UHGV virus genome: UHGV-1356548 | DNA: 64,000 bases | Source of the DNA: a virus | Reading direction: 5' to 3' (one strand) | Position numbers and translations under genes: made by a program | The notes under the pieces: model-generated | What the model was told of the DNA's origin: nothing | What the model saw: the letters and a program-made list of their open reading frames with translations, nothing else | The model's database searches: none | In this document: piece by piece, positions 1 to 64,000 of the stretch | Layout: every line of letters starts with the position of its first letter | Position numbering within the stretch: position 1 is the stretch's first letter

Positions 1-51
1 CAGATGACCCTCGTATTCGGGCTGATTTAGAAGCCTCTGCCAACAAACTGG

Positions 52-82
52 AAAAAAAAAAAATGAGAGCATCCTTGCTCTC
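52..82 (-). terminator. rho-independent terminator downstream of nrdD
   Basis: Inverted repeat GAGAGCA-TCCT-TGCTCTC (65-82) followed on the minus strand by a 12-nt U tract (A run 52-63 on plus strand), immediately 3' of the nrdD stop at 94. Confidence 0.55.
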
Positions 83-93
83 CACCTCTTTCC

Positions 94-2232
94 TTATTTA
101 CTCAACGGACAACAGTCTACATTCCCAACATGTTTAACACGTTCGATAACCTCTGCTTGTTTACCTGTGTTATACGGCCTACTGTTCGGGCTGGAGAGAT
201 AGCCAGACACTCTTCGGATCACTGAGATATATTGTTCATCGTGGCATCCGCACGCAGGGCAGCAGAACCCTTTAGCTGTTGCACTGAACTCACCAGAGAA
301 ACCACACTTGAGACATTTATCCACAGGTTGGTTAATACCAAAATACATAATGTGTTTATACCCGAAGTCAACAAGAGCCTCTAAAGCATCAAGGTTGTTT
401 TTCAGGTTAGGTGTCTCTACGTATCCGATGTTGCCACCGGAGGAGATCATAGCAAAACCTTCCTCATACTCCCACTTATCAAAAGGAGAGCTATTGATCC
501 ATACTGGCTGATGGAAACTGTTGGTGAGATATTCATGCTCGTGCTTTAACACTTCTGGATATTCACGATCCAGACAGGTTGCAGCTTTATAGCATAGACT
601 CTCAGAAGGAGTGCCGTACAAGCTAAATGCTAGTCTACTTTCCTTCTTGTATCGCTCACAAGCATCTCTCATGTGCTGAAGGATTCCAAGAGCTAAAGCC
701 TTGTCACCTTCTCTGCCCAAAATCTGACAGGTTTCATACACACCAATGTACCCAATGCTGATGGAAGCGTACCCGTCATAGAAGAGTTTATCAATACTTT
801 CTTCAGGATCCAGGCGAGCAAGAGCGCCTTCACACCACATGATGGGGTTCTGCCCTGCCTTTGTTCCTTTTAGACGGTTAACCCTTACAAGGTGAGCCTC
901 GTATGCAAGATCTAAGTATTCGTCAAGAACTGCAAAGAAATCAACACCTTCCGTCTTAGCTTTTGCCGCAATCATTGGCAGGTTAAGGCTAACAACGCCT
1001 AAGTTAAATCTGCCAAGGTATTTCTCCTCGCCTGTTTCCAAGTCATTGTATTTGCTAAGAAAACTCCGGCAACCCATGCTCGTTACTTTGCCATCTGTCG
1101 AGCCTGTCACTTTTCTATTTAGTGGTACAGATACGAAGTCAGGATAGATACGTTCTGCACAGCATTCCAGAGCTAATCGTTTCAAATCATAGTTAGGATC
1201 TCTAGGGCTCATGTTGACACCCTCTTCTAGGAAGAACAGCACTTTAGGGAACACAGGTGTGATCCGTTCTTCACCAAGACCCATTTTGTGGACTTTCAAG
1301 TAATTTTTGGTAATCATTCTACCAAAGACCGAGGTATCCAGTCCTAAACTTAATGTGATGAATGGAGTTTGCCCGTTGACAGAGGTTAACGTATTGATTT
1401 GATAGAGCAAAGTCTGCATGCTGTCAAACACGTCTTTATCTGTCATTTGCATTGCAACGGTCTCAGCATCTGGCAACCAATGTTCCTGGCAAAATTTAAG
1501 GTTCTTCTCATAGGTCGCTTCAGCATACTGTGCCAGATAATGATCAATATGGCTCATAGTCTGACCACCATATTGAGCACTAGCTACCGCACTGGAGATT
1601 TGGCTAAGGATTGTTGTTGCAACCCCTATTGACTTCGGCTTACTGACATGGGCGTTACCAATGTTGAATCCGTTTTCCAGCATATCTGGATAATTTACCA
1701 AACAACAGTTTGTTAACGGACTGATCAAGTAGTCAAGATCATGCACATGGATGAAGCCTTTATTGTGCTCTTCGGAGACACGGTCTGGCAGGATCTGTGT
1801 TGATGCAAGGTGTTTGCTAAGGATGCCTGCAAGCAGGTCACGATGAGTGTGTACATGATTAGTGGGCTTATTTGCGTTTTCTTTTGTAAATTCATCACAA
1901 GTTCGATCCAAGAAGCCACTAATATCTGCAAGCAGTTTTCCACCTGCCTCTCTGTTATTATCTCTTGTCTGTCTATACTGGATGTATTCTCTGGCTGCAC
2001 ATTTTAAACCCATATCCATAAGAGCATCTTCAACAAGGATATGGATATTTTTTACAGAGATCGTGCACTGGTCGGTTGGCAGATTGTTAGCAACAACTTC
2101 ATTAACCGCACAAGCGATCCGGTAAGCTTCTTCTTCAGTATGTCCAGACTCAAGTAAGGCGGACTCTGCCGCCTTGATCACCTTAATTCCGTTATAGAAC
2201 TCTTCTCTACCGTCCCGTTTTACAACTTTCAC
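94..2232 (-). CDS. nrdD: anaerobic ribonucleoside-triphosphate reductase (class III RNR)
   Basis: 712-aa ORF; C-terminal Cys cluster (CLKCG...CPACGC) followed by glycyl-radical motif RRVSGYL; sits in an nrd gene block. Confidence 0.85.
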   Translation of the reverse strand: MKVVKRDGREEFYNGIKVIKAAESALLESGHTEEEAYRIACAVNEVVANNLPTDQCTISVKNIHILVEDALMDMGLKCAAREYIQYRQTRDNNREAGGKLLADISGFLDRTCDEFTKENANKPTNHVHTHRDLLAGILSKHLASTQILPDRVSEEHNKGFIHVHDLDYLISPLTNCCLVNYPDMLENGFNIGNAHVSKPKSIGVATTILSQISSAVASAQYGGQTMSHIDHYLAQYAEATYEKNLKFCQEHWLPDAETVAMQMTDKDVFDSMQTLLYQINTLTSVNGQTPFITLSLGLDTSVFGRMITKNYLKVHKMGLGEERITPVFPKVLFFLEEGVNMSPRDPNYDLKRLALECCAERIYPDFVSVPLNRKVTGSTDGKVTSMGCRSFLSKYNDLETGEEKYLGRFNLGVVSLNLPMIAAKAKTEGVDFFAVLDEYLDLAYEAHLVRVNRLKGTKAGQNPIMWCEGALARLDPEESIDKLFYDGYASISIGYIGVYETCQILGREGDKALALGILQHMRDACERYKKESRLAFSLYGTPSESLCYKAATCLDREYPEVLKHEHEYLTNSFHQPVWINSSPFDKWEYEEGFAMISSGGNIGYVETPNLKNNLDALEALVDFGYKHIMYFGINQPVDKCLKCGFSGEFSATAKGFCCPACGCHDEQYISVIRRVSGYLSSPNSRPYNTGKQAEVIERVKHVGNVDCCPLSK

Positions 2233-2507
2233 TTTTTCTCTCCAAAACCATTCTTAACAAAAGAGATGAAATCGTCGGCACCGCCTATATGGATACTGTC
2301 AAGATCGCTTTCTAAGAAGATCTGCGGCAACGTTCGGGGGACGATTGGACTACACTTCTCAATAAGCTCTTCTTTTGTGTAGCCCTCGCCAAGTGTCTTA
2401 TATACAAAAGGCAGACCTTTGCTGATTGCAAATTCTTTTGCTCTGACACAATGTGGGCAGTTATCCTTACCGTAAATGATGATGAAAAAAGATTTTTCGC
2501 AGCTCAT
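2229..2507 (-). CDS. glutaredoxin-like redoxin (NrdH/Grx-type)
   Basis: 92-aa ORF with N-terminal CPHC active-site motif (IYGKDNCPHCVRAKEF); 4-nt overlap with nrdD start, between nrdB and nrdD. Confidence 0.7.
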   Translation of the reverse strand: MSCEKSFFIIIYGKDNCPHCVRAKEFAISKGLPFVYKTLGEGYTKEELIEKCSPIVPRTLPQIFLESDLDSIHIGGADDFISFVKNGFGEKK

Positions 2508-2510
2508 ATA

Positions 2511-3599
2511 TTAAAACTCCCAAATTTCTTCTTCAGCGTCGTTAACAGTTGTGTTGACGCGGTAGTCAGTGTTCGACATTTCTTGGTTCGCCGTCTGTTG
2601 CAATGAAGGTTTCATCCACACCTGCATAAACGGTAGCGGGTCCTTTGTTGGCGGCACAAAGTCTTTGTCGATGTCGTAGTAATCATAAATCGGTGAGCAG
2701 TTATAGTCAACCCATTCTTTAAGCAACGGTGAGTTAAGACCTATAATCGCTCTTCCTTCGCTGAAAATATAGTCACTCCAACCGTACTCTTTGGTTCGTA
2801 CTTCATCAAGAATCTCTTTTAACTCCCCTTTTATCTCCAGGAAGCTTTTCTCCCATGCGGGATCGTTAAGCAAGATATCAATGATGGCAAAATCACCTTT
2901 CGAATGTAGCATTTCGTCAAGCATGATTTTTTGAACAAGCTGCGCCACCTGAACAAAAATACCCTGTTCAGCTACTGCGAAAGTGCATGCAAAACTTGCA
3001 ATAAACTCAATACTTTCCAGGGCTAAAAGTGCAAAAAGCGCTCTAAGAATGCATTTCCGCACAATATCTTCTTCAACACTAGAAGGATCCAGGCGGTATT
3101 TTGCACCAATAACCTCAAGCTCTTGCATGTATTTGACAATAACGCCGGATCTGCTCAGAACGTTTTGGTTTTCCTGAATCTCTTCTATAATCTCACGGGC
3201 ATTGGGGAGGCATTGTCTAACAATCTCTGAGTAAGTTAGTGCGTGAAGAACTTCAATCTCTGACTGTTTCATCAATAGAGTGAAAAGCTCACTATTAGTG
3301 ATGAATGGTGAAAAGAGGCAGATGATCGATCTTGCCGCAACGCTATCAGCCTCCCATTGCCACATCAAGGTCTGTACCATCACGTCATAAGTTGACTTTG
3401 AGCATGTTACAAAATCTGAAATAGATTGCGACAAATCCACTTCATCCTCTGCCCAATCTTGCTCTTTTTGTTTTTTGTATAGTTCAAACAGTTGTGGATA
3501 TTTTTTGTTGATAGAGTCGTACATACCCATTTGCTGTCCCAGAAACAGCGGATAGTCACCAGTTTTATGAGCGGTGTTCTCAGCATTAAATACAGCCAT
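2511..3599 (-). CDS. nrdB: ribonucleotide reductase small subunit (class Ia beta)
   Basis: Ferritin-like di-iron type sequence (ESIEFIASFA region); start trimmed to ATG at 3597-3599 (MAVFNAEN) with GAGGTAG RBS, because the longer ORF start at 3659 would overlap the nrdA 3' end and the intergenic hairpin. Confidence 0.75.
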   Translation of the reverse strand: MAVFNAENTAHKTGDYPLFLGQQMGMYDSINKKYPQLFELYKKQKEQDWAEDEVDLSQSISDFVTCSKSTYDVMVQTLMWQWEADSVAARSIICLFSPFITNSELFTLLMKQSEIEVLHALTYSEIVRQCLPNAREIIEEIQENQNVLSRSGVIVKYMQELEVIGAKYRLDPSSVEEDIVRKCILRALFALLALESIEFIASFACTFAVAEQGIFVQVAQLVQKIMLDEMLHSKGDFAIIDILLNDPAWEKSFLEIKGELKEILDEVRTKEYGWSDYIFSEGRAIIGLNSPLLKEWVDYNCSPIYDYYDIDKDFVPPTKDPLPFMQVWMKPSLQQTANQEMSNTDYRVNTTVNDAEEEIWEF

Positions 3600-3609
3600 T
3601 ATTCTACCT

Positions 3610-3630
3610 CTAAAATGGGGCCGAAGCCCC
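3610..3630 (-). terminator. intergenic stem-loop between nrdA and nrdB (attenuator or weak terminator)
   Basis: Minus-strand GGGGC-TTCG-GCCCC hairpin followed by AUUUUA, in the 38-bp gap between nrdA stop and nrdB start. Confidence 0.35.
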
Positions 3631-3637
3631 TTTAAAA

Positions 3638-5953
3638 TTATAGTGCACAGCTTTCGCAATACGGATCTTCAACTGAACTATCTGCAATCAAAGGATAGTT
3701 CTTTCTGGTTTCATCTTCAGCCTGTTTCTTGGCATGAAGTTCCTCTGCCAAGGAGTCACCAGCACCAACCCTAGAGTTTAAATAATACCATGTCTTCATC
3801 CCGAATTTAGTGGCACGGATAAGGTACCCTAACTGCTCCTTCATTGAAATTTTACCATCTTTCAACTTGGTGTAGTCTATGTATAAATCCGCGCTGATTG
3901 CCTGACCTGTGAATTTTTGAATTACAGCATACATATCGATCATGTCGTTAGTATCAACGTCCCAAGCCGAGGTGTAATACTCTTTCAACTCATCATAGTC
4001 AGGAACGATAAACAGCACCTGCCCTTGTGGCGACTTTTTAAAGATAATGTGCTCACGGACAGGATAAACCCCGTTAGTGGTGTTTGTTGCCAGCGAAGAG
4101 CTTTCATTAGGCATATATGCTTCAAGAACGCTATTACGTAGCCCACCATTTTCAATGATTTCTTTACGTAACCCTTCCCAATCCTGTTTAAGAGAAGGAT
4201 CTTTCACCACGCTATCGACCTCTTTGTTGTAGGTGTCGATTGGTAACCAACCTTCTGGATATTTTGTTTTATGCATCCACTCGCAGACACCACGCTCTTT
4301 TGCCAACCGTAAACTTGCCTTATGCAAGCTGTAGCTGTGAAGTTCTGCAAGATCGTGAACGAGCTGTTTACTTTCAGGAGATCCGTAAGTAACCTTGTGG
4401 CTGGCAATAAAATGTGCAACATTGGTAAGGCCAACCCCGATGGATCTGCGTTTTTTAACTGTGCTTTCCATATTTTCATACGGATATGTCATGATTTCCA
4501 TAACATTGTCAATCATAAGCACCGTGTAGTATGCAACATCCTCATACTCCTCTGGGGTAACCCTTCCAGCTACAAGAGATGACAGGAAGCACAATGCAAC
4601 TTCGCCATCATCAACATCGTGCTTGAAGATATTACGCATATCTGAATAGCCTTTTGTCGGGAGAGCTATTTCTGCACACAGGTTACTTGAATAGATCACA
4701 TCTTTAAAAGGTGTATGTCTATTCATCTCATCTGTCCAGTATACGTACAGTCTTCCCACCTCGGTACGCTGCGTGATCAGCTCAACAGCAAGATCTCTAG
4801 CTCGGATCCATGTTTTAGGAATACTGTCATCTTTAGCGATACGATCAACCTCTGCATCAAACTCCTCCATAGACATGGTGAAGATACCCTCATGCAGTTG
4901 AGGCGCGTGCTTATAAGAAACAAGCATCCAATCCAAATTCTTAGCCACACGGTTGATAAACGACCTATTAATACCGATGGAGTAGTCCATGGTGTTGATT
5001 CTTTTTGAAGCAACAGTCATAGGGTTTCTCAAACGGATTAGCTCATCAATCTGCGGGTCCAGTGCAAGGAATGATACTGTTGCAGAACCGCCACGTGATT
5101 GTTGTCTGTTCTCCTTAACCCCAGCATCAATACCTCGATAATATGGAATCTTACCCATATGTTTAATAGTGTTACCACGAACACCATCGCCTGCAGATCT
5201 TGATGATAAATAGTAGCCGATACCTGCTTGGTTAACCGTCATTGTGTACGCAACTTCACGTGCCACACCAATAGATTTTGCTGTATCGTCAGCTTTTATT
5301 ACACAACAAGATGCATACCCTGTCTTACCTGTGCGCAGCCCGTTTAAGTACGGTGTCGGGGCATTGATCTTTAAGTCGGACAGATAAGTGTACAATTTTA
5401 CAACATCGTTGATACGACGTTCTTTCGGCATATTCTTCATGACAGCCATTGCTATCCCCATAAACATCATCTGGGGAGATTCAAACAGGGTGTCTTTAAG
5501 AGTATCCTTGATCCCGTATTTGTCGCGAAACTGTTTAAGGACTGCATAGCCATAACCGAGATCTTTACTGTGGTCAATAACAGCGTCTAAAGTGTTTAGC
5601 TCGGTAAAGCTATAGCCCATATCCTCCCAATACCCTTTCTCAACCATGGTATTGTAAAATGATGGTAAGGAAGGGATCTTTGTAAACCCTCCAAAAGCCT
5701 CTTTATAAATCTGACCAATAAGAACACGACCAGCCATACGGGAATGTGCTTCGTCTTTACGGCTAACACAGGAGTCTATGATAGCTTGGTTAACTTCTTT
5801 GGTTGTACATCCATCATACAGTCGTTTGTATGCATCCAGTGCAATGTGTGACCAATTGCCGTTACCGTCGTCACCGAAAATAGCTGCCTTATTTAAACGT
5901 TCTGGATCGAATGCCACTTCACATCCGTTGCTTTTAATTACCTTGGTGATCAA
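3638..5953 (-). CDS. nrdA: ribonucleotide reductase large subunit (class Ia alpha)
   Basis: 771-aa ORF; N-terminal ATP-cone-like segment (VIKSNGCEVAFDPERL), C-terminal CESC redox pair; directly upstream of nrdB. Confidence 0.85.
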   Translation of the reverse strand: MITKVIKSNGCEVAFDPERLNKAAIFGDDGNGNWSHIALDAYKRLYDGCTTKEVNQAIIDSCVSRKDEAHSRMAGRVLIGQIYKEAFGGFTKIPSLPSFYNTMVEKGYWEDMGYSFTELNTLDAVIDHSKDLGYGYAVLKQFRDKYGIKDTLKDTLFESPQMMFMGIAMAVMKNMPKERRINDVVKLYTYLSDLKINAPTPYLNGLRTGKTGYASCCVIKADDTAKSIGVAREVAYTMTVNQAGIGYYLSSRSAGDGVRGNTIKHMGKIPYYRGIDAGVKENRQQSRGGSATVSFLALDPQIDELIRLRNPMTVASKRINTMDYSIGINRSFINRVAKNLDWMLVSYKHAPQLHEGIFTMSMEEFDAEVDRIAKDDSIPKTWIRARDLAVELITQRTEVGRLYVYWTDEMNRHTPFKDVIYSSNLCAEIALPTKGYSDMRNIFKHDVDDGEVALCFLSSLVAGRVTPEEYEDVAYYTVLMIDNVMEIMTYPYENMESTVKKRRSIGVGLTNVAHFIASHKVTYGSPESKQLVHDLAELHSYSLHKASLRLAKERGVCEWMHKTKYPEGWLPIDTYNKEVDSVVKDPSLKQDWEGLRKEIIENGGLRNSVLEAYMPNESSSLATNTTNGVYPVREHIIFKKSPQGQVLFIVPDYDELKEYYTSAWDVDTNDMIDMYAVIQKFTGQAISADLYIDYTKLKDGKISMKEQLGYLIRATKFGMKTWYYLNSRVGAGDSLAEELHAKKQAEDETRKNYPLIADSSVEDPYCESCAL

Positions 5954-6258
5954 TTTGCTTCCTCCACTTCACTAACGTATTTATCAAGGCAGGTATCAGT
6001 ATCTTGCTGGATAAAAGTATCCTCTTCTACAGAGATATTTATAATTTTACCTGTATACTCGTCATAATAGACATCATCATACATTTTAATATCGTTTGTC
6101 AGGCCATTGAACCAAAGCCAACCAACATACTCTGCCCGGCTTGCAAAACCAAGATCCTTCCACTTGGAGTTATGACTCATCTTCACCACCTTAGCTTTCA
6201 ATACCGAATAATTTTTCCAGGCGATGCAGATCTTCAAAATTGAAAGGTTCATCAACAA
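5950..6258 (-). CDS. hypothetical protein
   Basis: 102-aa ORF, 4-nt overlap with nrdA start; true start may be an internal Met. Confidence 0.3.
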   Translation of the reverse strand: MLMNLSILKICIAWKNYSVLKAKVVKMSHNSKWKDLGFASRAEYVGWLWFNGLTNDIKMYDDVYYDEYTGKIINISVEEDTFIQQDTDTCLDKYVSEVEEAN

Positions 6259-6691
6259 TATGAATATCTTCAGCCTTTTCAGATTGTTTTGTATACTTTC
6301 TTACATTAACACGATCCTCTACAGGGATATCATACGGAAGATCTTGAACAAGCATTGCCTCACCGGGTGCTTTATCTACATCTAAAATATCTACACCGTT
6401 ATACATTTGCGGATATCTAAAGTCTGCACGCATGACACCAGCAAATACATCTGCCTTTCGATAATGTGTTGGCTTATTTTTGCATCGAACGTTTTTTCCA
6501 CGAAGAACATCAATACTTTTTAAATCGAACCCTACGGCAAAGAGTGCAGCTCGGAGACCGTTTCGTGTGCGAACGTTAAACCCGGGAACGGTAGATAGGA
6601 AATCCAAAGTAACTGAAATAAATGTCTTTTTAGGAATCATAACATTACTCATATCTGTCTCCATTTCTGGCTCACTAACAAAGTGAGCCAT
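6191..6691 (-). CDS. hypothetical protein
   Basis: 166-aa ORF in the same operon orientation; no motif recognised. Confidence 0.35.
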   Translation of the reverse strand: MAHFVSEPEMETDMSNVMIPKKTFISVTLDFLSTVPGFNVRTRNGLRAALFAVGFDLKSIDVLRGKNVRCKNKPTHYRKADVFAGVMRADFRYPQMYNGVDILDVDKAPGEAMLVQDLPYDIPVEDRVNVRKYTKQSEKAEDIHIVDEPFNFEDLHRLEKLFGIES

Positions 6692-6750
6692 TATTATAGA
6701 TTATCTGATACTATTAGTCAACACAAAAGTTACCTATCGCTGTGATAGGA

Positions 6751-7734
6751 TTAACCTTTCACGAAGTGGTTATTAAGCAGTTGTCTGTGCTGAACCCACC
6801 CACAAAAGTTGGCAGACCAGAATTTACCATCACGGTCTTGATGGGTTACACCTTCCTGCCAAGTACTGATGTCTTGTGTGATTTCACATGAAGACAGGTA
6901 GTAGTTTAAACGTTCCATTGCGTTATCGTGATCCATAGGTGTTGCCTGGTGCTCGTAAGGGCTTGCATGAATACGATCCCCACCAATCAATTTTTTAGCC
7001 ACACTGTCTGCCTTTTCAAACGTGCTGTCAATATTTCGATAAGATACTTGTGCACAGCAACTAGCACTGATAGACAGAGCTTCTTTAGTATCGAGAATGC
7101 AGAGCTTTCCTTCTGTGTCACGCACAGCGTAGTTAAACTCTCCGTCCAAATAAACGTGCTCTACATATGGGGTGTGCCATTGACCCGGTTTAAGGATTTC
7201 AGGAGTGCTATTCCCAAGAGCCTCCCACATACAATTAGCCAACATCTGAATCGTAGGATCCGCATCGTGCCAGCAACGGAGGTGGAAAAAATTATTCCAC
7301 TCGGTGCTTGTTACAACTGTTTTCATGCGCTGAAAAGGCTCCACTAAGCGGTTACATACTTGCTTATGGTAACCAGCAAGTGCGAACTTCTCTGCATGCC
7401 AGGCTGCATTTTTGGCAGCTTCTTTCCAGAACTCTTCAGGAGAGAACTCAAGATCAGTATACTCTACACGGATCTTCTGATCGTGATCGCCACCATCCTC
7501 CATACCTCGCTGGTTTACACCAAAACGAACTGGCATTGCAGGATTTTCCACAACCTGCTGCAGCATTTTGTTAACAGGTACTGCACGAGAGGACATGGCG
7601 TTTCTGCTGAAAACTCGGTGTGTCATGAGTTCAGAGTGAATGATTCTAGGATACTCTAGCTCAAAAGTGGTTATACGCTTACCTTTCTCGGAAATGCTGT
7701 CAGCAATAATCTTTGCAGTGCACAGTTTTAGCAT
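6751..7734 (-). CDS. thyX: FAD-dependent thymidylate synthase (ThyX-like)
   Basis: 327-aa ORF with an RHR-x7-S-like segment (ELMTHRVFSRNAMSSR) typical of ThyX; nucleotide-metabolism neighbourhood. Confidence 0.5.
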   Translation of the reverse strand: MLKLCTAKIIADSISEKGKRITTFELEYPRIIHSELMTHRVFSRNAMSSRAVPVNKMLQQVVENPAMPVRFGVNQRGMEDGGDHDQKIRVEYTDLEFSPEEFWKEAAKNAAWHAEKFALAGYHKQVCNRLVEPFQRMKTVVTSTEWNNFFHLRCWHDADPTIQMLANCMWEALGNSTPEILKPGQWHTPYVEHVYLDGEFNYAVRDTEGKLCILDTKEALSISASCCAQVSYRNIDSTFEKADSVAKKLIGGDRIHASPYEHQATPMDHDNAMERLNYYLSSCEITQDISTWQEGVTHQDRDGKFWSANFCGWVQHRQLLNNHFVKG

Positions 7735-7934
7735 TATTTAGCTCTCCTTGTTTTAATTTTGGAAATTTCGTCTGGGTTTATGTTGGCCTTAAATGCAAGG
7801 TACCTGTTAAACATATCAGAGCACATATCCTGGGTGATCCTGGAAGCATACACTAGCTTTCCCTCCAGATTATATACCTCTAGCCAGTCTCCGTATCTGA
7901 CTACAGGATCGCCACCTTTAGAACATCTGCCCAT
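7734..7934 (-). CDS. hypothetical protein
   Basis: 66-aa ORF, start/stop overlap with thyX-like gene. Confidence 0.3.
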   Translation of the reverse strand: MGRCSKGGDPVVRYGDWLEVYNLEGKLVYASRITQDMCSDMFNRYLAFKANINPDEISKIKTRRAK

Positions 7935-7935
7935 T

Positions 7936-8529
7936 TCAAATACCTTCTAAAAACTTTCCTATTTTATACCAGCTATTGGCGGTATAGTCAATACTGACCT
8001 TTAACTCCTCGAATTGCTCATAAGGCGTATCTTTTAGGATTTTAATAACTTCAGGTCGTGAAGCGAATTGGTTCAGGTATTCATGCCTGTCGTCAATTAT
8101 AACATCTACAGCCACATTCCCTTTGAAATGTGTGGCGTAGAATCCGTGGCCCTGGGTGTGATCGTCCAGATCCATAAAATCACTGGTCCAACGCTTTAAG
8201 AACCTTGATTTAGATGCAAGGTGACCTTTCTTGCATACCGAGATAAACGCAAGCTTGTGACCACGAGCCACCAAATCTTTCATAACCTCAATAGCCCCCT
8301 CTTCAGGCTTAAGAAAGTCGTAAAGGAACGGGTCACTCCAGAAATCAAAAGGCCCTATGATGTTTTCTTTGGGGCGATCAGGCCAATACTTTGACAGATC
8401 GTAATACATTAACCCATTAGAAGGTTTAGCGACTGTCTTACTGGCTGGACCATACAAACGCTCCAACCACTCCCACCATGCTGTTCCTGAATCTACCAGT
8501 GTCAGATCTACATCAATTCCGATTAACAT
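7936..8529 (-). CDS. HAD-superfamily phosphatase (possible nucleotidase)
   Basis: N-terminal LIGIDVDLTLVD matches HAD motif I (DxDxT). Confidence 0.45.
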   Translation of the reverse strand: MLIGIDVDLTLVDSGTAWWEWLERLYGPASKTVAKPSNGLMYYDLSKYWPDRPKENIIGPFDFWSDPFLYDFLKPEEGAIEVMKDLVARGHKLAFISVCKKGHLASKSRFLKRWTSDFMDLDDHTQGHGFYATHFKGNVAVDVIIDDRHEYLNQFASRPEVIKILKDTPYEQFEELKVSIDYTANSWYKIGKFLEGI

Positions 8530-9140
8530 TCTTCTTGGGCCTCTTTAGCATCAATATACTTGCACACAATCTCCGATGCACACTCCCAAGGTGCACCTTC
8601 AGGGTTTACAACATCAAACTCAACCCCTTTTATTCCGTTCTTTTCCAGACTTAGGTAGGTTCTGGAATCATTTCCCCAGTCATATCCTACACGGTGAATA
8701 CGGAACAACAACAGATCTCCACCTGTACTGTATGCGTACTCACTAAGGCATGCCAGCTCCTCTTTGAATCCCCCATCGGAGTAAACAATAACCCCTTTAC
8801 CTTCAGGGAAATCTTTCTTCAAAGATGTGACTGCGGCTTTACCGAAAGCATCTTCACCAAAGATAGGTTTAATCAGATTTTCACTACAATGGATCATCCA
8901 TTCTCGCGGAGAAACATGCTTGCCGTCTATCATTAAGAAAGGGCAAGGCTCTTCTTTGTAGTGGCGGTCATAAAGGGCATTCCAGAGTTGAGGAGTTACA
9001 CCAGCTGCCTTAATTGCCACACTGAAGAGCATCTCCTTAACCTCACGGTGGTGTGAGTTAGGAATAGCTTCCAACAAGAGATCTGCAATGTGATCCTTAC
9101 CACTGCTGGGTGGGGCGTTAAGAACAATAATATCCATCAA
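8523..9140 (-). CDS. P-loop kinase-like protein (possible dNMP kinase)
   Basis: N-terminal NAPPSSGKDHIADLL resembles the GxxxxGKD P-loop of T4 gp1-type dNMP kinases. Confidence 0.4.
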   Translation of the reverse strand: MMDIIVLNAPPSSGKDHIADLLLEAIPNSHHREVKEMLFSVAIKAAGVTPQLWNALYDRHYKEEPCPFLMIDGKHVSPREWMIHCSENLIKPIFGEDAFGKAAVTSLKKDFPEGKGVIVYSDGGFKEELACLSEYAYSTGGDLLLFRIHRVGYDWGNDSRTYLSLEKNGIKGVEFDVVNPEGAPWECASEIVCKYIDAKEAQEEC

Positions 9141-9340
9141 AAACCTCCGTGGTATTCTTCAACTGCATCAATAATACTTTTACACTTATCTACCAGCTCG
9201 TTAGCCACTACAGCATCGTCTTCCCAAACAGCCTCCTCAATCTGATCAAGCAATGATCGCATCTTACTCATCATTTCTGGGATAAAGTTTTCTGAAAAGC
9301 TGTCTGGAATTGTTAACTTTAGTGTCATTGTGGTCTCCAA
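9137..9340 (-). CDS. hypothetical protein
   Basis: 67-aa acidic ORF with 4-nt overlap to upstream gene. Confidence 0.3.
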   Translation of the reverse strand: METTMTLKLTIPDSFSENFIPEMMSKMRSLLDQIEEAVWEDDAVVANELVDKCKSIIDAVEEYHGGF

Positions 9341-9355
9341 TCATATTATGCGTTA

Positions 9356-9814
9356 TTAGAAGTTTGTTTTTACACGTCCCTTTTCATCAACCTCGTTGTT
9401 AGCTAAAAGCGTTACAAAGTCTGTGAAACGGACATGAAGAACTCTTTTCTTATCAAGGTATCCTAAAGCCACCCCTGAGAAATTTAGCATCAAAGGGGCT
9501 AAAGAAGCTCTGGCACTGAAATGCTGTTGTTCTACCCTTCCAACACCCTTAGTGTAGGATGGGTTAAGATTGTAAGTTCTGAATCCCAGTTTTGTTGGAG
9601 CTTTAGAATTAAAAACAACTTTATAGCGTTTCTTACTCAACTTATGCTCCAGGATAAGCATTCCCTTATCGCCCTTGATAAGTTGAAAATCTGTAAAGTG
9701 CTCTTTTAAGACGAAAGGTAGTGCCAGTCCCATTGCCTGCCCCCTTTGTACCGCTGTCTCACCAAAAGCTTTCGCATCAGTGAGTTCTTTGGTCAAGTCT
9801 ATGCTTTTGATCAT
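9356..9814 (-). CDS. hypothetical protein
   Basis: 152-aa ORF; overlaps the 3' end of the methyltransferase ORF, so the start may be internal. Confidence 0.3.
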   Translation of the reverse strand: MIKSIDLTKELTDAKAFGETAVQRGQAMGLALPFVLKEHFTDFQLIKGDKGMLILEHKLSKKRYKVVFNSKAPTKLGFRTYNLNPSYTKGVGRVEQQHFSARASLAPLMLNFSGVALGYLDKKRVLHVRFTDFVTLLANNEVDEKGRVKTNF

Positions 9815-10625
9815 ACCTGGTCTCCAAAATGTATTGTAGTTCTTTCTTGCCTATACTCTTCATTCCGGCAGTCTTACCTGCTTCTTCTTGAAAAGAAGAA
9901 TAGCATTCAGAAAACACTCTGTCAACACCGTCAACTAAAGATTTTATGAAATATGTCGATTCTTCAGATTTTGGGTCATCATCCCCCAATACTTTTCCAG
10001 CATTATACCCAACACGTCTTACACAGAAGTCGTAGTCATCTGGAGTGCTAAAAGAAAATAACTTATTCTCTCCAATCTCTACAGGATCCCTATTACACGC
10101 CTTTTTCTCCCAAATTTGGAAAACACACGGCACGTCATAAGGTTTGCCATTAAGTAAAAACGAATTCTTAGGGCACCTTTCGCTGTAGACAAGGTGCATC
10201 GACATGTCCAATTTGTTTGCAAAAAATATTTTTTCAAATGTCCGTGGCAAGATGAAGGCTATGGCCCCTCCAAGCTCTAGCAATGATGCACAATGGTTGA
10301 AGAATTTGCAAGCTAAAGATGAATTCTTGCCAAATGGTGGGTTACCTATGAAGACATCTGCCTTGGGGTGCACCTCCAAGAAGTTTGCCTGAATGCACGG
10401 TGTTGGCCCTTCAAATTCAGGATCTGGTACTAAATCGTACGACAGTATCTCTGAAAATAGTTTTGAAAAAGAACCTCTTCCAGCAGAAGGCTCAACGTAT
10501 GCACAATTTCCATACTTATCTTTTACTTTACCAACAAGATATTCTGCATACTCAGGGTTTGTGTAATATTTGTCGTTGGACTCTTTCTTGCTCAAAGTGC
10601 CTCCAAAAGGAAAAGGGAGGCGCAA
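9777..10625 (-). CDS. DNA N6-adenine (or N4-cytosine) methyltransferase
   Basis: Motif X-like YYTNPEYAEYLV, SAM-binding EPSAGRGSF, catalytic NPPF (GNPPFG). Start uncertain because the annotated ATG lies inside a terminator hairpin; an alternative TTG start exists 9 codons downstream. Confidence 0.75.
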   Translation of the reverse strand: MRLPFPFGGTLSKKESNDKYYTNPEYAEYLVGKVKDKYGNCAYVEPSAGRGSFSKLFSEILSYDLVPDPEFEGPTPCIQANFLEVHPKADVFIGNPPFGKNSSLACKFFNHCASLLELGGAIAFILPRTFEKIFFANKLDMSMHLVYSERCPKNSFLLNGKPYDVPCVFQIWEKKACNRDPVEIGENKLFSFSTPDDYDFCVRRVGYNAGKVLGDDDPKSEESTYFIKSLVDGVDRVFSECYSSFQEEAGKTAGMKSIGKKELQYILETRYDQKHRLDQRTH

Positions 10626-10631
10626 GCCTCC
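10600..10631 (-). terminator. rho-independent terminator after exonuclease gene
   Basis: Minus-strand hairpin GGGAGGC-TTGC-GCCTCCC followed by U-rich CUUUUCCUUUU; 10 bp downstream of the stop at 10641. Confidence 0.5.
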
Positions 10632-10640
10632 CTATAATTG

Positions 10641-11624
10641 TTAGATTATCTGAATCAGGGTGTTTTTCATTTCTTCTCTGGTACGGATGTTGTTACGGTC
10701 ACGAACAACAGATCCACAACCTTCGCAGCGGTATGTTTTAAATGCACTCAGCTGAGTATATGCCAAAGCTTCTTCCTCGTGAAGGTGTTCTCCACCACAG
10801 CGTGGGCAACGAACCTTTGGCTCCTCGTCCTGGTAGTACAATGACATGTTTGGGTGCTGCTTAGCAAACGGGCGAGCCAGCAAATACAGTCCTTCCAGAG
10901 ACAGGATATCACCAACATTATACTCCCGCATCTGTTTAAATGCCTCAAGATCGCCATGGACACACTTGATCCACATTTCAAATGTGTGATCAATCAGTTT
11001 CTGTCTGGCCAGTTGGAAGTATTTGCATGCATACTCCAAAGTGTTTGCATTCAAACGGAATGCCTTCTTGATCATTTTAAGGGTGTCAACCTCTTTGTAG
11101 GGGCTTGTTGGAGGCAACCCGTGAAATGCAAATCGTTGGTTGGCCCACCCGCAGTCAAAACCTGAATTGTGGGCTACTGCGACATCGCATTTATCCAGAT
11201 AATACCACAAATCCTGAATCAATTCGAGATCATTGTGAATATCCTCATCCCACATTTTGTAATCGGGAAGAGCGCAGTCAACCACACTAGGGCTGTCTAA
11301 CCACTTACCTGCGAAAGTTAGCATATAAGGCATAACTTCAATACCACAGGTTTGAATGTTGGTCTTATAGTGCCCAAAGAACCAGCCGTTTGTTGGGGAT
11401 GTCTCTGTATCATACACCCAAACTTTAGCGCCTTTGTGCTCTTCAAGGAAGCGCTCCGTTGCTTCTCCTACAATCTCTGACATATTCTCTTGTGCACGTT
11501 TAAGCTGTAGTCGGATCCAGCTCTCACGTGACTCACGGCCTAAAAATTCACGAGCAATTTGTCTATTAGTGTATCCCTGTTGCTTTAGTGTTAAAATTTG
11601 CTCAAGAGTTAACTTTGTCATCAT
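10641..11624 (-). CDS. DEDD-type 3'-5' exonuclease with N-terminal HTH and C-terminal zinc ribbon
   Basis: Exo I-like VWVYDTETS and Exo II-like AHNSGFD motifs; N-terminal QQGYTNRQIAREF helix-turn-helix; C-terminal CPRCG...CEGCG. Confidence 0.55.
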   Translation of the reverse strand: MMTKLTLEQILTLKQQGYTNRQIAREFLGRESRESWIRLQLKRAQENMSEIVGEATERFLEEHKGAKVWVYDTETSPTNGWFFGHYKTNIQTCGIEVMPYMLTFAGKWLDSPSVVDCALPDYKMWDEDIHNDLELIQDLWYYLDKCDVAVAHNSGFDCGWANQRFAFHGLPPTSPYKEVDTLKMIKKAFRLNANTLEYACKYFQLARQKLIDHTFEMWIKCVHGDLEAFKQMREYNVGDILSLEGLYLLARPFAKQHPNMSLYYQDEEPKVRCPRCGGEHLHEEEALAYTQLSAFKTYRCEGCGSVVRDRNNIRTREEMKNTLIQII

Positions 11625-11636
11625 CGTTAAGATTCC

Positions 11637-11858
11637 TTAGTAAAACTGAAGAATGTCTTTTAAAGCGAAGTCACGATATTCGCCCTTGTCTACATCGAAG
11701 GCACGCATCAACCACTGCTCTTCTTTATGATACTCTGTAGAGCCAAACCATAAATTAGGCTCAGTAACGCAGCGATCTGCAACAACACCTTTCCAGTTAC
11801 GGTATTTCATCCTGATCAGGACTGAGTCGCAAGGATTGAATACCTTTTTCATCCCCAT
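11637..11858 (-). CDS. hypothetical protein
   Basis: 73-aa ORF. Confidence 0.3.
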   Translation of the reverse strand: MGMKKVFNPCDSVLIRMKYRNWKGVVADRCVTEPNLWFGSTEYHKEEQWLMRAFDVDKGEYRDFALKDILQFY

Positions 11859-12402
11859 AGAAATCTCTCTCCTCAGTTTTCTTTATAAACTCCTGCATGT
11901 AGAACTCAATAGCCTCATGCTTGGTGCACTCCGGATTAATGACAAGATTGAGATCTGATTCTGCTCGTGCAATGATCGTAGCTTTAGAGCATCTCCTCAA
12001 GAACTTTGTCATATCATCTCTGTAGTTTTTGTGGAGCGGGAAGTCGCTGTAGTCTTTCTCCAAATAGTCAGCCATCCGGCGCAACGCCTCTGATAAACTG
12101 CAATCTGTATACTCGTTACAGTATTTCATCCAGTATTTAAGCACATACCCCTCAAAGGTATTAGTGCATTGAGACAAAACACCCCTGCAACGACCAGTCA
12201 GATGATCATGATCTAAACAAGGCTTACGAAGTGGCTCGCACAAGATTGGATCAAGACCATCCTGCTCCTCTGACAATTCTTTTCGAAAGTTGGCTATGTC
12301 CTTAGAATCTTTTAACCACCCGTTATGAACGGGAGCTTTGACAGCTTTCTTTCTTATTTTACGCTTTGCGATAATCCCTCCAGATGCGCCCTGCCTATCC
12401 AA
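11797..12402 (-). CDS. endonuclease VII-like (T4 gp49 family) nuclease
   Basis: CLDHDHLTGRCRGVLSQCTN matches the Endo VII C-x-DHDH-x-G-x-RG-x-L-x-CN signature; start ambiguous (ORF overlaps upstream gene by 49 nt). Confidence 0.55.
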   Translation of the reverse strand: MDRQGASGGIIAKRKIRKKAVKAPVHNGWLKDSKDIANFRKELSEEQDGLDPILCEPLRKPCLDHDHLTGRCRGVLSQCTNTFEGYVLKYWMKYCNEYTDCSLSEALRRMADYLEKDYSDFPLHKNYRDDMTKFLRRCSKATIIARAESDLNLVINPECTKHEAIEFYMQEFIKKTEERDFYGDEKGIQSLRLSPDQDEIP

Positions 12403-12983
12403 TAAGCATCTGCAAGATCGGCCTTACCTTGTACCAAATTGATCCCATCTAGGAACCCAGGTTCAGATACTTCGCAGGCCTTAACCATCAACTTTTTATC
12501 CATCGTAACAGGTTTCTTCACAGTATGCTCTTTACCTGTCCTTTTGTCAAGCTTTTTCTTCTCCTCAAAAGCAAGTTCCTCAGGAAGATGACTACGAGCA
12601 AACTTTTTGGCAGTTGTTGGTGTCACTGTGTGAACCTTAAACAGGCCGTCATTTTCACAATCAGCTAAAGCATCCCAAAGCATAACTTCGAGACCGTAAA
12701 ACAACCCAGCCAGTTCACGTGTGGCATCCCCGCGTGATCCAAAGGAAAGCCCTTCCATAACCACGGTGTCAACGTGGTGCGTGTGGATATAATATCTGAC
12801 CTGTTTGCAGATCCAGTCAATACGCTCAGCAGCTGTTGCAAAAGAAACCGTCCCTGGTTTCTTCTCTTTTGCAGATGAGCTTTGAGTTCGTAACACAACC
12901 TTGTGAACAGGCTTTCCATCGTCCCATACAACGCAAGCTGTGTGTGTCAACGACTGGTCTATGGATAATAGACGCTCTCTCAT
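12354..12983 (-). CDS. RuvC-like (RNase H fold) resolvase candidate
   Basis: N-terminal LSIDQSLTHTACVVWDDG and later VVMEGLSFG resemble RuvC-family catalytic segments; weak assignment. Confidence 0.35.
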   Translation of the reverse strand: MRERLLSIDQSLTHTACVVWDDGKPVHKVVLRTQSSSAKEKKPGTVSFATAAERIDWICKQVRYYIHTHHVDTVVMEGLSFGSRGDATRELAGLFYGLEVMLWDALADCENDGLFKVHTVTPTTAKKFARSHLPEELAFEEKKKLDKRTGKEHTVKKPVTMDKKLMVKACEVSEPGFLDGINLVQGKADLADAYWIGRAHLEGLSQSVK

Positions 12984-13315
12984 GCTTCCTCATCCTCCTC
13001 TCCTTCATCAGGAGCATAAGCCTTATCTTTGAACAGGACGAGAGAGCAAAGCTTAACATCTGTTTCCACACTGGTGAACATGCATAACCGCTCGCCCTCA
13101 ATCAGCTCACAATCCTCTTTTAAAACAGCAGACCATACACGGTCATCTGCGTAATCATCCGTGTACAGGATGTATGAAATAGTGTCATCTTCATACAACC
13201 GCCACATACCTGTGGCAACAATAAATGTATTTTTTGTTTTAATGGTCCCTGTTGTATGATCATCCTCAAAAACAGCTTCCATAATTGCATTATCTACAGA
13301 ATTTTTAGTCATCAA
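12980..13315 (-). CDS. hypothetical protein
   Basis: 111-aa acidic ORF with 4-nt overlaps on both sides. Confidence 0.3.
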   Translation of the reverse strand: MMTKNSVDNAIMEAVFEDDHTTGTIKTKNTFIVATGMWRLYEDDTISYILYTDDYADDRVWSAVLKEDCELIEGERLCMFTSVETDVKLCSLVLFKDKAYAPDEGEEDEEA

Positions 13316-14451
13316 ATTGCTCCAACATTTCTAAGAACGTTAACAAGTTTTGTTTGATCATTGAATGTTCGCTTCATATACAAACAGTCAAAAATTATAC
13401 TCATCCATTGACCTACGGAAATTCTACGATCAACACCATTGAAGTCAGTATACTTAACAACACCTTTCGGGAACCACTTCTTGTACTGATCAATAATAGC
13501 CACCCACATCTCCTTTGGAGTGCTGCACTGAGACAGTAGGTAGAATGCTGAGGCATCCCCGAACTTACCCTTACCGATAAGTCCTTGATACGGCTTAATG
13601 TTGTCAGCAGAGTCACCACACAGCATTTGGTATCCGAAGAACAGCATTCCGTAACCACCAACCTCTCCATTAGGCTTCATGAAGATGTTCCCCATACCGT
13701 TATCGATCAGCATAGGGGTTTCCCTTACAAAATCCCCCTTATCGTTTCGCATGGGATCGAACACAAGCCCAGGTAGTGTTCTTTGGTCCTTATCAATAGA
13801 GATAATAAACTTGTTGAACTTACCTGTTTTTTGGTAGTGGTTCCAACCTTCAAATTGCTGAATAGCTAACCAGTCGTCAGCCTCGATACCGTTGATCACT
13901 TGAGCATTATACTGCTTTTGTAGATACTGTCTTGCATCTCCAAGCAGCAGTGGTCGAAGAGTATTGTTACGGTTGGCCTTGTATCTTTCCGGCATTGGAA
14001 GATCTAGTCTGAAGTTACCTGTGCCTCCCAACACCCCGACACATCGCTCTTCCGGAATACCTAGATAGTTAAGAACTGCATTAGCTTTACACTTAATTGT
14101 GTGTAAGCAGTTCTCTACAGGATCAGGGGTTTGGATATCCAAGACATCGAAATCTTCGCGTGTCCACGGAATAAACTCCTTTCCAGCCTTTTTACATGCG
14201 GCTTCACGGTTGGTATTCTCAGCTTTTAACCAACCACCAACGGTGTTCTTCTGCCGCCCCCAGAACTCTGTTCGTGTTTTAAACATCTTCTTGCGTCCGG
14301 AGGCTTTGTGTGTTACCTCAATTGTCCTTTTTTCACAACTTGCCGCAGCTTGATATGCAACCTGGTCGAAGTCATAATAAACTATAGCGTCAGGTTCGAG
14401 AAGATCAGCAAGACAATCTACAGATTCAATAAGTGGATATTCTCTACTCAA
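13312..14451 (-). CDS. 5'-3' exonuclease / flap endonuclease (FEN, T4 RNase H-like)
   Basis: GIEADDWLA (GxEADD) and CGDSADNIKP (GDxxDNIP) motifs characteristic of FEN/5'-exonuclease family. Confidence 0.7.
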   Translation of the reverse strand: MSREYPLIESVDCLADLLEPDAIVYYDFDQVAYQAAASCEKRTIEVTHKASGRKKMFKTRTEFWGRQKNTVGGWLKAENTNREAACKKAGKEFIPWTREDFDVLDIQTPDPVENCLHTIKCKANAVLNYLGIPEERCVGVLGGTGNFRLDLPMPERYKANRNNTLRPLLLGDARQYLQKQYNAQVINGIEADDWLAIQQFEGWNHYQKTGKFNKFIISIDKDQRTLPGLVFDPMRNDKGDFVRETPMLIDNGMGNIFMKPNGEVGGYGMLFFGYQMLCGDSADNIKPYQGLIGKGKFGDASAFYLLSQCSTPKEMWVAIIDQYKKWFPKGVVKYTDFNGVDRRISVGQWMSIIFDCLYMKRTFNDQTKLVNVLRNVGAI

Positions 14452-14752
14452 AGCCCCTCCTGTTAGTTACTCTGCAAGATGGTTGGATGCTGTAATGAAA
14501 TGCATCATCACTTTCTGCAATAAGTGACTCAACATCCCAATACTTTTCAAAAAGGAACGGATTAGACCCCCAGTGGTGGGTTATTTTCATCAAGGAGTCT
14601 GGTATCAGATAGCCACAGATCTTAATTACATCGCCAGGTTGAATTGTGTTTTCATGAAGGTTGCTTGCCTTCTTCAGAATCATACCTTTGTGATTCTCAT
14701 TTGCATACAACTGGACGATATCTTTATCTTCAACAATAAAAATTTTAAGCAT
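14444..14752 (-). CDS. hypothetical protein
   Basis: 102-aa ORF preceded by a minus-strand sigma70-like promoter. Confidence 0.3.
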   Translation of the reverse strand: MLKIFIVEDKDIVQLYANENHKGMILKKASNLHENTIQPGDVIKICGYLIPDSLMKITHHWGSNPFLFEKYWDVESLIAESDDAFHYSIQPSCRVTNRRGFE

Positions 14753-14785
14753 ACCTAGTTCTCCTAGTTAATAAATAGTTAACTG

Positions 14786-14815
14786 ATAATATCAGATCAG
14801 AGACTCATTTGTCAA
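14786..14815 (-). promoter_or_regulatory. sigma70-like promoter (minus strand)
   Basis: Minus-strand TTGACA (14815-14810), 17-18 bp spacer, TATTAT/ATATTA -10, upstream of ORF starting at 14752. Confidence 0.45.
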
Positions 14816-15105
14816 GACTTTTTAGTCTTTCTTGGAGAGCTTTTTGTTGATCTTTTTCTTTTGTGGTAAATTCCAAGTGCAGCATTTTCTTGGGCACACG
14901 TTTTAACGGTTTTTAGATCAGAGCTTTCAGCTTTAGGTAGATTAAGCTCCCACCAACCCAACCAGTAAAGCTCTGATTCCGACAACTGCTCAGATTCAGA
15001 CTTCCGATACAAGGCTTGCATACCTCTGATGATATCGTCCAGAGGTGTATCGAATACAAAAGCTGTCTTATCAAATTTCTCTTTTGCAGGTTTCTTAGCC
15101 ATCAA
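14812..15105 (-). CDS. hypothetical protein
   Basis: 97-aa Lys-rich ORF. Confidence 0.3.
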   Translation of the reverse strand: MMAKKPAKEKFDKTAFVFDTPLDDIIRGMQALYRKSESEQLSESELYWLGWWELNLPKAESSDLKTVKTCAQENAALGIYHKRKRSTKSSPRKTKKS

Positions 15106-15559
15106 GGTAACCTTCTATCCACGAAAAGTCAGTCTTCCATTCTGGAACTTTACTAAGCTCACGCCACTCTGCAAAGCAGTCTCGGTAATAGGCCTCTGCC
15201 ATACCCTTGGTGATCTTATTCACCTTAGCCAACTGATTAACTGCCTGAGCATACTTTCCACGGATATTTGCTAACCCAGGATGCACAGATGTGTGACAAT
15301 CTGGGCACAACGCTATCAGTCCGACAAGCCGGATCACTCCCTCTTCGAAAGTGTAAAGTTCATGACACTCCACTGGATGTTTGCTGCCTTTACCTCCGCA
15401 CACCTCACAAGTGTAGTTGGCTTCTCTGTAGCACTTCTTACGGATCTTATCCCACTCACTCTTCTTCACAGCGTTTCGTAGGTTATTATACCAAGCTGTT
15501 TCTGGGATCAGTTGCACAATAAGCCTGCGTTCAGACTTCATTAAACGTCCGTCTTCCAC
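15095..15559 (-). CDS. HNH-type zinc-finger endonuclease candidate
   Basis: CEVCGGKGSKHPVECHEL ... LCPDCHTSVH arrangement (CxxC...H...CxxCH) typical of HNH nucleases. Confidence 0.4.
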   Translation of the reverse strand: MEDGRLMKSERRLIVQLIPETAWYNNLRNAVKKSEWDKIRKKCYREANYTCEVCGGKGSKHPVECHELYTFEEGVIRLVGLIALCPDCHTSVHPGLANIRGKYAQAVNQLAKVNKITKGMAEAYYRDCFAEWRELSKVPEWKTDFSWIEGYLDG

Positions 15560-15568
15560 GTATTCTCC

Positions 15569-15775
15569 TCATTCAAAGAAATGGGTGCGAGGACAAGATC
15601 CAGCCTCGCCTTGTTTCACAAGCTCGTAGAGCTCACCTTGGCTTGTCTCATAAAGGCAAATACGTTTACCATTGTCCCGATATACATCGACAAGATACGC
15701 TGTTTCACCTGCAAACACGACACCACAGGCCAGACATGCTGCCATGAACAAAATTGCCAACAGAAAATCTTTCAT
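15569..15775 (-). CDS. small secreted/membrane protein (signal peptide)
   Basis: 68-aa ORF with hydrophobic N-terminus (LLAILFMAACLACGVVFA); lies downstream of the endolysin. Confidence 0.35.
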   Translation of the reverse strand: MKDFLLAILFMAACLACGVVFAGETAYLVDVYRDNGKRICLYETSQGELYELVKQGEAGSCPRTHFFE

Positions 15776-15838
15776 GGTTAAACCCTTTCGAACATTCTAT
15801 GAGGCAACAATACCACGTCCGTGTGGTTATGTCAATGA

Positions 15839-16309
15839 TCAATCAAGGACAACACCGCCTGCCTTTTTAAACACCTCGATCAACTTCTCAATCTTCTGTT
15901 CATGCTGACCATATCCAGCACCAGGTAACGAAGCCCAGCGGGAACGGCATTTATGGATAGCCTCGTGGATACGCCCTTCGTCAATGTCGGCGAGAGCCTT
16001 GCACTCACGGATCAGTTGCAACGCAATCTTGTCCTGACTGGCAGGGCCAAAATCTGGCAATCCTAACTGTTCCATGTAGTGTTTAGCAAACTTCTCCAAA
16101 ACCTGGTAACGCCCAGCAGCGGAGGAGGTAAGTTTAGCATTTAGCTTAACGTACACACCTGGATGCTTGCTGTAATCGCTAAACAGCTTGCCACCAACTA
16201 TGACATCATAGCCCCGATCCTTGGTGGGTTGTCTACCATTATCTGTGCCTTCTGAATATGCGATCATATCCAAGAAAGCTTTTCGTTGAACATTTTTATC
16301 AAGTTTCAT
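15839..16309 (-). CDS. endolysin, lambda R-like lytic transglycosylase
   Basis: Near-collinear match by eye to phage lambda R along the whole 156 aa (NVQRKAFLDMIAYSEGTDNGRQ..., GYDVIVGG, AGRYQ, WASLPGAGYGQ). Confidence 0.85.
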   Translation of the reverse strand: MKLDKNVQRKAFLDMIAYSEGTDNGRQPTKDRGYDVIVGGKLFSDYSKHPGVYVKLNAKLTSSAAGRYQVLEKFAKHYMEQLGLPDFGPASQDKIALQLIRECKALADIDEGRIHEAIHKCRSRWASLPGAGYGQHEQKIEKLIEVFKKAGGVVLD

Positions 16310-16433
16310 TTTTCATACTCTCCAGTTTACTCATAACTAACCAGATCAACAACACTACACAGTGTGGTTATGTAGGTGCCAATTGAAAAACCATCATTCG
16401 ATTGGCTACCGTTACCTACTAAACCTTCCTACA

Positions 16434-17717
16434 TCATTCCAGAACCTCCCAAGTGTCTGGGTCAACATTTCGGACGCAGATACCGACAGGGAATTGGTAG
16501 TTGTTGTCTTCTGTCCTTGATTGATATTTGAAGGTGACAAACTTGCCGATCATTTCCTGCATCCTGTCATAGCTACGCTCCTCGTGCGTGCCTTTCATCT
16601 TCATTTTAACAATAACACCTTCCTTGTCAACACAGATAAGAACACCTTCATCATTCTTATCTTTCTCAACGTCAATAACTTTCACCTCTGCGTCGTTGAA
16701 CTTTTTCCATTTCAATGCTTCAGATGTTCGCTGACCGTACTCGTATTTACCGCAGAAATTACGCATGATAGTACCTTCATATCCTTCGGACATGAATATA
16801 CCAACAGATTCTTCGCAATGATCAACTGTGTACGCAAGCTCTGCGTCAACAACCTTGATATGGTCAAGCATCAGAGTGGTAACGGTATCCTCTGCATCCA
16901 TAAGATCCTTGCAGCGTCCAGACTCTGTTTCTGGATCCCACCACACCTTGTCGCTAGGAATATCAAAAATGTGATACTCCAGATCGTAGCTACAGTACCC
17001 ACCGTAACGCAAATCATCACGAACAGGCTCAACATCGACAGGAATATCTACCTTGTTGAAGTTTTTGTATGTTGATAAACCTGCCTTAATTGCTGCATGA
17101 CGGCGTTTTTTATCTGCCTCATAGTCTTTATCGATCTCGGCCTGAATCTCTTCCTGTGTGCGCCACCGTTTAGCAAGAGACACTATTTTCTGCAAAGGAA
17201 GACCATGAATGTATAGTTCCCCATCAAGTTGTTTAATCCCAGTGGTAGAATGGAAAGAACGAAGTTGCTCTAAAAGCTTTCCTTGAATAGGGTAGGACTT
17301 ATTACCACGGGAAATAAATTTAGGCTCACCATTTTGGAAAACAACAAGCAGACGAAGGCCATCTAACTTACGCAAGATCCAGCAAGGTAATTTAAGTGCC
17401 TTGCCACGCTTCAGGTAGTCATGCACCAGCATGGGTAAAAGATCAACACCCTGCTCGCAATCTTCCATGTTTTCAACATACCCCAGACGGACTTGTTTTT
17501 CCCACTTGCTGATAGCCTCAAGCTCGGCCTGTTGCTCAGCTGTAGTCTCGTTGGCACGACCTACGTTCTTAGGTGTGCATACCGTCTCTTTGTACTGCAG
17601 TTTACCATCAAGCTTGCCAAACTCTACGATAACCTTATCACCATCCGTGAATACTTTCCACTGTTGGTAGCTGCCATCTTTATTCAGTGCGTACAGTGTT
17701 GTTTTGATCTGATGCAT
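16434..17717 (-). CDS. ATP-dependent DNA ligase (intact copy)
   Basis: Motif I KLDGLR (KxDGxR), motif III LDGELYIHG, motif IV EGTIMR, motif V LKWKK; 427 aa. Its last 47 codons lie outside the duplicated unit. Confidence 0.7.
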   Translation of the reverse strand: MHQIKTTLYALNKDGSYQQWKVFTDGDKVIVEFGKLDGKLQYKETVCTPKNVGRANETTAEQQAELEAISKWEKQVRLGYVENMEDCEQGVDLLPMLVHDYLKRGKALKLPCWILRKLDGLRLLVVFQNGEPKFISRGNKSYPIQGKLLEQLRSFHSTTGIKQLDGELYIHGLPLQKIVSLAKRWRTQEEIQAEIDKDYEADKKRRHAAIKAGLSTYKNFNKVDIPVDVEPVRDDLRYGGYCSYDLEYHIFDIPSDKVWWDPETESGRCKDLMDAEDTVTTLMLDHIKVVDAELAYTVDHCEESVGIFMSEGYEGTIMRNFCGKYEYGQRTSEALKWKKFNDAEVKVIDVEKDKNDEGVLICVDKEGVIVKMKMKGTHEERSYDRMQEMIGKFVTFKYQSRTEDNNYQFPVGICVRNVDPDTWEVLE

Positions 17718-17986
17718 TACTCGGCCTCTTCCTTAAAAATTTTAAACATCTCTTCTTTACTCATTACCAACCAGTCTCCCATAAAGTCAACTAGCCAATC
17801 TCCCTGGTACAAGACAAGGTTACCAAAAGGCTCGACAAGCTCACACATGCGACGAAGATCTCTGGTCCGAACAGGTGACGATGTAAACACACCTGTATCA
17901 ATCCACCGTTGCAGATCAGATACTGATGAAGAGCTTCCGTCAAACTGATGTGCTTCTACAGGTTTAGCAAGATTAAATAACGGCAT
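17717..17986 (-). CDS. hypothetical protein
   Basis: 89-aa ORF; stop overlaps ligase start (TAATG). Confidence 0.3.
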   Translation of the reverse strand: MPLFNLAKPVEAHQFDGSSSSVSDLQRWIDTGVFTSSPVRTRDLRRMCELVEPFGNLVLYQGDWLVDFMGDWLVMSKEEMFKIFKEEAE

Positions 17987-18281
17987 TGCAGTCCTCCTTC
18001 TGTAGTAGGTCTTTTATAGGATAAACAAGTAAGTGTGGGTCGTAATAACGTATAGTCCTATTCTGCCACACTATGAACTTTATTACAACCAAATTTACAA
18101 TATCTTTATCACCATGTAGCCCAACACACACATTTGTCCATATTTTGTGGTTGAAGACCTTGCTATCGATGTAGATTTTAGTGTCAAACTTATCTTCCAT
18201 TCTACCAATAAGTTTGATCAGCTCCTTCATCTGGTCGCCAAACACAGCATCTTTTTCAAGATCTCTGGAATGCTTGTACAT
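17973..18281 (-). CDS. hypothetical protein
   Basis: 102-aa ORF. Confidence 0.3.
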   Translation of the reverse strand: MYKHSRDLEKDAVFGDQMKELIKLIGRMEDKFDTKIYIDSKVFNHKIWTNVCVGLHGDKDIVNLVVIKFIVWQNRTIRYYDPHLLVYPIKDLLQKEDCNAVI

Positions 18282-18310
18282 AACTGACTACCTCACTGCA
18301 TACTTTCCAT

Positions 18311-18336
18311 AATAAGTAAAGCCGGGTAATCCCGGC
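18311..18336 (-). terminator. rho-independent terminator (copy 1)
   Basis: Minus-strand GCCGGG-ATTA-CCCGGC hairpin followed by UUUACUUAUU, just 3' of the MazG-like gene stop. Confidence 0.5.
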
Positions 18337-18343
18337 TATGTTG

Positions 18344-19057
18344 TTAAATATACTCTGTTACATCCTTGAAGCTCGAAGGCTTCATAATCTTACCTTTACT
18401 GTCAAGGAATATAATAACTTTATTGCCGTTGTAGAACTCCTCTTTAGCAACGAAACCTTCGTAGCGACCACCAAAACGACGCTCAAGATCTTTAATCTCC
18501 AACTCGATGAGTTGTTCAGCAGGCATATCTGCACTGGCACCGTGTGAATGCCGTAGATGGTTGATCCGTGCAAACTTACTGTCATTAGATTTTAGAACCT
18601 TCCGCATCATCCCACACACATCCCCGCTAAGCTGGAACAGCAAAGCTGTTGATAACTCCGCTAGTCGGTAAGCTGACGCTCTTTGCTTGGATGTGTTTTT
18701 CGCAGCGATCAGTGTATCATAGAACTCACCGATCTTGAACTTAAGACCTCGCGGATTATCAAACAGGTTTGACCACTTTTCGTGGTTATCATTAACAAGA
18801 TAAGCTGCATAACTTGTGACAACGTGAAGATCGCAGGCCTCTTTTAGCAGGTGATCTCCACCATCACCTTTCTCCAGCTCTTCCAAAACCTCATTGAACT
18901 CTTCCTCAATGAAGCTAAGCTGTAATTCGAATGGTGTGTATGATTTTTTCACTTTAGCTGCCACACGGTTCCAGTTTTCCACCCAGTTGGCAGACCAAAG
19001 GTAGTTTTCAGGCTGGGACAGTTTTTCCAGGTTGTCGATCAGTTTAGTATTCAGCAT
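18344..19057 (-). CDS. MazG-like nucleotide pyrophosphohydrolase domain protein
   Basis: FIEEEFNEVLEELEKGDGGDHLLKEACDLHVV fits the EExxE...E...D acidic helix pattern of MazG/NTP-PPase family; C-terminal ~100 aa unassigned. Confidence 0.4.
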   Translation of the reverse strand: MLNTKLIDNLEKLSQPENYLWSANWVENWNRVAAKVKKSYTPFELQLSFIEEEFNEVLEELEKGDGGDHLLKEACDLHVVTSYAAYLVNDNHEKWSNLFDNPRGLKFKIGEFYDTLIAAKNTSKQRASAYRLAELSTALLFQLSGDVCGMMRKVLKSNDSKFARINHLRHSHGASADMPAEQLIELEIKDLERRFGGRYEGFVAKEEFYNGNKVIIFLDSKGKIMKPSSFKDVTEYI

Positions 19058-19070
19058 TAAAGGTCTCCTT

Positions 19071-19832
19071 TTAAAGTTCCATAAAGTTTTCTACAGTTTC
19101 AATAAATGCTTTATCAGAGAAAGCGTCAACAGCACCGTTAAACCATACAGGGATCCCGCGATCCTCATATTGATAAAGGTCGCTACGTGAAATGCCACTT
19201 CCATCTGCACTCTGCGAATCATACTTGTTTACAATCAGCAGTTTTGTGCCTTTACAAGTAGCAGGAAACAATTCCCAGTTAAAATTAATAACTGTGTTAG
19301 AACAACCTACCAGGATCACCATATCATTGCTTGTGAGAGATGTCAACAGGTCATACATGTCTGTATACTTAGGAGCAACCTCACCGAAGAACACTACATT
19401 GGGCTTAACCCAGGTATACTTGCCTGTATCTACCTCCGTGTATCCGATATTTTTAATTACATCATTACCTTCAGCATCTTCGTAGGTGATTTCAGGCAAA
19501 TACCCGTGGACATGTAAAATATCTTCATGTTTTACACCAGCACGCTCCAGCAAATCATCTACATTGGTAGTAAGGTTGATCACACGACCAGACCAGCGGG
19601 AATACCACTCAGCGATCCGAAGATGTGCAAGGTTAGGATCAACACTGCCCAGAGCTACACGACGTGCATTGTAAAAGTCATGCACCTTATAGTAGTTCTT
19701 GGCAAAGGTGTGGATGTTGCACACCTCATCGATGCTGAAATTCTCCCACATTGCAGTGCTACCAGATCGGAAAGTGGGAATACCAGATTCAGCGCTCAAA
19801 CCAGCACCGGAGATAATAATCAGTCGTCGCAT
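19071..19832 (-). CDS. Sir2-family (sirtuin-like) NAD-dependent protein, Zn-module absent
   Basis: GAGLSAESGIPTFR (sirtuin GAGxSxxSGIPxFR), DPNLAHL...TTNVDDLLERAG (PNxxH...TQNxDxLhxxAG), HVHG, KPNVVFFGE (RPxVVxFGE); no CxxC...CxxC zinc tetrad. Confidence 0.8.
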   Translation of the reverse strand: MRRLIIISGAGLSAESGIPTFRSGSTAMWENFSIDEVCNIHTFAKNYYKVHDFYNARRVALGSVDPNLAHLRIAEWYSRWSGRVINLTTNVDDLLERAGVKHEDILHVHGYLPEITYEDAEGNDVIKNIGYTEVDTGKYTWVKPNVVFFGEVAPKYTDMYDLLTSLTSNDMVILVGCSNTVINFNWELFPATCKGTKLLIVNKYDSQSADGSGISRSDLYQYEDRGIPVWFNGAVDAFSDKAFIETVENFMEL

Positions 19833-19840
19833 AAGTGTCC

Positions 19841-20191
19841 TCAGTAGATGTTTTGTTTAATCTCTATTCCAAACTTCTTGAATGAGTCAGCAGCAAGCAT
19901 AAATTTACGAGCTGCCGATGGATTAGAAGTATGCACGAAAATAATCACGTTGTCAATAAGTGGTGGCTTTCCGAATACAAGTTTCTCCTCTAGCGCAGAG
20001 AAGCAGTCGTACCCTTCAAGCACTTCACCTAGATCATTGTCAAAATGCCACTCAGAAACGCGCCTGTAGAGCTTTCTATTATCGTTAATAAAATCCATGA
20101 ACTCAGAAGAGTTCTTCAGCCAAAGAGCATCTTGGATTCCGTAATTTGACGGATCTCTCAAGTCATCTAGCCACACAATCAACTTCTTCAT
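19841..20191 (-). CDS. hypothetical protein
   Basis: Start set to ATG forming an ATGA overlap with the RNA ligase stop (MKKLIVWLDD...); 116 aa. Confidence 0.4.
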   Translation of the reverse strand: MKKLIVWLDDLRDPSNYGIQDALWLKNSSEFMDFINDNRKLYRRVSEWHFDNDLGEVLEGYDCFSALEEKLVFGKPPLIDNVIIFVHTSNPSAARKFMLAADSFKKFGIEIKQNIY

Positions 20192-21123
20192 TGCATATAG
20201 TCCTCGTTGTGAAAATAGCAATCAAGTATCTCACGGCGTTCCTGCTCCAGGAGGCAGTTCCACACATCTTCTGTGTAATTGCTACGAATGAAGTTTACCA
20301 TGCCATAAAACTCTTCGTCAATACGTTTAAAGATATCATCATCCCAAATCTTCCAAGCTTTACCCCTCATTACGGCCTTCCGTGCCAAATAGTATGGAGA
20401 CTTGATCTTCAGCTGCAGGTCATAAGGGTAGTAAGGCTTACGGATCATATACCCTTCGCCCCTTGTTTCTGCAGCTAATTCTTTTGCATAGCTGAACGGG
20501 ATTTCACGCACAGTGTGAGGACGTTTTGCACCAAGGTATTTGGCAATCCCATCTAAAGCTGCTTCTGGTAGCATTATTCCAGAATCATTATATCTGCAAC
20601 CTATCAAATATGCGCCATGGTCTTCTTGAACAATATGCGGATCTGAAGGGTGACAAATTTCAAACATGAATGTCATGTTTTCATTGCCCATAACCTTCTT
20701 GATAAGATCTAAATTACCACATTGCTCTTGGATGGTTTCCTTTGCAAGGTTACAATATGGAGAATCAAGAGACCCGGTTGTTGAGAACAATAGGTCACCT
20801 TTATGAGATGATACCACACCAAGGAATCCGTTCTTTTTCTCTACCGCAGTCACAAGCTTATTGTCAGGCAGGTTGGTGGAGTTTTCTCCCAAGTTAAACA
20901 CTTTTGTGAAGGGCCATGCCACAACATTTCCTTCATTACCTACAACAATGCCTCGGCACTCCAGTAAACGAGGGGACAAATGCCATAAATTGTTGTAAAA
21001 TACTTTTCTAGCATATTTATAGATCTTTAACCCGAGATCTGGGTAATACCTACTGGTTACAAGACCTTTGTCAACTAGGTCGTCTGCATTAAAATACTTC
21101 ATCATACGTTCCTCATTTGTCAT
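20188..21123 (-). CDS. RNA ligase-like nucleotidyltransferase
   Basis: Candidate motif I VEKKNGFLG (K-x-N-G), motif IV EGYMIRKPY, motif V LKIKSPYY; 311 aa; adjacent to kinase/phosphoesterase genes. Confidence 0.55.
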   Translation of the reverse strand: MTNEERMMKYFNADDLVDKGLVTSRYYPDLGLKIYKYARKVFYNNLWHLSPRLLECRGIVVGNEGNVVAWPFTKVFNLGENSTNLPDNKLVTAVEKKNGFLGVVSSHKGDLLFSTTGSLDSPYCNLAKETIQEQCGNLDLIKKVMGNENMTFMFEICHPSDPHIVQEDHGAYLIGCRYNDSGIMLPEAALDGIAKYLGAKRPHTVREIPFSYAKELAAETRGEGYMIRKPYYPYDLQLKIKSPYYLARKAVMRGKAWKIWDDDIFKRIDEEFYGMVNFIRSNYTEDVWNCLLEQERREILDCYFHNEDYMQ

Positions 21124-21166
21124 TTTGTCAGTCTATCCTGCCACACAAATAACCTAGTGTCAACAC

Positions 21167-21195
21167 TTGAAATTAACAAAACAGTCAGGTATACT
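21167..21195 (+). promoter_or_regulatory. sigma70-like promoter, duplicated copy at the duplication junction
   Basis: TTGAAA-N17-TATACT identical to the kinase promoter at 25828-25856; here it points into the antisense of the truncated ligase copy. Confidence 0.45.
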
Positions 21196-21235
21196 ACCGT
21201 TGAAATTAAAACGGAGGGTCACTATGTCTAAAATG

Positions 21236-22378
21236 CTATATATCGTGCGTGCCTTTCATCTTCATTTTAACAATAACACCTTCCTTGTCAACACAGATAA
21301 GAACACCTTCATCATTCTTATCTTTCTCAACGTCAATAACTTTCACCTCTGCGTCGTTGAACTTTTTCCATTTCAATGCTTCAGATGTTCGCTGACCGTA
21401 CTCGTATTTACCGCAGAAATTACGCATGATAGTACCTTCATATCCTTCGGACATGAATATACCAACAGATTCTTCGCAATGATCAACTGTGTACGCAAGC
21501 TCTGCGTCAACAACCTTGATATGGTCAAGCATCAGAGTGGTAACGGTATCCTCTGCATCCATAAGATCCTTGCAGCGTCCAGACTCTGTTTCTGGATCCC
21601 ACCACACCTTGTCGCTAGGAATATCAAAAATGTGATACTCCAGATCGTAGCTACAGTACCCACCGTAACGCAAATCATCACGAACAGGCTCAACATCGAC
21701 AGGAATATCTACCTTGTTGAAGTTTTTGTATGTTGATAAACCTGCCTTAATTGCTGCATGACGGCGTTTTTTATCTGCCTCATAGTCTTTATCGATCTCG
21801 GCCTGAATCTCTTCCTGTGTGCGCCACCGTTTAGCAAGAGACACTATTTTCTGCAAAGGAAGACCATGAATGTATAGTTCCCCATCAAGTTGTTTAATCC
21901 CAGTGGTAGAATGGAAAGAACGAAGTTGCTCTAAAAGCTTTCCTTGAATAGGGTAGGACTTATTACCACGGGAAATAAATTTAGGCTCACCATTTTGGAA
22001 AACAACAAGCAGACGAAGGCCATCTAACTTACGCAAGATCCAGCAAGGTAATTTAAGTGCCTTGCCACGCTTCAGGTAGTCATGCACCAGCATGGGTAAA
22101 AGATCAACACCCTGCTCGCAATCTTCCATGTTTTCAACATACCCCAGACGGACTTGTTTTTCCCACTTGCTGATAGCCTCAAGCTCGGCCTGTTGCTCAG
22201 CTGTAGTCTCGTTGGCACGACCTACGTTCTTAGGTGTGCATACCGTCTCTTTGTACTGCAGTTTACCATCAAGCTTGCCAAACTCTACGATAACCTTATC
22301 ACCATCCGTGAATACTTTCCACTGTTGGTAGCTGCCATCTTTATTCAGTGCGTACAGTGTTGTTTTGATCTGATGCAT
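21236..22378 (-). pseudogene. 3'-truncated duplicate of ATP-dependent DNA ligase
   Basis: Identical to residues 1-377 of the 16434-17717 product, then ends ...GTHDI* at the duplication junction, losing the last 47 residues. Confidence 0.6.
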
Positions 22379-22647
22379 TACTCGGCCTCTTCCTTAAAAA
22401 TTTTAAACATCTCTTCTTTACTCATTACCAACCAGTCTCCCATAAAGTCAACTAGCCAATCTCCCTGGTACAAGACAAGGTTACCAAAAGGCTCGACAAG
22501 CTCACACATGCGACGAAGATCTCTGGTCCGAACAGGTGACGATGTAAACACACCTGTATCAATCCACCGTTGCAGATCAGATACTGATGAAGAGCTTCCG
22601 TCAAACTGATGTGCTTCTACAGGTTTAGCAAGATTAAATAACGGCAT
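22378..22647 (-). CDS. hypothetical protein (duplicate of 17717-17986)
   Basis: Identical translation to copy 1. Confidence 0.3.
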   Translation of the reverse strand: MPLFNLAKPVEAHQFDGSSSSVSDLQRWIDTGVFTSSPVRTRDLRRMCELVEPFGNLVLYQGDWLVDFMGDWLVMSKEEMFKIFKEEAE

Positions 22648-22942
22648 TGCAGTCCTCCTTCTGTAGTAGGTCTTTTATAGGATAAACAAGTAAGTGTGGG
22701 TCGTAATAACGTATAGTCCTATTCTGCCACACTATGAACTTTATTACAACCAAATTTACAATATCTTTATCACCATGTAGCCCAACACACACATTTGTCC
22801 ATATTTTGTGGTTGAAGACCTTGCTATCGATGTAGATTTTAGTGTCAAACTTATCTTCCATTCTACCAATAAGTTTGATCAGCTCCTTCATCTGGTCGCC
22901 AAACACAGCATCTTTTTCAAGATCTCTGGAATGCTTGTACAT
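22634..22942 (-). CDS. hypothetical protein (duplicate of 17973-18281)
   Basis: Identical translation to copy 1. Confidence 0.3.
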   Translation of the reverse strand: MYKHSRDLEKDAVFGDQMKELIKLIGRMEDKFDTKIYIDSKVFNHKIWTNVCVGLHGDKDIVNLVVIKFIVWQNRTIRYYDPHLLVYPIKDLLQKEDCNAVI

Positions 22943-22971
22943 AACTGACTACCTCACTGCATACTTTCCAT

Positions 22972-22997
22972 AATAAGTAAAGCCGGGTAATCCCGGC
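22972..22997 (-). terminator. rho-independent terminator (copy 2)
   Basis: Duplicate of the 18311-18336 hairpin. Confidence 0.5.
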
Positions 22998-23004
22998 TAT
23001 GTTG

Positions 23005-23718
23005 TTAAATATACTCTGTTACATCCTTGAAGCTCGAAGGCTTCATAATCTTACCTTTACTGTCAAGGAATATAATAACTTTATTGCCGTTGTAGAACTC
23101 CTCTTTAGCAACGAAACCTTCGTAGCGACCACCAAAACGACGCTCAAGATCTTTAATCTCCAACTCGATGAGTTGTTCAGCAGGCATATCTGCACTGGCA
23201 CCGTGTGAATGCCGTAGATGGTTGATCCGTGCAAACTTACTGTCATTAGATTTTAGAACCTTCCGCATCATCCCACACACATCCCCGCTAAGCTGGAACA
23301 GCAAAGCTGTTGATAACTCCGCTAGTCGGTAAGCTGACGCTCTTTGCTTGGATGTGTTTTTCGCAGCGATCAGTGTATCATAGAACTCACCGATCTTGAA
23401 CTTAAGACCTCGCGGATTATCAAACAGGTTTGACCACTTTTCGTGGTTATCATTAACAAGATAAGCTGCATAACTTGTGACAACGTGAAGATCGCAGGCC
23501 TCTTTTAGCAGGTGATCTCCACCATCACCTTTCTCCAGCTCTTCCAAAACCTCATTGAACTCTTCCTCAATGAAGCTAAGCTGTAATTCGAATGGTGTGT
23601 ATGATTTTTTCACTTTAGCTGCCACACGGTTCCAGTTTTCCACCCAGTTGGCAGACCAAAGGTAGTTTTCAGGCTGGGACAGTTTTTCCAGGTTGTCGAT
23701 CAGTTTAGTATTCAGCAT
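23005..23718 (-). CDS. MazG-like domain protein (duplicate)
   Basis: Identical translation to 18344-19057. Confidence 0.4.
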   Translation of the reverse strand: MLNTKLIDNLEKLSQPENYLWSANWVENWNRVAAKVKKSYTPFELQLSFIEEEFNEVLEELEKGDGGDHLLKEACDLHVVTSYAAYLVNDNHEKWSNLFDNPRGLKFKIGEFYDTLIAAKNTSKQRASAYRLAELSTALLFQLSGDVCGMMRKVLKSNDSKFARINHLRHSHGASADMPAEQLIELEIKDLERRFGGRYEGFVAKEEFYNGNKVIIFLDSKGKIMKPSSFKDVTEYI

Positions 23719-23731
23719 TAAAGGTCTCCTT

Positions 23732-24493
23732 TTAAAGTTCCATAAAGTTTTCTACAGTTTCAATAAATGCTTTATCAGAGAAAGCGTCAACAGCACCGTT
23801 AAACCATACAGGGATCCCGCGATCCTCATATTGATAAAGGTCGCTACGTGAAATGCCACTTCCATCTGCACTCTGCGAATCATACTTGTTTACAATCAGC
23901 AGTTTTGTGCCTTTACAAGTAGCAGGAAACAATTCCCAGTTAAAATTAATAACTGTGTTAGAACAACCTACCAGGATCACCATATCATTGCTTGTGAGAG
24001 ATGTCAACAGGTCATACATGTCTGTATACTTAGGAGCAACCTCACCGAAGAACACTACATTGGGCTTAACCCAGGTATACTTGCCTGTATCTACCTCCGT
24101 GTATCCGATATTTTTAATTACATCATTACCTTCAGCATCTTCGTAGGTGATTTCAGGCAAATACCCGTGGACATGTAAAATATCTTCATGTTTTACACCA
24201 GCACGCTCCAGCAAATCATCTACATTGGTAGTAAGGTTGATCACACGACCAGACCAGCGGGAATACCACTCAGCGATCCGAAGATGTGCAAGGTTAGGAT
24301 CAACACTGCCCAGAGCTACACGACGTGCATTGTAAAAGTCATGCACCTTATAGTAGTTCTTGGCAAAGGTGTGGATGTTGCACACCTCATCGATGCTGAA
24401 ATTCTCCCACATTGCAGTGCTACCAGATCGGAAAGTGGGAATACCAGATTCAGCGCTCAAACCAGCACCGGAGATAATAATCAGTCGTCGCAT
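23732..24493 (-). CDS. Sir2-family protein (duplicate)
   Basis: Identical translation to 19071-19832. Confidence 0.8.
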   Translation of the reverse strand: MRRLIIISGAGLSAESGIPTFRSGSTAMWENFSIDEVCNIHTFAKNYYKVHDFYNARRVALGSVDPNLAHLRIAEWYSRWSGRVINLTTNVDDLLERAGVKHEDILHVHGYLPEITYEDAEGNDVIKNIGYTEVDTGKYTWVKPNVVFFGEVAPKYTDMYDLLTSLTSNDMVILVGCSNTVINFNWELFPATCKGTKLLIVNKYDSQSADGSGISRSDLYQYEDRGIPVWFNGAVDAFSDKAFIETVENFMEL

Positions 24494-24501
24494 AAGTGTC
24501 C

Positions 24502-24852
24502 TCAGTAGATGTTTTGTTTAATCTCTATTCCAAACTTCTTGAATGAGTCAGCAGCAAGCATAAATTTACGAGCTGCCGATGGATTAGAAGTATGCACGAA
24601 AATAATCACGTTGTCAATAAGTGGTGGCTTTCCGAATACAAGTTTCTCCTCTAGCGCAGAGAAGCAGTCGTACCCTTCAAGCACTTCACCTAGATCATTG
24701 TCAAAATGCCACTCAGAAACGCGCCTGTAGAGCTTTCTATTATCGTTAATAAAATCCATGAACTCAGAAGAGTTCTTCAGCCAAAGAGCATCTTGGATTC
24801 CGTAATTTGACGGATCTCTCAAGTCATCTAGCCACACAATCAACTTCTTCAT
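24502..24852 (-). CDS. hypothetical protein (duplicate of 19841-20191)
   Basis: Identical translation to copy 1. Confidence 0.4.
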   Translation of the reverse strand: MKKLIVWLDDLRDPSNYGIQDALWLKNSSEFMDFINDNRKLYRRVSEWHFDNDLGEVLEGYDCFSALEEKLVFGKPPLIDNVIIFVHTSNPSAARKFMLAADSFKKFGIEIKQNIY

Positions 24853-25784
24853 TGCATATAGTCCTCGTTGTGAAAATAGCAATCAAGTATCTCACGGCGT
24901 TCCTGCTCCAGGAGGCAGTTCCACACATCTTCTGTGTAATTGCTACGAATGAAGTTTACCATGCCATAAAACTCTTCGTCAATACGTTTAAAGATATCAT
25001 CATCCCAAATCTTCCAAGCTTTACCCCTCATTACGGCCTTCCGTGCCAAATAGTATGGAGACTTGATCTTCAGCTGCAGGTCATAAGGGTAGTAAGGCTT
25101 ACGGATCATATACCCTTCGCCCCTTGTTTCTGCAGCTAATTCTTTTGCATAGCTGAACGGGATTTCACGCACAGTGTGAGGACGTTTTGCACCAAGGTAT
25201 TTGGCAATCCCATCTAAAGCTGCTTCTGGTAGCATTATTCCAGAATCATTATATCTGCAACCTATCAAATATGCGCCATGGTCTTCTTGAACAATATGCG
25301 GATCTGAAGGGTGACAAATTTCAAACATGAATGTCATGTTTTCATTGCCCATAACCTTCTTGATAAGATCTAAATTACCACATTGCTCTTGGATGGTTTC
25401 CTTTGCAAGGTTACAATATGGAGAATCAAGAGACCCGGTTGTTGAGAACAATAGGTCACCTTTATGAGATGATACCACACCAAGGAATCCGTTCTTTTTC
25501 TCTACCGCAGTCACAAGCTTATTGTCAGGCAGGTTGGTGGAGTTTTCTCCCAAGTTAAACACTTTTGTGAAGGGCCATGCCACAACATTTCCTTCATTAC
25601 CTACAACAATGCCTCGGCACTCCAGTAAACGAGGGGACAAATGCCATAAATTGTTGTAAAATACTTTTCTAGCATATTTATAGATCTTTAACCCGAGATC
25701 TGGGTAATACCTACTGGTTACAAGACCTTTGTCAACTAGGTCGTCTGCATTAAAATACTTCATCATACGTTCCTCATTTGTCAT
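24849..25784 (-). CDS. RNA ligase-like nucleotidyltransferase (duplicate)
   Basis: Identical translation to 20188-21123. Confidence 0.55.
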   Translation of the reverse strand: MTNEERMMKYFNADDLVDKGLVTSRYYPDLGLKIYKYARKVFYNNLWHLSPRLLECRGIVVGNEGNVVAWPFTKVFNLGENSTNLPDNKLVTAVEKKNGFLGVVSSHKGDLLFSTTGSLDSPYCNLAKETIQEQCGNLDLIKKVMGNENMTFMFEICHPSDPHIVQEDHGAYLIGCRYNDSGIMLPEAALDGIAKYLGAKRPHTVREIPFSYAKELAAETRGEGYMIRKPYYPYDLQLKIKSPYYLARKAVMRGKAWKIWDDDIFKRIDEEFYGMVNFIRSNYTEDVWNCLLEQERREILDCYFHNEDYMQ

Positions 25785-25827
25785 TTTGTCAGTCTATCCT
25801 GCCACACAAATAACCTAGTGTCAACAC

Positions 25828-25856
25828 TTGAAATTAACAAAACAGTCAGGTATACT
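25828..25856 (+). promoter_or_regulatory. sigma70-like promoter of kinase/phosphoesterase operon
   Basis: TTGAAA (25828-25833), 17-bp spacer, TATACT (25851-25856); GGAGGG RBS precedes ATG 25885; direct repeat TTGAAATTAA occurs twice in this region. Confidence 0.5.
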
Positions 25857-25884
25857 ACCGTTGAAATTAAAACGGAGGGTCACT

Positions 25885-26295
25885 ATGTCTAAAATGCTAT
25901 ATATCGTGCGTGGTCTACCAGGGTCTGGCAAATCAACACTGGCAAATGCGCTATCTTTAGAGGGTCTGTATCCACATTTTGAGAACGACATGTTCTGGTA
26001 TGACGATGACGGCAATTACAACTGGGATGCAAGTAAAGTAACACTCGCAGCAAAATGGTGCAAAGATAACGTAGAAGATATGATGCGTATGGGATACGAC
26101 CGTATCGTGGTAAGTAATACGTTTACAAAAGAAAAACATGTGCAGGAATATGTTGACATGGCAATCAGTCATGGGTATAGTTATACCGTGATCGTGGTTG
26201 AAAACCGCCACGGTAATAAAAGCATTCATGATGTTCCAGACAAGGTTGTGGATCGTATGGAACGCCAGCTTAAAAACTGCATTAAACTTAAATGA
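25885..26295 (+). CDS. P-loop polynucleotide 5'-kinase-like protein
   Basis: Walker A RGLPGSGKST at residues 9-18 and overall resemblance to the kinase domain of T4 Pnk; start moved to ATG 25885 (the ORF-track TTG start at 25828 lies in the promoter). Confidence 0.55.
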   Translation: MSKMLYIVRGLPGSGKSTLANALSLEGLYPHFENDMFWYDDDGNYNWDASKVTLAAKWCKDNVEDMMRMGYDRIVVSNTFTKEKHVQEYVDMAISHGYSYTVIVVENRHGNKSIHDVPDKVVDRMERQLKNCIKLK

Positions 26296-26302
26296 GGAAT
26301 GT

Positions 26303-26857
26303 ATGAAATACTTTGTAACAAGCGACACACACTTTCTCCACCAGCGGGTCATGGAGTTTGATTCATGTCAAAAACACAGATCTCAGTATGATCACAATCT
26401 TGACAGTATGAATGCGGGAATCATCGCCAAGTGGAACTCTGTTGTGTCACCTGCAGACACTGTGTTCCACTTGGGAGATATTGCGTGCACTAATGATAAG
26501 AATATCAACAACTTACTTCCAGATATTCTAAATATGTTGAACGGACATATTATTCTTGTTCGTGGCAACCATGACACAAGGACGACTGTCAGAATTATGA
26601 AAGAGTTCGGTCATGAGGTTGTAGATTATTACGAGCTTCGCCACAACAAGAATTTGATCTGTATGAGCCATTACCAGTTTGCAAAGTGGAACAGAAAGCC
26701 TCACGGATCAGTCCAACTGTTCGGTCATGCTCACGGAACCACACAACAGTTGTTTGGCAGGCAGCTTGATGTCGGTTGGGATGTGTGGGGGAGACTCTTA
26801 CCATTAGAAGAGGCATACCGTATTGCAATGAGTTTTGATATTGACAGCAGGGAGTAA
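26303..26857 (+). CDS. calcineurin-like metallophosphoesterase
   Basis: Motifs VTSDTHF (DxH), GDIA (GD), GNHD, GHAH in canonical order; start at ATG 26303 (MKYFVTSDTHF). Confidence 0.7.
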   Translation: MKYFVTSDTHFLHQRVMEFDSCQKHRSQYDHNLDSMNAGIIAKWNSVVSPADTVFHLGDIACTNDKNINNLLPDILNMLNGHIILVRGNHDTRTTVRIMKEFGHEVVDYYELRHNKNLICMSHYQFAKWNRKPHGSVQLFGHAHGTTQQLFGRQLDVGWDVWGRLLPLEEAYRIAMSFDIDSRE

Positions 26858-26870
26858 TCCCTGCTATTTT
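26846..26870 (+). terminator. rho-independent terminator
   Basis: AGCAGGGA-GTAA-TCCCTGCT hairpin (stop codon in loop) followed by ATTTT. Confidence 0.5.
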
Positions 26871-26904
26871 AAAGAAAATTGCCACACAAGGAGAATCAGG
26901 AGAT

Positions 26905-27255
26905 ATGAAAGATGGGGATAAGCTGCTATATCTTAAAGTCCCCCTTGAAATACTATCTATGTCAAAAGTTTTGAATGACACAACTGGGGAGGTTGTTGTT
27001 CTTGACTTGTATGACAAGATCGTATACTGCTACCTGCACAACTGGTATAAGCTTGGAGGAAATTCACGCTTCACACCAAGCACAAGGAAAATTGCAGCAG
27101 ATGTTGGGATAAAGAAAACAAAAGCAGCAGCGTGCGTTAAAACTTTAGAATGTGCAGGAGTGGTTGAAACATCCACACAAGGGAGAGGTAAAAGATGCAC
27201 ATTTTCCAAAGTTTTGCCACCAGAAGAAGTTATTCGGATGTCAACAACTGGTTAG
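26905..27255 (+). CDS. small putative DNA-binding protein (possible winged-helix)
   Basis: 116-aa ORF with AGGAGA RBS; segment PSTRKIAADVGIKKTKAAACVKTLECAGVVE resembles an HTH/winged-helix recognition region; sits directly upstream of the iteron array. Confidence 0.3.
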   Translation: MKDGDKLLYLKVPLEILSMSKVLNDTTGEVVVLDLYDKIVYCYLHNWYKLGGNSRFTPSTRKIAADVGIKKTKAAACVKTLECAGVVETSTQGRGKRCTFSKVLPPEEVIRMSTTG

Positions 27256-27329
27256 ACCAGTAAAAACTTAAATATCTGTACTATAAGGATTCGTATGTTT
27301 TATGTTCGCCATGGAACGGATACTATTAA

Positions 27330-27412
27330 CTGTCCGTGATACGGACACTACTGTCCGTCACGCGGACACATCTGCCCGTAATACGGACACTAGCTGTCCG
27401 TGATACGGACAC
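27330..27412. repeat. iteron array: four 19-bp dyad-symmetric repeats
   Basis: CTGTCCGTGATACGGACAC (27330), CTGTCCGTCACGCGGACAC (27351), CTGCCCGTAATACGGACAC (27372), CTGTCCGTGATACGGACAC (27394); spacing 21/21/22 bp; each has inverted half-sites GTCCG...CGGAC; a degenerate half-site ACGGATAC sits at about 27316. Confidence 0.85.
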
Positions 27413-27916
27413 ATAAAGAATATAACTAAAATAACTAAATAATAAAAAAATAAAAGATCTAGTACTTATGGTACTAAGTACATATACTTAACTTATGTAG
27501 AATATACTAGATCCTAAGTACCATGTTTTAAATTTATTACTTACTATGGGCAGTGTCGGCCCTTCATTGGCACTCGCCTACGAGGGGCGAGATGCCGGGC
27601 CTCTTTGGTGCACACAATAACAGAAGTTCATACATACAGGTCTGTTAACATGTGTGGGAGCGAAGCGATAGCGCAGGCCAAAGGCCGAGCACTGATGTGG
27701 ACCACCGACGAAAGCTTGCCAGCGCCGTAAGGAGTCGGTTGAGAGTCTCCCGCGCGAGCTTGGATGAAGTTTATGTGTGGAAACTGACAAGAAGGCCCCT
27801 AAATCGCTCCACAGCTATATAAACTATACCAGGTAATGCAATCGCACCAGTTTGATAGAAAAGCTCGTTACAAAGCGATACAGTTAGTTTTTCTATAACT
27901 TGAAGAGGAGGCAGCT

Positions 27917-28495
27917 ATGGGTTCACGCAAAGATGACCGTGAAAAGATTGCAAAACGTTATCAGAATGAAGAACAGATGGAGAAAACTTTCAAGTGGAAG
28001 CCCGGTTTCCAGCGTAATCATTCTAACGCTCGTGATCGTAAGCATCCGGATAAGTGGCTAACACCGCCAAATGATGGCATGCAGGTTGGGGATGAGAAGG
28101 AGATGTCGCCTGGAAAAGATGGCAACTACATTCGCACTAAGGACGCTGGTCCAAAGGATGACAGCTATCTTGTAGATAAGGTTCTTGATGGTATCAATGT
28201 AGATGTTGACACTGCACGAAACCTTTTTCTTGGGTGGTATCGCACAGGTTTTTTCGACATCAAGGCTATTCGTCGTGTTTGTGATATTAAAAAGTCTGCA
28301 TATGATGACGACTCGTTACATCGCACCCTGAGACAATATTCAGAAAGATATGGTCATCCGGTTATCACTCTTGACGATGTTAACGAAGTGATGTATCATG
28401 CAGAGGTTGTTGCAGGAAGATTTGGTGATGCATATCTTGATATCCTTTCTGCAAAGGATGAGGTAATGTTAAATAAGATTTACTATGAACGCTGA
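27917..28495 (+). CDS. hypothetical protein
   Basis: 192-aa ORF with GAGGAGG RBS. Confidence 0.4.
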   Translation: MGSRKDDREKIAKRYQNEEQMEKTFKWKPGFQRNHSNARDRKHPDKWLTPPNDGMQVGDEKEMSPGKDGNYIRTKDAGPKDDSYLVDKVLDGINVDVDTARNLFLGWYRTGFFDIKAIRRVCDIKKSAYDDDSLHRTLRQYSERYGHPVITLDDVNEVMYHAEVVAGRFGDAYLDILSAKDEVMLNKIYYER

Positions 28496-28505
28496 GGAGC
28501 GCTTA

Positions 28506-28694
28506 ATGAACAACCCGGTAGCAAAGAACTGTAATAAGTTCAACAAGTCTGCAATTCACACTGACAGGAAAAAGAGCTGGTCTCCTGACATTGACGAGGA
28601 GCTTGAGAGTTACTTTGAAGACCTGGTCACTAATGCAGATGAGGTTGCGATTAAAGAATACGCAGACAGGAAGGATAAGGCCGGAATCTGTTGA
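28506..28694 (+). CDS. hypothetical protein
   Basis: Start trimmed to ATG 28506 (RBS GAGGAG) to avoid overlap with the upstream stop; acidic small protein. Confidence 0.3.
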   Translation: MNNPVAKNCNKFNKSAIHTDRKKSWSPDIDEELESYFEDLVTNADEVAIKEYADRKDKAGIC

Positions 28695-28719
28695 CAAAAA
28701 TAGTGTTACCTGATAAGAT
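28691..28719 (+). promoter_or_regulatory. sigma70-like promoter with extended -10
   Basis: TTGACA, 17-bp spacer ending TGA, TAAGAT; upstream of ORF 28771. Confidence 0.5.
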
Positions 28720-28770
28720 CTGCAATATGATGTGATGCAATTTTAACTTACGAGGTCTACAGGTAATGCT

Positions 28771-29013
28771 ATGTTTAAGGTTAAGCTCGTTTTTCGTTCC
28801 ATGAATGAGGATTATTTAGAAGATGAAGGTGAATTTCGTGCACTGGATGATGCAATAGATTTTGCCAACGACTTAGCTTGTATGAATACGGGTTATGGGC
28901 TATGCTGTTGGGATGGTGGTGTTCAGATCGGTGATAGCAAGATCTTCTACTTCTACCCTGAGCCTGATAACAAACAAATTAAGTATGTTTTATTTATTTG
29001 TGCTTTACAATGA
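28771..29013 (+). CDS. hypothetical protein
   Basis: 80-aa ORF downstream of promoter. Confidence 0.35.
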   Translation: MFKVKLVFRSMNEDYLEDEGEFRALDDAIDFANDLACMNTGYGLCCWDGGVQIGDSKIFYFYPEPDNKQIKYVLFICALQ

Positions 29014-29300
29014 GGTTGTTTTCGTGTATCATGATGAATATCCAATTTAAAGATGAATTTGATGGCTTTATCTCCGGATGCTTTGAAACAGGGTTCGGAG
29101 AAGGCTGAGTTCCCCTTAGAGGGCTTGATAGTGCACCACACTTAAAATGGTAGGGGCAGCCAGCACATGACGATGTGACCCCAGCCAACCTGTAATAAGG
29201 TCGAGCCAAAGTGCGGTAATGGGCTCTGGTAACCCACTTGTTGGGTCTTTCTGGTCCAGGACGCTGGACAAGTCGCAGGGAATACCACCCTGCGGCGAAC

Positions 29301-29329
29301 TTGACAATCAGTATTTGCTATGATAAAAT
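29301..29329 (+). promoter_or_regulatory. sigma70-like promoter with extended -10
   Basis: TTGACA (29301-29306), 17-bp spacer ending TGA, TAAAAT (29324-29329); followed by GGAGGA RBS and ATG 29358. Confidence 0.55.
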
Positions 29330-29357
29330 CCACCTATCACGTGATAATGGAGGAAAC

Positions 29358-29696
29358 ATGGCGGATACAACTAAAAAGCGTCGCCGTAGAGGCAGACCTC
29401 TGAAAGAGGAGTCCAACGCCATTCAGCTAGAGAAGAACATCCTTGATATGAAGGAATCTTTTATAGCGATGGTTCCAGAAGCTCACAAAGTTTTAAGAGA
29501 GCTGATGTTGGACCCGAAAACCAAACAAAATATTCGTCAAAGCATTGCAGAGTATGTTCTTGATAAGGCAGACCGAATGCAGGAAGAATATGATGAGATG
29601 TTTGGTGAAGAGGAAGAGGTGGTAGTAGAAGAGGCTGAAAAACCAGCACCTTTTATGCCATTTACCACAGAAATACAACCTGTTAGCAATAGCTAA
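29358..29696 (+). CDS. small basic/acidic protein with AT-hook-like motif
   Basis: Start at ATG 29358 (MADTTKKRRRRGRPLK...); RGRP AT-hook-like N-terminus and acidic C-terminal tail; the longer ORF-track start at 29238 lies upstream of the promoter. Confidence 0.4.
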   Translation: MADTTKKRRRRGRPLKEESNAIQLEKNILDMKESFIAMVPEAHKVLRELMLDPKTKQNIRQSIAEYVLDKADRMQEEYDEMFGEEEEVVVEEAEKPAPFMPFTTEIQPVSNS

Positions 29697-29705
29697 AATA
29701 TTTTC

Positions 29706-29734
29706 TTGACAAACTTTGCTTAACAGTGTAATAT
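29706..29734 (+). promoter_or_regulatory. sigma70-like promoter of tRNA cluster
   Basis: TTGACA (29706-29711), 17-bp spacer, TAATAT (29729-29734), about 60 bp upstream of the first tRNA. Confidence 0.5.
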
Positions 29735-29792
29735 TGTAAACATGGTCTCCCACCTTTTCTGGCGGCTAAGGTGTAAAAGAAAGCCACCCAGT

Positions 29793-29867
29793 GCCCTGTT
29801 AGCTTAGTGGATAAAGCAGCGGCCTTCTAAGCCGTTGACACTGGTTCGAGTCCAGTACGGGGTGCCA
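29793..29867 (+). tRNA. tRNA-Arg (anticodon UCU)
   Basis: Cloverleaf by hand: acceptor GCCCTGT/ACGGGGT, D-arm GCTT...AAGC, anticodon loop CTTCTAA, T-loop TTCGAGT, encoded CCA. Confidence 0.75.
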
Positions 29868-29871
29868 AATT

Positions 29872-29958
29872 GGGGAGTTATCCCGTAGGGGTAGCGGTGT
29901 AGACTGTAAATCTATTGTCATTGCGACTCGGGTGGTTCGACTCCACCACTCCCCACCA
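29872..29958 (+). tRNA. tRNA-Tyr (anticodon GUA), class II
   Basis: Acceptor GGGGAGT/ACTCCCC, anticodon loop CTGTAAA, long variable arm resembling E. coli tRNA-Tyr, T-loop TTCGACT, encoded CCA. Confidence 0.8.
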
Positions 29959-30072
29959 AATTTATAGTTTTAAATGCATAAATCATACAGATAATGGCAT
30001 TGATATTTATCGTCGTTTATACTAGTCACTAACTGCTCGAAAATCAGTGTCATTATCAGTATTGTTTATAAA

Positions 30073-30163
30073 TGAGGGTAGGGAGCAATGGTGCTCAAGC
30101 GGTCTTGAAAACCGTCCCGTTGAGGATGACTTGATGATGGTTCGATTCCATTACCCTCAGCCA
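30073..30163 (+). tRNA. tRNA-Ser (anticodon UGA), class II
   Basis: Acceptor TGAGGGT/ACCCTCA, anticodon arm GCGGT-CTTGAAA-ACCGT, long variable arm, T-loop TTCGATT, encoded CCA; 5' boundary +/-1 nt. Confidence 0.7.
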
Positions 30164-30260
30164 TATTGTTGACCTTGTAATTAAGCGAAAGCCGGAAGCA
30201 GAACCGGATTATCAAATGTTACAGTCGTCATCGCCGACTAGCAACATGGTCAACATACTG

Positions 30261-30359
30261 AGCTAGGTAAGCCCTTTGGCAAGGGCGAGGATTTTTAATC
30301 CTGAAAATAGACGAGGTAGTCGTTGAATACATAGGTGGTTCGATTCCATCACCTAGCAC
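30261..30359 (+). tRNA. atypical tRNA-like gene, Lys-type anticodon loop (UUU), oversized variable region
   Basis: Perfect 7-bp acceptor GCTAGGT/ACCTAGC, D-arm GCCC-TTTGGCAA-GGGC, anticodon arm AGGA-TTTTTAA-TCCT, T-arm GGTGG-TTCGATT-CCATC, but 32 nt (with its own GACGA-GGTAG-TCGTT hairpin) between anticodon and T arms; 3' end is CCT not CCA. Confidence 0.4.
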
Positions 30360-30364
30360 CTTTT

Positions 30365-30440
30365 TGCTGATGTAGCACAATTGGTAGTGCAATTGATTTG
30401 TAATCAATAGGTTGCAGGTTCAAGTCCTGCCATCAGCACC
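30365..30440 (+). tRNA. tRNA-Thr (anticodon UGU)
   Basis: Acceptor GCTGATG/CATCAGC, anticodon arm ATTGA-TTTGTAA-TCAAT, T-loop TTCAAGT, encoded CCA. Confidence 0.85.
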
Positions 30441-30441
30441 A

Positions 30442-30516
30442 TGGCCCTGTAGCTGGAAGGTTCAAGCAAGCGACTCATAATCGCCAGACGGTGGTTCAAT
30501 TCCACCCAGGGCCACC
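30442..30516 (+). tRNA. tRNA-Met (anticodon CAU; elongator or Ile-lysidine type)
   Basis: Acceptor GGCCCTG/CAGGGCC with G1-C72 pair, anticodon arm GCGA-CTCATAA-TCGC, T-loop TTCAATT, encoded CCA. Confidence 0.8.
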
Positions 30517-30527
30517 AAATAATAAAT

Positions 30528-30604
30528 ACTCCGCGTAGCTCAGCTTGGTAGAGCGCCTGATTTGGGATCAGGAGGTCGAGTGTTCGAATCACTCCGTGGA
30601 GACC
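30528..30604 (+). tRNA. tRNA-Pro (anticodon UGG)
   Basis: Acceptor CTCCGCG/CGTGGAG with the C1-G72 pair typical of bacterial tRNA-Pro, D-arm GCTC...GAGC, anticodon arm CCTGA-TTTGGGA-TCAGG, T-loop TTCGAAT, encoded CCA. Confidence 0.85.
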
Positions 30605-30650
30605 ACTTTCAGTTATACTTTAAACATATACAAACAAAAGGAACCTTTAA

Positions 30651-30921
30651 AATGTATACACTTAAAATTGTAGAGCGTGTAAATCCAACCCATACCGTAG
30701 ATTTTCGTGACGATTTCAATCCTCTGGCTGTAAATCTTCGAGAGTCATATCATGAACTCAGCTGCGATGCAGTGGTGGTCTTTTTTGAAGACAACTCTGA
30801 AGGGGCGGTAGCTTGTGTTGTTGATAGTGAGCAGAAGTTTTATATTTACAGAGATGTAGATGCATACTTGATGAATGAAAATGCAGTTACTGTTAGAATC
30901 ATCCACCGAGTGCCTCGATAA
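30651..30921 (+). CDS. hypothetical protein
   Basis: Start trimmed to ATG 30651 (MYTLKIVERV) because the longer ORF overlaps tRNA-Pro. Confidence 0.4.
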
Positions 30922-30972
30922 GTATTAGTCTCCTTTTAGTTAGTTTCGATCTATTTAGGTTACTCAATTTTA

Positions 30973-31010
30973 ACCCGCCCCGTTAGCTGTATAGCTGCGG
31001 GGTTTTTTCG
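30973..31010 (+). terminator. rho-independent terminator
   Basis: CCCCG...AGCTGTATAGCT...CGGGG hairpin followed by TTTTTT. Confidence 0.55.
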
Positions 31011-31026
31011 TTTCTGGAGCCTTAAA

Positions 31027-31425
31027 ATGATTTCAGTTTTAACATGGCTGAGCAGGTATAGAGGGATCATAAAAGGTTTAGTTTTTGCAGCTGCGATAGG
31101 TACAGCTTATCTTGGGGCCGTGTATTGGTTTAACTCTAAGCTTAATGATGCCTACCAAGAAGGTGTGTCAGCAACAGAGTTAAAGTGGGAACGGATCCTT
31201 GATCAGCAACAAAAGCAGGCCGACAAAATTAAAATGGGCCACGCAGAGGAGGTTAAAAACCTTGAAAAATCCCTTTCTGATCTACAGGATAAATTAAATA
31301 TGGCTGAGAAGGCAGGTAAAGAAAAGCAGATTATTTACCTCCAGTCACCTGAGGGTAAGAAGTCAACACTCCCTGATCAGCTTATAGATATTTATAATGA
31401 GAGTATTAATCAGGAGGGTAGATGA
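31027..31425 (+). CDS. i-spanin (Rz-like)
   Basis: N-terminal transmembrane helix (GIIKGLVFAAAIGTAYLGAVYWF) then charged coiled-coil-like periplasmic domain; ATGA overlap with the downstream lipoprotein gene. Confidence 0.6.
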   Translation: MISVLTWLSRYRGIIKGLVFAAAIGTAYLGAVYWFNSKLNDAYQEGVSATELKWERILDQQQKQADKIKMGHAEEVKNLEKSLSDLQDKLNMAEKAGKEKQIIYLQSPEGKKSTLPDQLIDIYNESINQEGR

Positions 31426-31709
31426 GAGTTGCTACACTGTTTATTGTGTGCTTGTTATTATGTGGGTGTGCAACCAGCGTTGAGAGAGAATACAAGATTG
31501 ACCCTCCGGATGTAGGAAGGTTGATTGTTAAACCCCCGGAAGGTGCCATGAAACCACCTGCTAAAGCTATGCCTTTGAAGAAAGGTGCGCCAGATGCAGT
31601 GAATTCTGGCATTATGAGGGATAATAATCTGTCTTGTAGCAATGATAGAGCTAAATTGATCATTTTGCAAGACTATATTAGAACACTGTTTCCAAAGGAG
31701 AGAGGTTAA
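31422..31709 (+). CDS. o-spanin (Rz1-like outer-membrane lipoprotein)
   Basis: Signal peptide with lipobox-like LLLCGCA, proline-rich mature region (PPDVG...KPPEGAMKPPAKAMP). Confidence 0.6.
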   Translation: MRVATLFIVCLLLCGCATSVEREYKIDPPDVGRLIVKPPEGAMKPPAKAMPLKKGAPDAVNSGIMRDNNLSCSNDRAKLIILQDYIRTLFPKERG

Positions 31710-33256
31710 TGTCTAAGATTTACGGACCGTGTTCTGAAAAGCAGAAGATGATCCTAGAAAACGATGCAGATATTTTGGTAATCGGCGGTGCCGCAGGGTC
31801 TGGCAAGTCGTTCCTCTTGCAGTTGATGCCACTTAAAATTATTGATGACCCCCACAGCTCTGTGGTTATGTTCCGAAGAACAACCCCACAGTTGGAAGGT
31901 GAGGGTGGACTATGGCCTAAAGCAGTAGCTATTTACAGTGATCTGCCTGAAAACATTAAGCCAAAGTTCAGAGAGAAGGATCATAAGTTCATTTTTCCAC
32001 GGTTTGATCCGAACACTGGTAAGTGGGATAGAAGCAAAAAGGGAGCTGTTGTAAAATACTGCCATATGGAGTATGTACAAGATAAGCTTAACCATCAGGG
32101 GCTTGAGTACACCATGGTTTGCTTCGATGAGGGCACGCAGTTCGAATGGGAGCAGATAGACTATCTGATGTCTCGTCTGCGATCTCAGTCAAAGTATCCA
32201 TCAAGAATGGTTATCAGCTGTAACCCCGATTCAGAACACATGCTTGCCAAACTGGTTAGATGGTGGTTGGACGATGAAGGGTATCCAGATCCGGAGAAAT
32301 GCGGTAAGAAAAGATATTTTATCCGACGCGACGGTGAATTTATCTGGGGAGACTCTAAAGAAGAGTTGATAGAGAAATACACCACGGTTAACGGACTTGG
32401 CGTAGAGATCAAGCCAAGACCGTTGTCATTCTCGTTCATAGGCGCAACAATATTCGATAATCCTGTCTGTTTGAGAGACAACCCAGAATACCTTGCTTTC
32501 CTCGAAGGTCTACCAGAGCTGGAAAAAGCTCAGCTTCTCCATGGTAACTGGTTTGCAAAGCCTGAGGGTGCAAACTATTTTCAAAGATCTTTCCTTCGTG
32601 ATGCCGATAGAGTACCTCTTGGGTCAGTATCTTGCAGGGCATGGGATAAGGCAGGAACCGAGAGAACTTCCGGTAATAAATTTCCTGACTTTACTGCCAG
32701 TATTAAGGTAAGTAAAGATAGCGACGGCTTTTATTACCTGTCCGGTGATTATTGTCCTGAGAACGTGGATGACGGGAGGTATTCCACAGGTCTGGAAGGC
32801 AAGTTCTGTAAAAAGGCTGGTGAACGAGATGTGATCATCAGGAAACAGGCGCAGTTCGATGGTGATGATTGCATAATCGTCTTCTCTGTGGACCCAGGGC
32901 AGGCAGGTAAGAGTGAGTTCTTAACCTCCTCCAGATCCTTGCTTGCCGAAGGGTTCAGGGTTGAAGAAGACCCAATGCCTTCCAACAAGTCTAAACTGAC
33001 AAGGTTCTCACCTTTTGCCAATCTTGCCCAACAAGGAATGGTGAGGATTGTAAAATCCAGTTTCCATCCTGATACTCTGGAAGCATTTCTGACTGAACTT
33101 GAAAAATTCAACGGGGAAAGATCAACATTTAACAGAAAAGACGACTGGGCCGACTGTGTAGCTTCTGCGATTAATTTCCTAGAGAAAGAGGAGGTAGCAC
33201 TTCCTTGTGTGATTCCATCAATCTCATCACCTTCTATGTTCAAGCGTTTTATCTAA
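31709..33256 (+). CDS. terminase large subunit
   Basis: 515 aa; Walker A ADILVIGGAAGSGKSFLL near N-terminus; acidic nuclease-type C-terminal half; precedes portal-sized ORF. Confidence 0.8.
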   Translation: MSKIYGPCSEKQKMILENDADILVIGGAAGSGKSFLLQLMPLKIIDDPHSSVVMFRRTTPQLEGEGGLWPKAVAIYSDLPENIKPKFREKDHKFIFPRFDPNTGKWDRSKKGAVVKYCHMEYVQDKLNHQGLEYTMVCFDEGTQFEWEQIDYLMSRLRSQSKYPSRMVISCNPDSEHMLAKLVRWWLDDEGYPDPEKCGKKRYFIRRDGEFIWGDSKEELIEKYTTVNGLGVEIKPRPLSFSFIGATIFDNPVCLRDNPEYLAFLEGLPELEKAQLLHGNWFAKPEGANYFQRSFLRDADRVPLGSVSCRAWDKAGTERTSGNKFPDFTASIKVSKDSDGFYYLSGDYCPENVDDGRYSTGLEGKFCKKAGERDVIIRKQAQFDGDDCIIVFSVDPGQAGKSEFLTSSRSLLAEGFRVEEDPMPSNKSKLTRFSPFANLAQQGMVRIVKSSFHPDTLEAFLTELEKFNGERSTFNRKDDWADCVASAINFLEKEEVALPCVIPSISSPSMFKRFI

Positions 33257-33259
33257 GTG

Positions 33260-33288
33260 TTGCCAATCTTAATTAGATGTGGTACAAT
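33260..33288 (+). promoter_or_regulatory. sigma70-like promoter with extended -10
   Basis: TTGCCA, 17-bp spacer ending TGG, TACAAT; followed by a hairpin (33307-33324) in the 5' leader of the portal gene. Confidence 0.4.
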
Positions 33289-33356
33289 AAAGTAATTGGA
33301 GATACTAGCCCTCTGACGAGGGCTATTTTGTTATACTGTTTTGAGGGGTAAAGCTT

Positions 33357-34913
33357 GTGTCCAAAAAGAACCGCAGGAAACACAACGCCACAGCCAAAAC
33401 TGTGAATAAATCTGGGAACGCAGGCGCACCAACTCATAATGTTCGTATGAGTGAGATCGGTTCTGGCGCACTTTCCCAAATTATGGCAGAATCGCAATCT
33501 ATGATGGTTGAGGAATTGCGTTGGCCTCAGCTGATTGCCACAGTGGAGACTATGAAATGTGATTCCACAGTTGCTACTGCCTTAGATACAAAATATGTTT
33601 TCATCACGAAAGCATTCAATGATTTTAAGATCCTTTATAATGTTAAAAGTGAAGACTCTAAGAAAGCTGCCGAGCTTATAGAGTATTCTTTGCGTAATTT
33701 GGCAAACCAACAAACTCTTCGAGATATTGCAAGAAGCGCAGCTACCTTTAACGAGTATGGTTTTTCACTGTTTGAGAAAGTATACCGCAGAGAGAAAGAA
33801 GGTAAATATGCCGGGATGCTTCTTATCGATAAAATTGCATTCCGGCCTCAGGCCAGCCTGTCCAGATCAGAGCCGTTTGTTTTTGATAAGAATAGCAGAA
33901 CACTGACAGGTATTTATCAGTCACCTAATGCATTTCTAAACACTCAGAATGCACGCTGGGCTGGACCTCTTGCTGCAATGCCTTCAAAAGGCTTTAATGA
34001 GCCTGAAATTTTCATCCCTGCTAAAAAGCTTATGCTCATGACCCTGTCAGGAACAGAATCTAACCCTGCAGGTGTGTCACCTATGATAGGTTGCTACAGA
34101 TCTTTCCGTGAGAAAGTTCTGATTGAAAACCTTGAGGTTGTTGGCTGTTCCAAAGACCTTGGTGGTGTGCTTGAGCTGAAAATTCCTTCCAATATTTTGA
34201 ACAAGGCCAGCATTGACCCGAATTCAATGGAAGGGAGAATGGTTGCAGACCTTATGCTTGACGCAGCAAACGCCCATAGTGGTGAGCAAAGTTTCTTTAT
34301 ACTTCCGTCTGATAGAGATAAGTCTGGTAAAGAGCTTTACTCCATGACCCTGAAGGGGGTTGACGGTATGGGTAAGCAGTATTCCACTAAAGATTTGATT
34401 GATGCCCGTAAGAAGGCGATTCTTGACCGTTTCGGTGCTGGCTTTATTAACCTCGGTAACGATAACGTTGGATCCTTCTCTCTGTCTGAGTCAAAACAGT
34501 CTATCCATGGTCATTTTGTTCAGCGTGATATAGATATTATCACTGAAGCCTTCAATAAGGATCTTATTCCACAGCTTCTGGCATTGAATGGTATCATCCT
34601 TGAAGATGATGATATGCCTAAACTGAAACCTGGTCTGATTGAAGAAGTGGATATGGAGAGCTTCTCCAAGTTTGTCCAGAGGATCGGTGCTGTAGGTTAC
34701 TTGCCAAAAACTCCTGCAGTAATTAATAAGATTCTTGAAGTAGGCGGGTTTGATGAAAGATTTGACGAGGACATGGATCAGGAAGAGCTGATGAAGCTCT
34801 TGGGCCAGGACATCAGTAGAGCTGGTGATGGAATGGCTGCAGGATCCACTGGCAACGGCACTTCTAAGATATCATCAACCAGAGATAATTCCATATCCAA
34901 CATGGAAAATTAA
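33357..34913 (+). CDS. portal protein (candidate)
   Basis: 518-aa ORF immediately after terminase, GTG start; assignment by position and size only. Confidence 0.5.
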   Translation: MSKKNRRKHNATAKTVNKSGNAGAPTHNVRMSEIGSGALSQIMAESQSMMVEELRWPQLIATVETMKCDSTVATALDTKYVFITKAFNDFKILYNVKSEDSKKAAELIEYSLRNLANQQTLRDIARSAATFNEYGFSLFEKVYRREKEGKYAGMLLIDKIAFRPQASLSRSEPFVFDKNSRTLTGIYQSPNAFLNTQNARWAGPLAAMPSKGFNEPEIFIPAKKLMLMTLSGTESNPAGVSPMIGCYRSFREKVLIENLEVVGCSKDLGGVLELKIPSNILNKASIDPNSMEGRMVADLMLDAANAHSGEQSFFILPSDRDKSGKELYSMTLKGVDGMGKQYSTKDLIDARKKAILDRFGAGFINLGNDNVGSFSLSESKQSIHGHFVQRDIDIITEAFNKDLIPQLLALNGIILEDDDMPKLKPGLIEEVDMESFSKFVQRIGAVGYLPKTPAVINKILEVGGFDERFDEDMDQEELMKLLGQDISRAGDGMAAGSTGNGTSKISSTRDNSISNMEN

Positions 34914-34980
34914 AAATTATCAACACAGGGGGTTGCAAAACCTCCTTTGGCGTGATAAAATAATCCACATGGGGAATAAG

Positions 34981-35400
34981 ATGCCACAGGAAGAAATGAT
35001 TTCCTACGAAATCATCTACGAGCCTGACACTAAAGATGCTCACGGTGAGTGGATGAGTAAAGACACCATCAAAAAGGCTAAAGATAACTGGGACGCAGCA
35101 TACGCTGCAGGCCTAGTTTCTGAAAACCTTTTCCACTTGACCTCTACAGATGCTTTCACTATTGAAAAGACGTGGATTCAAGAAGAGTTTGATGTTGTAG
35201 TAATTGGCACTGAGCAGGTCATCAAGGCTGGCTCTTGGGTTGCTAAAGTTAAATACAATAATCCTGAACTATGGGAAGCTAAGAAGGCTGGCATTGTCGG
35301 TGGCCTAAGCATTCAGGCAACAGGTAATGTTGATGAAGAAACTGGTGAAATTACCAACGTAAACTTCGGGATCAGTGTTGTAGAAGAGGGCAATGAATAA
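34981..35400 (+). CDS. hypothetical head-morphogenesis protein
   Basis: Start at ATG 34981 with GGGGA RBS; between portal and scaffold. Confidence 0.3.
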   Translation: MPQEEMISYEIIYEPDTKDAHGEWMSKDTIKKAKDNWDAAYAAGLVSENLFHLTSTDAFTIEKTWIQEEFDVVVIGTEQVIKAGSWVAKVKYNNPELWEAKKAGIVGGLSIQATGNVDEETGEITNVNFGISVVEEGNE

Positions 35401-36377
35401 TGTCTGAAAAAACGATTACTATTAAAGAGAAGGGGATCGCCCTGTGCCATAAGGCGCAAGGCTATAGCGCTAACAACAGACCTGTATCTCTTTTGATGAA
35501 GAGTGATCTTAAGCCGGAGCAGTTAACAGACGATATTGTTAAGGCACTTCGCCAAGTTACTGTGGAGCTTAGTTTTGAAGAATACCTGCGTCGTTTCTTC
35601 GATATGTGGTATGATGATGCTAAAGCACTTGCACACATGCTTGGTTTTGAGATTGAAGAAGAGGCTTGGGCTAAAGAGCACCCCGATTGGGAATGGGCGC
35701 AAGCTGACGCAGAGTCTTGTATTGCATGGCTGGAAGAGCGTTGTGATAACGTGACCATTCATAAAGCTGCAAAAGAAGGCAAGCAGCTTAGTGTGGTAGA
35801 TCAGTACAGTCTGTTAAAAACACAACAGATTTTTGAACAAGTAACCGCTGATCTCTTCGATAAAGAAGGGAACCTGATCAAGGCGGTACAGGAACCTGCT
35901 GAGGTGGATAAAACTACCGAGGTGGATGATGTTGCAAAATCCGCAAATACCGAGGAGAATCCGGTGGACGTAACCAAAACTAAAGAGTATCTGGATCTGC
36001 TGAAGCAAGTAGAAGAGCTGAAAGCAACCCAGAGTAAAGCTGAAGAAATTATCAAGGCCCAGGTTGAAGTTGAAAAAGCTAAAATGCTGACTAAGGCTCA
36101 AGCTTTAAGCTTTGTTGGTGAAGAAGATCACGCAACCCTGGTTGACTTCATGCTGGAAAAAGCTAACGAACCTATCGTAGCTATGCTGGAGAAAGCTCAA
36201 GCAAAAATTGAAGAGCTGGAAGCAGAGGTTCATAAAACCAAAGAAGAGTTTGCCACCACTGAACATGGTAATGATGGCGAACCTGTTGTGGATGATATTG
36301 CAAAATCCGCAGAAGAAATTCTTGCTGAAAACGTTGCAAAAGCACTTGCTCGTGCACGTGCAGAATCTAACAAATAA
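35400..36377 (+). CDS. scaffolding protein (candidate)
   Basis: 325-aa highly acidic, helix-rich sequence with repeated DD(V/I)AKSA segments; immediately upstream of capsid genes. Confidence 0.5.
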   Translation: MSEKTITIKEKGIALCHKAQGYSANNRPVSLLMKSDLKPEQLTDDIVKALRQVTVELSFEEYLRRFFDMWYDDAKALAHMLGFEIEEEAWAKEHPDWEWAQADAESCIAWLEERCDNVTIHKAAKEGKQLSVVDQYSLLKTQQIFEQVTADLFDKEGNLIKAVQEPAEVDKTTEVDDVAKSANTEENPVDVTKTKEYLDLLKQVEELKATQSKAEEIIKAQVEVEKAKMLTKAQALSFVGEEDHATLVDFMLEKANEPIVAMLEKAQAKIEELEAEVHKTKEEFATTEHGNDGEPVVDDIAKSAEEILAENVAKALARARAESNK

Positions 36378-36397
36378 GACATTAACGGGGGAAATAA

Positions 36398-36787
36398 ATG
36401 ATTACCGCTCAATATTCTGATATCGTGCTCGGCAAAGTTGATTCTAGCGATGCTGGCTACAATTTTAAAGAGATGGAAATTACACTGACAGAGCACCATC
36501 ATGCTGGCACGGTTGTGACCAAAGATGGCAGCATTGCTAATCAGGACGGTTCAGACGCCTACGGCGTTCTGGTGGATCGTGCTTTAATTCCAGACTCTGC
36601 TGGTAAAGTACATATCGCTGAACCTCTTGGCACAAAGAAATATAAACTGGTTGTTGCTGTGCGTGGTGTTACTTTTGCCAAGGATAAATTGCTGGCAACT
36701 GGTGGCGCTAAAGCAGAACAGGCTGTGTTAGACAAGCTTGAGGCTCTGGGCAACAAGGTTCAGGTCCAGACTCTTGGTGAAGAGTAA
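36398..36787 (+). CDS. hypothetical head protein (possible decoration protein)
   Basis: 129-aa ORF between scaffold and major capsid genes. Confidence 0.3.
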   Translation: MITAQYSDIVLGKVDSSDAGYNFKEMEITLTEHHHAGTVVTKDGSIANQDGSDAYGVLVDRALIPDSAGKVHIAEPLGTKKYKLVVAVRGVTFAKDKLLATGGAKAEQAVLDKLEALGNKVQVQTLGEE

Positions 36788-36835
36788 GCCCTAAATTGTT
36801 CGGGAAAATATTTAAGTTTTATTTTGGAGAAATAA

Positions 36836-37846
36836 ATGATTACTCGTAAAGATGAATTTGGCATTGTTGATTTAGGTGCTACTCTGGACCTTGTTCCGCG
36901 TCAATTCCGCCTGATTACTGGTATGGATCTGTTCGAAACTCGTCTCGGCACCTCAACAATTGCTCAGATCGAACGTGTTGATGAAGTTGTAACCGACATT
37001 CCGGCACGCCGTCGTGGTGGTGAGCGTAACTACGTTGGTAGTGAACGTGCTCAGGTTAAAAACCTGAACATCCCGTTCTTCCCTCTGGACAAAGGCATCA
37101 CTGCCGCAGATGTTCAGAACTTCCGTCGTTACTTCACTCCTGATGCTCCGAAAACTGTTCAGGACGTAGTAACCCGCGTTGTTCGCCGTATCCGTGTTTC
37201 TCATGAAGCACTGCGTGAGAAAGCGCTGTTCCAGGCTATTCTGGGTAAATCCTATGCACCTGGTGACACCACCTGTCAGTATGATTACTACACTCTGTGG
37301 GGTGTGTCTCAGAAATCTGTTGAAATTGACCCTGCAAAAGCAGATCAGGATCCTATGGAGGTTCTGGAAGAAGCTCGTCTGCACATCGCACTGCAAGCTG
37401 GTGATAATGCAGCTGGCTATCGTATTGTAGCCCTGTGCTCACCAGAGTTCTTCAGTGCTATTACCCATCACCCGCTGGTAGAACTGGCATACACCTATTA
37501 CGGCTCTGCTCAGGAACCTCTGCGTCGCCGTCTGGGTGCTGGCGGTCAAGACAGCGTATACCGTGTGTTTGAGCATAAAGGTATCACCTTTATCGAAGAT
37601 ATCTCTGGCAATATTCCTAAGAAAGAAGCTCGCATTCTGCCGATGGGTATTGATCAGATGTTCCAGCTGCACTTTGCTCCGGCAGACGATGTTAACGAAG
37701 CAAATACCCCAGCACAGGAACTGTATATGTGGTATAAACACTCTGCATACCTGCGTGAAGAGAAGATTGAATCTGAAACTTCTATGCTGGCAGTTAACAC
37801 CCGCCCAGAGCTGGTTGTTAAAGTAACTCTGAAAAACGGTGGCTAA
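36836..37846 (+). CDS. major capsid protein (candidate)
   Basis: 336-aa ORF with strongly biased high-expression codon usage (CTG, CGT, GGT), followed by a strong terminator; position after scaffold. Confidence 0.6.
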   Translation: MITRKDEFGIVDLGATLDLVPRQFRLITGMDLFETRLGTSTIAQIERVDEVVTDIPARRRGGERNYVGSERAQVKNLNIPFFPLDKGITAADVQNFRRYFTPDAPKTVQDVVTRVVRRIRVSHEALREKALFQAILGKSYAPGDTTCQYDYYTLWGVSQKSVEIDPAKADQDPMEVLEEARLHIALQAGDNAAGYRIVALCSPEFFSAITHHPLVELAYTYYGSAQEPLRRRLGAGGQDSVYRVFEHKGITFIEDISGNIPKKEARILPMGIDQMFQLHFAPADDVNEANTPAQELYMWYKHSAYLREEKIESETSMLAVNTRPELVVKVTLKNGG

Positions 37847-37870
37847 TCACTAAGGTGATTCATCCCATAT

Positions 37871-37900
37871 GGGGAGGGGGTTCTCCCCTCCCCTTTTTAT
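37871..37900 (+). terminator. rho-independent terminator
   Basis: GGGGAGGGGG-TTCT-CCCCTCCCC hairpin followed by TTTTTATTTATT. Confidence 0.7.
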
Positions 37901-37926
37901 TTATTAGGGTTTAACAGGAGTGTCCC

Positions 37927-38772
37927 GTGAAGAGAGCTGTATATCCAGTTGAGTATGATCCTCTATTAAGAGTTTTCAACAATCAATTAAGTTTTTATCA
38001 ATTTTTAGCACAATACAATCAAGAAATCAATGTTGGTTTATCAGCTCTGCTGCCACCAACAGAATTCGTTATTGGCAGTGTTCACTATCCATGTAGAACG
38101 ATTGTAGACTTCTTCGAGAAGATTGCAAAACATACAGGCCTGCCAATTGATACTGGTATTTCAACTATCCGTATGGGTGTTATTCTTCTGTTCTTCACAG
38201 AGAACCTTGATGAAAGCACTTTAACACTGCAAAGCGGGGATGTCAATATCACCCTCACCCCGTCAGTGTTTAAAGAGGTAGATGCTGCTTTCCAAGTTTC
38301 CGTGGCAGAGGGCCATCTATGGGACCCTGTAGGGATGCCTAAAAAAGTGACCATAAACGATGAGCAATGCAACATTGTTTATGAAGAAGATACCCAAACT
38401 TTCACCATTGAGTGGCCTAAGAAACGTTCTCAGGTTGTAAATCTTGGACTGGTTTCTACGATAGCTCCACCGCCTGAACCAGAACCGGAGCTGCCTGTAG
38501 GTCCTACTGAACCTGGTGGTGACGGTGAAGAATCCCCAGATCCGGCTGCACCGGGAGGTACTGAGCAGGATCCTGAACAGGCACAAGAATCAAGATCTTC
38601 TCGCAGTGATATTGATGCCATACTGCAGCAGGCCGCAGCTCTTAACAACGAAGATGACAAAAGTGGTTCAAAAGATGCACTCCAAACCTTCGCCAAAGAG
38701 CACGGTGTTACCTTAAGTAAGGCAAAAACTTTCCAAAATATGATGAAAGATTTTGAGGCTGCACTGGCATAA
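37927..38772 (+). CDS. hypothetical structural protein
   Basis: 281-aa ORF (GTG start) with Pro/Glu-rich linker PPPEPEPELPVGPTEPGG. Confidence 0.35.
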   Translation: MKRAVYPVEYDPLLRVFNNQLSFYQFLAQYNQEINVGLSALLPPTEFVIGSVHYPCRTIVDFFEKIAKHTGLPIDTGISTIRMGVILLFFTENLDESTLTLQSGDVNITLTPSVFKEVDAAFQVSVAEGHLWDPVGMPKKVTINDEQCNIVYEEDTQTFTIEWPKKRSQVVNLGLVSTIAPPPEPEPELPVGPTEPGGDGEESPDPAAPGGTEQDPEQAQESRSSRSDIDAILQQAAALNNEDDKSGSKDALQTFAKEHGVTLSKAKTFQNMMKDFEAALA

Positions 38773-38782
38773 TTTTGTTAAG

Positions 38783-38816
38783 GCCCCTTCCAAATCAGGA
38801 ATGGGGCTTTATTTTT
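38783..38816 (+). terminator. rho-independent terminator (imperfect stem)
   Basis: GCCCCTTCC...GGAATGGGGC hairpin followed by TTTATTTTT. Confidence 0.45.
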
Positions 38817-38831
38817 ACGAGGTATTTTCAA

Positions 38832-39452
38832 ATGGCATGGTATGAAGATGAAGAGATTATCCCGTCCCCGCCTAACCATGATGGTGTAGTCGATACCCCA
38901 GAAGAACCACCAAAAGAAGATCCTGTACCTCCGGAACCTGATCCAGACCAACCTCTTATTAATATTATGAGGTTGTTGCTTGGCAATGTTGATGAGGAAA
39001 CCCTCCCTGATGAGGTAATTAAAACATTCCTTGACATGGAGAAGTTGAAACTAAATTATCCGGCAGATCCTGATAAGCTGCCCCTGCTTAAGTACAATGT
39101 GCTTGTGCAGCTTGTGCGGTGGCTGATGATGCAGGAAGTGTCCAGCGGTAATGCAAGTATAACTTCCCGTCTGGAAAAAATAGGTGATGAGACCATAGAG
39201 ATTCGTGGTGGATCTTCCTACGCCCAATGGAAAGATTTCCTTGATTGGCTGCTGGCACACCCAGACTATGTAGATTCTGAGCTAGATGCTTACAGCAGAA
39301 TGATTATCATTGGTGGTGTTCGTGTAGATGAAGGAATTCGGGTTAAATTTAATGAAAACAGCAACGGGCCGTTCGATGTCCAGGGTATTACACCTATCAG
39401 TGGTCTAAATAACCAACCTCCCCGCCACCCAAGACGCAAACGCAGTTTTTAA
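38832..39452 (+). CDS. hypothetical structural protein
   Basis: Start at ATG 38832 (MAWYEDEE); acidic, Pro-rich N-terminus. Confidence 0.35.
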   Translation: MAWYEDEEIIPSPPNHDGVVDTPEEPPKEDPVPPEPDPDQPLINIMRLLLGNVDEETLPDEVIKTFLDMEKLKLNYPADPDKLPLLKYNVLVQLVRWLMMQEVSSGNASITSRLEKIGDETIEIRGGSSYAQWKDFLDWLLAHPDYVDSELDAYSRMIIIGGVRVDEGIRVKFNENSNGPFDVQGITPISGLNNQPPRHPRRKRSF

Positions 39453-39458
39453 AAATTG

Positions 39459-39487
39459 TTGCTTTTGATGTATCTTTGTGGTAAAAT
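39459..39487 (+). promoter_or_regulatory. sigma70-like promoter with extended -10 (TGgTAAAAT)
   Basis: TTGCTT, 17-bp spacer ending TGG, TAAAAT; the TGGTAAAATA motif recurs at 43001, 57143 and 62414. Confidence 0.5.
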
Positions 39488-39505
39488 ACATTAGTGAGGG
39501 ATATA

Positions 39506-39964
39506 ATGCTAAAGGTTAAATGTCAAACAAGGTTCAACCTAAAGCGTTTAGATAGCTTCTACAAAGAACTTGTGAGACTTGAAAGTAAAACAATAACCTA
39601 CGGCTTTTATGATGAACCTCACCCGTCAGGCTTAAATATGGCAACATTGGCAGCCATTCACAACTTCGGTTGGAACGGGCTGCCTGTTCGCAATTTCATG
39701 GAGACAGCCTTTGCATTTCACAGCACTCAACTACAGACCTTGACAGAAAAATTGTTGAGAGCTATGGCTAGAGGATCAAGTGCAGAGGCTATTCTTAAGC
39801 AGATGGGGGACACAGGGGCCAAAGCTATCCAGTTTGTTATTGAGGCTGGGCAGTTTAGTAATCCTACTGTTAGCGAGCAGTGGGCACAAGAGAAAGGCTT
39901 CAACGAGGCTATGCGGCATTACGATGTGCTGCTTGAATCTGCAACCTTTAAAATCGGACAGTAA
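39506..39964 (+). CDS. hypothetical protein (head-tail region)
   Basis: Start at ATG 39506 with GAGGG RBS. Confidence 0.35.
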   Translation: MLKVKCQTRFNLKRLDSFYKELVRLESKTITYGFYDEPHPSGLNMATLAAIHNFGWNGLPVRNFMETAFAFHSTQLQTLTEKLLRAMARGSSAEAILKQMGDTGAKAIQFVIEAGQFSNPTVSEQWAQEKGFNEAMRHYDVLLESATFKIGQ

Positions 39965-39980
39965 AAAATAAGGGGGTTGA

Positions 39981-40406
39981 GTGGCAGCAGGTTATAAGCT
40001 GATAGGAAAGAACAGACTAATACCTCGTAAAACATTCAAAGGTCGCCACAGAGTGTATAACAAAACAGTTGGTGGCCCTTTTGCCAACGAGGGGTTAGAA
40101 CTTGAGTATGAAGAGTTTGATGTCTTAGAGTGTGTTGTGCAGCCGTTGACAGGAAGGGCAGCTAAAGATTACTCCTCTCAAATAAACCCTGAAGGTGACA
40201 GACAGTACGAGGCTTTTACAGTTTACTCCTCAACCAAGTTGTATAGTCCGGACGAAGGAACATATGCAATGGCTGACCAAATTCAGCTGCCTGACATCCG
40301 TGGTGACTTGAAATGGTTTACTGTTTTAAAATGCGATGCATATGTTACCTCTGGTGGTGGGAGATATAGATTTTTTGTGGTAGAAGAGCCTGAAGGAGAA
40401 AACTGA
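39981..40406 (+). CDS. hypothetical protein (head-tail region)
   Basis: GTG start after AGGGGG RBS; 141 aa. Confidence 0.35.
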   Translation: MAAGYKLIGKNRLIPRKTFKGRHRVYNKTVGGPFANEGLELEYEEFDVLECVVQPLTGRAAKDYSSQINPEGDRQYEAFTVYSSTKLYSPDEGTYAMADQIQLPDIRGDLKWFTVLKCDAYVTSGGGRYRFFVVEEPEGEN

Positions 40407-40957
40407 TGGAAGCTTTCGAAAAAGTTTTTTCTGATCTTGAAACAACCATTGCTAAGCTTGTCAAGGTTGCCACAGGAAGAACTGTAGTTCTGGCAGAAAG
40501 CTCTACCATACCGAAGCCGGAAGGTGAGTTTGTACTCTTACAAACCTTGGCGATCAATCCCACCACTTGGGAAGATAATGAGTTTCAAGATGCGGAGGGT
40601 AATGCTTACGTCACCCACAGCTACACTGTTACTTATCTGTTAACAGCTTATCGTGGCAGGGCATATGCTGCACTTAGCAGAGTATTGCAAGCAATAAACC
40701 TTCCAATGTTTTATGACAAGTATTTCCCTCTGGGATCGTGCTTTGCCTACTCTAACAATTCAACAATCTCACCTCAAAGAGTGCCGTTGAATAAGCAGAC
40801 GTATGAAAATAGAGCCACTGTGATGCTGACATTTAACGTAAGGTTTGTTGAAACAGACATTGGGGCTTTTGAGGATCTTCAGGGAATTAAGGCTGAAATA
40901 ACCACACACTTCCCTTCACCCAATTCTGGTAAAGCGGTTACAGACAGTGGTCAGTAA
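40406..40957 (+). CDS. hypothetical protein (head-tail region)
   Basis: 183-aa ORF, ATGA overlap with upstream gene. Confidence 0.35.
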   Translation: MEAFEKVFSDLETTIAKLVKVATGRTVVLAESSTIPKPEGEFVLLQTLAINPTTWEDNEFQDAEGNAYVTHSYTVTYLLTAYRGRAYAALSRVLQAINLPMFYDKYFPLGSCFAYSNNSTISPQRVPLNKQTYENRATVMLTFNVRFVETDIGAFEDLQGIKAEITTHFPSPNSGKAVTDSGQ

Positions 40958-41029
40958 TCGTTATAATTGTGTAGTGTAATGATTACACTGCGTGTTTGAT
41001 ATCCGTGCACAGATATTAAGAGGAAACAA

Positions 41030-42406
41030 ATGCCATATTTAGATAAAGTGGTAGATGTTACAGTTAACCTCGGAACCCAGCCTATTGACACTGTAGGTTT
41101 CGAAACTCCCCTGTTCATCGCTATCCACAACAACTTTACTGAGCGAGCTCGCGTATATGCAGAGCTGGATCAGATGGTGGAAGATGGTTTCGCACAAGGC
41201 TCTGCAGCGTATGAGTTTGCAGCAAAAGCTTTTGGTGGTGTATTCCCTCCACAATACGTTATGATCGGCAGACAGGCCAAAGAAAAGACCACTGTAGATT
41301 TTAAAGGTATTGCTGCCGCAGCTGATACCGATGTCGTAATGACTATTGCAAAAGGTAGCTACAATACCTCTTTGATAGTCCCTATCTCTGGTGGAACAGC
41401 TGCAACTCAGATTGCAGAGTCAATGAAGACTAAAATCGAAGCAGATGATAACTTGGACGATATCACTGTAGAGGCTGCTGATGGTGTTATCACCATCACT
41501 GGTGACTGTACTGTTGGTTACCATACTGGTAACTATACAATCAAAAATATCGCCAATGCTGAAAAACCTTCTACAGTAGTTGATAAGATCAATGCTGAGC
41601 GTGACAATTGGTACTTCCTGTGCCATGAAGACCACACCGACATTGAAGCATGTGCTAAGTGGGCTCAGGCTAACTACAAGCTGCATGTCTACTCTACTGC
41701 AGAAGATGTGACTGGTAAAGATAATAACATCGCCACCAAACTGAAATCTGCACAATATGACAGTGTCGGCATGTACGATCCTCGTGCAGATAAGGACTTC
41801 CCGGAGGGTGGTATCATAGGTGCTATGGCATCCAACGATCCGTCTTACGGCGACAGCTTGCACTTAAAACAGATGCCAGGTGTGATTGCACCGTCTCTGA
41901 CTTTAACTCAGCGTATGGCTATTTGGGAAAACCACGTTAACTTCTACAGAATGATTAACGGTGTTGGCGCTTTCTGGGAAGGTAAGTGTGCTTCAGGTCA
42001 GTATGCAGACGCTATTCGTTTTGCACACTGGATCAAGTTCAGATCTGAAGAATCTATGTTTGGGTACATGCATCGTCGCTCCAACATGGGTTTAAGCATG
42101 AAGATGTCTGATGATGATCTTCCGGTTATCAAGTCTGTTCTGATGAACAACCCGATCAATACTGGCATTAAGAATGGCGCGATCCTGACAGGTTTTGACG
42201 AAGACAACAATGTGTTCTACGACCCGATCATCACAGTTCCTAAACGTGCAGAAATCCCAACCAATCAGTTGGCTGCTCGTGTTCTGGAAGGTGTGAAAGT
42301 AGAACTGGTGTATAACAACGCCCTGCACTTCGTTCGTATCCGGATCAACGTCCTTCTGGACAAAGTTGGTTCTAAATCCACCAATGCTGTTGCAATGACT
42401 GAATAA
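41030..42406 (+). CDS. major tail structural protein (sheath-like or large tube-class, undetermined)
   Basis: 458-aa ORF with high-expression codon usage, two genes upstream of the chaperone pair and tape measure; family cannot be decided by eye. Confidence 0.45.
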   Translation: MPYLDKVVDVTVNLGTQPIDTVGFETPLFIAIHNNFTERARVYAELDQMVEDGFAQGSAAYEFAAKAFGGVFPPQYVMIGRQAKEKTTVDFKGIAAAADTDVVMTIAKGSYNTSLIVPISGGTAATQIAESMKTKIEADDNLDDITVEAADGVITITGDCTVGYHTGNYTIKNIANAEKPSTVVDKINAERDNWYFLCHEDHTDIEACAKWAQANYKLHVYSTAEDVTGKDNNIATKLKSAQYDSVGMYDPRADKDFPEGGIIGAMASNDPSYGDSLHLKQMPGVIAPSLTLTQRMAIWENHVNFYRMINGVGAFWEGKCASGQYADAIRFAHWIKFRSEESMFGYMHRRSNMGLSMKMSDDDLPVIKSVLMNNPINTGIKNGAILTGFDEDNNVFYDPIITVPKRAEIPTNQLAARVLEGVKVELVYNNALHFVRIRINVLLDKVGSKSTNAVAMTE

Positions 42407-42416
42407 GGAAGCCTAG

Positions 42417-42890
42417 ATGGAAACTCAAATTTTAACTCCTTATGCGTATGACCCTAAAAAGGTCAAACTGTATCTGATGCAGCAGCGTGTCACTGGCTTC
42501 GCTGCTGACACCAAGATTGTTGTTTCAAGAAACGAAGACAACATTTATCCTCACGTTGGTGTGGATGGTGAAATGTCTGCAGCTCTGTCCCGTAACCAAT
42601 CTGGTGTTATGACTGTGTCTTTGCAGAACACTTCTGTATGGAACGCTTACCTTTCTGACTGGCAGAAACAGGCATCTATTACTGGCCTGGTATTCTTCCC
42701 GGTTCTGCTGGAAGGTAGCCAGGGCCCTGGTATTTCCACAATCGGTTGGATCCAGAAACAGCCTGACCTGACTTACGGAACCGAAGTAGGTCAACTGGAC
42801 TGGGATATCGGTATTCTGGATGCATGGCTCAACCGTGATAACATTACTGGTGCTCTCACTGGCCTCGCAGGTCTTGCAGGTATTATCTAA
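42417..42890 (+). CDS. tail tube-like protein (candidate)
   Basis: 157-aa ORF with high-expression codon usage, followed by a terminator and then the chaperone/tape-measure genes. Confidence 0.4.
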   Translation: METQILTPYAYDPKKVKLYLMQQRVTGFAADTKIVVSRNEDNIYPHVGVDGEMSAALSRNQSGVMTVSLQNTSVWNAYLSDWQKQASITGLVFFPVLLEGSQGPGISTIGWIQKQPDLTYGTEVGQLDWDIGILDAWLNRDNITGALTGLAGLAGII

Positions 42891-42918
42891 GGGCACATTT
42901 TAGCATAAGCCTCACCTT

Positions 42919-42945
42919 AGGGTGGGGCTTTTTGCTTTTATGGTT
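42919..42945 (+). terminator. rho-independent terminator
   Basis: GCCTCACC-TTAG-GGTGGGGC hairpin (one G-U pair) followed by TTTTT. Confidence 0.6.
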
Positions 42946-42980
42946 TTGACACACGTTCTTGAATTGCTTGAAAGGTTAAA

Positions 42981-43009
42981 TTGACAATGCACCATAATCA
43001 TGGTAAAAT
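42981..43009 (+). promoter_or_regulatory. sigma70-like promoter with extended -10
   Basis: TTGACA, 17-bp spacer ending TGG, TAAAAT; upstream of the tail assembly chaperone gene. Confidence 0.55.
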
Positions 43010-43052
43010 ACACAAATATGGTGCACAACATGACTAATAAGGATGCTATAAA

Positions 43053-43526
43053 ATGGCTATAAACTTTAGACCTACAACAGAGATTGATTTAGCAGGGCAC
43101 AACTTTGTGATCACCCACTGGGGACCGATGAAAGCAATGAAAAACATGCCTAAAATCGGTAAGATTGTGGCTGTCCCGCTAGGTGCTATCGGTGGATCTA
43201 TTATCTCTGGTGGTCAGAATATGGCAGAGGTCCTTCCTACTGCTCTGGCTTACCTGTTCCAAGAACTTGATGATAATTCTATTGAAGAGTTATTTAAAAT
43301 CTTGTTCGAAGATATTACCGTAGATGGTGTGGATAAGCTTAACCCGGATGTTGTGTTTGCAGGGCATCTGCTGGAGATGATTAAGCTGGCAGGTAAGGTT
43401 CTGGAGGTTAACTACGGCTGTTTTTTCACACAAGACGGTTTAGGAAGCCTTCTGGAGATGTTACAGCAGATGGGTATGATTCAGCAGGTGAACAACCTGG
43501 ATCAGACTCCGGAAGAGCAGGAATAA
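43053..43526 (+). CDS. tail assembly chaperone (G-like)
   Basis: 157-aa acidic ORF immediately upstream of the tape measure gene; contains an internal slippery heptamer. Confidence 0.55.
   Translation: MAINFRPTTEIDLAGHNFVITHWGPMKAMKNMPKIGKIVAVPLGAIGGSIISGGQNMAEVLPTALAYLFQELDDNSIEELFKILFEDITVDGVDKLNPDVVFAGHLLEMIKLAGKVLEVNYGCFFTQDGLGSLLEMLQQMGMIQQVNNLDQTPEEQE
43421..43427 (+). promoter_or_regulatory. programmed -1 ribosomal frameshift slippery site
   Basis: U UUU UUC heptamer in the zero frame (codons TTT 43422-43424, TTC 43425-43427); the -1 frame is open from here to 43786. Confidence 0.5.
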
Positions 43527-43786
43527 GTAAGGTTGTTGTGAGGGCCAGTGAGTGGGCAGCCAAGAACAGTTCACTCAACTGGTTCGACTTTCTTTGGTGC
43601 AGGGTGCTCAAGAATTTCAAAGGGGAAAATTTTGAATCGCTAAATCTTGCAGATATGGCGTATTTCCTGAAGCTCTGTGAGTATCTTGATATCGAAGAAT
43701 TCCTAGATACCGTCCAAAACAGGGAAATGGAGCGGGAGCAGAAGGCTGCCGCAGCTGCTGCGAAAGCTAAGCGCAGGAGAGGATAA
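43427..43786 (+). CDS. tail assembly chaperone frameshift extension (GT-like)
   Basis: -1 frame open with no stop from 43427 to 43786; would yield a fusion of about 244 aa (43053-43426 plus 43427-43786), as in lambda G/GT. Confidence 0.45.
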   Translation, partial: HTRRFRKPSGDVTADGYDSAGEQPGSDSGRAGISKVVVRASEWAAKNSSLNWFDFLWCRVLKNFKGENFESLNLADMAYFLKLCEYLDIEEFLDTVQNREMEREQKAAAAAAKAKRRRG

Positions 43787-43840
43787 TCTAAGGGCCGGAT
43801 TCCTTTTCTGGGATCTGGCCCTTTTTATTATGAGGAAACC

Positions 43841-46177
43841 ATGGCTACAAACAAAATAGTTGCCACAACAGTCAACAAGATTGGCTTTGAGATAGAGAAC
43901 TCCTCCTACAAAAAAGCTGTAGAGAAAATTCGCAGTATTGGGAGGGAGTTCAGGAAACTGGGCGAAGATTTTAACTCAGCCAACCCCATGAGCAGATGGC
44001 AGGCGGTAGCTGTTAAAACCCAGCAGACAATGCAGCGGGTTGCCAGACAGCAATCTCAGGCAAATGCTAAACTGCACAGAGAGAGCGTAGCACAGGCCAA
44101 GAAAGAGGCTGCAGTAAGGGCTGCAATAGAACGTAGGGAGAATGCGAGACGTAAACAAGCTGTAGGTAATCTTACCGCTAAAAATCCAGAAATGGCTAGG
44201 ATGCGTAAGTTCTACCAGCAGCAAGCTAAAGAGGCCAAAAAGGCTGCCAAATCTGCACCAGTGTCTTACGGTGGTTATAAGGCACCTAAGGCAAGAGTTT
44301 TGGCTAATGCCAAATCTTTCAAATATATCCCCGGTAACCCTAATATGGGTGGTGTGGCTTCCGACCCTAACCTTGTGAAAGCTCAGACAGCCGCTATGAA
44401 TCGTTATCATAGACAGCTAAGAAGAGACAGTAAAGCTGGTATGGATAATAAGCTTATGTCGGATCGTGAGGCAAGGAGAACCCACCTCTACAACTCCGCG
44501 ATAAGACTTTCTGCCAAGTATGGGGCCGGATTCCGTGGAAGCTTACCAGGATACTCAGAGTTAGAGTCCAGGTTTGCTCGCGGGGAGATGAAGAAGTCAA
44601 CCTTTAACGCCCACCTGTCAGCGCTGCAGTCTGGGTTTAAAAGCGCCACCAGCCAAACGCTTACACTAGGCGATGCCATGAGAGACTTACGTAGATCTGT
44701 TATTAATGCAACAGCTGCGTATACGGCTTTTTCTGGATTTGCTGCGGTTAACAGATCCGGTCACATGATGGAGGGGGCAAGTGCTGCTCTTACTGCTGTT
44801 ACTGGAGATCCAAACAAAGCCAACAGTGAGGTTGCGTTTGTCCAGCAAGAGGCTATGCGTCTTGGTTTTGATCTCAAATCTGGTCTTCAAGGTTACGCCC
44901 AGATGTCGGTAAACGCCAAAAACCAGATGACAAATCAGGAAGTGCATGAGCTGTTTTCTGCATACTCACAGTATGCTGCTGCTTATGGTGCCGATGAGGT
45001 AAAATACCAGCGCGGTATTATGGCTATCCAACAGATGCTTGGCAAGGGACAAGTAATGTCCGAAGAACTGAAGCAACAACTTGCTGAAGCATTGCCCGGT
45101 GCATACGAACCTTTTATCAAGGCCACCAAAGAGGCTTTTGGTCTTTCTGAACTCTCCATGGATCAGTTCATGGACATGATGAAGAAAGGTGAGGTTAAAA
45201 CAGCCAAGATCATGAAGTATGTGGCTAAGTACATGAACGAGGCATCTGCAGCTGGTTATGAAAGAATGCAGAAGTCTAACGTGCTGGCAGAAAACAGACT
45301 GAAAACCTTCATCGAACTGACTCGTCAGAAACTGTTCACCCGTTGGTCCGACGAACTAACAGAGTTCTATTATACACTAATCCGCACTGGTGAGACTCTG
45401 CAATTTGTGTGGGATGCCTCTGGTGATTTTGTTAGCGGGTTTGTGAGAGGCCTTAACTGGGTAGTTGGTGAACTAAACAACACCATAGTCAAGATCCGCA
45501 TGTTTTTCCTTGAATGGGGGATTAAATGGGGATTCATAACAGCTAAGACGAAGGAATATTCTGAAGAGCTTCATGACACCTTTAGCTATGCTAAATGGGC
45601 AGGGTTTGCTGCTGCCATCATGCTGGTAGTCAATGCCCTAACAAAAGGTTTTGTCATGGCATCCATGCTTGTAAAAACCTTTAAATTCCTTAACTCTCTA
45701 AGGGGTGCAGCCGGAGCAGCGGGTGCCGCTACTACAGAAGGATCTGGTGGTGGAGCTCCGGCAGGAAAAGGTGGGGGTGGCCTCAAGACACCTGGTGGCA
45801 AAGTTGGTCTGCTCGGTAAGCTGGGCATTATCGGTACAATACTAAGCGCCGGGGAATTATTTAATGACCGTTACAACCCACTAAGTGAAAGAAATCAGCA
45901 GCTGGACACTATCAGCGATATGATTCGCAAAGATATCATATCGGGAGGTAACGGGTTTGTTAATCCTTTGGACACCTTACCGGGCGGGACTCTTCCGTTG
46001 CCGGGTGGCCCTGGTTTTGCTTCTCAATTAAGAACTATGGAAATGCTACCTTTAGAGATCAGTGATGGGAAAATCACGATTTCAATAGATGAGGGTGAGT
46101 TTAACAAAATATTTGATGCAAAACTTGAGTGGGAGAACAATAAAGATATCAACTTCATGTCTACCGACCTTTGGTAA
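43841..46177 (+). CDS. tail tape measure protein
   Basis: 778-aa ORF, extended helical/Ala-Lys-rich N-terminal half, Gly-rich hydrophobic segment (GGGAPAGKGGGGLKTPGGKVGLLGKLGIIGTILSAG); directly follows the chaperone pair. Confidence 0.75.
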   Translation: MATNKIVATTVNKIGFEIENSSYKKAVEKIRSIGREFRKLGEDFNSANPMSRWQAVAVKTQQTMQRVARQQSQANAKLHRESVAQAKKEAAVRAAIERRENARRKQAVGNLTAKNPEMARMRKFYQQQAKEAKKAAKSAPVSYGGYKAPKARVLANAKSFKYIPGNPNMGGVASDPNLVKAQTAAMNRYHRQLRRDSKAGMDNKLMSDREARRTHLYNSAIRLSAKYGAGFRGSLPGYSELESRFARGEMKKSTFNAHLSALQSGFKSATSQTLTLGDAMRDLRRSVINATAAYTAFSGFAAVNRSGHMMEGASAALTAVTGDPNKANSEVAFVQQEAMRLGFDLKSGLQGYAQMSVNAKNQMTNQEVHELFSAYSQYAAAYGADEVKYQRGIMAIQQMLGKGQVMSEELKQQLAEALPGAYEPFIKATKEAFGLSELSMDQFMDMMKKGEVKTAKIMKYVAKYMNEASAAGYERMQKSNVLAENRLKTFIELTRQKLFTRWSDELTEFYYTLIRTGETLQFVWDASGDFVSGFVRGLNWVVGELNNTIVKIRMFFLEWGIKWGFITAKTKEYSEELHDTFSYAKWAGFAAAIMLVVNALTKGFVMASMLVKTFKFLNSLRGAAGAAGAATTEGSGGGAPAGKGGGGLKTPGGKVGLLGKLGIIGTILSAGELFNDRYNPLSERNQQLDTISDMIRKDIISGGNGFVNPLDTLPGGTLPLPGGPGFASQLRTMEMLPLEISDGKITISIDEGEFNKIFDAKLEWENNKDINFMSTDLW

Positions 46178-46188
46178 TAAACTGTGCA

Positions 46189-46213
46189 GGGGGCTCCGGC
46201 CCCCTTTATTTTA
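46189..46213 (+). terminator. rho-independent terminator
   Basis: GGGGGC-TCCG-GCCCCC hairpin followed by TTTATTTTA. Confidence 0.65.
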
Positions 46214-46219
46214 TCGGTG

Positions 46220-46248
46220 TTGTAAAAACGGCTATTTTATGATACAAT
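46220..46248 (+). promoter_or_regulatory. sigma70-like promoter with extended -10
   Basis: TTGTAA, 17-bp spacer ending TGA, TACAAT. Confidence 0.45.
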
Positions 46249-46281
46249 ATCTAGATGGTATAGGAGTGTCCTGGAGAGGTT

Positions 46282-47166
46282 ATGCCAAGCAATATAGTTG
46301 ATGAAAAAGACCTGTACAAGCCTCAAGAGGTTAAATCTCCAAAGGCTGAAAAGGCAGAGCAGCAAACTGAAAGCGATGTAAAGTATACTATGTTTGTCAG
46401 CGGTCTTAACTATGGTGGTCGCAATACGGAGATGAAGGGTAAAAACTTTACTAACGATCTTGCCATTATCTTCGATCAGGTTGAGAATTACTCTTTCAAA
46501 CATTCTGTTGATAAGACTGGGTTTGCGGTGGAAGATAAATCTACCCTGTCAGACCACGCTGTAATTAAAGATGGTGTATTTTCTTTTACTGGCAGGGTAA
46601 ATACATCTCCACATATAATCTATGAGCAAAACTACATTGACAGGAATACTGACTCTAAAAACCCTGCAGCATCTATGCGACCGGGCGCTGCACTGGAGGC
46701 TTTGACTGAGATCATTAATAAGCGCCAGTTGGTTTCTTTGGTTACCGAGGAGAGACTTCTTGAGAACTACATCATAACCAGTCTTTCTGCCAACAAGTCT
46801 GTTGGTGAAGGCGCTGCAATGGTGTTTGATGTAGAACTTACAGAGTTCCGCACATTCTACTTGAATAAGGTTGTTAATGCAACTGTATACAGCAATCCTA
46901 AGAAAGTAGGCAAGACCCAACAAAAAGGCGCTGTCAACGACTGTAAGAATGGTAGTAACGTAGGTAACAAGAGGGACACAGGAGCATTCGCAGACACTGC
47001 ATCCACAAACGCTGCAGAGGAGTGGCAGCCATACAAATCTATGATGTGGACAGATGAAAACGGTGTTACCCAATCGGCTGCGGATTGGTATTATCAGGAA
47101 TATGGAAGACCTTCTACCATAGTCCCATCTGAGCAGGGAAACTACAACAAAGTTAACGGGAAATAA
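46282..47166 (+). CDS. hypothetical tail protein
   Basis: 294-aa ORF first after the tape measure. Confidence 0.35.
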   Translation: MPSNIVDEKDLYKPQEVKSPKAEKAEQQTESDVKYTMFVSGLNYGGRNTEMKGKNFTNDLAIIFDQVENYSFKHSVDKTGFAVEDKSTLSDHAVIKDGVFSFTGRVNTSPHIIYEQNYIDRNTDSKNPAASMRPGAALEALTEIINKRQLVSLVTEERLLENYIITSLSANKSVGEGAAMVFDVELTEFRTFYLNKVVNATVYSNPKKVGKTQQKGAVNDCKNGSNVGNKRDTGAFADTASTNAAEEWQPYKSMMWTDENGVTQSAADWYYQEYGRPSTIVPSEQGNYNKVNGK

Positions 47167-47178
47167 GGGGAGCGTATA

Positions 47179-47559
47179 ATGGAGCTTAAAGATTGGTGCA
47201 TAATCACCTTTGTGTGGGACATTGACGGCTTTCCTGATCAAACCATGCGTGTTGTTTTAGACAATGAAACGTATGAAATGCGTATGCAATGGAATGAGAG
47301 GGATGAGTCCTGGTGGTTATCTCTTGGTCCAGTAGGTGACAGTCCTTTAGTAACCAGAAAAGTAACAGCTTGTCAAGATATTTTAGACGGACTGCATTAC
47401 AGAGATGATTTACCGAAAGGTAGACTGATGGCGCTGTCGTTTAAAGACGATCAATATTGGGGCAGGGTTGGAAGATATAACCTTGGGGCGAGATCTGAGC
47501 TACAACTTGTATACGGCACCCCGGTTGATCTTTACAAGGAACAGCAAGGGTTAGAATAA
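47179..47559 (+). CDS. hypothetical tail protein
   Basis: 126-aa ORF. Confidence 0.3.
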   Translation: MELKDWCIITFVWDIDGFPDQTMRVVLDNETYEMRMQWNERDESWWLSLGPVGDSPLVTRKVTACQDILDGLHYRDDLPKGRLMALSFKDDQYWGRVGRYNLGARSELQLVYGTPVDLYKEQQGLE

Positions 47560-48563
47560 TGGCAGAGTACAGACGTAGAACATGGCGATTATTGTTTGGT
47601 CGTCCTGTAGAACATGGCGGCAAATCAAAAACCAATATCCCAAAATCTGTTGAAAAGAAAGGGGAGAGTGATTCCGGAGTTTATGAAGTTAGCTCGGACA
47701 CTGGTGCTGCCAATATAGAGTTTGACATACAAAAGGACAATACCAAAGAGCCAAACAAAGGTTATGTGACAGTTTACAACCTGTCTGACGATACAGTTAA
47801 CTACTTGGATATGCATCAGGCTGATGCCCTTGCAGTTATGTTTGAAGCTGGCTATGATAATGAGAACCAGTTGATATTCTCCGGAACTGTGGAGTTTGTT
47901 GAAGACAGATGGGAAGGCCCTACCAGAAAAACTAAGTTCATCTTTGGGGATGGCACTGAGAACATCATTAAGTGCCAAAGCACAAGATCTTATCAGAAAG
48001 GCACGCCTCTGAACTCTGTGCTTAATGACCTACTGAAGGATATGAACTTGCCAAAAGGTAGGGTTGTTGGTTTTGGAAACCAGACTTTACAATACTCTAT
48101 GGCTTTCTCTGGAAACACTGCAGAGAACCTCCGCAGGTTTGCAAGGCTGACCAACTCCACATTTAGCGTTCAGGATGGGGCTTTGTATTGGACCAAGGTT
48201 GGAAAAAGGTTCAAAGACTCTGTGTTTGAAATAAGTGCAGAGTCTGGGATGCACGGATCTCCTACCCCTAAAAATCCAGAACCTGCTAAAAAACGAAAAG
48301 CTAAAGCTGCTGCCAAAGGTGGTTCGACATCTAAAAAGAAAAAGAAAAACCCGAGAGAGGATGTTGGCCTTACTGTAACCACATGCCTTAACGGAGCTAT
48401 CCTCCCAGAGTCCACTATTTATCTTAAAAGCAAGCAATATACAGGCTTCTATAAGGTGATCACGGTGCATCATAAAGGAACCATAGAAGGAGGTGATTAC
48501 ATCACAGAGCTTGGCCTTGGGGAAACAGTCGGTGGGGTTGTTGACAAAACTGAGGAGGTATAA
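47559..48563 (+). CDS. hypothetical tail/baseplate protein
   Basis: 334-aa ORF with Lys-rich segment KKRKAKAAAKGGSTSKKKKKNP; function guessed from position only. Confidence 0.3.
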   Translation: MAEYRRRTWRLLFGRPVEHGGKSKTNIPKSVEKKGESDSGVYEVSSDTGAANIEFDIQKDNTKEPNKGYVTVYNLSDDTVNYLDMHQADALAVMFEAGYDNENQLIFSGTVEFVEDRWEGPTRKTKFIFGDGTENIIKCQSTRSYQKGTPLNSVLNDLLKDMNLPKGRVVGFGNQTLQYSMAFSGNTAENLRRFARLTNSTFSVQDGALYWTKVGKRFKDSVFEISAESGMHGSPTPKNPEPAKKRKAKAAAKGGSTSKKKKKNPREDVGLTVTTCLNGAILPESTIYLKSKQYTGFYKVITVHHKGTIEGGDYITELGLGETVGGVVDKTEEV

Positions 48564-49240
48564 TGGCAATAAATAGGAAAGATGCTGCTGTAAGATCCTT
48601 TATAGAAAAAATAATGAGGGACTACCACACCAGTATCAGGGCCAGAGTTGTCAGTGTAGACTACAGTATCCCTTCTGCAGCCGTGCAGCCAATAGCTGAA
48701 ACCACGTTTGATGATGGAGATGTGGAGAGATACCCTCTTATCTATGACGTTCCAATTCAAGTGATGTCTGCAAACAGTGGAAAGGCAAGGTTAACACTTC
48801 CTATTAAAGCTGGTGATGTTGTAGGATTGCAGTTTTCAGAGAGAAATGAAAACAATAACGACGATCAACAAACTCACGGCCTGTTTCCTGGGTGGGCAAT
48901 AACCTCTGTTCATTCAGACTCAAACGCTTTACAGATCGATCCTGATAACGTAGAGTTATGGAATGATAAGGTCTATTTTAAACTGACACCTTCTGGAGAT
49001 TTTGAGCTTCAAACACCGGGTGGGACATTACGGTGCGACAGCAGCGGGGAGTTTTCTTTCACTAACGGTGCTGCCAATTTGCGAGCTGCTGTGGATGGAA
49101 ATATCAGAATGAATGGTGCCACAATAGACCCATCTGGTAGAATTATAACTGCTGCTGGTGTGGATTTGGATTCATTCTATGCAGAATATAAAGGTCATAC
49201 CCACTCTTGCCCTGATGGCGAGACAAGTGGACCGCACTAA
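48563..49240 (+). CDS. hypothetical tail/baseplate protein (possible spike)
   Basis: 225-aa ORF, start overlaps previous stop. Confidence 0.3.
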   Translation: MAINRKDAAVRSFIEKIMRDYHTSIRARVVSVDYSIPSAAVQPIAETTFDDGDVERYPLIYDVPIQVMSANSGKARLTLPIKAGDVVGLQFSERNENNNDDQQTHGLFPGWAITSVHSDSNALQIDPDNVELWNDKVYFKLTPSGDFELQTPGGTLRCDSSGEFSFTNGAANLRAAVDGNIRMNGATIDPSGRIITAAGVDLDSFYAEYKGHTHSCPDGETSGPH

Positions 49241-49252
49241 TAGAGGGCTTTC

Positions 49253-49969
49253 ATGGCTACGCTTTATAGTGATATATTGATGGACCCACAGACAGGCGAT
49301 TTGGCGATAGACAAAGGTCTTGAGTTGATAGATTCAAACCAGGTAAGTCTGCGCCAGCGCTTGTGGATGAGGTTTAATACGTGGAAGGGGAGCTGGTACT
49401 TTGACGAGTTGTTTGGCTTCCCTTATATGGACTTTCTCAGTAAGAAGGTCATGAAGACTGTTCTTGATAACAAGATTATGGAAGTGGCAAGACAAGAGCC
49501 GGATGTGCTAAACATCGTAAACTTCCAGTCTACCATGGATCGAAGATCGAGAACATACCAAGCGTTCTTTGAGGTTGTTACCAAAGAGAACGAGATTGTA
49601 AGGCTGGCTTTCGTAGGTCTTGATCAGTTTACCTACCCACAGCCTGATTCTGGGACAACCTCTCTCTGTGATGATGAAGGTTGGATTAAGTGGGCCAATA
49701 AACTGTACTACCTGATCAACTTCAGATTGCCTAGAACCGGAGATGCCACATGGTGGAACCAGTATGCTGGTCCTGAGATGGAAAACCCTATCCCTGTAGG
49801 CTCTCTGTTGACTCAGGATAAAGATCTGCTGATGACCGAGGCAGAACAAACCATTAACCGCAATACCTGGACTCTTGCTCCAGATGAGCGCGAATACTCT
49901 GGTGTTATTGCTACCTCCAATGATGAGGCTATTGCCAACCAGTCTGGTCGTGCTATTGATGTTAACTAA
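49253..49969 (+). CDS. hypothetical tail/baseplate protein
   Basis: 238-aa ORF. Confidence 0.3.
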   Translation: MATLYSDILMDPQTGDLAIDKGLELIDSNQVSLRQRLWMRFNTWKGSWYFDELFGFPYMDFLSKKVMKTVLDNKIMEVARQEPDVLNIVNFQSTMDRRSRTYQAFFEVVTKENEIVRLAFVGLDQFTYPQPDSGTTSLCDDEGWIKWANKLYYLINFRLPRTGDATWWNQYAGPEMENPIPVGSLLTQDKDLLMTEAEQTINRNTWTLAPDEREYSGVIATSNDEAIANQSGRAIDVN

Positions 49970-49978
49970 GGAGAAATC

Positions 49979-50647
49979 ATGGCTGTAGCTTATCCTACAA
50001 TACCAATTCCAGATCTTGAAGATGCAGAAACAGTCCTGAGTGATGACTTCTTGGTTGTCAACCAGACTGATGGGACAAGAAAGGCTAAGATTGACGATGT
50101 TGTCAACGATCTTAGCATTACTAAGATAGTCTATTTCACAGAGGGTGGTTATCTTAAGAGCAAGAAGGACTTTGCTTATGATCCAGAAACTAAGCGCTAC
50201 TACACGTGGAACGGGGATTATCCTAAAATAATCCTCCCAGACTCCACTGTAGAGGGTGCTGGGGGTGTGTCTGCAAACGCCTGGTCTGTTTTTGGTGAGC
50301 TTGCTGCAACTTCTTCTGGCAGAATAGTTGATTACGGATCTATCGGTGGTCAGCTTGATATGGATCTTGAAGTTGCGGATACCTTTAAGGTTCGACTAAC
50401 TTCAAATACCACAATCTCTTTTGAAAATCAAACAGAAGGTCTTGAAGGGGTGGCGAGAACTATAACCGTATGCATTACTCAGACCTCTGGCGGCAACAAA
50501 GTCTATTGGCCTGGTAATGTTAAATGGTCCTACGGAAGAGATCCTATCCTAACATTTACAGCTGGTGCAACAGACATTTTCAAGTTGGAAACCTACGACA
50601 ACGGGTTAACTTGGTACGGGGCATTGATTATCGCAGGAGCTATCTAA
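49979..50647 (+). CDS. tail fiber-related protein sharing N-terminal anchor motif with the long tail fiber
   Basis: N-terminus (DDFLVVNQTDGTRKAKIDDVVNDL) parallels the N-terminus of the 53283 product (DDYLVVQQPDLTRRVKIGDVVHV). Confidence 0.4.
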   Translation: MAVAYPTIPIPDLEDAETVLSDDFLVVNQTDGTRKAKIDDVVNDLSITKIVYFTEGGYLKSKKDFAYDPETKRYYTWNGDYPKIILPDSTVEGAGGVSANAWSVFGELAATSSGRIVDYGSIGGQLDMDLEVADTFKVRLTSNTTISFENQTEGLEGVARTITVCITQTSGGNKVYWPGNVKWSYGRDPILTFTAGATDIFKLETYDNGLTWYGALIIAGAI

Positions 50648-50648
50648 G

Positions 50649-53246
50649 ATGCGTATTCAACACAACATTGATAACGTATTTCAGATGATTGAGGGGCACA
50701 GGAAGTGCCTCGATAACAACACAGGTATTACCAACACACCTACACAAAATAAGCTAGTAAACCCTGATGGTCTTATAGCTGCAGGGTGGGCAGGTAATAA
50801 GATAAATAACGATTGGGCAATGCATGAGTCCCAAGCTGTGTTGATTCTGGGATACATTGAAGCATACAGGGCATCGAAAAGCGATTTCTATCTGGATAGG
50901 GCAAAAGATGCTTGGGAAGCTTACAATAGTCATCTTCTGGGTGCATATGCCGTAGAAAGTAAAATGCAAAGATTGTCCCACTACCCTCTATCCACAGATG
51001 GGGTTCCATCACACGGTGGGTTTAAAGATGTGGTAGTGTCTTTTACCAACGGTAGAGGAAAAATCCCAGCTGGATCTCCGACATGGGGGGAATACCTGGA
51101 CAAGGCATTCCAAGCGTATAACGGTGTGTTAGGAAGAAACACTGTAGACTCTGATGTTTACGGTGGCACAGATGCTAACCCAGATTGGACAACATCAGGA
51201 TTAAGTTGGTGGGTTGAGTGGTACATAGCATGGGATGGTAACCGCTATTGGGCTAACGGGAGCATAGCCGACAGTGGGCATACGTCTATAGAGTTCGGCA
51301 CAATCCAATTACAAGATAAGGGTGTTACAGGAAGCCACAAGGTGACCTATTGTGTAAGATTACCTCAAGAGCAGGGTGGATCGGTGATACCTGCTGGATC
51401 CCCTGTAATTGTAAATCCTATAAACGTGGTTGCAGATAATCAGGCCCCAGAGTTGGACGGGGAAGAAATGTGGTGTGACGCTTGTTATCAACTCTACACC
51501 TTGACAGGTGAGGAAAAGTATTACACCGCGTTTAAACAGTCTTACAACAAGTTGCTTAATTTCAGTGATATAAACGCCTACGACAAGTTGTTTAGAAAGA
51601 CCACGTTGATTAAGGCACCGTTTACAGACGGTACTTGTCTTGTTGCAGGAACAGTTCCTGTCATGAGCAGAGACAGTGACGGGTATATCAATTTTAGAAT
51701 GAACGCACGCCAGCCTTGCGAAATAATTCAAAAAGGGACTACATACAAAATAGGCAGAGATGCTGAAATTGTTATGAATTTCGGAGGAGAAGGGGTTCTG
51801 TTCCAGCCACATTTCATCCTTAATGATGGCAACAATAACAAAAAACAGTACAGGATAGGGGTTCCTTTTGGAGGGGCAGAGGTAACAGAAATAGTTGCCA
51901 AGGTTACTGATTTCGTAGAGGTAGTTGGTAAAGACGGTAATCCGTACCTCTTACCTAAAGAGGAAAACATTGCCGTGAGCGGTGGTGCCAGTGTTAGTAT
52001 GCAGTACGATACTGACATTTACAACCACTCTGACAACTTCACCCGTTGTAATATAGCAAGAGGCAAAGTAACTTTCAACTTTGGAAGAGAGATTTCTTTA
52101 AACTCAGTAACTTATCGATCAGATGATGAGATGGTAAGGGTCAAATTTCTTGACAAAGACAGGTGGTTATGGTATGCTGATCTATATGCCACTAATGGAC
52201 AATGGATAACAGAAACTCTTACTCTAGGAGATTTCAAACTAGATCCGACACAACCTCATCACACTGAAGAAGAGATTAAACCTTTCTTTGCTAATCCTAA
52301 GGGACTCACCTCTGTAGATTTCAGCCTAAGCGACAGGCAGATAGGTAATGGCTTGTTTGATCTATATTGCGTCAACACACTGCCGCAATTCTATATTGCA
52401 GATAGGGATGCTTATCTAATCTGGTTTAGCGTATGGATGGCAAGCAAGACAGAATCAACCGCCAAGGTTGGTGATTGCTATGTCAGAAACTACAAGCAAG
52501 GTGCATACAGGCACACACCAGGTGTGTTCCCTGCCGGAAAGGTGATAGATAAGGAAAACTATCTCTTAGAGGAAAGGCCAAATTGGCCCTACCCTGGCAT
52601 GCAATACCCAGCAGTCTACTGCATGGGTGCAGAAAACATAGATCGCCATAGATTGTCAAATACAATAGGCTTTCTGTATGACGCTCAAGTCTGGTATAAT
52701 AATACATTTAAGACAGAGGGTCCAGTTGCCTCACGTTATGTATGGCAAAGAGGTAATGAAGGGTTGACTGGTTGGTGGGAGATGGTAGATAACTCTAAGC
52801 TCCAGTCAAGATCTTTTGTTGCTGCGTGCCGCACAATATATGAGCTCAAGAAACATAAAGAACCTGTTGATGAAAGACTATTCCTGTTCTGCCAGAAATG
52901 GGCATGGTTCCTCAACAGATTCCAGTCATCTCATTCAGGAAATCTGCCTACAGACTTTAACACCTCTGGGGGATATTCTTATCAGGACAGAGGAGACAGG
53001 ATGTGGGTGGTAGGTGAATGGCTTGCAGGTTGCTGCTGGCTAGGTCTGTGCGGGTATTCAGAGACAATACCTCAAATAGATATTGTTGTGGAAGCCTGTG
53101 TGAAGCTACTGCAAAAGCACCACTTCATTAATGGGGATAATATTTTAAACGGCTGCTGGGCAGTTTCTGATCCGGTTGGCTATCACTCTGGCGAAATCCT
53201 TCGCGGTCTGGGCCTTTATGCTCAATACCGTGGATTGTACCTTTAA
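50649..53246 (+). CDS. large tail-associated protein (possible tailspike/enzymatic fiber)
   Basis: 865-aa Trp/Tyr/Gly-rich ORF between the two anchor-motif proteins; no motif recognised by eye. Confidence 0.3.
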   Translation: MRIQHNIDNVFQMIEGHRKCLDNNTGITNTPTQNKLVNPDGLIAAGWAGNKINNDWAMHESQAVLILGYIEAYRASKSDFYLDRAKDAWEAYNSHLLGAYAVESKMQRLSHYPLSTDGVPSHGGFKDVVVSFTNGRGKIPAGSPTWGEYLDKAFQAYNGVLGRNTVDSDVYGGTDANPDWTTSGLSWWVEWYIAWDGNRYWANGSIADSGHTSIEFGTIQLQDKGVTGSHKVTYCVRLPQEQGGSVIPAGSPVIVNPINVVADNQAPELDGEEMWCDACYQLYTLTGEEKYYTAFKQSYNKLLNFSDINAYDKLFRKTTLIKAPFTDGTCLVAGTVPVMSRDSDGYINFRMNARQPCEIIQKGTTYKIGRDAEIVMNFGGEGVLFQPHFILNDGNNNKKQYRIGVPFGGAEVTEIVAKVTDFVEVVGKDGNPYLLPKEENIAVSGGASVSMQYDTDIYNHSDNFTRCNIARGKVTFNFGREISLNSVTYRSDDEMVRVKFLDKDRWLWYADLYATNGQWITETLTLGDFKLDPTQPHHTEEEIKPFFANPKGLTSVDFSLSDRQIGNGLFDLYCVNTLPQFYIADRDAYLIWFSVWMASKTESTAKVGDCYVRNYKQGAYRHTPGVFPAGKVIDKENYLLEERPNWPYPGMQYPAVYCMGAENIDRHRLSNTIGFLYDAQVWYNNTFKTEGPVASRYVWQRGNEGLTGWWEMVDNSKLQSRSFVAACRTIYELKKHKEPVDERLFLFCQKWAWFLNRFQSSHSGNLPTDFNTSGGYSYQDRGDRMWVVGEWLAGCCWLGLCGYSETIPQIDIVVEACVKLLQKHHFINGDNILNGCWAVSDPVGYHSGEILRGLGLYAQYRGLYL

Positions 53247-53250
53247 CATA

Positions 53251-53272
53251 GGGGGGCTGTTTGCCCCCTTTC
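53251..53272 (+). terminator. stem-loop / weak terminator
   Basis: GGGGGC-TGTT-TGCCCCC hairpin followed by TTTC, then RBS AGGAGA for the fiber gene. Confidence 0.4.
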
Positions 53273-53282
53273 AGGAGAAAGA

Positions 53283-56200
53283 ATGGCTGATATTAAAGTT
53301 GTCAGAATTGAATCTCTTCCTGCCACTACCGCAGTGACAGAGGATGATTACCTGGTTGTTCAACAACCAGACCTGACCCGTCGTGTAAAAATTGGCGATG
53401 TTGTCCATGTTGATGGGACTGTTTCTCATGTAATCTCCTTTAAGGAAGGTGGTAAGTTAAACGGCCCAATGGATTTTGCCTACTTCGAAGAGGAAGACCT
53501 CTACCTACGTTGGAAAGGCGAATTTCCGCACACTGTTCCTGCACTGTCTTCACCGTACTCCGATGGTGGGATCACTGATGCTGCATGGATGGTATATACT
53601 GACCCGTCCTTAAGGGAGGAGCTGGAATCTACCATTGGCGCATCTATGATCATGACAGCCGAAGGGCAGTCTGTCCAGGATGTAATGGATGTTACTGTTC
53701 AGACAGCTAACGATGCCAAAGCACTTGCACAGCGTGTAGATTTTGGTACAGTGCACACTGTAGGCGATGTTATTCACCTTGATAACTTTGTTGGCCCTGC
53801 AGTTATTGAAGAGGGAAGAACTACCAACTACCCTTCTGTAGCAGCTGGTGAAAAATTTCTGAACGGTGTGGTATCTCGTCGTGATACTACAACTGTTGAT
53901 GGTATTTTCCGTGGCGCTACCACCGGAGCCATGTACACCATTGCAGTAACCAACGGTGTAGCAACAACGAAAAGAATAGCACTTCGTGATGAATTTAAAC
54001 GCCTAGAGGCAAACAACCCAACAAGAACAGTTATCCGTGCTGGAGATGATTTAAATACGGCAGGGTACTTGCAGCTTGATGCAACAGGCCGTTGGGGTAT
54101 GTGGAACCAACAAACAGCTTCGTGGCAACCTCTTGCTATAGAGCAAGGCGGCACAGGGGCTAGAGATGCCGCTGGAGTCCGTATCAATATCGGTGCTTTC
54201 TATAAGCAACGTGCAGCCCTTGAGCCAAATTTCAATATCAATAACTTGACTGGTAATCAGGATGGTGTATACTACCAGCCGATGACTGCTTATGCAACTG
54301 AGGCAAATGGTTACCCTGCAGGTTCTGGTGCTGGTCACTTGATTGTCTGGCAGAACAATGCTAACGGCGGTACAGGTTGTCGTCAGGAATACTATCCATT
54401 CTCTAACGTAGATGTTTGGTATTTGAGAACCTATCAGGCCAACACAAATCAGTGGACTGCATGGCAGCCGATGGTCAGACCTCGTAACGATGATACCTTT
54501 AGATCGCACATCGGTCTCGGGTCTAGAAATACCCCTACCTTCGGGCACCTTTACCTATCTCAAAGCACTTCTGAGGTTAAGTCTCCATCAGGTATTCTCC
54601 ATGGGGATAAATACGGCGCTGACGGTGTCCTTGAGCATGGGTATAGGATCTACTCTGAGGTAAGAAACGACAATAAGGCTTGGTTGACAATCCACCTGCA
54701 CAAAGGCGCAAAAGGATCTGAAACTCATAGCTATTTAGGCTTCCGTGAGGATGGGGTCTTAGATTGTCCTAAATATATGCAGGTTGGTGATCTGAACGGT
54801 CAGCTGGCAAACTGGGGACTTGGAGAGTGGATCCGTAGTTCAGGGGCAGAAAGAGGCTTCTGGGGGTCCAAGAAAGCCGCCAAGATGGTTGTCTGGGATG
54901 GCGGTATGGACGAGCAAGGTGAAGGAACGCTTGAATGGGGTGTTTATAACAACCGGAAGGCCAAGTGGGAACCTCTACCTCAAGCCGCAGGTGGCACTGG
55001 GGCTACAACTTTAGCAGATGCTCAGAATCTGTTCAAAGTTCCTATAGCAGCAGGTGTAAAAGACTTCTTAACACTGCCAAGAACCGCAGGGATGGAAGAT
55101 GGGAAATACTACCCAATCATCGTTAGAACAGATCCGTATTACGCCCCTTCGACAGGTACAGATATTACTATAGTCACCAGGTCTTCATCTGGAAATGACC
55201 CTATGAACTGTGCGACCTTACAGTGTCACTATAGAACTGGTGGTTGGACAGACAGAGGAGACTCTTTCTACGGGGTAGTAAATTTCTACCAGAATGAAAA
55301 AGCACTTCTTGGGATGGTTGCTCCAACAAGGGGTAAACAAGAATATGTTGCTTTCTATGCAGAGGCGCGTGCTTTCCCTGTCAGCATATACGCAAGTAGA
55401 AATGTTGTCGAGGTGTTTACCAGGGAGCAAGATTACCAGGTTGGCTCTGTAACAGACAATCAGGACGGTGTTAAGTTCGTTGCACCTCTCCAGTCAGCAG
55501 ATTTGAATCTTGCTGTTCTTGGAGATAATAATACCAACACCAGACCTATTGTTGACTTCAAAGGGACTTCAGGGTTCTACACTGGTGGCGGCACACAGTG
55601 GCACTATATAGGCACTGCTGAACGCTATGCTGTGATGAGCAAAATGAATATGCCAAAAGTCGAGCTATGGGCAGACGGTCTTAACTATTTGTGCTACGGC
55701 AGTCCTAGAAAGGCGTTATTCTCTAATGCAGGCTTCCAGTGTGCATCAGATGGGACAGAGGATCTGACTAACGGTACGTTTACCTCTAAATGCGGTAATG
55801 GTGCTGGTCTCAAAGGACAGGCAGAGTTCAGATCTACTCCAGAGGCTGGTCAAGTTATTGTTCGTGATGTTGTAGGTTCTGCTCACAAATTCTACAACTT
55901 CAACAAAGATGGCACTTTCTCAGCTCCTGGTGGTTTTGTATGCCACACAGGTGCAGACTGGAACAACCAGTTCGGAAATAACAACCCTTCTAAAATAATG
56001 GCTGGTAACGTCAACGGACCTGAAGGTTCCATGGTTGTAGCAGGGTTGTCGGTTGGTTTTTCTGGAAACTACGCTTTCCAGATGGCAGGTCGTTTAGACC
56101 AGCTGTACACTCGTTCCATAGAGCAGGGAAACCACAGAGCGTGGAACAAAGTTATTCAGCACCGTGGTCAAGGGTTGGGAACTAATGACCTTAACGACTA

Positions 56201-57083
56201 CAAAGGGGATAGAGAGGGTTTTTATCACCAAGAGGCCAATGCTCAGGCCACTCCGGAGAGAAACTACCCTTGTGCTCAGGCAGGTACACTTATTGTGTAC
56301 AGGAATTACGCCAACGTGCCTGAGAGCTGTGTGCAGGAATATGTATCATATCTTGGGGAAAAATTCCTGCGTTATGGAACAACAATAGGTAGTGTTTTCA
56401 CATGGGGACCTTGGCAGCAGCTTGGTGGCAAAGGGATCACTTTGAAAACTCAAGGTTCGAATCTTGACCCAGAGTTTATAATCCACACTGGCGGCGGAGC
56501 TACTGTTGGCAACAGTTCCAACATACCTGCTAATACAGGTAGGTTATATTATTGGGGCAATGGTGCAGACCGGAAGAATGTGCTTGAGTTCCAGATAAGT
56601 GATAACTCAACACTCTCCAACTGGGTATTCCATTGCGGGGCCAAGACAGATGAGGCCAAATCAAGATATTTTGCTGTCAATGGTGCAGTAGAATGCACCA
56701 CTGTTAGTCAAAGTTCTGACCGTGACCTGAAGGATAATATCGAGGTCATACCTAACGCTGTAGAAGCTATCCGGAAGATGAAAGGCTATACCTATACTTT
56801 AAAAGAGAATGGTATGCCTTACGCAGGGGTAATTGCTCAAGAAGTTATGGAAGCATTACCAGAAGCGGTTGGGTCTTTCGTGCAAAGGAAAGAGGTTCCA
56901 GGGCCTACTCAAGACGGCACCCCTCTGATGACTGAGGAAAGATTCTATAACGTTGACTATGCAGCTGTAACAGGCTTGCTTGTCCAGGTTTGCAGGGAAC
57001 AGGACGATAAAATAACCGCCCTTGAGGAGCAGGTTAAAAAATTGACAGAGGTTGTTACTGGGTTGCAAGAGAAACTGAAGTAA
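53283..57083 (+). CDS. long tail fiber with C-terminal S74-type intramolecular chaperone (autoproteolytic) domain
   Basis: 1266 aa; C-terminal SDRDLKDNIEV...GVIAQEV...coiled-coil signature of endosialidase/L-shaped-fiber chaperone domains; internal duplicated module (GHLIVWQNNANGGTGCRQEYYPF / GTLIVYRNYANVPESCVQEYVSY). Confidence 0.75.
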   Translation: MADIKVVRIESLPATTAVTEDDYLVVQQPDLTRRVKIGDVVHVDGTVSHVISFKEGGKLNGPMDFAYFEEEDLYLRWKGEFPHTVPALSSPYSDGGITDAAWMVYTDPSLREELESTIGASMIMTAEGQSVQDVMDVTVQTANDAKALAQRVDFGTVHTVGDVIHLDNFVGPAVIEEGRTTNYPSVAAGEKFLNGVVSRRDTTTVDGIFRGATTGAMYTIAVTNGVATTKRIALRDEFKRLEANNPTRTVIRAGDDLNTAGYLQLDATGRWGMWNQQTASWQPLAIEQGGTGARDAAGVRINIGAFYKQRAALEPNFNINNLTGNQDGVYYQPMTAYATEANGYPAGSGAGHLIVWQNNANGGTGCRQEYYPFSNVDVWYLRTYQANTNQWTAWQPMVRPRNDDTFRSHIGLGSRNTPTFGHLYLSQSTSEVKSPSGILHGDKYGADGVLEHGYRIYSEVRNDNKAWLTIHLHKGAKGSETHSYLGFREDGVLDCPKYMQVGDLNGQLANWGLGEWIRSSGAERGFWGSKKAAKMVVWDGGMDEQGEGTLEWGVYNNRKAKWEPLPQAAGGTGATTLADAQNLFKVPIAAGVKDFLTLPRTAGMEDGKYYPIIVRTDPYYAPSTGTDITIVTRSSSGNDPMNCATLQCHYRTGGWTDRGDSFYGVVNFYQNEKALLGMVAPTRGKQEYVAFYAEARAFPVSIYASRNVVEVFTREQDYQVGSVTDNQDGVKFVAPLQSADLNLAVLGDNNTNTRPIVDFKGTSGFYTGGGTQWHYIGTAERYAVMSKMNMPKVELWADGLNYLCYGSPRKALFSNAGFQCASDGTEDLTNGTFTSKCGNGAGLKGQAEFRSTPEAGQVIVRDVVGSAHKFYNFNKDGTFSAPGGFVCHTGADWNNQFGNNNPSKIMAGNVNGPEGSMVVAGLSVGFSGNYAFQMAGRLDQLYTRSIEQGNHRAWNKVIQHRGQGLGTNDLNDYKGDREGFYHQEANAQATPERNYPCAQAGTLIVYRNYANVPESCVQEYVSYLGEKFLRYGTTIGSVFTWGPWQQLGGKGITLKTQGSNLDPEFIIHTGGGATVGNSSNIPANTGRLYYWGNGADRKNVLEFQISDNSTLSNWVFHCGAKTDEAKSRYFAVNGAVECTTVSQSSDRDLKDNIEVIPNAVEAIRKMKGYTYTLKENGMPYAGVIAQEVMEALPEAVGSFVQRKEVPGPTQDGTPLMTEERFYNVDYAAVTGLLVQVCREQDDKITALEEQVKKLTEVVTGLQEKLK

Positions 57084-57090
57084 CTGTTTT

Positions 57091-57118
57091 GCCCTCGCTT
57101 CGGCGGGGGCTTTTTGTT
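57091..57118 (+). terminator. rho-independent terminator
   Basis: GCCCTCGC-TTCG-GCGGGGGC hairpin followed by TTTTT. Confidence 0.65.
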
Positions 57119-57122
57119 TGTA

Positions 57123-57151
57123 TTGCGTATTAACTCAAAATCTGGTAAAAT
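57123..57151 (+). promoter_or_regulatory. sigma70-like promoter with extended -10 (TGgTAAAAT)
   Basis: TTGCGT, 17-bp spacer ending TGG, TAAAAT. Confidence 0.5.
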
Positions 57152-57182
57152 AACTATCATGATTGTTTAACCTGGAGGCACA

Positions 57183-57773
57183 ATGTTTTTATGGGAAAGG
57201 CCTAGATACCTTCCAGATATTAGATTGGAGCTGCTGGCAGATATTGTTACGTTTAAAAGTCCGTTTACAGGTAAAACGCAAAAAGTAACCTATGCCACAC
57301 CTAACTGGAAAGGCACTTTGACGGTCTCCAATATCAGCGAGTCACAGTTGCTAGAGCTTAAGAGCTTTGTTGATCAGGTGTATAAAGATGGGAACATCTT
57401 TCTTATTAAAACTTACGGTCACTCTGTAACAGCTAACGAGCCAATCGCCCTTGGGCCTACTGGTAACGACGATTTTTTGAAGACGGTCGGGTGGGAGCCA
57501 AACAGAGACATAGCCAGAGCTGGTGATAAAATATCTGTGAACGATGAGTTGAAAGTGGTAACAGCTCCAGTGCGTAGTGATGGTGTTGGGTCTGCTGTTA
57601 TAGGCATATCTCCAAGACTTAGAAAACCTATTGCCGCAGGGGACACCATGAAGATAATAACTCAATCTCCGAAGGGTAGGTTTCATATCAGAGATATTTA
57701 TAAAATTAAGCAAAAAGTCGATGCTATGCAAAAAGGTGATAATATAGTTATCAACTTCTTTGAGGATTTTTAA
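57183..57773 (+). CDS. minor tail protein (candidate)
   Basis: 196-aa ORF opening the operon that ends with the J-like gene. Confidence 0.35.
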   Translation: MFLWERPRYLPDIRLELLADIVTFKSPFTGKTQKVTYATPNWKGTLTVSNISESQLLELKSFVDQVYKDGNIFLIKTYGHSVTANEPIALGPTGNDDFLKTVGWEPNRDIARAGDKISVNDELKVVTAPVRSDGVGSAVIGISPRLRKPIAAGDTMKIITQSPKGRFHIRDIYKIKQKVDAMQKGDNIVINFFEDF

Positions 57774-57774
57774 G

Positions 57775-58326
57775 ATGATCAGAGCGCCATTAGATAATTT
57801 ATTTCTTGAAAAGCTGGAGCTTGATGGTGTTGAGATCTTAATTGCTGCAAAGCTGGAGCTACCGACAGGAACTGTCAGAGTGTGCTCAGGCACTGGTGTT
57901 GTAGTAATTGAGGGGCAACATTTTATAGGGATAGGTGGATCAGCAACATTAACTGCTGTGTCTGAGAAAGATGCCACCAACTTCGGATCTGTGGTAGCAA
58001 CATTAAACGGGTTTGATCCCAAGTATGTGGGTGATCTGCTGAAGACGGAGTATTCTGGTTGTCGTGCCACGTTGTACATTACCGCTATGGAGAATGGTCT
58101 ACCTGTTACAACTAATGGCTTGTTTGACGGACTTATAACAGATATGGCTATTCAGACAGGTGAGAATAGTGCTTTGTCCATATCCATCTCTTCCATCTTC
58201 AACAGCTGGTTAAGAGGTTTTCCTTATCGGTACACGGAGGAAAGCCACAGCTCAAGAAACGATAATGACAGATTTTTTAAATATGTGGATCAGGTGGCGA
58301 GCCGCCCGATCATTTGGGAGGTTTAA
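57775..58326 (+). CDS. minor tail protein (candidate)
   Basis: Start at ATG 57775 right after the previous stop; 183 aa. Confidence 0.35.
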   Translation: MIRAPLDNLFLEKLELDGVEILIAAKLELPTGTVRVCSGTGVVVIEGQHFIGIGGSATLTAVSEKDATNFGSVVATLNGFDPKYVGDLLKTEYSGCRATLYITAMENGLPVTTNGLFDGLITDMAIQTGENSALSISISSIFNSWLRGFPYRYTEESHSSRNDNDRFFKYVDQVASRPIIWEV

Positions 58327-58751
58327 TGAGCACACACCCTCGTTTAGTGGATTGGCAAGAAAGATTGTGGAGAGTGTTTGACGAAGAGGCCACCATACCT
58401 TTTGAATGGGGATTCCACGATTGCTGCACCTTTGCAGCTAAGTGTGTTGATGCCCAATACGGAACAGATTTTCTTTCTAACTTCGAAGGAACGTATAAAA
58501 CAGAGTTGGAAAGCAAAAGATGGTGCATGCTCCGTTTCAAAACCACACACCTGCCTACTATTTTTGATCTCTTTATGACTCGACTAGATACTCCTAAACA
58601 GGTTCAGCGTGGCGATATTGTTATCTTCGAAGGTCTGAACGGGCTCACCGCTGGTGTGTTCTGGAACAACCAGATTTGGGCGAAAGGTGATAAAGGGGTC
58701 TTTATGTTCGACATGAAAGATTCTATCGTTGTTGATGTCTGGAGGTATTAA
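58326..58751 (+). CDS. minor tail protein (candidate, Cys/His-containing)
   Basis: Start ATG overlapping previous stop (TAATG); WGFHDCCTF segment; 141 aa. Confidence 0.35.
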   Translation: MSTHPRLVDWQERLWRVFDEEATIPFEWGFHDCCTFAAKCVDAQYGTDFLSNFEGTYKTELESKRWCMLRFKTTHLPTIFDLFMTRLDTPKQVQRGDIVIFEGLNGLTAGVFWNNQIWAKGDKGVFMFDMKDSIVVDVWRY

Positions 58752-61700
58752 TGCCAATTGCAATGATTGATAACATCGTTGCTTCTGCAAGATCTTCAAG
58801 TTATGACTGGAACGCATCCAAGGCAGCTCTGGCTGACAGCCTGAACACTGTTACCACCAGAACTCTGGATAAGATTTTTGAGGGCAACAAATCTTACAGA
58901 AGTCAGCAAGATAGACAAAAGCTTCTCAGATCTTCTGCTGCACCCTGCTCTGTAGTGTATGGGAAGACACGCACGTCTGGACTGCTTGCGTTTTTGGAGC
59001 AGGACAGAGACAGAACCCTCCATTGTGCCATTGTTCTTGCTAATCATCCTCTGGAAGGTATAGAGGACATACTCATCGACGGTAATCCTATTTCCTCGTA
59101 TGGAGATCTGGTATCGTGGGAGCTACATAACGACAGAAAAACATCTGATCCTTTCATGGGTACACACTGCCCATCATGGTCACCTGACATGATAGGTAGA
59201 GGGATCAGTTGGCTACGTGCCAGCTTCAGGTTTGACCCTAACAAGTTTCCTTTTGGGTTGCCAAACGTTACACTCGTTAAGGTTGGTAAAAAATGCTATG
59301 ATCCTCGCATCAGTAAAGAGGTGTATACCAATAACGCGGCCTTGGTGATTCTAGACTATTTAAGAACGTACCTTAAATGTCCTGACGAAACCATCAACTG
59401 GGAGTCCTTCAAGGAGGCTGCTAACATATGCGACGAGGCGGTAAAAAACGCAGACGGAACCAGTGAGCGCCGATACACCATTAATGGCGAGTTTGACATG
59501 GACGAGGCTCCGGCAAGCATTATGGCAGAGATGCTGAAAGCTTGTGGCGCAGATCTCAGCTATGTAGCTGGTAAGTATGGTTTGCTGGTTGGTGCATACT
59601 ATGGCCCGGCAACAATGACGCTGAGTGAGGATTGTGTCTGTGGTGAGGTCAAGATCTATCCGGAAGCCTCATTTGACAAAAGATCCAACACAATAACTGG
59701 CAGATTCACTAGTCCGACCAAAGGGTATTCTGAAACAGATTTTCCATCAGTGTTTGTCCCAGAGTGGATAGGGAAGGATGGAGAAAGAAAGATAATCGAT
59801 ATAGACTATCGCTTTGTTACCAGTCCTTATCAAGCTCAACGTGTTTCTGCAATCTTCCTAAGACGTGCCAGAGCTGGCAGGATTATTGAAGTCACCTGCA
59901 ATATGCGAGGTTTCAAATTTAAACCTGGTCGTTACGTTACAATGGACCTCCCAAGTATTGGTATAGTAGGCCAAGAAATGAGAGTTCTTGAATGGGAGTT
60001 TACCAAAAAGGGTGGTGTCAAGGTAAAACTTCGTCAAGATGCTAAAGAGTGGAATGATGCCACAGGGCAACTTCCGGATTCTGGCGATGTAGATATTCCG
60101 ATATCTCCATCTGGTGTAGCTCAACCGCAAAACTTCAGATATTCCGTTCTCCAAGCTGGAGAAGTAACTCACGGTGTTTTGGCTTGGGACAACGTTGGGA
60201 CTTATGCTCAAAACATTGTGCAGGTCAGGAAAAACGGAGAGATTGTCTGGACAGCGCAGACAGTTGAGCAGTTTGTCCGTGTTGAAGGTCTGACTAAAGG
60301 TTCCTACACAGCCACTGTTGTTGCAACATCTTATAAAGGTGGTGTATCTCCAGAAGCATACTGTGAGTTTAACATTCAGGCACCTGAGGCTCCGGTTTCT
60401 GTAGAAGTTAAACAGGGATACTTTGCTATTACCCTGATCCCGCATAGCAGAGCCTTGGCCAGTGTAAGCACCCAATATGACTTTTGGACATCTGGGATGA
60501 CAAGATTGCCAGATACCAGTGATGCAACCGTTACTTCAAAAGCCACTCGTATGGGTGTTGGTTCAACTTGGACATCTGAAGGTCTGCAGAACGATAAGAT
60601 TTATTATTGGTATATCAGGACAACAAATGCTTTTGGTTCATCTGCTTTTGTGGAGTGTGCAGCCCACTGTTACACATCCATAGAAGATCTTATGCCGCAG
60701 ATTGATGCTGAGTTCAAAAAGACAGAGACTTATAAAGAGCTTACCGCCAATCTCGATAATGCAGTCAAGGAAATGGATAAAAATGTTGGTGCAGTCAATG
60801 ACCGTGTTACTAGCATTTTTGAAGAGCTTGGAGATACAATAGAGGGTGTTGTCAGAGAGACGACAGAAAAATTTACAGGGGTTAATGGAGAAATTTCTGC
60901 CCTTAACAGTAAGCTGGTAGCAGCTCAGCAATCCTTTGACGATAAACTTGCAGCAGAGTCTGGTAGGCTTGGGTCACTAATCGAGACAACAAATAGATCA
61001 ACCGTTGATCTTGTTAATCGTAAAACTCAAGCATTGAGTGAGCAAATAACTGCAACTCAAGGTACTCTGCGGGAAGAGTTGAAGAACACTGAGAGCAAAC
61101 TTAACTCCTCTATTCAAGAAACCAACAAGGCAACAACCGACCTGCTAAATAAGACAACGGAAGCTATTAAGCAGGATCTGGTGGCAGCTACAGGGAAGAT
61201 CACCAAGCTGGAAGATGATGTGCAGAAAGAGGTTGCCAATCTGCAAGCATCTATTCAAGAAACTAATAGTACAACAGTTGATCTTGTTAATAATACAGCC
61301 ACAGCGATCCGTCAAGAACTTACCTCTGCAAAACAAGAAATTGTTGACGAAATGGGTAATATTGATGAGCTTAGGGCTACAGTATCTAATACCTCTAAAG
61401 CTGTAACAACACTTGAGGGTAAAATAGATGCTCAGTGGGGGGCTAAGATTCAGGTTGACAGCCATGGTAATAAATATGTGGCAGGTATCCAGCTGGGCAT
61501 GGAGGGGTCTGGAGGACAAGTTCAATCATACTTTATGGTTAGTGCAAACAACTTTGCGGTGTACAACCCTGGTAACGGCACAGCAACCCTTGCTTTCGCA
61601 ATCAAGAATAACCAAGCGTTCTTGAAAGACGCTTTTATAGAGAATGGCACGATCTCCTCTGCCAAGATCGCACAAGAAATTTCGTCAAACAACTACGATA

Positions 61701-62350
61701 GCAACGGGTACCATAACTACGGTTGGTATATTAACAAGAACGGGCACGCCCAATTTATGGATGTGTGGGTGAAAGGTAACATCAACGCCAGTTCTGGTAA
61801 CTTCACAGGGGCAGTTAACGCCACCAGTGGTACCTTCCGTGGTGATGTTTATGCCAATAATGGTAGCTTTAGAGGCACCATAGATGCAACCGGAGGTACC
61901 TTCCGTGGTCGTGTAGAAGCTTCTGTTATCCGTGCTAACCAGTTCGAAGGTGCGATTGTTGCACACAGGACTTACGGAGATTGTGCTCCAGTATATAACT
62001 CCCGGCAAAGGGTTTGCCGTTGGAGGTGGAGATACGTAGATAACGTTTCAGGTCAGGGTAAGAACGTAACATTCTTCTTTAAACTGAACGGTACTCTTGC
62101 CAGCTCCCAACTGAATGCATGGATAGCTGGTCATCAGATCCTTGCTGGCAAGAAGTATTTTAACGACAACAACGGCATGTGTGCGGTAGGGATAACAGGT
62201 CTGGGTGAACAAACTATAGACATTGTTATCGAGATTTACACACCGTGGTCAACGTCGAGCGTGACAGGTGTCACAATCTCCTGTCCCACTGTGATCGTTA
62301 GTCGTTCTAACTCAAGCTTCCAGGGACCTTGGAACGAGTCTCACGACTAA
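58751..62350 (+). CDS. host-specificity / central tail fiber protein, lambda J-like
   Basis: 1199 aa; several blocks align by eye to lambda gpJ (GYFAITLIPH vs GYFQITATPH; IRTTNAFGSSAFVE vs IRSVNTVGKSAFVE; KYVAGIQLGMEG vs HYVAGIGLSMED; YFMVSANNFAVYNPGNG vs QFLVAANRIAFIDPANG); C-terminal about 150 aa diverge. Confidence 0.7.
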   Translation: MPIAMIDNIVASARSSSYDWNASKAALADSLNTVTTRTLDKIFEGNKSYRSQQDRQKLLRSSAAPCSVVYGKTRTSGLLAFLEQDRDRTLHCAIVLANHPLEGIEDILIDGNPISSYGDLVSWELHNDRKTSDPFMGTHCPSWSPDMIGRGISWLRASFRFDPNKFPFGLPNVTLVKVGKKCYDPRISKEVYTNNAALVILDYLRTYLKCPDETINWESFKEAANICDEAVKNADGTSERRYTINGEFDMDEAPASIMAEMLKACGADLSYVAGKYGLLVGAYYGPATMTLSEDCVCGEVKIYPEASFDKRSNTITGRFTSPTKGYSETDFPSVFVPEWIGKDGERKIIDIDYRFVTSPYQAQRVSAIFLRRARAGRIIEVTCNMRGFKFKPGRYVTMDLPSIGIVGQEMRVLEWEFTKKGGVKVKLRQDAKEWNDATGQLPDSGDVDIPISPSGVAQPQNFRYSVLQAGEVTHGVLAWDNVGTYAQNIVQVRKNGEIVWTAQTVEQFVRVEGLTKGSYTATVVATSYKGGVSPEAYCEFNIQAPEAPVSVEVKQGYFAITLIPHSRALASVSTQYDFWTSGMTRLPDTSDATVTSKATRMGVGSTWTSEGLQNDKIYYWYIRTTNAFGSSAFVECAAHCYTSIEDLMPQIDAEFKKTETYKELTANLDNAVKEMDKNVGAVNDRVTSIFEELGDTIEGVVRETTEKFTGVNGEISALNSKLVAAQQSFDDKLAAESGRLGSLIETTNRSTVDLVNRKTQALSEQITATQGTLREELKNTESKLNSSIQETNKATTDLLNKTTEAIKQDLVAATGKITKLEDDVQKEVANLQASIQETNSTTVDLVNNTATAIRQELTSAKQEIVDEMGNIDELRATVSNTSKAVTTLEGKIDAQWGAKIQVDSHGNKYVAGIQLGMEGSGGQVQSYFMVSANNFAVYNPGNGTATLAFAIKNNQAFLKDAFIENGTISSAKIAQEISSNNYDSNGYHNYGWYINKNGHAQFMDVWVKGNINASSGNFTGAVNATSGTFRGDVYANNGSFRGTIDATGGTFRGRVEASVIRANQFEGAIVAHRTYGDCAPVYNSRQRVCRWRWRYVDNVSGQGKNVTFFFKLNGTLASSQLNAWIAGHQILAGKKYFNDNNGMCAVGITGLGEQTIDIVIEIYTPWSTSSVTGVTISCPTVIVSRSNSSFQGPWNESHD

Positions 62351-62359
62351 CCTTTAAAG

Positions 62360-62386
62360 CCCCGCTTCGGCGGGGTTTATTTTTAT
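62360..62386 (+). terminator. rho-independent terminator
   Basis: CCCCGC-TTCG-GCGGGG hairpin followed by TTTATTTTTAT. Confidence 0.7.
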
Positions 62387-62393
62387 GCTCAGA

Positions 62394-62422
62394 TTGACTA
62401 TTGTTACAAAATTTGGTAAAAT
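62394..62422 (+). promoter_or_regulatory. sigma70-like promoter with extended -10 (TGgTAAAAT)
   Basis: TTGACT, 17-bp spacer ending TGG, TAAAAT; followed by GGAGGA RBS and a GTG start at 62456. Confidence 0.5.
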
Positions 62423-62455
62423 ACCTTGTAGAGATTTTCATACCGGAGGAGTGAC

Positions 62456-63946
62456 GTGGCTAAGTATGGATTGACAGAGGCTGGTTTCGTTATACCAACC
62501 CTAAATGACCTAATCGTTGAAACTAAGCAAAGCCTGATCCGTGCTTTTGGCGAAAACTTCAACGTACAGAGTAACTCCGTTGCAGATAAGCTGACCACTA
62601 TCTTCAACGAGCGAGAGTATCAACTTATTCTTATGGCAGCATCTGTATACGCATCACAGACGCTGTATGGGGCAGAAGGTATTTACCTAGATGAGCTTCT
62701 TGGAAGACAGGGTATTTACCGAAGAGGCCGTTCTAAATCATCAGGTACCTGCCAGTTGACAATCAACACAACTGTGCCGTACAATATGATTTATGATTCC
62801 AAAACTTATACGCTGGACAGTGGCAACTTTGTTCTTAGCAACGATGTGCAAGTAGCAGGGAATCTTATTGCTCACAGAATAAATGCTCCAGACCTAAGGA
62901 TTGGGAAATACAACTTCCAAATTACCAACCAGACAGATGGAAGTATCAAAACAAAAAGCCTGGTTTTAACAGATAAGTCTCTGGACTCTTCTGATTTGCC
63001 AAGCTTTTACGGAGAGATTAAGCAATTCATTGTCGATAATACAACCCTGTTGAACGACGATTTGATTCAGATCGATATGTTGACAGGAACGTTGTGGATA
63101 GGGTACAATTCGAATCTTGATCAAGTTGGGCTTAACAGCAGGGTAGATTTCAGAGTATCCCCGATTGTAGGGGAAAGAACTATCACACTGGATGTTATCG
63201 CTAACGAGGCTGGTGAGCTGTCAAGAGAAGCAGAAACCGTGACAACAATGTCACCTACTCCTAGTGGATTTATCAAGCTTACCAACCGAGAAAGATTCAA
63301 TGAGGGCAGGGATGTTGAGAAAGACTCAGAGTATCGCTTAAGAGCTTCCAGCACAAAACAGTTAACATCTAAGGCTACCCGTCCTGCAATCCTTAGCGCT
63401 GTAAGCGAGGTGAAAGGTGTTGAGAAAGTGAGAGTGTTCTCCAACAACACCGATAAAACTGATGCTAAAGGTATACCTCCTTACAAGTTCCAAGTGGTTG
63501 TGTTTGGTGGTGCAACGGAAGACATTTGCCAAGCACTTTACCAAACTATAGCCTGTACGAACAGGACTTATGGTAATATTTTCTACGATGTCACTACATC
63601 TGACGGTCAAACTGAAAGAATTTATTACTCCAAGGCAAACACCTACCGCCTGGATATGAGAATTACCTACTCCGGTGCTGCGCTTTCTACAACCGAAAAA
63701 GATGCCATTATAGAGGCTCTTTTGCAGGTTGTTAACGGACTGGATGTTGCAGATACGTTGTATAATATCCAATTGGTAGGTGCTGCATCTGCTGCTGTGT
63801 CAATAGGCAGATTTAATAGACTGGTAATTCAAGTTAAATCCGTAGGAGCTTCTGATGAAGCTTACACTACAAACGATATTGTTGCGAACATGACCGAGGT
63901 GTTTGACCTCGACGAAAGTAATATAACTTTCCAACAAACTATTTAA
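62456..63946 (+). CDS. hypothetical tail protein
   Basis: 496-aa ORF after the J-like gene. Confidence 0.35.
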   Translation: MAKYGLTEAGFVIPTLNDLIVETKQSLIRAFGENFNVQSNSVADKLTTIFNEREYQLILMAASVYASQTLYGAEGIYLDELLGRQGIYRRGRSKSSGTCQLTINTTVPYNMIYDSKTYTLDSGNFVLSNDVQVAGNLIAHRINAPDLRIGKYNFQITNQTDGSIKTKSLVLTDKSLDSSDLPSFYGEIKQFIVDNTTLLNDDLIQIDMLTGTLWIGYNSNLDQVGLNSRVDFRVSPIVGERTITLDVIANEAGELSREAETVTTMSPTPSGFIKLTNRERFNEGRDVEKDSEYRLRASSTKQLTSKATRPAILSAVSEVKGVEKVRVFSNNTDKTDAKGIPPYKFQVVVFGGATEDICQALYQTIACTNRTYGNIFYDVTTSDGQTERIYYSKANTYRLDMRITYSGAALSTTEKDAIIEALLQVVNGLDVADTLYNIQLVGAASAAVSIGRFNRLVIQVKSVGASDEAYTTNDIVANMTEVFDLDESNITFQQTI

Positions 63947-63957
63947 GGCGGCGAGAT

Positions 63958-64000
63958 ATGGCAGAGATTAAGTCGGATGTTAACCACATCCACGCTCTGC
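63958..64000 (+). CDS. hypothetical protein (5' fragment, runs off window)
   Basis: ATG at 63958 (MAEIKSDVNHIHAL...) open to the window end. Confidence 0.25.
   Translation, partial: MAEIKSDVNHIHAL

Follow-up and report, generated by a model that had tools for sequence, protein, structure and literature searches.

Phages of the rV5-like group rank with the most frequently isolated E. coli phages, and they count as candidate agents in therapy and biocontrol. The arrangement of tail genes that we describe for one of them has parallels in several known systems. The 'anchor' fibres of SP6 and KP34-type phages are comparable two-component systems, and in the podoviruses K1E and K1-5 an enzymatic receptor-binding protein, encoded by a gene of its own, is carried by a short protein attached to the tail, as the sequences considered here would suggest for a myovirus. 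CBA120 (Kuttervirus, TSP1-4) and G7C (gp63.1, gp66) resemble it in carrying several receptor-binding proteins together and in placing a conserved N-terminal 'head' of the PF18668 family before an exchangeable body; PDB chain 4qnl, which recurs below, is presumably G7C gp63.1. The PF18668 family was itself defined on the tailspike heads of TSP1 (CBA120) and Gp66 (G7C) (Pfam), and TSP1 and TSP3 of CBA120 bind through their heads (PMC8825819). Gp13 of siphophage Sf11 (PDB 9OCC), which docks on the distal tail protein, follows a similar order, with a docking segment (residues 4-59), a PF18668-matching region (68-124) and then the body. For phi92, a recent structural study (phi92 cryo-EM, 2026) describes fibre I as L-shaped, like the fibres of K1E and K1-5, proposes that its tip is an endosialidase, and has fibre II meet it at the base. 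The same study leaves fibre II and the fibre I arm unassigned (two of three fibres), never mentions gp141, and reports that gp140 resembles the capsid spike of Pa223, which terminates in a knob with a TNF fold, often seen at the tips of receptor-binding fibres.

In the current study, we characterized a tail gene block in a 64,000-nucleotide stretch of viral DNA (the window), which belongs to a Vequintavirus (rV5-like myophage) and is identical to Escherichia phage I29 across the studied region. Both ORFs described in the initial annotation, 49979-50647 (222 aa) and 53283-57083 (1266 aa), are present and have good ribosome-binding sites (GGAGA-N5-ATG and AGGAGA-N4-ATG, respectively). ORFs on the minus strand of the locus are all 150 aa or fewer, and no Rfam family matched in 48000-58500. 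The features referred to below are as follows.

49979..50647, + strand: gene of the 222-aa protein (ORF with ribosome-binding site; I29_42; rV5 gp43 orthologue), the proposed adaptor subunit
49979..50113, + strand: anchor peptide of the 222-aa protein, aa 1-45, …IPDLEDAETVLSDDFLVVNQTDGTRKAKIDDVVNDL (z=10.9 relative to shuffles against the fibre N-terminus)
50129..50293, + strand: PF18668 Tail_spike_N domain of the 222-aa protein, aa 51-105 (Pfam E=2.1e-10, 41.0 bits, cut-off 25)
50306..50644, + strand: C-terminal ~110-aa domain (C-domain) of the 222-aa protein, aa 110-222, the proposed interface for the 865-aa protein
50649..53246, + strand: gene of the 865-aa protein (I29_41; rV5 gp42; phi92 gp141 homologue), with a predicted (α/α)6 glycosidase-like fold and β-rich insertions
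53251..53271, + strand: GC-rich hairpin GGGGGGC-TGTTT-GCCCCC followed by TTT, between the 865-aa and fibre genes (read by eye)
53283..57083, + strand: gene of the 1266-aa long fibre (ORF with ribosome-binding site; I29_40; rV5 gp41)
53283..53417, + strand: anchor peptide of the fibre, aa 1-45, …IESLPATTAVTEDDYLVVQQPDLTRRVKIGDVVHVD (BLASTP, shuffle test and motif comparison)
53418..53591, + strand: PF18668 Tail_spike_N domain of the fibre, aa 46-103 (Pfam E=2.2e-10, 40.9 bits, cut-off 25)
53283..54302, + strand: constant proximal part of the fibre, aa 1-340 (nucleotide comparison with phage HeinrichReichert)
56715..56870, + strand: Peptidase_S74 intramolecular chaperone domain of the fibre, aa 1145-1196 (Pfam E=6.6e-14, 52.4 bits, cut-off 22)
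57091..57120, + strand: intrinsic-terminator-like hairpin GCCCTCGC-TTCG-GCGGGGGC with a T-run, closing the 222/865/1266 gene block (terminator scan)
62456..63946, + strand: baseplate wedge protein, 496 aa, Baseplate_J (Pfam PF04865), a candidate docking platform

The hairpin at 53251..53271 was missed by the terminator scan because its T-run is short. A word-indexed search returned only 4-6 homologues per query and its profile version added none, searches for related loci with single proteins recovered near-identical loci only, and an NCBIfam scan of the 222-, 865- and 1266-aa proteins gave no match.

The 222-aa protein and the fibre had been proposed to begin with related segments of ~40 aa, with composition-matched shuffles named in the initial annotation as the yardstick. 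The relatedness was borne out on that yardstick: against 2000 composition-preserving shuffles, the Smith-Waterman z of the short protein versus the fibre was 31 for residues 1-110, 10.9 for residues 1-45 and 18.5 for residues 46-110, and 0 of 2000 shuffles reached the observed score in each of the three ranges, which rules out chance similarity. The length had been understated, since BLASTP aligned residues 8-105 of the 222-aa protein with residues 7-105 of the fibre (38% identity, 55% positives, one gap, E=3e-18), or ~100 aa. The shared unit is composed of two parts, a ~45-aa anchor peptide with the consensus …h-x-h-x-[DES]-L-P-x-[AT]-x5-6-D-[YFL]-h-h-h-x-Q-x-[DG]-x-T-[KR]-[KR] and then the PF18668 domain, which in both proteins starts ~45 residues in, after a short segment and N-terminal to the body. 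PDB sequence matches of the 222-aa protein were Sf11 gp13, CBA120 TSP1, TSP3 and TSP4, and chain 4qnl_A; Sf11 gp13 was the best match to both proteins (E=2.8e-5 for the 222-aa protein and E=1.1e-10 for the fibre). An HMM of the shared unit found only two copies within the window plus I29 1-27200, and tblastn placed the unit at exactly 2 places per Vequintavirus and per Seunavirus genome. Proteins of 214-1599 aa with unrelated bodies (β-helix, fibre or HxH-tip) match its profile at their very N-terminus.

A gene triad recurs in relatives. Its members measure 222, 865 and 1266 aa in I29 and 224, 929 and 712 aa in 4MG (Seunavirus), where the third joins the anchor to a colanidase body, a homologue of phi92 gp150. 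The phi92 counterpart consists of gp140, gp141 and, beyond gp142, the endosialidase gp143. These genes are directly homologous to those of I29; gp141 shares 35% identity with the 865-aa protein, and the C-domain of gp140 is 42% identical to that of the 222-aa protein. However, gp140 lacks PF18668, its anchor being fused directly to the C-domain, so that the anchor motif alone is common to the N-termini of gp140 and gp143, and the anchored receptor-binding protein of phi92 is an endosialidase, not a long fibre. The third slot after the enzyme gene is filled, always with an anchor, by a fibre (I29), a colanidase (4MG) or an endosialidase (phi92). Because the same anchor is found on the colanidase of 4MG and the endosialidase of phi92, it appears to be an exchangeable mounting module, and the earlier idea that a shared N-terminus docks different bodies is supported in the form of an exchangeable virion-attachment module. 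The anchor does not seem to need the large protein: in the temperate myophage phiEt88, gp27 and gp28 both start with a similar-looking anchor motif by eye (for the anchor HMM, the match in gp28 was confined to the PF18668 part, and gp27 gave none), and no 865-aa homologue was found in that phage. The suggestion that the anchored proteins are alternative fibres did not hold. The rV5 orthologues of the fibre, the 865-aa protein and the 222-aa protein (gp41, gp42 and gp43) were all detected in rV5 virions (PMC3606486), indicating that the proteins co-exist rather than alternate, and both anchored genes occur in every relative examined.

The 1266-aa protein matches phrog_6578 (tail fiber). Relative to phage HeinrichReichert, its gene differs at 1 of 1020 nt in the proximal part and at 233 of 2781 nt in the rest; fibre alleles of 617, 827, 988 and 1481 aa have, by inspection, the first ~300-340 residues in common (to the QPLAIEQGGTGA motif) and then diverge. 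The distal part is probably exchanged by recombination while the proximal ~340 residues stay constant. The C-terminal S74 domain, a likeness to endosialidase-type fibres with an intramolecular chaperone, is presumably cut off after folding; rV5 gp41 gave an HHpred match to the C-terminus of the K1F endosialidase (PMC3606486). The 865-aa ORF had been suggested as a possible further tailspike, but its predicted model is without a right-handed parallel β-helix and instead forms an (α/α)6 barrel, a six-hairpin α/α toroid of glycosidase-like type (medium confidence: pLDDT 70, pTM 0.54, 7-sequence alignment). Going by this fold, the protein is a putative sugar-cleaving enzyme. No virion-attachment domain was found in it by Pfam, NCBIfam or the anchor HMM.

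Another feature of the locus is the 222-aa protein, which matches phrog_7760 'tail fiber protein' over its full length. In many phage families this protein's C-domain forms the very C-terminal end of a short protein (157-269 aa); a C-domain profile found no sequence homologue in the PDB, and a single-sequence AlphaFold2 model of the whole protein had a pLDDT of 35. By tblastn, the short protein was present in 536 records and the large protein in 525, with near-identical genus breakdowns, and a large homologue lay immediately downstream of the C-domain gene in 9 of the 12 loci scanned. Loci with the pair came from Vequintavirus, Justusliebigvirus and Phapecoctavirus, Rosemountvirus, Crifsvirus, Aghbyvirus (T7-like) and Kolesnikvirus; Seunavirus 4MG adds another lineage, and the two genes are also adjacent by coordinates in genomes of ~240 kb and ~370 kb and in 157-kb Vibrio phages. 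No large homologue was recognisable downstream of the C-domain in Microcystis phage Mel-JY34 or Pseudomonas phage DT01, both divergent. Stop and start codons abut or overlap in all eight lineages compared: five share TAATG, two overlap by 8 nt, and in I29 a single nucleotide separates the codons. As far as gene order and these junctions tell, the C-domain and the 865-aa-type protein are a translationally coupled gene pair kept in at least nine unrelated phage lineages. A mirror-tree comparison of C-domain and enzyme identity over 21 lineage pairs gave a Pearson coefficient of 0.70, driven by one close pair, and a Spearman coefficient of -0.16, and carries no weight in what follows. Linkage by itself could also reflect a chaperone relationship or shared regulation.

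While the C-domain persists, the N-termini of the short proteins differ between lineages and are mutually unrelated. I29 and 4MG have the anchor plus PF18668, and phi92 has the anchor alone. The 269-aa short protein of ISAO8 (Aghbyvirus) starts with PF03906 (Phage_T7_tail, the T7 tail-fibre N-terminal domain), which we take to be a tail-binding domain and which would place the short protein proximally and the enzyme distally. The N-terminus of SPLA2 (Rosemountvirus) had no Pfam match and that of ECO319P1 (Crifsvirus) only a sub-threshold match to LYTB (16.9 bits vs. a cut-off of 24.5); both are coiled-coil-like by inspection. The anchor HMM found no anchor in ISAO8, ECO319P1, SPLA2 or SeKF_13 (Kolesnikvirus), although the SeKF_13 N-terminus resembles it by eye, and all four keep the C-domain. 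This suggests that the conserved contact with the large protein is the C-domain and not the anchor. Inheritance of the C-domain together with the 865-aa gene, while the N-terminus changes, is the signature of an adaptor; rather than binding a receptor as a fibre by itself, the 222-aa protein probably serves to tether the 865-aa protein. A description of the N-terminal paralogy of rV5 gp41 and gp43, or of the gene-pair cassette, was not found in the literature, our coverage of which was incomplete.

Starting from what was directly observed (the significant homology, the Pfam membership, the presence of two copies in each genome, the triad, linkage of the pair across lineages and the fold of the model), we propose that the first ~105 residues of both proteins would form one virion-attachment module, in which the ~45-aa anchor peptide would give docking specificity and the PF18668 head would serve as a generic, presumably trimeric, spacer. 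Through this module the particle would carry two kinds of appendage at once, the long fibre and a two-subunit appendage. In the latter, the 222-aa protein would be the proximal adaptor, in the order anchor, PF18668, C-domain, and the C-domain would hold the 865-aa glycosidase-like protein, presumably by direct binding and presumably with enzymatic activity retained. The C-domain and the enzyme could be a horizontally mobile cassette to which each lineage fits its own N-terminal attachment piece. Docking might occur on the wedge periphery, at the 496-aa protein (31% identical to phi92 gp145) and a 228-aa protein. We consider this proposal as a whole, with a shared attachment module and co-mounted long fibre and adaptor/enzyme appendage, to be reasonably probable. 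A wider reading is offered tentatively, and we would not be surprised to see it fail: the C-domain and (α/α)6 enzyme may constitute an undescribed, mobile two-subunit host-recognition appendage, for which podoviruses, ordinary myoviruses and jumbo phages change only the N-terminus of the adaptor. In rV5-like and phi92-like phages the adaptor would, on that reading, have the same anchor as the exchangeable main receptor-binding protein, and the wedge would therefore offer two equivalent sockets; gp140-gp141 would be phi92 fibre II or the fibre I arm.

Other explanations of the locus have to be weighed against this proposal. The 222-aa protein might be a self-sufficient short fibre with anchor, head, receptor-binding knob and its own socket, the 865-aa protein joining the particle otherwise or acting as an assembly factor or cap. 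In keeping with this, PHROG families put the C-domain at the C-terminal tip of 'tail fiber protein' entries, phi92 gp140 is reported to be like the knob-bearing Pa223 spike, two divergent phages have the C-domain without a large partner, and a report on Alteromonas phages describes a downstream protein that caps the fibre tip (PMC10579305). Yet from Escherichia to Vibrio hosts it is the C-domain that is conserved and the N-terminus that varies, whereas fibre tips are normally the most variable part, and the strict adjacency of the two genes, with stop and start abutting or overlapping in 8 of 8 lineages, also speaks against this reading. Moreover, the ISAO8 269-aa protein is the only annotated tail fibre in the stretch examined and is presumably too short for a whole T7-like fibre. 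In rV5 and S144 the large protein is part of the virion (S144 gp16 and gp17 were both detected as virion proteins) and is thus no transient chaperone. A self-sufficient short fibre seems unlikely to us.

Branching, which the initial annotation had also raised, would be more literal if the 865-aa protein were a baseplate-attached scaffold, the 'arm' of an L-shaped fibre with two sockets for both anchors; the analogous adaptor protein of K1E and K1-5 is, we assume, gp37. In Vequintavirus and Seunavirus the three genes follow one another directly, and they are near-contiguous in phi92, whose L-shaped fibre I has a proposed endosialidase tip, fibre II at its base and an arm still to be matched to a protein in a study silent on gp141. 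A scaffold holding both anchors is difficult to reconcile with the four lineages whose short partners keep the C-domain with no anchor by HMM (that of SeKF_13 resembling the motif by eye), with the T7 tail-fibre N-terminal domain on the ISAO8 protein, or with the two anchor-like N-termini of phiEt88, in which an 865-aa homologue was not found, and we regard it as distinctly improbable. Finally, the 222-aa gene is short, the fibre contains a paralogue of its first 105 residues, and phage K1E has a comparable short ORF beside its endosialidase gene, so a decaying remnant of a duplicated fibre gene, merely filling or no longer filling a socket, was also considered. Such a remnant would hardly be 98-100% identical in most Vequintavirus records (119 of 536 tblastn records at ≥95% identity), 44% identical to the 4MG orthologue over its full length, conserved as a C-domain in distant families and detected in virions as rV5 gp43 (PMC3606486). 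The four nucleotide differences from HeinrichReichert, too few for dN/dS, are all synonymous. A pseudogene remnant was rejected on the conservation across records and on this comparison, and its probability is in our view minimal.

Under the proposed adaptor-enzyme architecture, the system becomes testable and engineerable in that the anchor marks exactly two proteins per genome, the third slot is exchangeable and the short protein is probably an enzyme tether. A new receptor-binding body could be grafted onto residues 1-105 (or 1-340), and gp140₃-gp141 could be fitted into the phi92 density. Presence of the cassette in at least nine lineages flags a widespread, uncharacterised, putative virion enzyme.

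Compared with CBA120 and G7C, the locus departs in three respects. Their T4 gp10-like XD2/XD3 scaffold (TSP2, TSP4, gp66) has no counterpart among the 18 I29 tail-region proteins scanned, in which a sequence-profile search gave no Gp10-type Pfam family at E≤0.01 (the same library detected Gp10_C in phiEt88 gp27); PF18668 is preceded here by the ~45-aa anchor peptide and not by a D1 domain; and one anchored protein is a proposed adaptor for a non-β-helix enzyme. The docking segment of Sf11 gp13 is a helical bundle clamped on a distal tail protein helix, while the anchor here has a different sequence and the particle has a myovirus baseplate, the comparison being one of sequences. Two features of two-component systems are found, namely a lineage-specific N-terminus on the short subunit and a large subunit co-inherited with the C-domain, and the likeness to K1E and K1-5 extends to the ISAO8 cassette, whose short subunit uses the PF03906 domain. 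In contrast, the adaptors of K1E and K1-5 have no sequence relationship to the short protein, the enzyme partner here is predicted to be an (α/α)6 barrel and not a tailspike of β-helix or β-propeller type, and the interface domain is a ~110-aa C-terminal module without a solved homologue. Modular tail attachment is thus a familiar design, to which the pairing of adaptor and enzyme adds a twist that is possibly undescribed.

The 222-aa protein and the 1266-aa fibre, whose ORFs were found where the initial annotation had placed them, open with a related N-terminal unit and flank an 865-aa protein:

49979-50647: 222-aa short protein (I29_42, rV5 gp43)
50649-53246: 865-aa large protein, the putative enzyme (I29_41, rV5 gp42)
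53283-57083: 1266-aa fibre (I29_40, rV5 gp41)

BLASTP aligned residues 8-105 of the short protein with residues 7-105 of the fibre at 38% identity (E=3e-18). When the local alignment score was compared with those of 2000 composition-preserving shuffles, none of which equalled it, z was 31 for residues 1-110, 10.9 for residues 1-45 and 18.5 for residues 46-110. The relationship therefore holds above composition-matched shuffles, the comparison fixed beforehand as the one on which it could fall, and it covers ~100 aa instead of the ~40 aa originally proposed. An HMM of the unit detected no copies beyond these two, either in the window or in the remainder of the I29 tail region, and tblastn placed it at exactly two sites per genome among the Vequintavirus and Seunavirus matches listed.

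The unit has two parts. In both proteins, residues ~46-105 score above the Pfam gathering threshold for PF18668 (Tail_spike_N), a domain defined from CBA120 TSP1 and Gp66, and the first ~45 residues, which contain the motif that drew attention to the pair, lie upstream of it without Pfam coverage. The closest solved relatives are Sf11 gp13, CBA120 TSP1, TSP3 and TSP4, and chain 4qnl_A (G7C gp63.1). A profile search over 1.8 billion representative proteins returned 611 matches, in which the complete unit occupies the extreme N-terminus of proteins of 214 to 1599 aa, followed by pectate-lyase-like spikes, HxH-tipped fibres and other bodies. PF18668 without the anchor peptide is far commoner and usually internal, and in some proteins an insertion separates the two parts. 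In the cryo-EM structure of Sf11, the spike is docked by residues 4-59, just ahead of the region matching PF18668. By analogy with this arrangement, we infer that docking specificity may lie in the ~45-aa anchor peptide, with PF18668 serving as a generic head or spacer. Similarity of the rV5 gp43 N-terminus to that of the P22 tailspike has been noted earlier by HHpred (PMC3606486).

Comparison among phages supports the central idea of the initial annotation, that a constant N-terminal mount carries variable receptor-binding bodies. Seunavirus 4MG has the same three-gene layout (224, 929 and 712 aa), and in its 712-aa protein the full anchor unit is fused to a homologue of gp150 residues 208-798; gp150 is the phi92 colanidase, in which this body is mounted on a different N-terminus. 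In phi92, the anchor peptide begins both the short protein gp140 (157 aa, with no PF18668) and the endosialidase gp143. The small temperate Erwinia myophage phiEt88 encodes adjacent proteins of 214 aa (gp27; T4 Gp10_C domain and HxH repeats) and 658 aa (gp28; PF18668 and a pectate-lyase body) at 8258-10878 of its record (L005). Both open with a similar-looking motif, seen in the sequences but not detected by the anchor HMM, and constitute a minimal layout of two anchored proteins in a temperate myophage; no homologue of the 865-aa protein was found in phiEt88. Within Vequintavirus, fibre alleles of 617-1481 aa have, by inspection, their first ~300-340 residues in common, and the window's fibre gene has 1 difference from HeinrichReichert in the 1020 nt for residues 1-340, against 233 in the remaining 2781 nt.

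The short protein is also linked to the large one. Its C-domain (residues ~110-222) is its most widely matched part in tblastn and PHROGs searches and always forms the very C-terminus of short proteins. At every well-matching locus examined, the gene for a short protein (157-269 aa) directly precedes that for a full-length homologue of the 865-aa protein (27-45% identity). The N-terminal helix region of the large protein is conserved (GH..F[LMV][DE]RNTG).

Short and large proteins of the linked pair in eight phages
ISAO8 (T7-like Aghbyvirus): short 269 aa, large 930 aa
ECO319P1 (Crifsvirus): short 259 aa, large 972 aa
SPLA2 (Rosemountvirus): short 207 aa, large 985 aa
SeKF_13 (Kolesnikvirus): short 244 aa, large 1157 aa
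phAPEC8: short 157 aa, large 958 aa
phi92: short 157 aa, large 958 aa
4MG: short 224 aa, large 929 aa
I29: short 222 aa, large 865 aa

The stop of the short gene overlaps or abuts the start of the large gene in 8 of 8 lineages, and the short proteins have N-termini unrelated to one another. The short protein has 536 matching records and the large one 525, their genus breakdowns being almost identical, and the coordinates adjoin wherever a record is in both lists, including phages with ~240-kb and ~370-kb genomes and 157-kb Vibrio phages.

On balance, we favor the 222-aa protein as an adaptor that tethers the 865-aa protein. Its conserved end would face the enzyme and its variable end the particle, which is the opposite of a receptor-binding tip and thus argues for an adaptor. 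The competing view that it is itself a miniature fibre stays in consideration, since two divergent phages have the C-domain without the large partner, and since the phi92 paper likens gp140 to the capsid spike of Pa223, a spike with a TNF-fold knob at its end. The two phages are Microcystis phage Mel-JY34 (L017) and Pseudomonas phage pPa_SNUABM_DT01 (L018). Their short proteins carry a divergent C-domain, no homologue of the 865-aa enzyme was found downstream, and in DT01 the neighbouring genes encode concanavalin-like lectin proteins; the C-domain may pair with other partners in these phages. That the 865-aa protein is a scaffold for both anchors is disfavored, because short partners in four other lineages have the C-domain but no N-terminal anchor by the anchor HMM, and because the anchor-like N-termini of phiEt88 occur without the enzyme, although the N-terminus of SeKF_13, one of those four lineages, looks anchor-like by eye.

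The suggestion that the anchored proteins are alternative, either/or fibres finds no support in virion composition. Total-virion proteomics of rV5 detected the fibre gp41 together with gp42 and gp43, the homologues of the 865-aa and 222-aa proteins (PMC3606486), so proteins of these types co-exist on particles. Both the short and the large subunit are likewise virion proteins in S144.

Over the 7.1 kb at 49979-57083, the window shows 100% identity to Escherichia phage I29 (ON286975.1), an rV5-like myophage of Vequintavirus; the next-best Vequintavirus among the matches listed show 92-97% identity, and identity is at least 90% in 121 of 124 matching records. The genes lie in a contractile-tail module, preceded in order by those for the tape measure, tube initiator, hub, central spike and a 238-aa sheath-initiator-like protein, and are followed by a lambda-like tip cluster and a Baseplate_J wedge protein:

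53251-53271: GC-rich hairpin (GGGGGGC-TGTTT-GCCCCC, followed by TTT) within the 36 nt that separate the 865-aa gene from the fibre gene
57091-57120: strong terminator-like hairpin after the fibre gene
57183-62350: lambda-like tail-tip cluster between the fibre and wedge genes, inside the myovirus baseplate module

The hairpins may adjust how much adaptor, enzyme and fibre are made relative to one another. The cluster encodes a 196-aa distal-tail-protein-like protein, a 188-aa protein, a 145-aa DUF6950 protein and a 1199-aa protein with Ig_J, Ig_J_second and Phage_Tail_Tip (lambda J) domains. It is not present at the corresponding position in 4MG or phi92, and therefore looks like a Vequintavirus-specific insertion. 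The window matches the I29 record without differences over 37979-62003 and differs at 264 positions in its last 2 kb (62004-64000), where the wedge gene is an intact 496-aa ORF (62456-63946); in the I29 record, this gene is split between the annotations I29_35 and I29_34 and does not translate in one frame. A second wedge protein of I29, I29_33, has 228 aa. Thus, the window is not exactly the deposited I29 sequence. In region 16582-25912, a 4661-bp unit is repeated in tandem without a mismatch (16582-21242 and 21243-25903, 100% identity), each copy including, among other genes, a minus-strand 261-aa ORF (19074-19856 and 23735-24517) that is Sir2-like by eye. The junction occurs in no deposited phage record, I29 having a single copy, and the repeat could have arisen by very recent duplication, through an error of assembly or by editing of the window.

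Modular N-terminal mounts, branched or multivalent sets of receptor-binding proteins and anchor-plus-enzyme pairs are already established, and PF18668 and "tail fiber" labels are already in databases. In the literature searched, with incomplete coverage, we found no explicit statement of the gp41/gp43 anchor paralogy in rV5-like phages, of two anchored proteins per genome as a rule across three genera, or of a widely mobile cassette of adaptor C-domain and (α/α)6 enzyme. The branched complexes of CBA120 and G7C are characterized by a T4 gp10-like docking domain (PMC8825819). A profile scan found no such domain in any I29 tail protein, and the I29 system is therefore not assigned to that family. 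Just beyond the window, I29_32 (24410-26479 of record L003) is a 690-aa tail protein that has a Calx-beta domain together with NCTSP_N and TIM-barrel_NCTSP, the domains of the non-contractile sheath protein of phage N4. Its phi92 homologue is gp142, named in recent work as the receptor-binding protein for NGR polysaccharide. The cryo-EM study of phi92 (2026) assigns neither the fibre I arm nor fibre II and does not consider gp141, the large protein of that phage. Speculatively, the phi92 picture would accommodate two anchor-bearing assemblies docked next to each other on the wedge.

What the first reader, a model, noticed from the sequence alone, without database searches (positions are those of the whole stretch)
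53283..57083. 1,266-aa tail fiber with C-terminal self-cleaving chaperone domain and an internally duplicated module
The C-terminal ~120 aa carry the S74 intramolecular chaperone signature (SDRDLKDNIEV...GVIAQEV), which is normally auto-cleaved after fiber trimerisation. Two sequence-related modules occur in the middle of the protein, indicating domain duplication in the receptor-binding shaft.
Basis: partly seen in the sequence, partly recalled or inferred. Interest (0 to 1): 0.45.

Follow-up and report, generated by a model that had tools for sequence, protein, structure and literature searches.

The report
Ordinary rV5-type phage tail fibre
This gene encodes the well-known long tail fibre of rV5-like E. 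coli phages (the gp41 type): it carries a folding-helper domain at its end that is predicted to cut itself off, and two distantly related "knob" domains, so the finding is real but ordinary and already described for this phage family.

Summary

Two pairs of internal repeats are statistically real. Pair A (aa 318-397 and 969-1047) consists of knob domains of the type seen in R-type pyocin fibres. Pair B (aa 263-293 and 544-574) is a W..W.PL....GGTGA motif.

The "duplication" reading is only partly right. Each knob resembles knobs from unrelated fibres more than it resembles its partner. The 281 aa between the two GGTGA motifs are present or absent as one block among natural alleles. This points to shuffling of ready-made modules rather than a recent copy inside the gene.

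The tip-plus-chaperone end is also exchangeable. Alleles that lack S74 have an extra small gene directly downstream, and in one class that gene is a recognisable tail-fibre assembly protein.

The S74 domain of rV5 gp41 was published in 2013. Interest is low.

The parts
53283..57083 (+). Tail fibre gene: 1,266 aa, 138.6 kDa; orthologue of rV5 gp41 and BASEL bas53_0026 'lateral tail fiber protein'
53251..53278 (+). Upstream GC-rich hairpin (GGGGGGCTGTTTGCCCCC) followed by the Shine-Dalgarno-like AGGAGA of the fibre gene
   Evidence: read directly from the sequence; the scan did not list it as a terminator
53283..53717 (+). N-terminal attachment domain (aa 1-145). It contains Pfam Tail_spike_N PF18668 at aa 46-103 and is paralogous to the N-terminus of the 222-aa protein at 49979-50647.
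   Evidence: E = 2.2e-10; matches to N-terminal regions of solved tailspikes 9OCC, 9LNA, 9D84, 4QNL, 5W6H; 38% identity, E = 4e-20
54069..54161 (+). Repeat B1 (aa 263-293): W..W.PL....GGTGA motif; left border of the 281-aa block
54162..55004 (+). 281-aa block (aa 294-574) that is present or absent among alleles: linker, knob A1, a domain of unknown fold (aa 403-543) and repeat B2
   Evidence: short alleles lack exactly this stretch; whole block at 31.6% identity in a T5-like Salmonella phage fibre
54234..54473 (+). Knob domain A1 (aa 318-397), of the R-type pyocin fibre knob type
54912..55004 (+). Repeat B2 (aa 544-574): second W..W.PL....GGTGA motif; right border of the block
55005..56186 (+). 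Middle shaft region (aa 575-968). It includes a confidently predicted beta-sandwich at about aa 594-754 with no identified relative.
   Evidence: (phrog_745 at aa 602-702)
56187..56423 (+). Knob domain A2 (aa 969-1047). The C-terminal cassette exchange begins inside or at the end of this domain.
56424..56714 (+). Distal tip domain (aa 1048-1144), the likely receptor-binding end of the mature fibre. Together with knob A2 it is the most variable part among S74-type alleles.
   Evidence: identity falls to 0.42-0.74 over aa 1021-1140; four beta-strands, pLDDT 66-84
56712..56732 (+). Predicted cleavage site Ser1144|Ser1145 with the catalytic pair Ser1145 and Lys1150 (SDRDLK)
   Evidence: S and K each 69/71; mechanism taken from T5 pb1 (Thr1263|Ser1264, Lys1269), PMC4690869
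56715..57080 (+). Peptidase_S74 intramolecular chaperone domain (aa 1145-1266, 13.6 kDa): mixed alpha/beta part, long beta-hairpin at aa 1196-1224, C-terminal helix at aa 1226-1265
57091..57120 (+). Intrinsic terminator-like hairpin (8-bp stem with 7 G-C pairs, then TTTTTGTTTG) 8 nt after the stop codon

Best explanation
This is the gp41-type long ('L-shaped' or lateral) tail fibre of a Vequintavirus (rV5-like myophage; here identical to phage I29). The steps below are inferred from homology unless marked as shown.

1. Three chains attach to the baseplate or fibre network through the N-terminal Tail_spike_N-type domain (aa 1-145).
2. They form a long shaft in which thin segments alternate with globular domains: knob A1, an unknown domain, a beta-sandwich and knob A2.
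3. The fibre ends in a variable tip (aa 1048-1144) that probably binds the host surface.
4. The last 122 aa (shown by sequence and fold to be an S74 intramolecular chaperone) trimerise through a C-terminal coiled coil and beta-hairpins and template folding of the tip.
5. Once the trimer is correct, Ser1145 activated by Lys1150 cuts the Ser1144-Ser1145 bond. This releases the 13.6-kDa chaperone and leaves a mature fibre of 1,144 aa (125 kDa).

The repeated modules are two divergent knob domains and two GGTGA-ending motifs. The gene is a mosaic, and this is shown by comparing alleles. One exchangeable unit is the 281-aa GGTGA-to-GGTGA block. The other is the C-terminal tip-plus-chaperone cassette. 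They combine freely, giving alleles of 1,266, 985, 1,479 and 1,198 aa.
For: Identity and context: 100% nucleotide identity to phage I29, and 79 phage records cover at least 80% of the gene. The gene is syntenic with the BASEL 'lateral tail fiber' inside the tail and baseplate gene block. rV5 gp41 was detected in virions by mass spectrometry and was annotated as Peptidase_S74 / L-shaped tail fibre.

Mosaic structure: the short alleles join exactly at GGTGA, and four architectures are found.

Chaperone role: S74 alleles have no extra gene downstream. Collar-type alleles are followed by a tail-fibre assembly protein (phrog_105, E = 1.7e-14). The 1,479-aa alleles are followed by an extra 110-aa ORF.

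Tip as receptor-binding end: variation among S74-type alleles peaks at aa 981-1140. The tip-plus-chaperone cassette is shared at 44-60% identity with E. coli prophage fibres and with T5-like and T1-like phages.
Against: Cleavage, trimerisation and receptor binding were not observed here. The rV5 virion peptides (8 peptides, 8.1% coverage) all lie N-terminal to the chaperone, but that would happen by chance about 45% of the time. Both structure models are monomers. The C-terminal model is only moderate (mean pLDDT 71) and the model of aa 255-968 is poor (pLDDT 43), so the fold of aa 400-590 and 755-968 is unknown. No receptor is known for this fibre; published receptor work on Vequintavirinae points to other fibres (the deacetylase fibre for NGR/ECA and the short fibres for LPS core). 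The upstream 'sensor' residues of the S74 mechanism (Arg and Asp in T5 pb1) were not mapped.
Confidence: 0.85

Rival explanations
1. The two related modules arose by duplication within this gene, and have simply diverged since.
For: The pairs are significantly similar. Buth et al. interpret tandem knobs in pyocin fibres as products of duplication. B1 and B2 bracket a block, which is the pattern an unequal crossover would leave.
Against: A1 is closer to 58 of 59 knobs from other protein clusters than to A2 (28% identity between A1 and A2; median 36% to the others). The A1-bearing block exists as a unit in a T5-like Salmonella phage fibre. The DNA at the two GGTGA sites shares only a short microhomology, 7 nt of it exact, and no long DNA repeats were found in the gene.
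Confidence: 0.15
2. The S74 domain is present but is not removed; it stays on the mature fibre as a structural cap or has lost activity.
For: Cleavage was not tested here. Some fibres keep 'transient chaperone caps', a topic that appeared among the papers listed (that paper was not read in detail).
Against: The catalytic Ser and Lys and the spacing between them are conserved in 69/71 homologues. The domain is much more conserved than the neighbouring tip, as expected for a working module. In T5 pb1 the uncleaved form did not compete with infection.
Confidence: 0.07
3. The protein is an enzymatic tailspike (a glycan depolymerase or deacetylase) rather than a purely binding fibre.
For: S74 chaperones were first found on endosialidase tailspikes. 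Vequintavirinae fibres are rich in glycan-hydrolysing domains. The N-terminal domain is shared with tailspikes.
Against: No catalytic or beta-helix family was detected by Pfam, PHROGs or PDB sequence searches over aa 150-1144. The recognisable domains are knobs, which are binding and structural modules. In the BASEL annotation the neighbouring genes, not this one, carry the glycosidase and deacetylase notes.
Confidence: 0.06

Closest known systems
Escherichia phage rV5 gp41 (1,272 aa, 'L-shaped tail fiber protein', Kropinski et al. 2013, PMC3606486)
   Same: It is the orthologue. It sits at the same position in the tail gene block and has the same domain order. It was already annotated as PF13884 Peptidase_S74 and matched by HHpred to 3GW6, and it is a virion protein by mass spectrometry. 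Megablast found relatives at about 85-95% nucleotide identity.
   Different: It is an allelic variant, differing mainly in knob A2 and the tip (aa 981-1140). The knob domains, the 281-aa indel and the link between C-terminal cassette and chaperone gene did not appear in the passages of that paper that were retrieved.
Bacteriophage T5 L-shaped tail fibre pb1 (PDB 4UW8; Garcia-Doval et al. 2015, PMC4690869)
   Different: T5 is a siphovirus whose fibre attaches differently. No detectable sequence match to the pb1 bullet-shaped tip was found in the PDB sequence searches. pb1's receptor is known (oligo-mannose O-antigen); the receptor here is not.
Endosialidase (K1F endoNF) C-terminal intramolecular chaperone domain, PDB 3GW6; MEROPS/Pfam family S74
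   Same: Same family by Pfam and the top Foldseek match (probability 1.00). The mechanism is transferred from this and the T5 system.
   Different: In endoNF the chaperone follows a catalytic tailspike with a triple beta-helix stalk. Here it follows a non-enzymatic fibre tip.
R1/R2 pyocin receptor-binding fibres, Knob1/Knob2 domains (PDB 6CL5, 6CL6, 6CT8; Buth et al. 2018, PMC6116203)
   Different: The pyocin knobs are adjacent, whereas here they are 570 residues apart. Pyocin fibres end in a lectin-like foot and use a separate chaperone, not an S74 domain.
Salmonella phage S16 long tail fibre distal subunit gp37 (PDB 6F45)
   Same: It is the closest solved sequence match to the C-terminal chaperone (E = 1.1e-5), with the SSDRxxK motif aligned.
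   Different: It comes from a T4-like fibre with a gp38 adhesin cap. The rest of the protein is unrelated.

Membership tests
Peptidase S74 / C-terminal intramolecular chaperone domain (PF13884) | Sequence match to the family model above the curated threshold | tested here: met
   52.4 bits against a cut-off of 22, E = 6.6e-14, aa 1145-1196 covering profile positions 1-57 of 58
Peptidase S74 / C-terminal intramolecular chaperone domain (PF13884) | Catalytic Ser-Lys pair with the Lys five residues after the Ser (S-x4-K), at the start of the domain | tested here: met
   Ser1145 and Lys1150 in SDRDLK, each conserved in 69/71 aligned homologues. Same spacing as T5 Ser1264/Lys1269.
Peptidase S74 / C-terminal intramolecular chaperone domain (PF13884) | S74 fold: mixed alpha/beta part, long beta-hairpin and C-terminal helix that forms a trimeric coiled coil | tested here: met
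Peptidase S74 / C-terminal intramolecular chaperone domain (PF13884) | Located at the extreme C-terminus of a trimeric fibre or spike, directly after the domain it helps to fold | tested here: met
   It is the last 122 of 1,266 aa and follows the variable tip.
Peptidase S74 / C-terminal intramolecular chaperone domain (PF13884) | Self-cleavage after trimer assembly, and a requirement of the domain for folding | not testable with these tools
   There is only indirect support. Alleles without S74 carry an extra downstream gene, which is a Tfa-type assembly protein in the Collar-type alleles. The rV5 virion peptides are uninformative.
Knob domain of R-type pyocin and phage fibres (Buth et al. 2018) | Sequence and fold similarity to solved Knob domains | tested here: met
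Knob domain of R-type pyocin and phage fibres (Buth et al. 2018) | Trimeric arrangement with the beta-sheets buried at the three-fold axis | not testable with these tools
   Only monomer predictions were available.
Tail_spike_N (PF18668) N-terminal attachment domain of branched tailspike and fibre systems | Family match at the N-terminus | tested here: met
   E = 2.2e-10, 40.9 bits against a cut-off of 25, aa 46-103. Sequence matches to the N-terminal parts of solved tailspikes and fibres. A role in attachment is inferred, not tested.
Vequintavirus gp41-type lateral tail fibre (orthologue group) | High identity and conserved gene neighbourhood | tested here: met
   100% identity to phage I29 and 85-95% to many Vequintavirus genomes. 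Same flanking genes (222-aa, 865-aa, 196-aa, 183-aa, 141-aa proteins and the gpJ-like fibre) in L001-L003.

The most novel reading that the evidence does not exclude
The fibre may be built from units bounded by GGTGA motifs. On this reading the conserved W..W.PL....GGTGA motif is a structurally neutral joint at which whole units can be inserted, deleted or exchanged in frame between unrelated phages. Adding the 281-aa unit would both lengthen the fibre and give it a second sugar-binding knob, changing its reach or host range. Together with the independently exchangeable tip-plus-chaperone cassette, this would form a two-site combinatorial system for diversifying host recognition in Vequintavirinae. 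The evidence shows the indel, its exact junction and all four combinations. It does not show that the motif is a preferred recombination site or that the unit alters host range.
Probability: 0.3. Interest if true: 0.4.

Novelty: already known. Interest (0 to 1): 0.15.

Why it matters
The result mainly serves annotation. It assigns domain boundaries, a predicted maturation site (Ser1144|Ser1145) and a likely receptor-binding tip to a fibre carried by many therapeutic-candidate rV5-like phages. The exact positions of the natural swap points (the GGTGA joints, and the end of knob A2 or the cleavage site) could help anyone engineering the host range of these phages, because nature has already shown that chimeras at these positions are viable. 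It does not open a new biological question.

Tried and rejected
1. Default BLASTP of the protein against itself reported no internal repeat. Smith-Waterman alignment with shuffling was needed.
2. The DNA-level repeat search found only short, chance-like repeats. There is no long direct repeat that could drive homologous recombination.
3. PDB sequence searches with aa 294-574 and aa 575-1040 alone gave nothing significant.
4. The word-indexed homologue search with the 281-aa block returned only 2 proteins. The exhaustive HMMER search was used instead.
5. The structure prediction of aa 255-968 was poor (mean pLDDT 43). Its fold-search matches, the weak galectin-like ones included, are not used as evidence, apart from noting that an R2 pyocin fibre ranked first.
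6. The rV5 virion peptide list was examined for evidence of cleavage. With 8 peptides, finding none in the last 10% of the protein is not significant (p about 0.45).
7. An enzymatic tailspike reading was considered and rejected because no catalytic family was detected.
8. Papers on phi92, Septuagintavirus and the ΦWec phages were checked for an assignment or receptor for this fibre. None was found, and phi92 fibre II is still unassigned.
Full report
**What is there**

Window 53283-57083 (+) is a single ATG-initiated ORF of 1,266 codons. A Shine-Dalgarno-like AGGAGA precedes it, and a strong terminator-like hairpin at 57091-57110 follows it. The DNA is 100% identical to the 'putative tail protein' gene of Escherichia phage I29. 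It is 85-95% identical to the corresponding gene of many Vequintavirus (rV5-like) genomes; 123 phage records match and 79 of them cover at least 80% of the gene.

In the annotated BASEL phage JohannBauhin the orthologue is 'lateral tail fiber protein' bas53_0026. It lies between a glycosidase-type fibre protein and small baseplate genes. The window's neighbouring ORFs match the same tail families. The rV5 orthologue is gp41 (1,272 aa).

**The S74 claim**

Pfam places Peptidase_S74 at aa 1145-1196 (E = 6.6e-14, 52.4 bits against a cut-off of 22). The closest solved sequences are:
- the S16 gp37 fragment that retains its chaperone (6F45, E = 1.1e-5, with SSDRRIKKDI aligned to SSDRDLKDNI);
- the MyRF ICA domain (7DC3), another S74 member.

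In an alignment of 71 homologues of the C-terminal region, Ser1145, Asp1146 and Lys1150 are each present in 69 sequences, while residue 1144 varies.

By analogy with T5 pb1, the predicted cut is Ser1144|Ser1145. In pb1 the Thr1263-Ser1264 bond is cut, Ser1264 is activated by Lys1269, and the S1264A mutant stays uncleaved (PMC4690869). The cut here would give a 125-kDa mature fibre and a 13.6-kDa chaperone. Cleavage itself is an inference.

The 2013 rV5 paper already reported the 3GW6 match and lists PF13884 for gp41. Its eight virion peptides all lie upstream of the chaperone, but with so few peptides this is not significant.

**The repeated modules**

Default BLASTP self-comparison found nothing. 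Smith-Waterman alignment with shuffling found two significant pairs.

*Pair A* is aa 318-397 and 969-1047.
- An exhaustive HMMER search with aa 294-574 found 169 representative protein clusters, most matching only the first ~105 residues, which hold the linker and knob A1.
- A1 and A2 each detect about 137 of the same 146 proteins.
- A 61-sequence profile that includes both matches Knob2 of R1/R2 pyocin fibres at E = 2.5e-10 to 8e-9.
- No Pfam model covers this domain.

Pair A therefore consists of two knob domains.

*Pair B* is aa 263-293 and 544-574, a W..W.PL....GGTGA motif. About a third of the knob domains in other fibres are also preceded by GG[TS]G.

**Duplication or shuffling?**

A1 is only 28% identical to A2, against a median of 36% to knobs from other protein clusters. 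It is closer to 58 of 59 of those knobs than to A2.

The homologue survey shows several allele architectures:
- 1,266 aa: long form with S74;
- 985-989 aa: short form with S74;
- 1,478-1,481 aa: long form with a different 433-aa C-terminus and no S74;
- 1,194-1,198 aa: short form with that alternative C-terminus;
- 1,447-1,713 aa: Collar-type alleles.

The short alleles lack exactly aa 294-574. The junction lies inside the GGTGA pentapeptide: everything to its left matches B1 and everything to its right matches the sequence after B2. At the DNA level the shared sequence is a short microhomology, of which only 7 nt (GGGGCTA) are exact.

The same 281-aa unit is found, at 31.6% identity over 99% of its length, in a T5-like Salmonella phage fibre. 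I therefore read the repeats as the marks of a fibre assembled from exchangeable modules. A recent copy inside the gene fits the data less well, although a very ancient duplication cannot be excluded.

**The C-terminal cassette**

Among S74-type alleles the N-terminal 960 residues are largely conserved (mostly 70-99% identity per 20-residue window). Identity falls to 42-74% over aa 1021-1140 and rises again in the chaperone. This is the usual pattern for a receptor-binding tip followed by a conserved folding module.

The tip-plus-chaperone cassette has homologues at 44-60% identity in many E. coli prophage 'tail fiber domain-containing' proteins and in T5-like and T1-like coliphages.

The gene downstream of the fibre changes with the cassette:
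- S74 alleles are followed directly by the 196-aa gene.
- The 1,479-aa alleles have an extra 110-aa ORF of unknown function (phrog_1361).
- The Collar-type alleles are followed by a 151-aa tail-fibre assembly protein (phrog_105, E = 1.7e-14).

That each tip type carries its own helper, either built into the fibre or encoded separately, is indirect support for the chaperone role of the S74 domain.

**What remains unknown**

- The folds of aa 403-543 and 755-968. The model of aa 255-968 was poor, with only a beta-sandwich at about aa 594-754 predicted confidently.
- The receptor of this fibre.
- Its position in the virion. In the related phi92, fibre II is still unassigned, and the BASEL authors state that it is unclear which genes encode which fibre.

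**Verdict**

The duplication interpretation needs correcting to modular shuffling. The finding is an ordinary, already-known kind of phage tail fibre. The exact swap joints are a small practical detail.

Noticed in passing
window 49979-50647 (+) and 53283-53717 (+): The 222-aa 'tail fiber protein' two genes upstream shares its N-terminal ~100 residues with the big fibre (38% identity, E = 4e-20). Both carry the Tail_spike_N-type domain, which suggests two proteins that dock to the same kind of site in a branched fibre network.
   Followed up: partly
window 53251-53270 and 57091-57120: The fibre gene is bracketed by GC-rich hairpins. The downstream one is a strong terminator-like site (8-bp stem with 7 G-C pairs, then a T-run). 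The gene may therefore be its own transcription unit, or an easily exchanged cassette.
   Followed up: no
L003:7440-7772: Alleles with the alternative 433-aa C-terminus (which has a weak concanavalin/LamG-like match and no S74) are followed by an extra 110-aa ORF of unknown function (phrog_1361). This ORF is absent from the window and is a candidate trans-acting helper for that tip.
   Followed up: partly
L004:3001-8406: The Collar-type alleles (about 1,620 aa) are homologous to the window protein up to about aa 1142. At the point where S74 begins here, they continue into His-x-His repeats and a Collar domain (PF07484), followed by a separate tail-fibre assembly gene. The swap point coincides with the predicted cleavage site.
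   Followed up: partly
window 55062-55544 (aa 594-754): This is the only confidently predicted part of the middle shaft (pLDDT 62-89). It is a beta-sandwich with no significant sequence or fold relative; phrog_745 (unknown function) overlaps it.
   Followed up: partly
phage records matched: Between 18 and 23 GenBank records named 'Campylobacter phage' (host C. jejuni) carry this E. coli Vequintavirus gene at about 93% identity and have rV5-like genome sizes. The host labels look doubtful.
   Followed up: no
window 58751-62350 (+): The next large fibre gene (gpJ-like, with fibronectin type III domains) is 1,199 aa here and in L002 but 1,279 aa in L003 and rV5. It is a second length-variable fibre gene in the same block, as the BASEL paper also notes.
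   Followed up: no

Follow-up and report, generated by a model that had tools for sequence, protein, structure and literature searches.

In Escherichia phage I29, a myovirus of the rV5-like genus Vequintavirus, the tail gene cluster contains a four-gene cassette ending in a homolog of lambda gpJ, and we consider it probable that this cassette encodes a captured siphovirus tip complex that is reused as an accessory host-binding fiber of the contractile-tailed particle and does not form the tail's own hub. The window analyzed here, a 64,000-nucleotide stretch of virus genome UHGV-1356548, corresponds to phage I29, and its cassette block is 100% identical to ON286975.1. We refer to the four genes, in order, as A, B, C, and J.

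Results

The initial annotation described this region in a lambda-like frame of reference, which proved to be wrong: the phage is a Vequintavirus and encodes a tube initiator, plug, hub, sheath initiator, P2-gpV-like spike, and baseplate wedge of its own. All but the wedge gene form a native baseplate set after the tape measure gene (43841-46177), and the wedge gene (62456-63946) lies directly 3' of the cassette. The supposedly oversized major tail protein of 458 aa (41030-42406) is in fact the sheath of the tail (phrog_205; E = 1e-117), whose tube is the 157-aa protein encoded at 42417-42890. Since this contractile-tailed phage has its own hub and spike set, the J-like protein is not readable as a tail tip in the lambda sense. 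The described spacing was accurate: J starts 12.6 kb past the end of the tape measure gene (stated as 12 kb) and the cassette 11 kb from it, with the baseplate genes and two large fiber genes (865 and 1,266 aa) in between.

The four open reading frames called initially were all found on the plus strand, at 57183-57773 (A), 57775-58326 (B), 58326-58751 (C), and 58751-62350 (J). Gene B begins immediately after gene A (TAAgATG), and gene C has TAATG overlaps at both ends, with B and with J; judging from these junctions, the four genes are translationally coupled. The proposal of a promoter-to-terminator unit also held, in that the cassette is predicted to be a late transcription unit with a promoter of its own and a terminator on either side. 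Its upstream edge is a terminator-like hairpin at 57091-57110 (plus strand; GCCCTCGCTTCGGCGGGGGC followed by TTTTT; 8 pairs, 7 of them G-C) at the end of the preceding 1,266-aa fiber gene, listed as t041 (-19.8 kcal/mol) in Table S4 of the rV5 paper. The putative late promoter at 57122-57152 (plus strand) consists of ATTG, 17 nt, and TGGTAAAATA (57143-57152), reads as an extended -10 element, and appears in the same table as putative late promoter P040. Besides the cassette site, exact TGGTAAAATA occurs at only three more intergenic sites in the 64 kb; with one mismatch allowed there are 20 matches versus 6.1 expected, a count reached in 0 of 100 shuffles, and this promoter layout recurs upstream of 39494, 43053, and 62456. 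The downstream edge is a second terminator-like hairpin at 62357-62378 (plus strand; 9 pairs, 6 G-C, with an ATTTTT tail). Outside the cassette, native gene order resumes at the predicted promoter of the wedge gene (62394-62423, plus strand; TTGACT, 17 nt, TG-n-TAAAAT), which is P036 in the rV5 paper, and an equivalent terminator-promoter unit precedes the wedge gene of Seunavirus SPLA5a, which lacks the cassette.

The three small genes had been compared to lambda L, K, and I, but profile matches instead indicate a distal tail protein (Dit), a hub attachment-domain protein in the gpL position, and a K-like DUF6950 protein; no counterpart of gpI was found in the cassette. Gene A (196 aa) is a T5 pb9-like Dit: it matches phrog_1302, "distal tail protein" (E = 5e-50), and its family profile recovers the structures of DT57C Dit (8hqz_H; E = 9e-5) and T5 pb9 (E = 0.07), with the Pfam family DTP-pb9_B-dom matched by one homolog (8e-4) and DUF2460 weakly matched by one. 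It is 34% identical to the first post-tape-measure gene of Seuratvirus Skure and of a Proteus prophage, and no relation to the lambda M family is detectable by sequence. Gene B, the hub N-terminal attachment-domain protein (183 aa from the GenBank ATG, 188 aa from an upstream TTG), belongs to phrog_2048 (E = 8e-68) and is 40% identical to the second post-tape-measure gene of Skure. Profiles of gene B match the N terminus of T5 pb3 with E values of 1.3e-7 (13 sequences) and 1.2e-8 (127 sequences), making it equivalent to approximately residues 16-179 of pb3, and PF09931, "Baseplate hub protein, N-terminal attachment domain," is matched in 12 of 127 relatives. By position the protein equals lambda gpL; tested by sequence, no membership in the lambda L family is detectable, and a conserved cysteine cluster like that of the gpL Fe-S site is absent.

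Gene C (141 aa; Pfam DUF6950, E = 4e-33) is, on profile evidence, a distant relative of the NlpC/P60 part of gpK. A Proteus homolog scores 22.1 bits on NLPC_P60 (cutoff, 23), lambda gpK weakly matches DUF6950 at the Cys motif, and hhalign pairs the gene C Cys motif with gpK residues 57-80 (E = 0.049). D32 and C33 of this Asp-Cys motif are invariant in the gene C family; no His is conserved across the DUF6950 family, and the JAB/MPN half of gpK is missing.

The J-like protein (1,199 aa) is a true J-type tail-tip protein that combines a hub with a fiber. The reported block-wise alignment with lambda gpJ is borne out by two blocks (each with an E value of about 1e-17), residues 498-669 against lambda J 667-836 (31% identity) and residues 891-1046 against lambda J 858-990 (30% identity), and the protein also matches phrog_31, "central tail fiber J" (E = 2e-164), and the lambda J structure 8iyk (E = 2e-27). 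A concern raised at the outset was that these blocks might be only generic fibronectin-type repeats; this does not hold, because the protein is a genuine gpJ-type hub-plus-fiber protein with hub, Ig_J, Ig_J_second, and Phage_Tail_Tip domains. Residues 1-450 (58751-60100) comprise siphovirus tail-tip hub domains by both profile and model: the family profile of the N-terminal 660 aa matches the hubs of T1 J (E = 2e-40), lambda J (147-481), and T5 pb3 (266-836; E = 5e-34), and the AlphaFold model (AF2; pLDDT of 79.5, with low confidence in residues 1-63) has as its top Foldseek matches the tail-tip hubs of lambda, T5/DT57C, T1, Chi, JBD30, and RcGTA. The hub region is 56% identical to Seuratvirus J and 50% identical to phage 9g J.

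The hub is followed by two Ig/FN3 domains (Ig_J and Ig_J_second; residues ~455-652, 60113-60706), identified by Pfam and the lambda J alignment and modeled as beta-sandwich strands, and then by an alpha-helical shaft (residues ~655-890, 60713-61420) that contains 0 Pro in 236 residues and matches helical Pfam families (ApoLp-III and Apolipoprotein). The shaft varies in length and sequence among Vequintaviruses, which encode proteins of 1,199, 1,279, and 1,381 aa; it corresponds to a gap in the alignment with lambda J, where lambda has only ~20 residues. A Phage_Tail_Tip domain (PF09327; E = 2e-38) and a G-x-F-x-G beta-helix repeat span residues ~878-1057 (61382-61921), and a C-terminal globular domain forms residues 1058-1199 (61922-62350, including the stop codon). 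As had been stated, this last segment is unrelated to the LamB-binding domain: the alignment with lambda J ends before it, the last ~150 residues have no similarity to lambda J, and the domain matches no PDB sequence. The suggested receptor other than LamB is plausible. The domain is 92 to 100% conserved in about 120 Vequintavirus records, and outside the genus it is only 29 to 31% identical to Nonagvirus J tips.

The cassette is collinear with the post-tape-measure cassettes of Seuratvirus, Nonagvirus, prophages, and many marine siphoviruses. In Skure the order is tape measure-A-B-C-J, with identities of 34, 40, 44, and 56%, respectively, and the same order is found in the Proteus prophage, in Pseudomonas, Roseobacter, Paracoccus, and Vibrio phages, and in 77 non-Vequintavirus loci among 80 IMG/VR loci; in Acinetobacter phage IMEAB3 a 903-aa gene separates A from B within an otherwise unchanged order. 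No match to A, B, C, or J was found at the syntenic loci of a Seunavirus, a phAPEC8/phi92-like phage, Klebsiella P8734, or Serratia ChuuTotoro. The suspicion that the tail module is mosaic was therefore well founded, the cassette being siphovirus derived and missing at the equivalent position in sister myoviruses. The 2006 GenBank record of rV5 already likens ORFs 40-37 to consecutive PY54 genes, and the J-likeness is present in annotations ("central tail fiber J" and "tip attachment protein J"); the reading of the whole cassette appears to be unpublished.

All four genes are under strong purifying selection. Comparison with rV5 gave dN/dS values of 0.022 for A, 0 for B (zero nonsynonymous changes), 0.023 for C, and 0.029 and 0.068 for the hub and C terminus of J, respectively, with 0.025 for the wedge gene for comparison, and the four open reading frames are intact in about 117 genomes with 90 to 100% nucleotide identity. 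The rV5 paper describes thin fibers of ~70 nm and names gp37, the J homolog, among the proteins detected by virion mass spectrometry. Because the virion proteins named there do not include gp38-40, the homologs of A, B, and C, our view that the whole Dit-hub complex enters the particle is an inference. Cryo-electron microscopy of two Vequintaviruses resolved only three proximal fibers, none assigned to a J-like protein (PMC12143355), and the genetic screens in which Vequintaviruses were tested on K-12 implicate the ECA/NGR polysaccharide and the lipopolysaccharide core, which those papers credit to other fibers; no role for the cassette fiber emerged from them.

Discussion

The history that we favor is one in which the ancestor of the genus Vequintavirus gained the cassette from a Seuratvirus-, Nonagvirus-, or PY54-like siphovirus, with insertion between the last large lateral-fiber gene and the baseplate wedge gene. 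Assembly would proceed as in siphoviruses: trimers of J and of B would together make up a pb3-like hub, on which a Dit ring would sit as a cap, and the gene C product may act during assembly or at low copy number. B and J jointly cover T5 pb3 residues 16-179 and 266-836, and the same division of a hub has been described for lambda gpL plus gpJ (PMC11945409). Lacking a tape measure or tube of its own, the complex would be carried by the myovirus particle as an additional long adhesin and would not be the channel-forming tail tip. Such an adhesin would begin with a hub head and continue through the two Ig domains, the coiled-coil shaft, whose length varies, and the beta-helix to the conserved tip domain. 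A point against this reading is that the periphery of a baseplate offers no evident partner on which a hexameric Dit ring could dock.

A credible but distinctly less probable alternative is that the J-like protein alone is the structural fiber, seated on the baseplate by its hub-like head, with A, B, and C serving as chaperones or assembly factors, either shed or retained in trace amounts. Lambda gpK is often described as such a discarded or trace-level assembly factor, and the peptidase-like family of C has a lambda counterpart acting in assembly; the tight translational coupling would likewise suit stoichiometric coassembly helpers, and gp37 is the only cassette product named in virions in the rV5 paper. 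However, small proteins are easily overlooked in a shotgun run that reported only 19 proteins, A and B are constrained as strongly as the wedge protein, the pb3-like hub part absent from J is supplied by B, and solved siphovirus tips contain both Dit and the gpL-type hub protein as stoichiometric structural components (PMC11945409). Placement of the complex elsewhere, at the neck, collar, or capsid vertex, or a mainly cell wall-degrading or penetration role through C, seems unlikely. In principle, neck rings with six- or twelve-fold symmetry could receive the six-fold Dit ring, the phi92 study likens some phi92 fiber candidates to the head spike protein of phage Pa223, and C retains the invariant Asp-Cys of NlpC/P60 enzymes, but the cassette sits inside the baseplate/fiber gene cluster under the same type of late promoter, and DUF6950 lacks a conserved His for a catalytic triad.

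We give very little credence to J as the central tail tip or hub as in lambda, the implicit frame of the initial annotation. Its homology to gpJ hubs and the database labels favor that role, yet it is contradicted by the sheath, the tube, and the native set of tube initiator, plug, hub, and spike encoded immediately downstream of the tape measure gene, by the solved phi92 baseplate, in which the homologous native parts occupy the axis and there is no J-like component, and by sister genera that make tails without the cassette. It is similarly improbable that the cassette is a nonfunctional relic or selfish passenger: although it is dispensable in sister genera and receptor phenotypes have been credited to other fibers, the selection data contradict this reading, as do the intact open reading frames, the predicted late promoter, the coupled translation, and the presence of the J homolog in virions.

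As an accessory fiber of siphovirus origin, the cassette finds its closest relatives in the Queuovirinae (Seuratvirus Seurat and Skure; Nonagvirus 9g and JenK1), Yersinia phage PY54, and related prophages, which carry four homologous genes in the same order; Nonagvirus J has a weakly similar C-terminal tip domain. In those siphoviruses the cassette directly follows the tape measure gene, forms the sole tail tip, and is followed after J by a receptor-binding-protein locus, whereas in I29 it lies far from the tape measure gene in a myovirus with its own hub, has no receptor-binding-protein genes after J, and encodes a longer and variable coiled-coil shaft. The lambda tail tip (gpM, gpL, gpK, gpI, and gpJ) shares the plan of a Dit ring followed by a hub divided between a small protein and J, and gpJ shares the hub fold, Ig_J, Ig_J_second, and Phage_Tail_Tip; it differs in having gpI, an unrelated LamB binder, and a coiled coil of only ~20 aa, against ~220 aa in the J-like protein. 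T5/DT57C provide the best solved-structure matches, pb9 for A and pb3 for B plus J, but the T5 hub is one polypeptide with its fiber (pb4) and receptor binder (pb5) as separate proteins, while the cassette hub is divided in two and fused to its own fiber. The four-gene order also corresponds to what we take to be that of the RcGTA baseplate genes g12-g15 (Dit, hub, NlpC/P60 peptidase, and megatron). One of the structures matched by the J hub is that of the RcGTA particle (6tba), and the weak DUF2460 match of an A homolog and the PF09931 matches of B relatives fit this comparison as well, although the relation is remote and RcGTA has no long J-type fiber. With the phi92/rV5-type multifiber apparatus the cassette shares its genomic neighborhood and late expression, which would make it one more member of a large fiber set. 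The other members are tailspike- or fiber-type trimers with glycosidase, deacetylase, or S74 domains, and what distinguishes the cassette from them, and Vequintaviruses from the phi92-like and Seunavirus phages that lack it, is a complete siphovirus hub module carried on a J-type fiber.

Organization of the cassette

The four genes of the cassette lie on the plus strand and encode a Dit-type protein (A; 57183-57773, 196 aa), a hub attachment-domain protein (B; 57775-58326, 183 aa), a DUF6950 protein (C; 58326-58751, 141 aa), and a gpJ-type protein (J; 58751-62350, 1,199 aa), all with the start codons used in GenBank; the ORFs agree with the initial description. The A/B, B/C, and C/J junctions read TAAgATG, TAATG, and TAATG, with a GGAGG-like site before each, and these overlapping or abutting junctions together with the ribosome-binding sites indicate translational coupling.

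Strong hairpins with T-runs, predicted as terminators, are present both upstream (57091-57110) and downstream (62357-62378) of the four genes, and each is followed by ATTG, 17 to 18 nt, TGGTAAAATA, ~25 nt, GGAGG, and a start codon. The window contains just four exact copies of the decamer TGGTAAAATA, all of them 5' of plus-strand genes, and the motif is overrepresented when one mismatch is allowed (20 matches versus 6.1 expected). As far as sequence prediction goes, the bracketing terminators and the promoter layout thus support the earlier proposal that the cassette is its own promoter-to-terminator unit; the rV5 paper had previously listed these elements as predicted late promoters (P040 and P036) and a predicted terminator (t041). 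The two flanking intergenic units (57084-57182 and 62351-62455) are 68% identical, with 71 matching bases versus 55 ± 3 for shuffled sequences, and they have a common layout of a GCTTCGGC-loop hairpin, T-run, ATTG, TGGTAAAATA, and GGAGG. In the Seunavirus Salmonella phage SPLA5a, only one unit of this kind is present, directly 5' of the wedge gene (locus L008, 11887-12000), and the hairpin-promoter unit may have been duplicated upon insertion of the cassette. The SPLA5a wedge gene itself seems to start near position 11990 rather than at the annotated 12298, about 300 nt further upstream, at a GTG that follows AGAGGAGG and precedes codons that align with the start of the I29 wedge gene.

Host phage and its native baseplate

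Over its 5.2 kb, the cassette block has 100% identity to Escherichia phage I29 (accession no. ON286975.1) and 90 to 99% identity to 118 further records, nearly all of them E. coli Vequintavirus phages, which are rV5-like myoviruses. Such close agreement with sequenced members, along with a conserved order of sheath, tube, and baseplate genes, places this phage in the genus Vequintavirus, and gene order in the window is identical to that of Mangalyan, DrSchubert/Bas50, and rV5. Eighteen GenBank records labeled as Campylobacter phage (MG0656xx; host C. jejuni) have at least 90% identity to E. coli Vequintaviruses over the block, with tblastn identities of 94 to 99.6% among the matches listed, and are probably mislabeled or contaminant assemblies.

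Annotated relatives carry, in order, genes for the sheath, tube, chaperones, tape measure, tube initiator, plug, hub, spike, and sheath initiator, followed by three fiber genes, the A-B-C-J cassette, wedge genes, and further fibers. In the window, 41030-42406 encodes the tail sheath (phrog_205, E = 1e-117), 42417-42890 the tail tube, 43841-46177 the tape measure, and 62456-63946 a Baseplate_J wedge protein. This decides the choice between sheath and tube that had been raised for the first two genes, and the 458-aa product that had been taken for an unusually large major tail protein is therefore the sheath. The reading as a lambda-like siphovirus whose major tail protein is oversized can be rejected because a sheath and a native hub are present. 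As the native axial baseplate proteins are encoded, the phage already owns a complete hub; in the solved phi92 baseplate, counterparts of these proteins lie on the axis, and there is no J-like component (PMC13450770).

Several other features of the window were recorded. A 222-aa protein (49979-50647) and a 1,266-aa fiber (53283-57083) share the N-terminal adaptor domain Tail_spike_N (TSP1/gp66), and the fiber also has a terminal Peptidase_S74 chaperone domain; the common adaptor in these sequences suggests a branched fiber attachment, reminiscent of CBA120- or G7C-type phages. A cluster of seven tRNA genes (Arg, Tyr, Ser, Thr, Met, and Pro) lies at 29793-30605; one of the seven, at 30262-30360, is a tRNA-like call of 99 nt whose anticodon has four bases (atcc). 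GC skew changes sign at ~25000-26000, from about -0.1 to +0.1, at the switch point from minus-strand to plus-strand coding modules.

Protein J

BLASTP reproduced the block alignment with lambda gpJ that had been noticed from the sequence, pairing J residues 498-669 with gpJ 667-836 (31% identity) and 891-1046 with 858-990 (30% identity). Past residue 1046, BLASTP yielded no alignment to gpJ, and residues 1030-1199 had no sequence match in the PDB, where the C-terminal domain of ~140 residues has no relative; the C-terminal segment is thus unrelated to that of gpJ, as had been claimed, and the LamB-binding domain of lambda J was not found in this protein. Pfam matches above the gathering score were Ig_J_second (E = 2.5e-30) and Phage_Tail_Tip (DUF1983; E = 2e-38), with Ig_J below threshold at 24.4 bits (cutoff, 29 bits), and phrog_31, "central tail fiber J," matched residues 143-1055 with an E value of 2e-164.

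A profile of J residues 1-660 (25 sequences) matched the hub parts of three solved proteins, all ranking above numerous FN3 proteins: residues 229-485 of T1 J (total E = 2e-40), 147-481 of lambda J, and 266-836 of T5/DT57C pb3 (E of ~1e-34). An AlphaFold2 model of J (pLDDT 79.5; residues 1-63 disordered) had the lambda tail tip as its best Foldseek match (E = 1.5e-36); the other top matches were DT57C/T5 pb3, the RcGTA particle, and the tips of T1, JBD30, and Chi. J therefore contains gp27/pb3-like N-terminal tail-tip hub domains, and the hub is real. A protein made of generic FN3 repeats, which had been named as the finding that would overturn the gpJ comparison, is rejected because both the profile and the model reveal the hub.

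Between its Ig domains and Phage_Tail_Tip, J has a stretch of ~235 residues that contains no proline and matches helical families, compared to ~20 residues at this place in lambda. This shaft is the sole variable part of J among Vequintaviruses, in which the protein has 1,199, 1,279 (rV5), or 1,381 aa, while conservation is 92 to 100% in the hub and over the last 300 residues; no tandem DNA repeats were found under the variable coiled coil. Outside the genus, the C-terminal domain is only 29 to 31% similar to Nonagvirus J tips.

The three small genes

Single-sequence PDB searches with A, B, and C returned no matches, and family profiles were required. Protein A matched phrog_1302, "distal tail protein," with an E value of 5e-50, and its family profile matched the solved Dit of DT57C (8hqz_H; E = 9.2e-5, profile positions 24-135) and, more weakly, T5 pb9 (E = 0.07), which relates A at the profile level to Dit proteins of known structure. 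A word-indexed search for homologues of B recovered close copies only, a concatenated A+B+C alignment gave nothing useful, and an exhaustive search with B defined a family of 627 clusters at 50% identity. Profiles of B matched the N-terminal residues 16-179 of T5-type pb3 (E = 1.3e-7 with 13 members and 1.2e-8 with 127 members), and 12 of the 127 B relatives matched PF09931, "Baseplate hub protein, N-terminal attachment domain," so B is homologous to the attachment domain of single-chain hubs. Together, B on pb3 16-179 and J on pb3 266-836 cover both stretches of that protein. In the T1 structure paper, the lambda/T1 hub protein (gpL type) and the central fiber protein are described as topologically equivalent to pb3 (PMC11945409), and B therefore falls in the gpL position.

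Direct similarity between B and gpL was not detected: hhalign of the family profile against the single gpL sequence gave a probability of 0.07, and gpL was missing from the PDB profile matches of B, where the phage Chi hub-1 protein was the sole such hit (E = 0.55). B ends directly after a conserved Trp, and neither the 13- nor the 127-sequence alignment has a conserved Cys column that could represent a C-terminal Fe-S cluster. Five B relatives (P0157, P0164, P0166, P0228, and P0259) span 320 to 490 aa and end in the B domain, and P0259 has a second, partial copy; none of the five matched the A profile at the N terminus, where a Dit-like domain was sought as evidence of an A-B fusion.

Protein C matched DUF6950 end to end over its 141 aa (E = 4e-33). 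Residues D32 and C33 are invariant in this family, which has no conserved His, and one C homologue matched NLPC_P60 at 22.1 bits, below the cutoff of 23. Lambda gpK matched DUF6950 weakly at the Asp-Cys motif, and hhalign of the C family against the single gpK sequence recovered the Cys motif only. The N-terminal JAB/MPN domain, seen in gpK as Prok-JAB, is absent from C; a single-sequence AlphaFold2 model of C was discarded (pLDDT 41.6).

BLAST of A, B, and C against lambda M, L, K, and I detected no similarity, and no cassette protein had a BLAST match to gpI. All 80 lambda M/L/K loci from IMG/VR were 98 to 100% identical to lambda; hhalign was hence limited to profile-versus-single-sequence comparisons, which found no relation to lambda M or L. 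The overlap of C and J (TAATG) leaves no space for an I-like gene between the K-like C and J. The likening of the three genes to lambda L/K/I thus fits B by its position and C as a putative distant relative of K, but A is a Dit and I has no counterpart; on these domain assignments, the series is more aptly described as a Dit, an L-equivalent, and a K-like protein, without I.

Origin and distribution

The hub region of J has 56% identity to its counterparts in siphoviruses of the genus Seuratvirus and 50% identity to the one in phage 9g. In Seuratvirus Skure, genes of 182, 194, 138, and 1,005 aa follow the tape measure, with 34%, 40%, 44%, and 56% identity to A, B, C, and J, respectively. The order tape measure-A-B-C-J also occurs in a prophage of Proteus mirabilis whose head is of the HK97 type; in phages of Pseudomonas, Roseobacter, Paracoccus, Acinetobacter, and Vibrio, with occasional insertions; and in 77 non-Vequintavirus loci of the 80 IMG/VR loci recovered. 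The 2006 GenBank record of rV5 had already likened ORFs 40 to 37 to consecutive genes of the Yersinia siphovirus PY54.

The fiber genes directly abut the wedge gene in four sister phages, namely, one Seunavirus, one phage of the phAPEC8/phi92 type, Klebsiella P8734, and Serratia ChuuTotoro, and tblastn for A, B, C, and J at their syntenic loci found none. Database-wide tblastn matches above 60% identity were all to Vequintavirus or "Campylobacter phage" records; the other matches listed were to siphovirus-sized genomes, except for low-coverage ones in 120-kb Vibrio phages. The best reading of these comparisons is that the cassette was inserted in the lineage of Vequintavirus.

The comparison loci also displayed individual departures. 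Acinetobacter phage IMEAB3 (L093) has a 903-aa gene (652-3363) between Dit and B. Pelagibacter phage HTVC026P (L094, 3143-4303) has an additional 76-aa gene between Dit and B and, in the C slot, a protein annotated as an acyltransferase that could not be aligned with the DUF6950 family. In the P. mirabilis prophage (L006), a YebO-family gene between B and C (9079-9540) resembles a moron carried within the tip operon. Two Salmonella enterica loci (L004 and L005; 10001-15760) carry a lone J-related gene (771 aa) with no Dit, B, or C upstream, followed by DUF6453, Phage_tail_C_2, and Tox-PLDMTX toxin-domain genes beside integrases; these look like a prophage remnant or island retaining only the fiber end.

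Selection, virion presence, and proposed role

Compared to rV5 (92 to 98% nucleotide identity), dN/dS was 0.022 for A, 0 for B, 0.023 for C, 0.029 for the J hub, and 0.068 for the J C terminus, with 0.025 for the wedge gene. The J homologue of rV5, gp37, was among the virion proteins detected by mass spectrometry in the rV5 paper. That the cassette is a decaying relic is contradicted by this dN/dS range of 0 to 0.068 and by the J homologue in virions. A role for J as the axial tip is contradicted as well. Lambda gpJ is encoded in the block directly after the tape measure and closes a noncontractile tube; here a sheath is present, J starts 12.6 kb after the end of the tape measure gene, in agreement with the 12 kb noted initially, and a native tube initiator, hub, and spike fill the place after the tape measure. 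The initial observation was thus largely accurate, while the lambda-centered interpretation was right about a genuine gpJ-type hub but not about its setting, which is a contractile phage with its own hub and with small genes that are not strictly L/K/I.

In its most far-reaching form, which we regard as somewhat doubtful, our proposal is that the four proteins form an autonomous siphovirus-type tip (a Dit ring, a split hub, and a J fiber), tubeless and lacking a tape measure, probably carried in several copies on the periphery of the contractile-tail baseplate. The more probable core of the proposal follows established siphovirus tip architecture: J3 and B3 would form the hub, a Dit hexamer would cap it, and C would act in assembly; with neither a tape measure nor a tube, the complex would remain a stand-alone head-plus-fiber unit on the particle, where it would most likely serve as an accessory adhesin whose reach would vary with shaft length. 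The genus-wide conservation of the tip domain suggests a conserved ligand or docking role; for J tips of Queuovirinae, binding to another phage protein has been proposed. The main rival is that J alone is kept in the particle and that A to C are helpers; the rV5 paper did not name gp38 to gp40, the homologues of A to C, among the virion proteins, and all three genes have dN/dS values close to that of the wedge gene or lower. If the autonomous-tip reading holds, the Dit ring would have lost the tail tube as its target and gained a baseplate or fiber protein instead, and the occasional thin 70-nm fibers described for rV5 could be these complexes, their reach set by the variable coiled coil. Vequintavirus cryo-EM placed only three proximal fibers out of nine annotated (PMC12143355), and the BASEL paper considered it unclear which genes make which of the many fibers. 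Genetic work has identified ECA/NGR polysaccharide and LPS-core glucose as Vequintavirus receptors, attributed to other fibers.

The likeness to J is already known from GenBank annotations and the 2013 rV5 paper. The reading of the whole cassette as a siphovirus tip reused inside a myovirus, with the structural role we infer, seems to be unpublished: we found no paper on the cassette as such, on DUF6950, or combining "distal tail protein" with Vequintavirinae, and no description of a tail tip used as a fiber in the literature searched. Vequintaviruses are among the most frequently isolated E. coli phages and are therapy candidates. For four of their genes and one fiber, the captured-tip reading offers a concrete, testable assignment, and it predicts a stoichiometric A6:B3:J3 complex. 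If correct, it would also provide a natural scaffold in which shaft length varies while head and tip are fixed, and a clear case of a multiprotein tail organelle that has crossed tail morphotypes, its role changing from the channel-forming tip of a siphovirus to an accessory adhesin.
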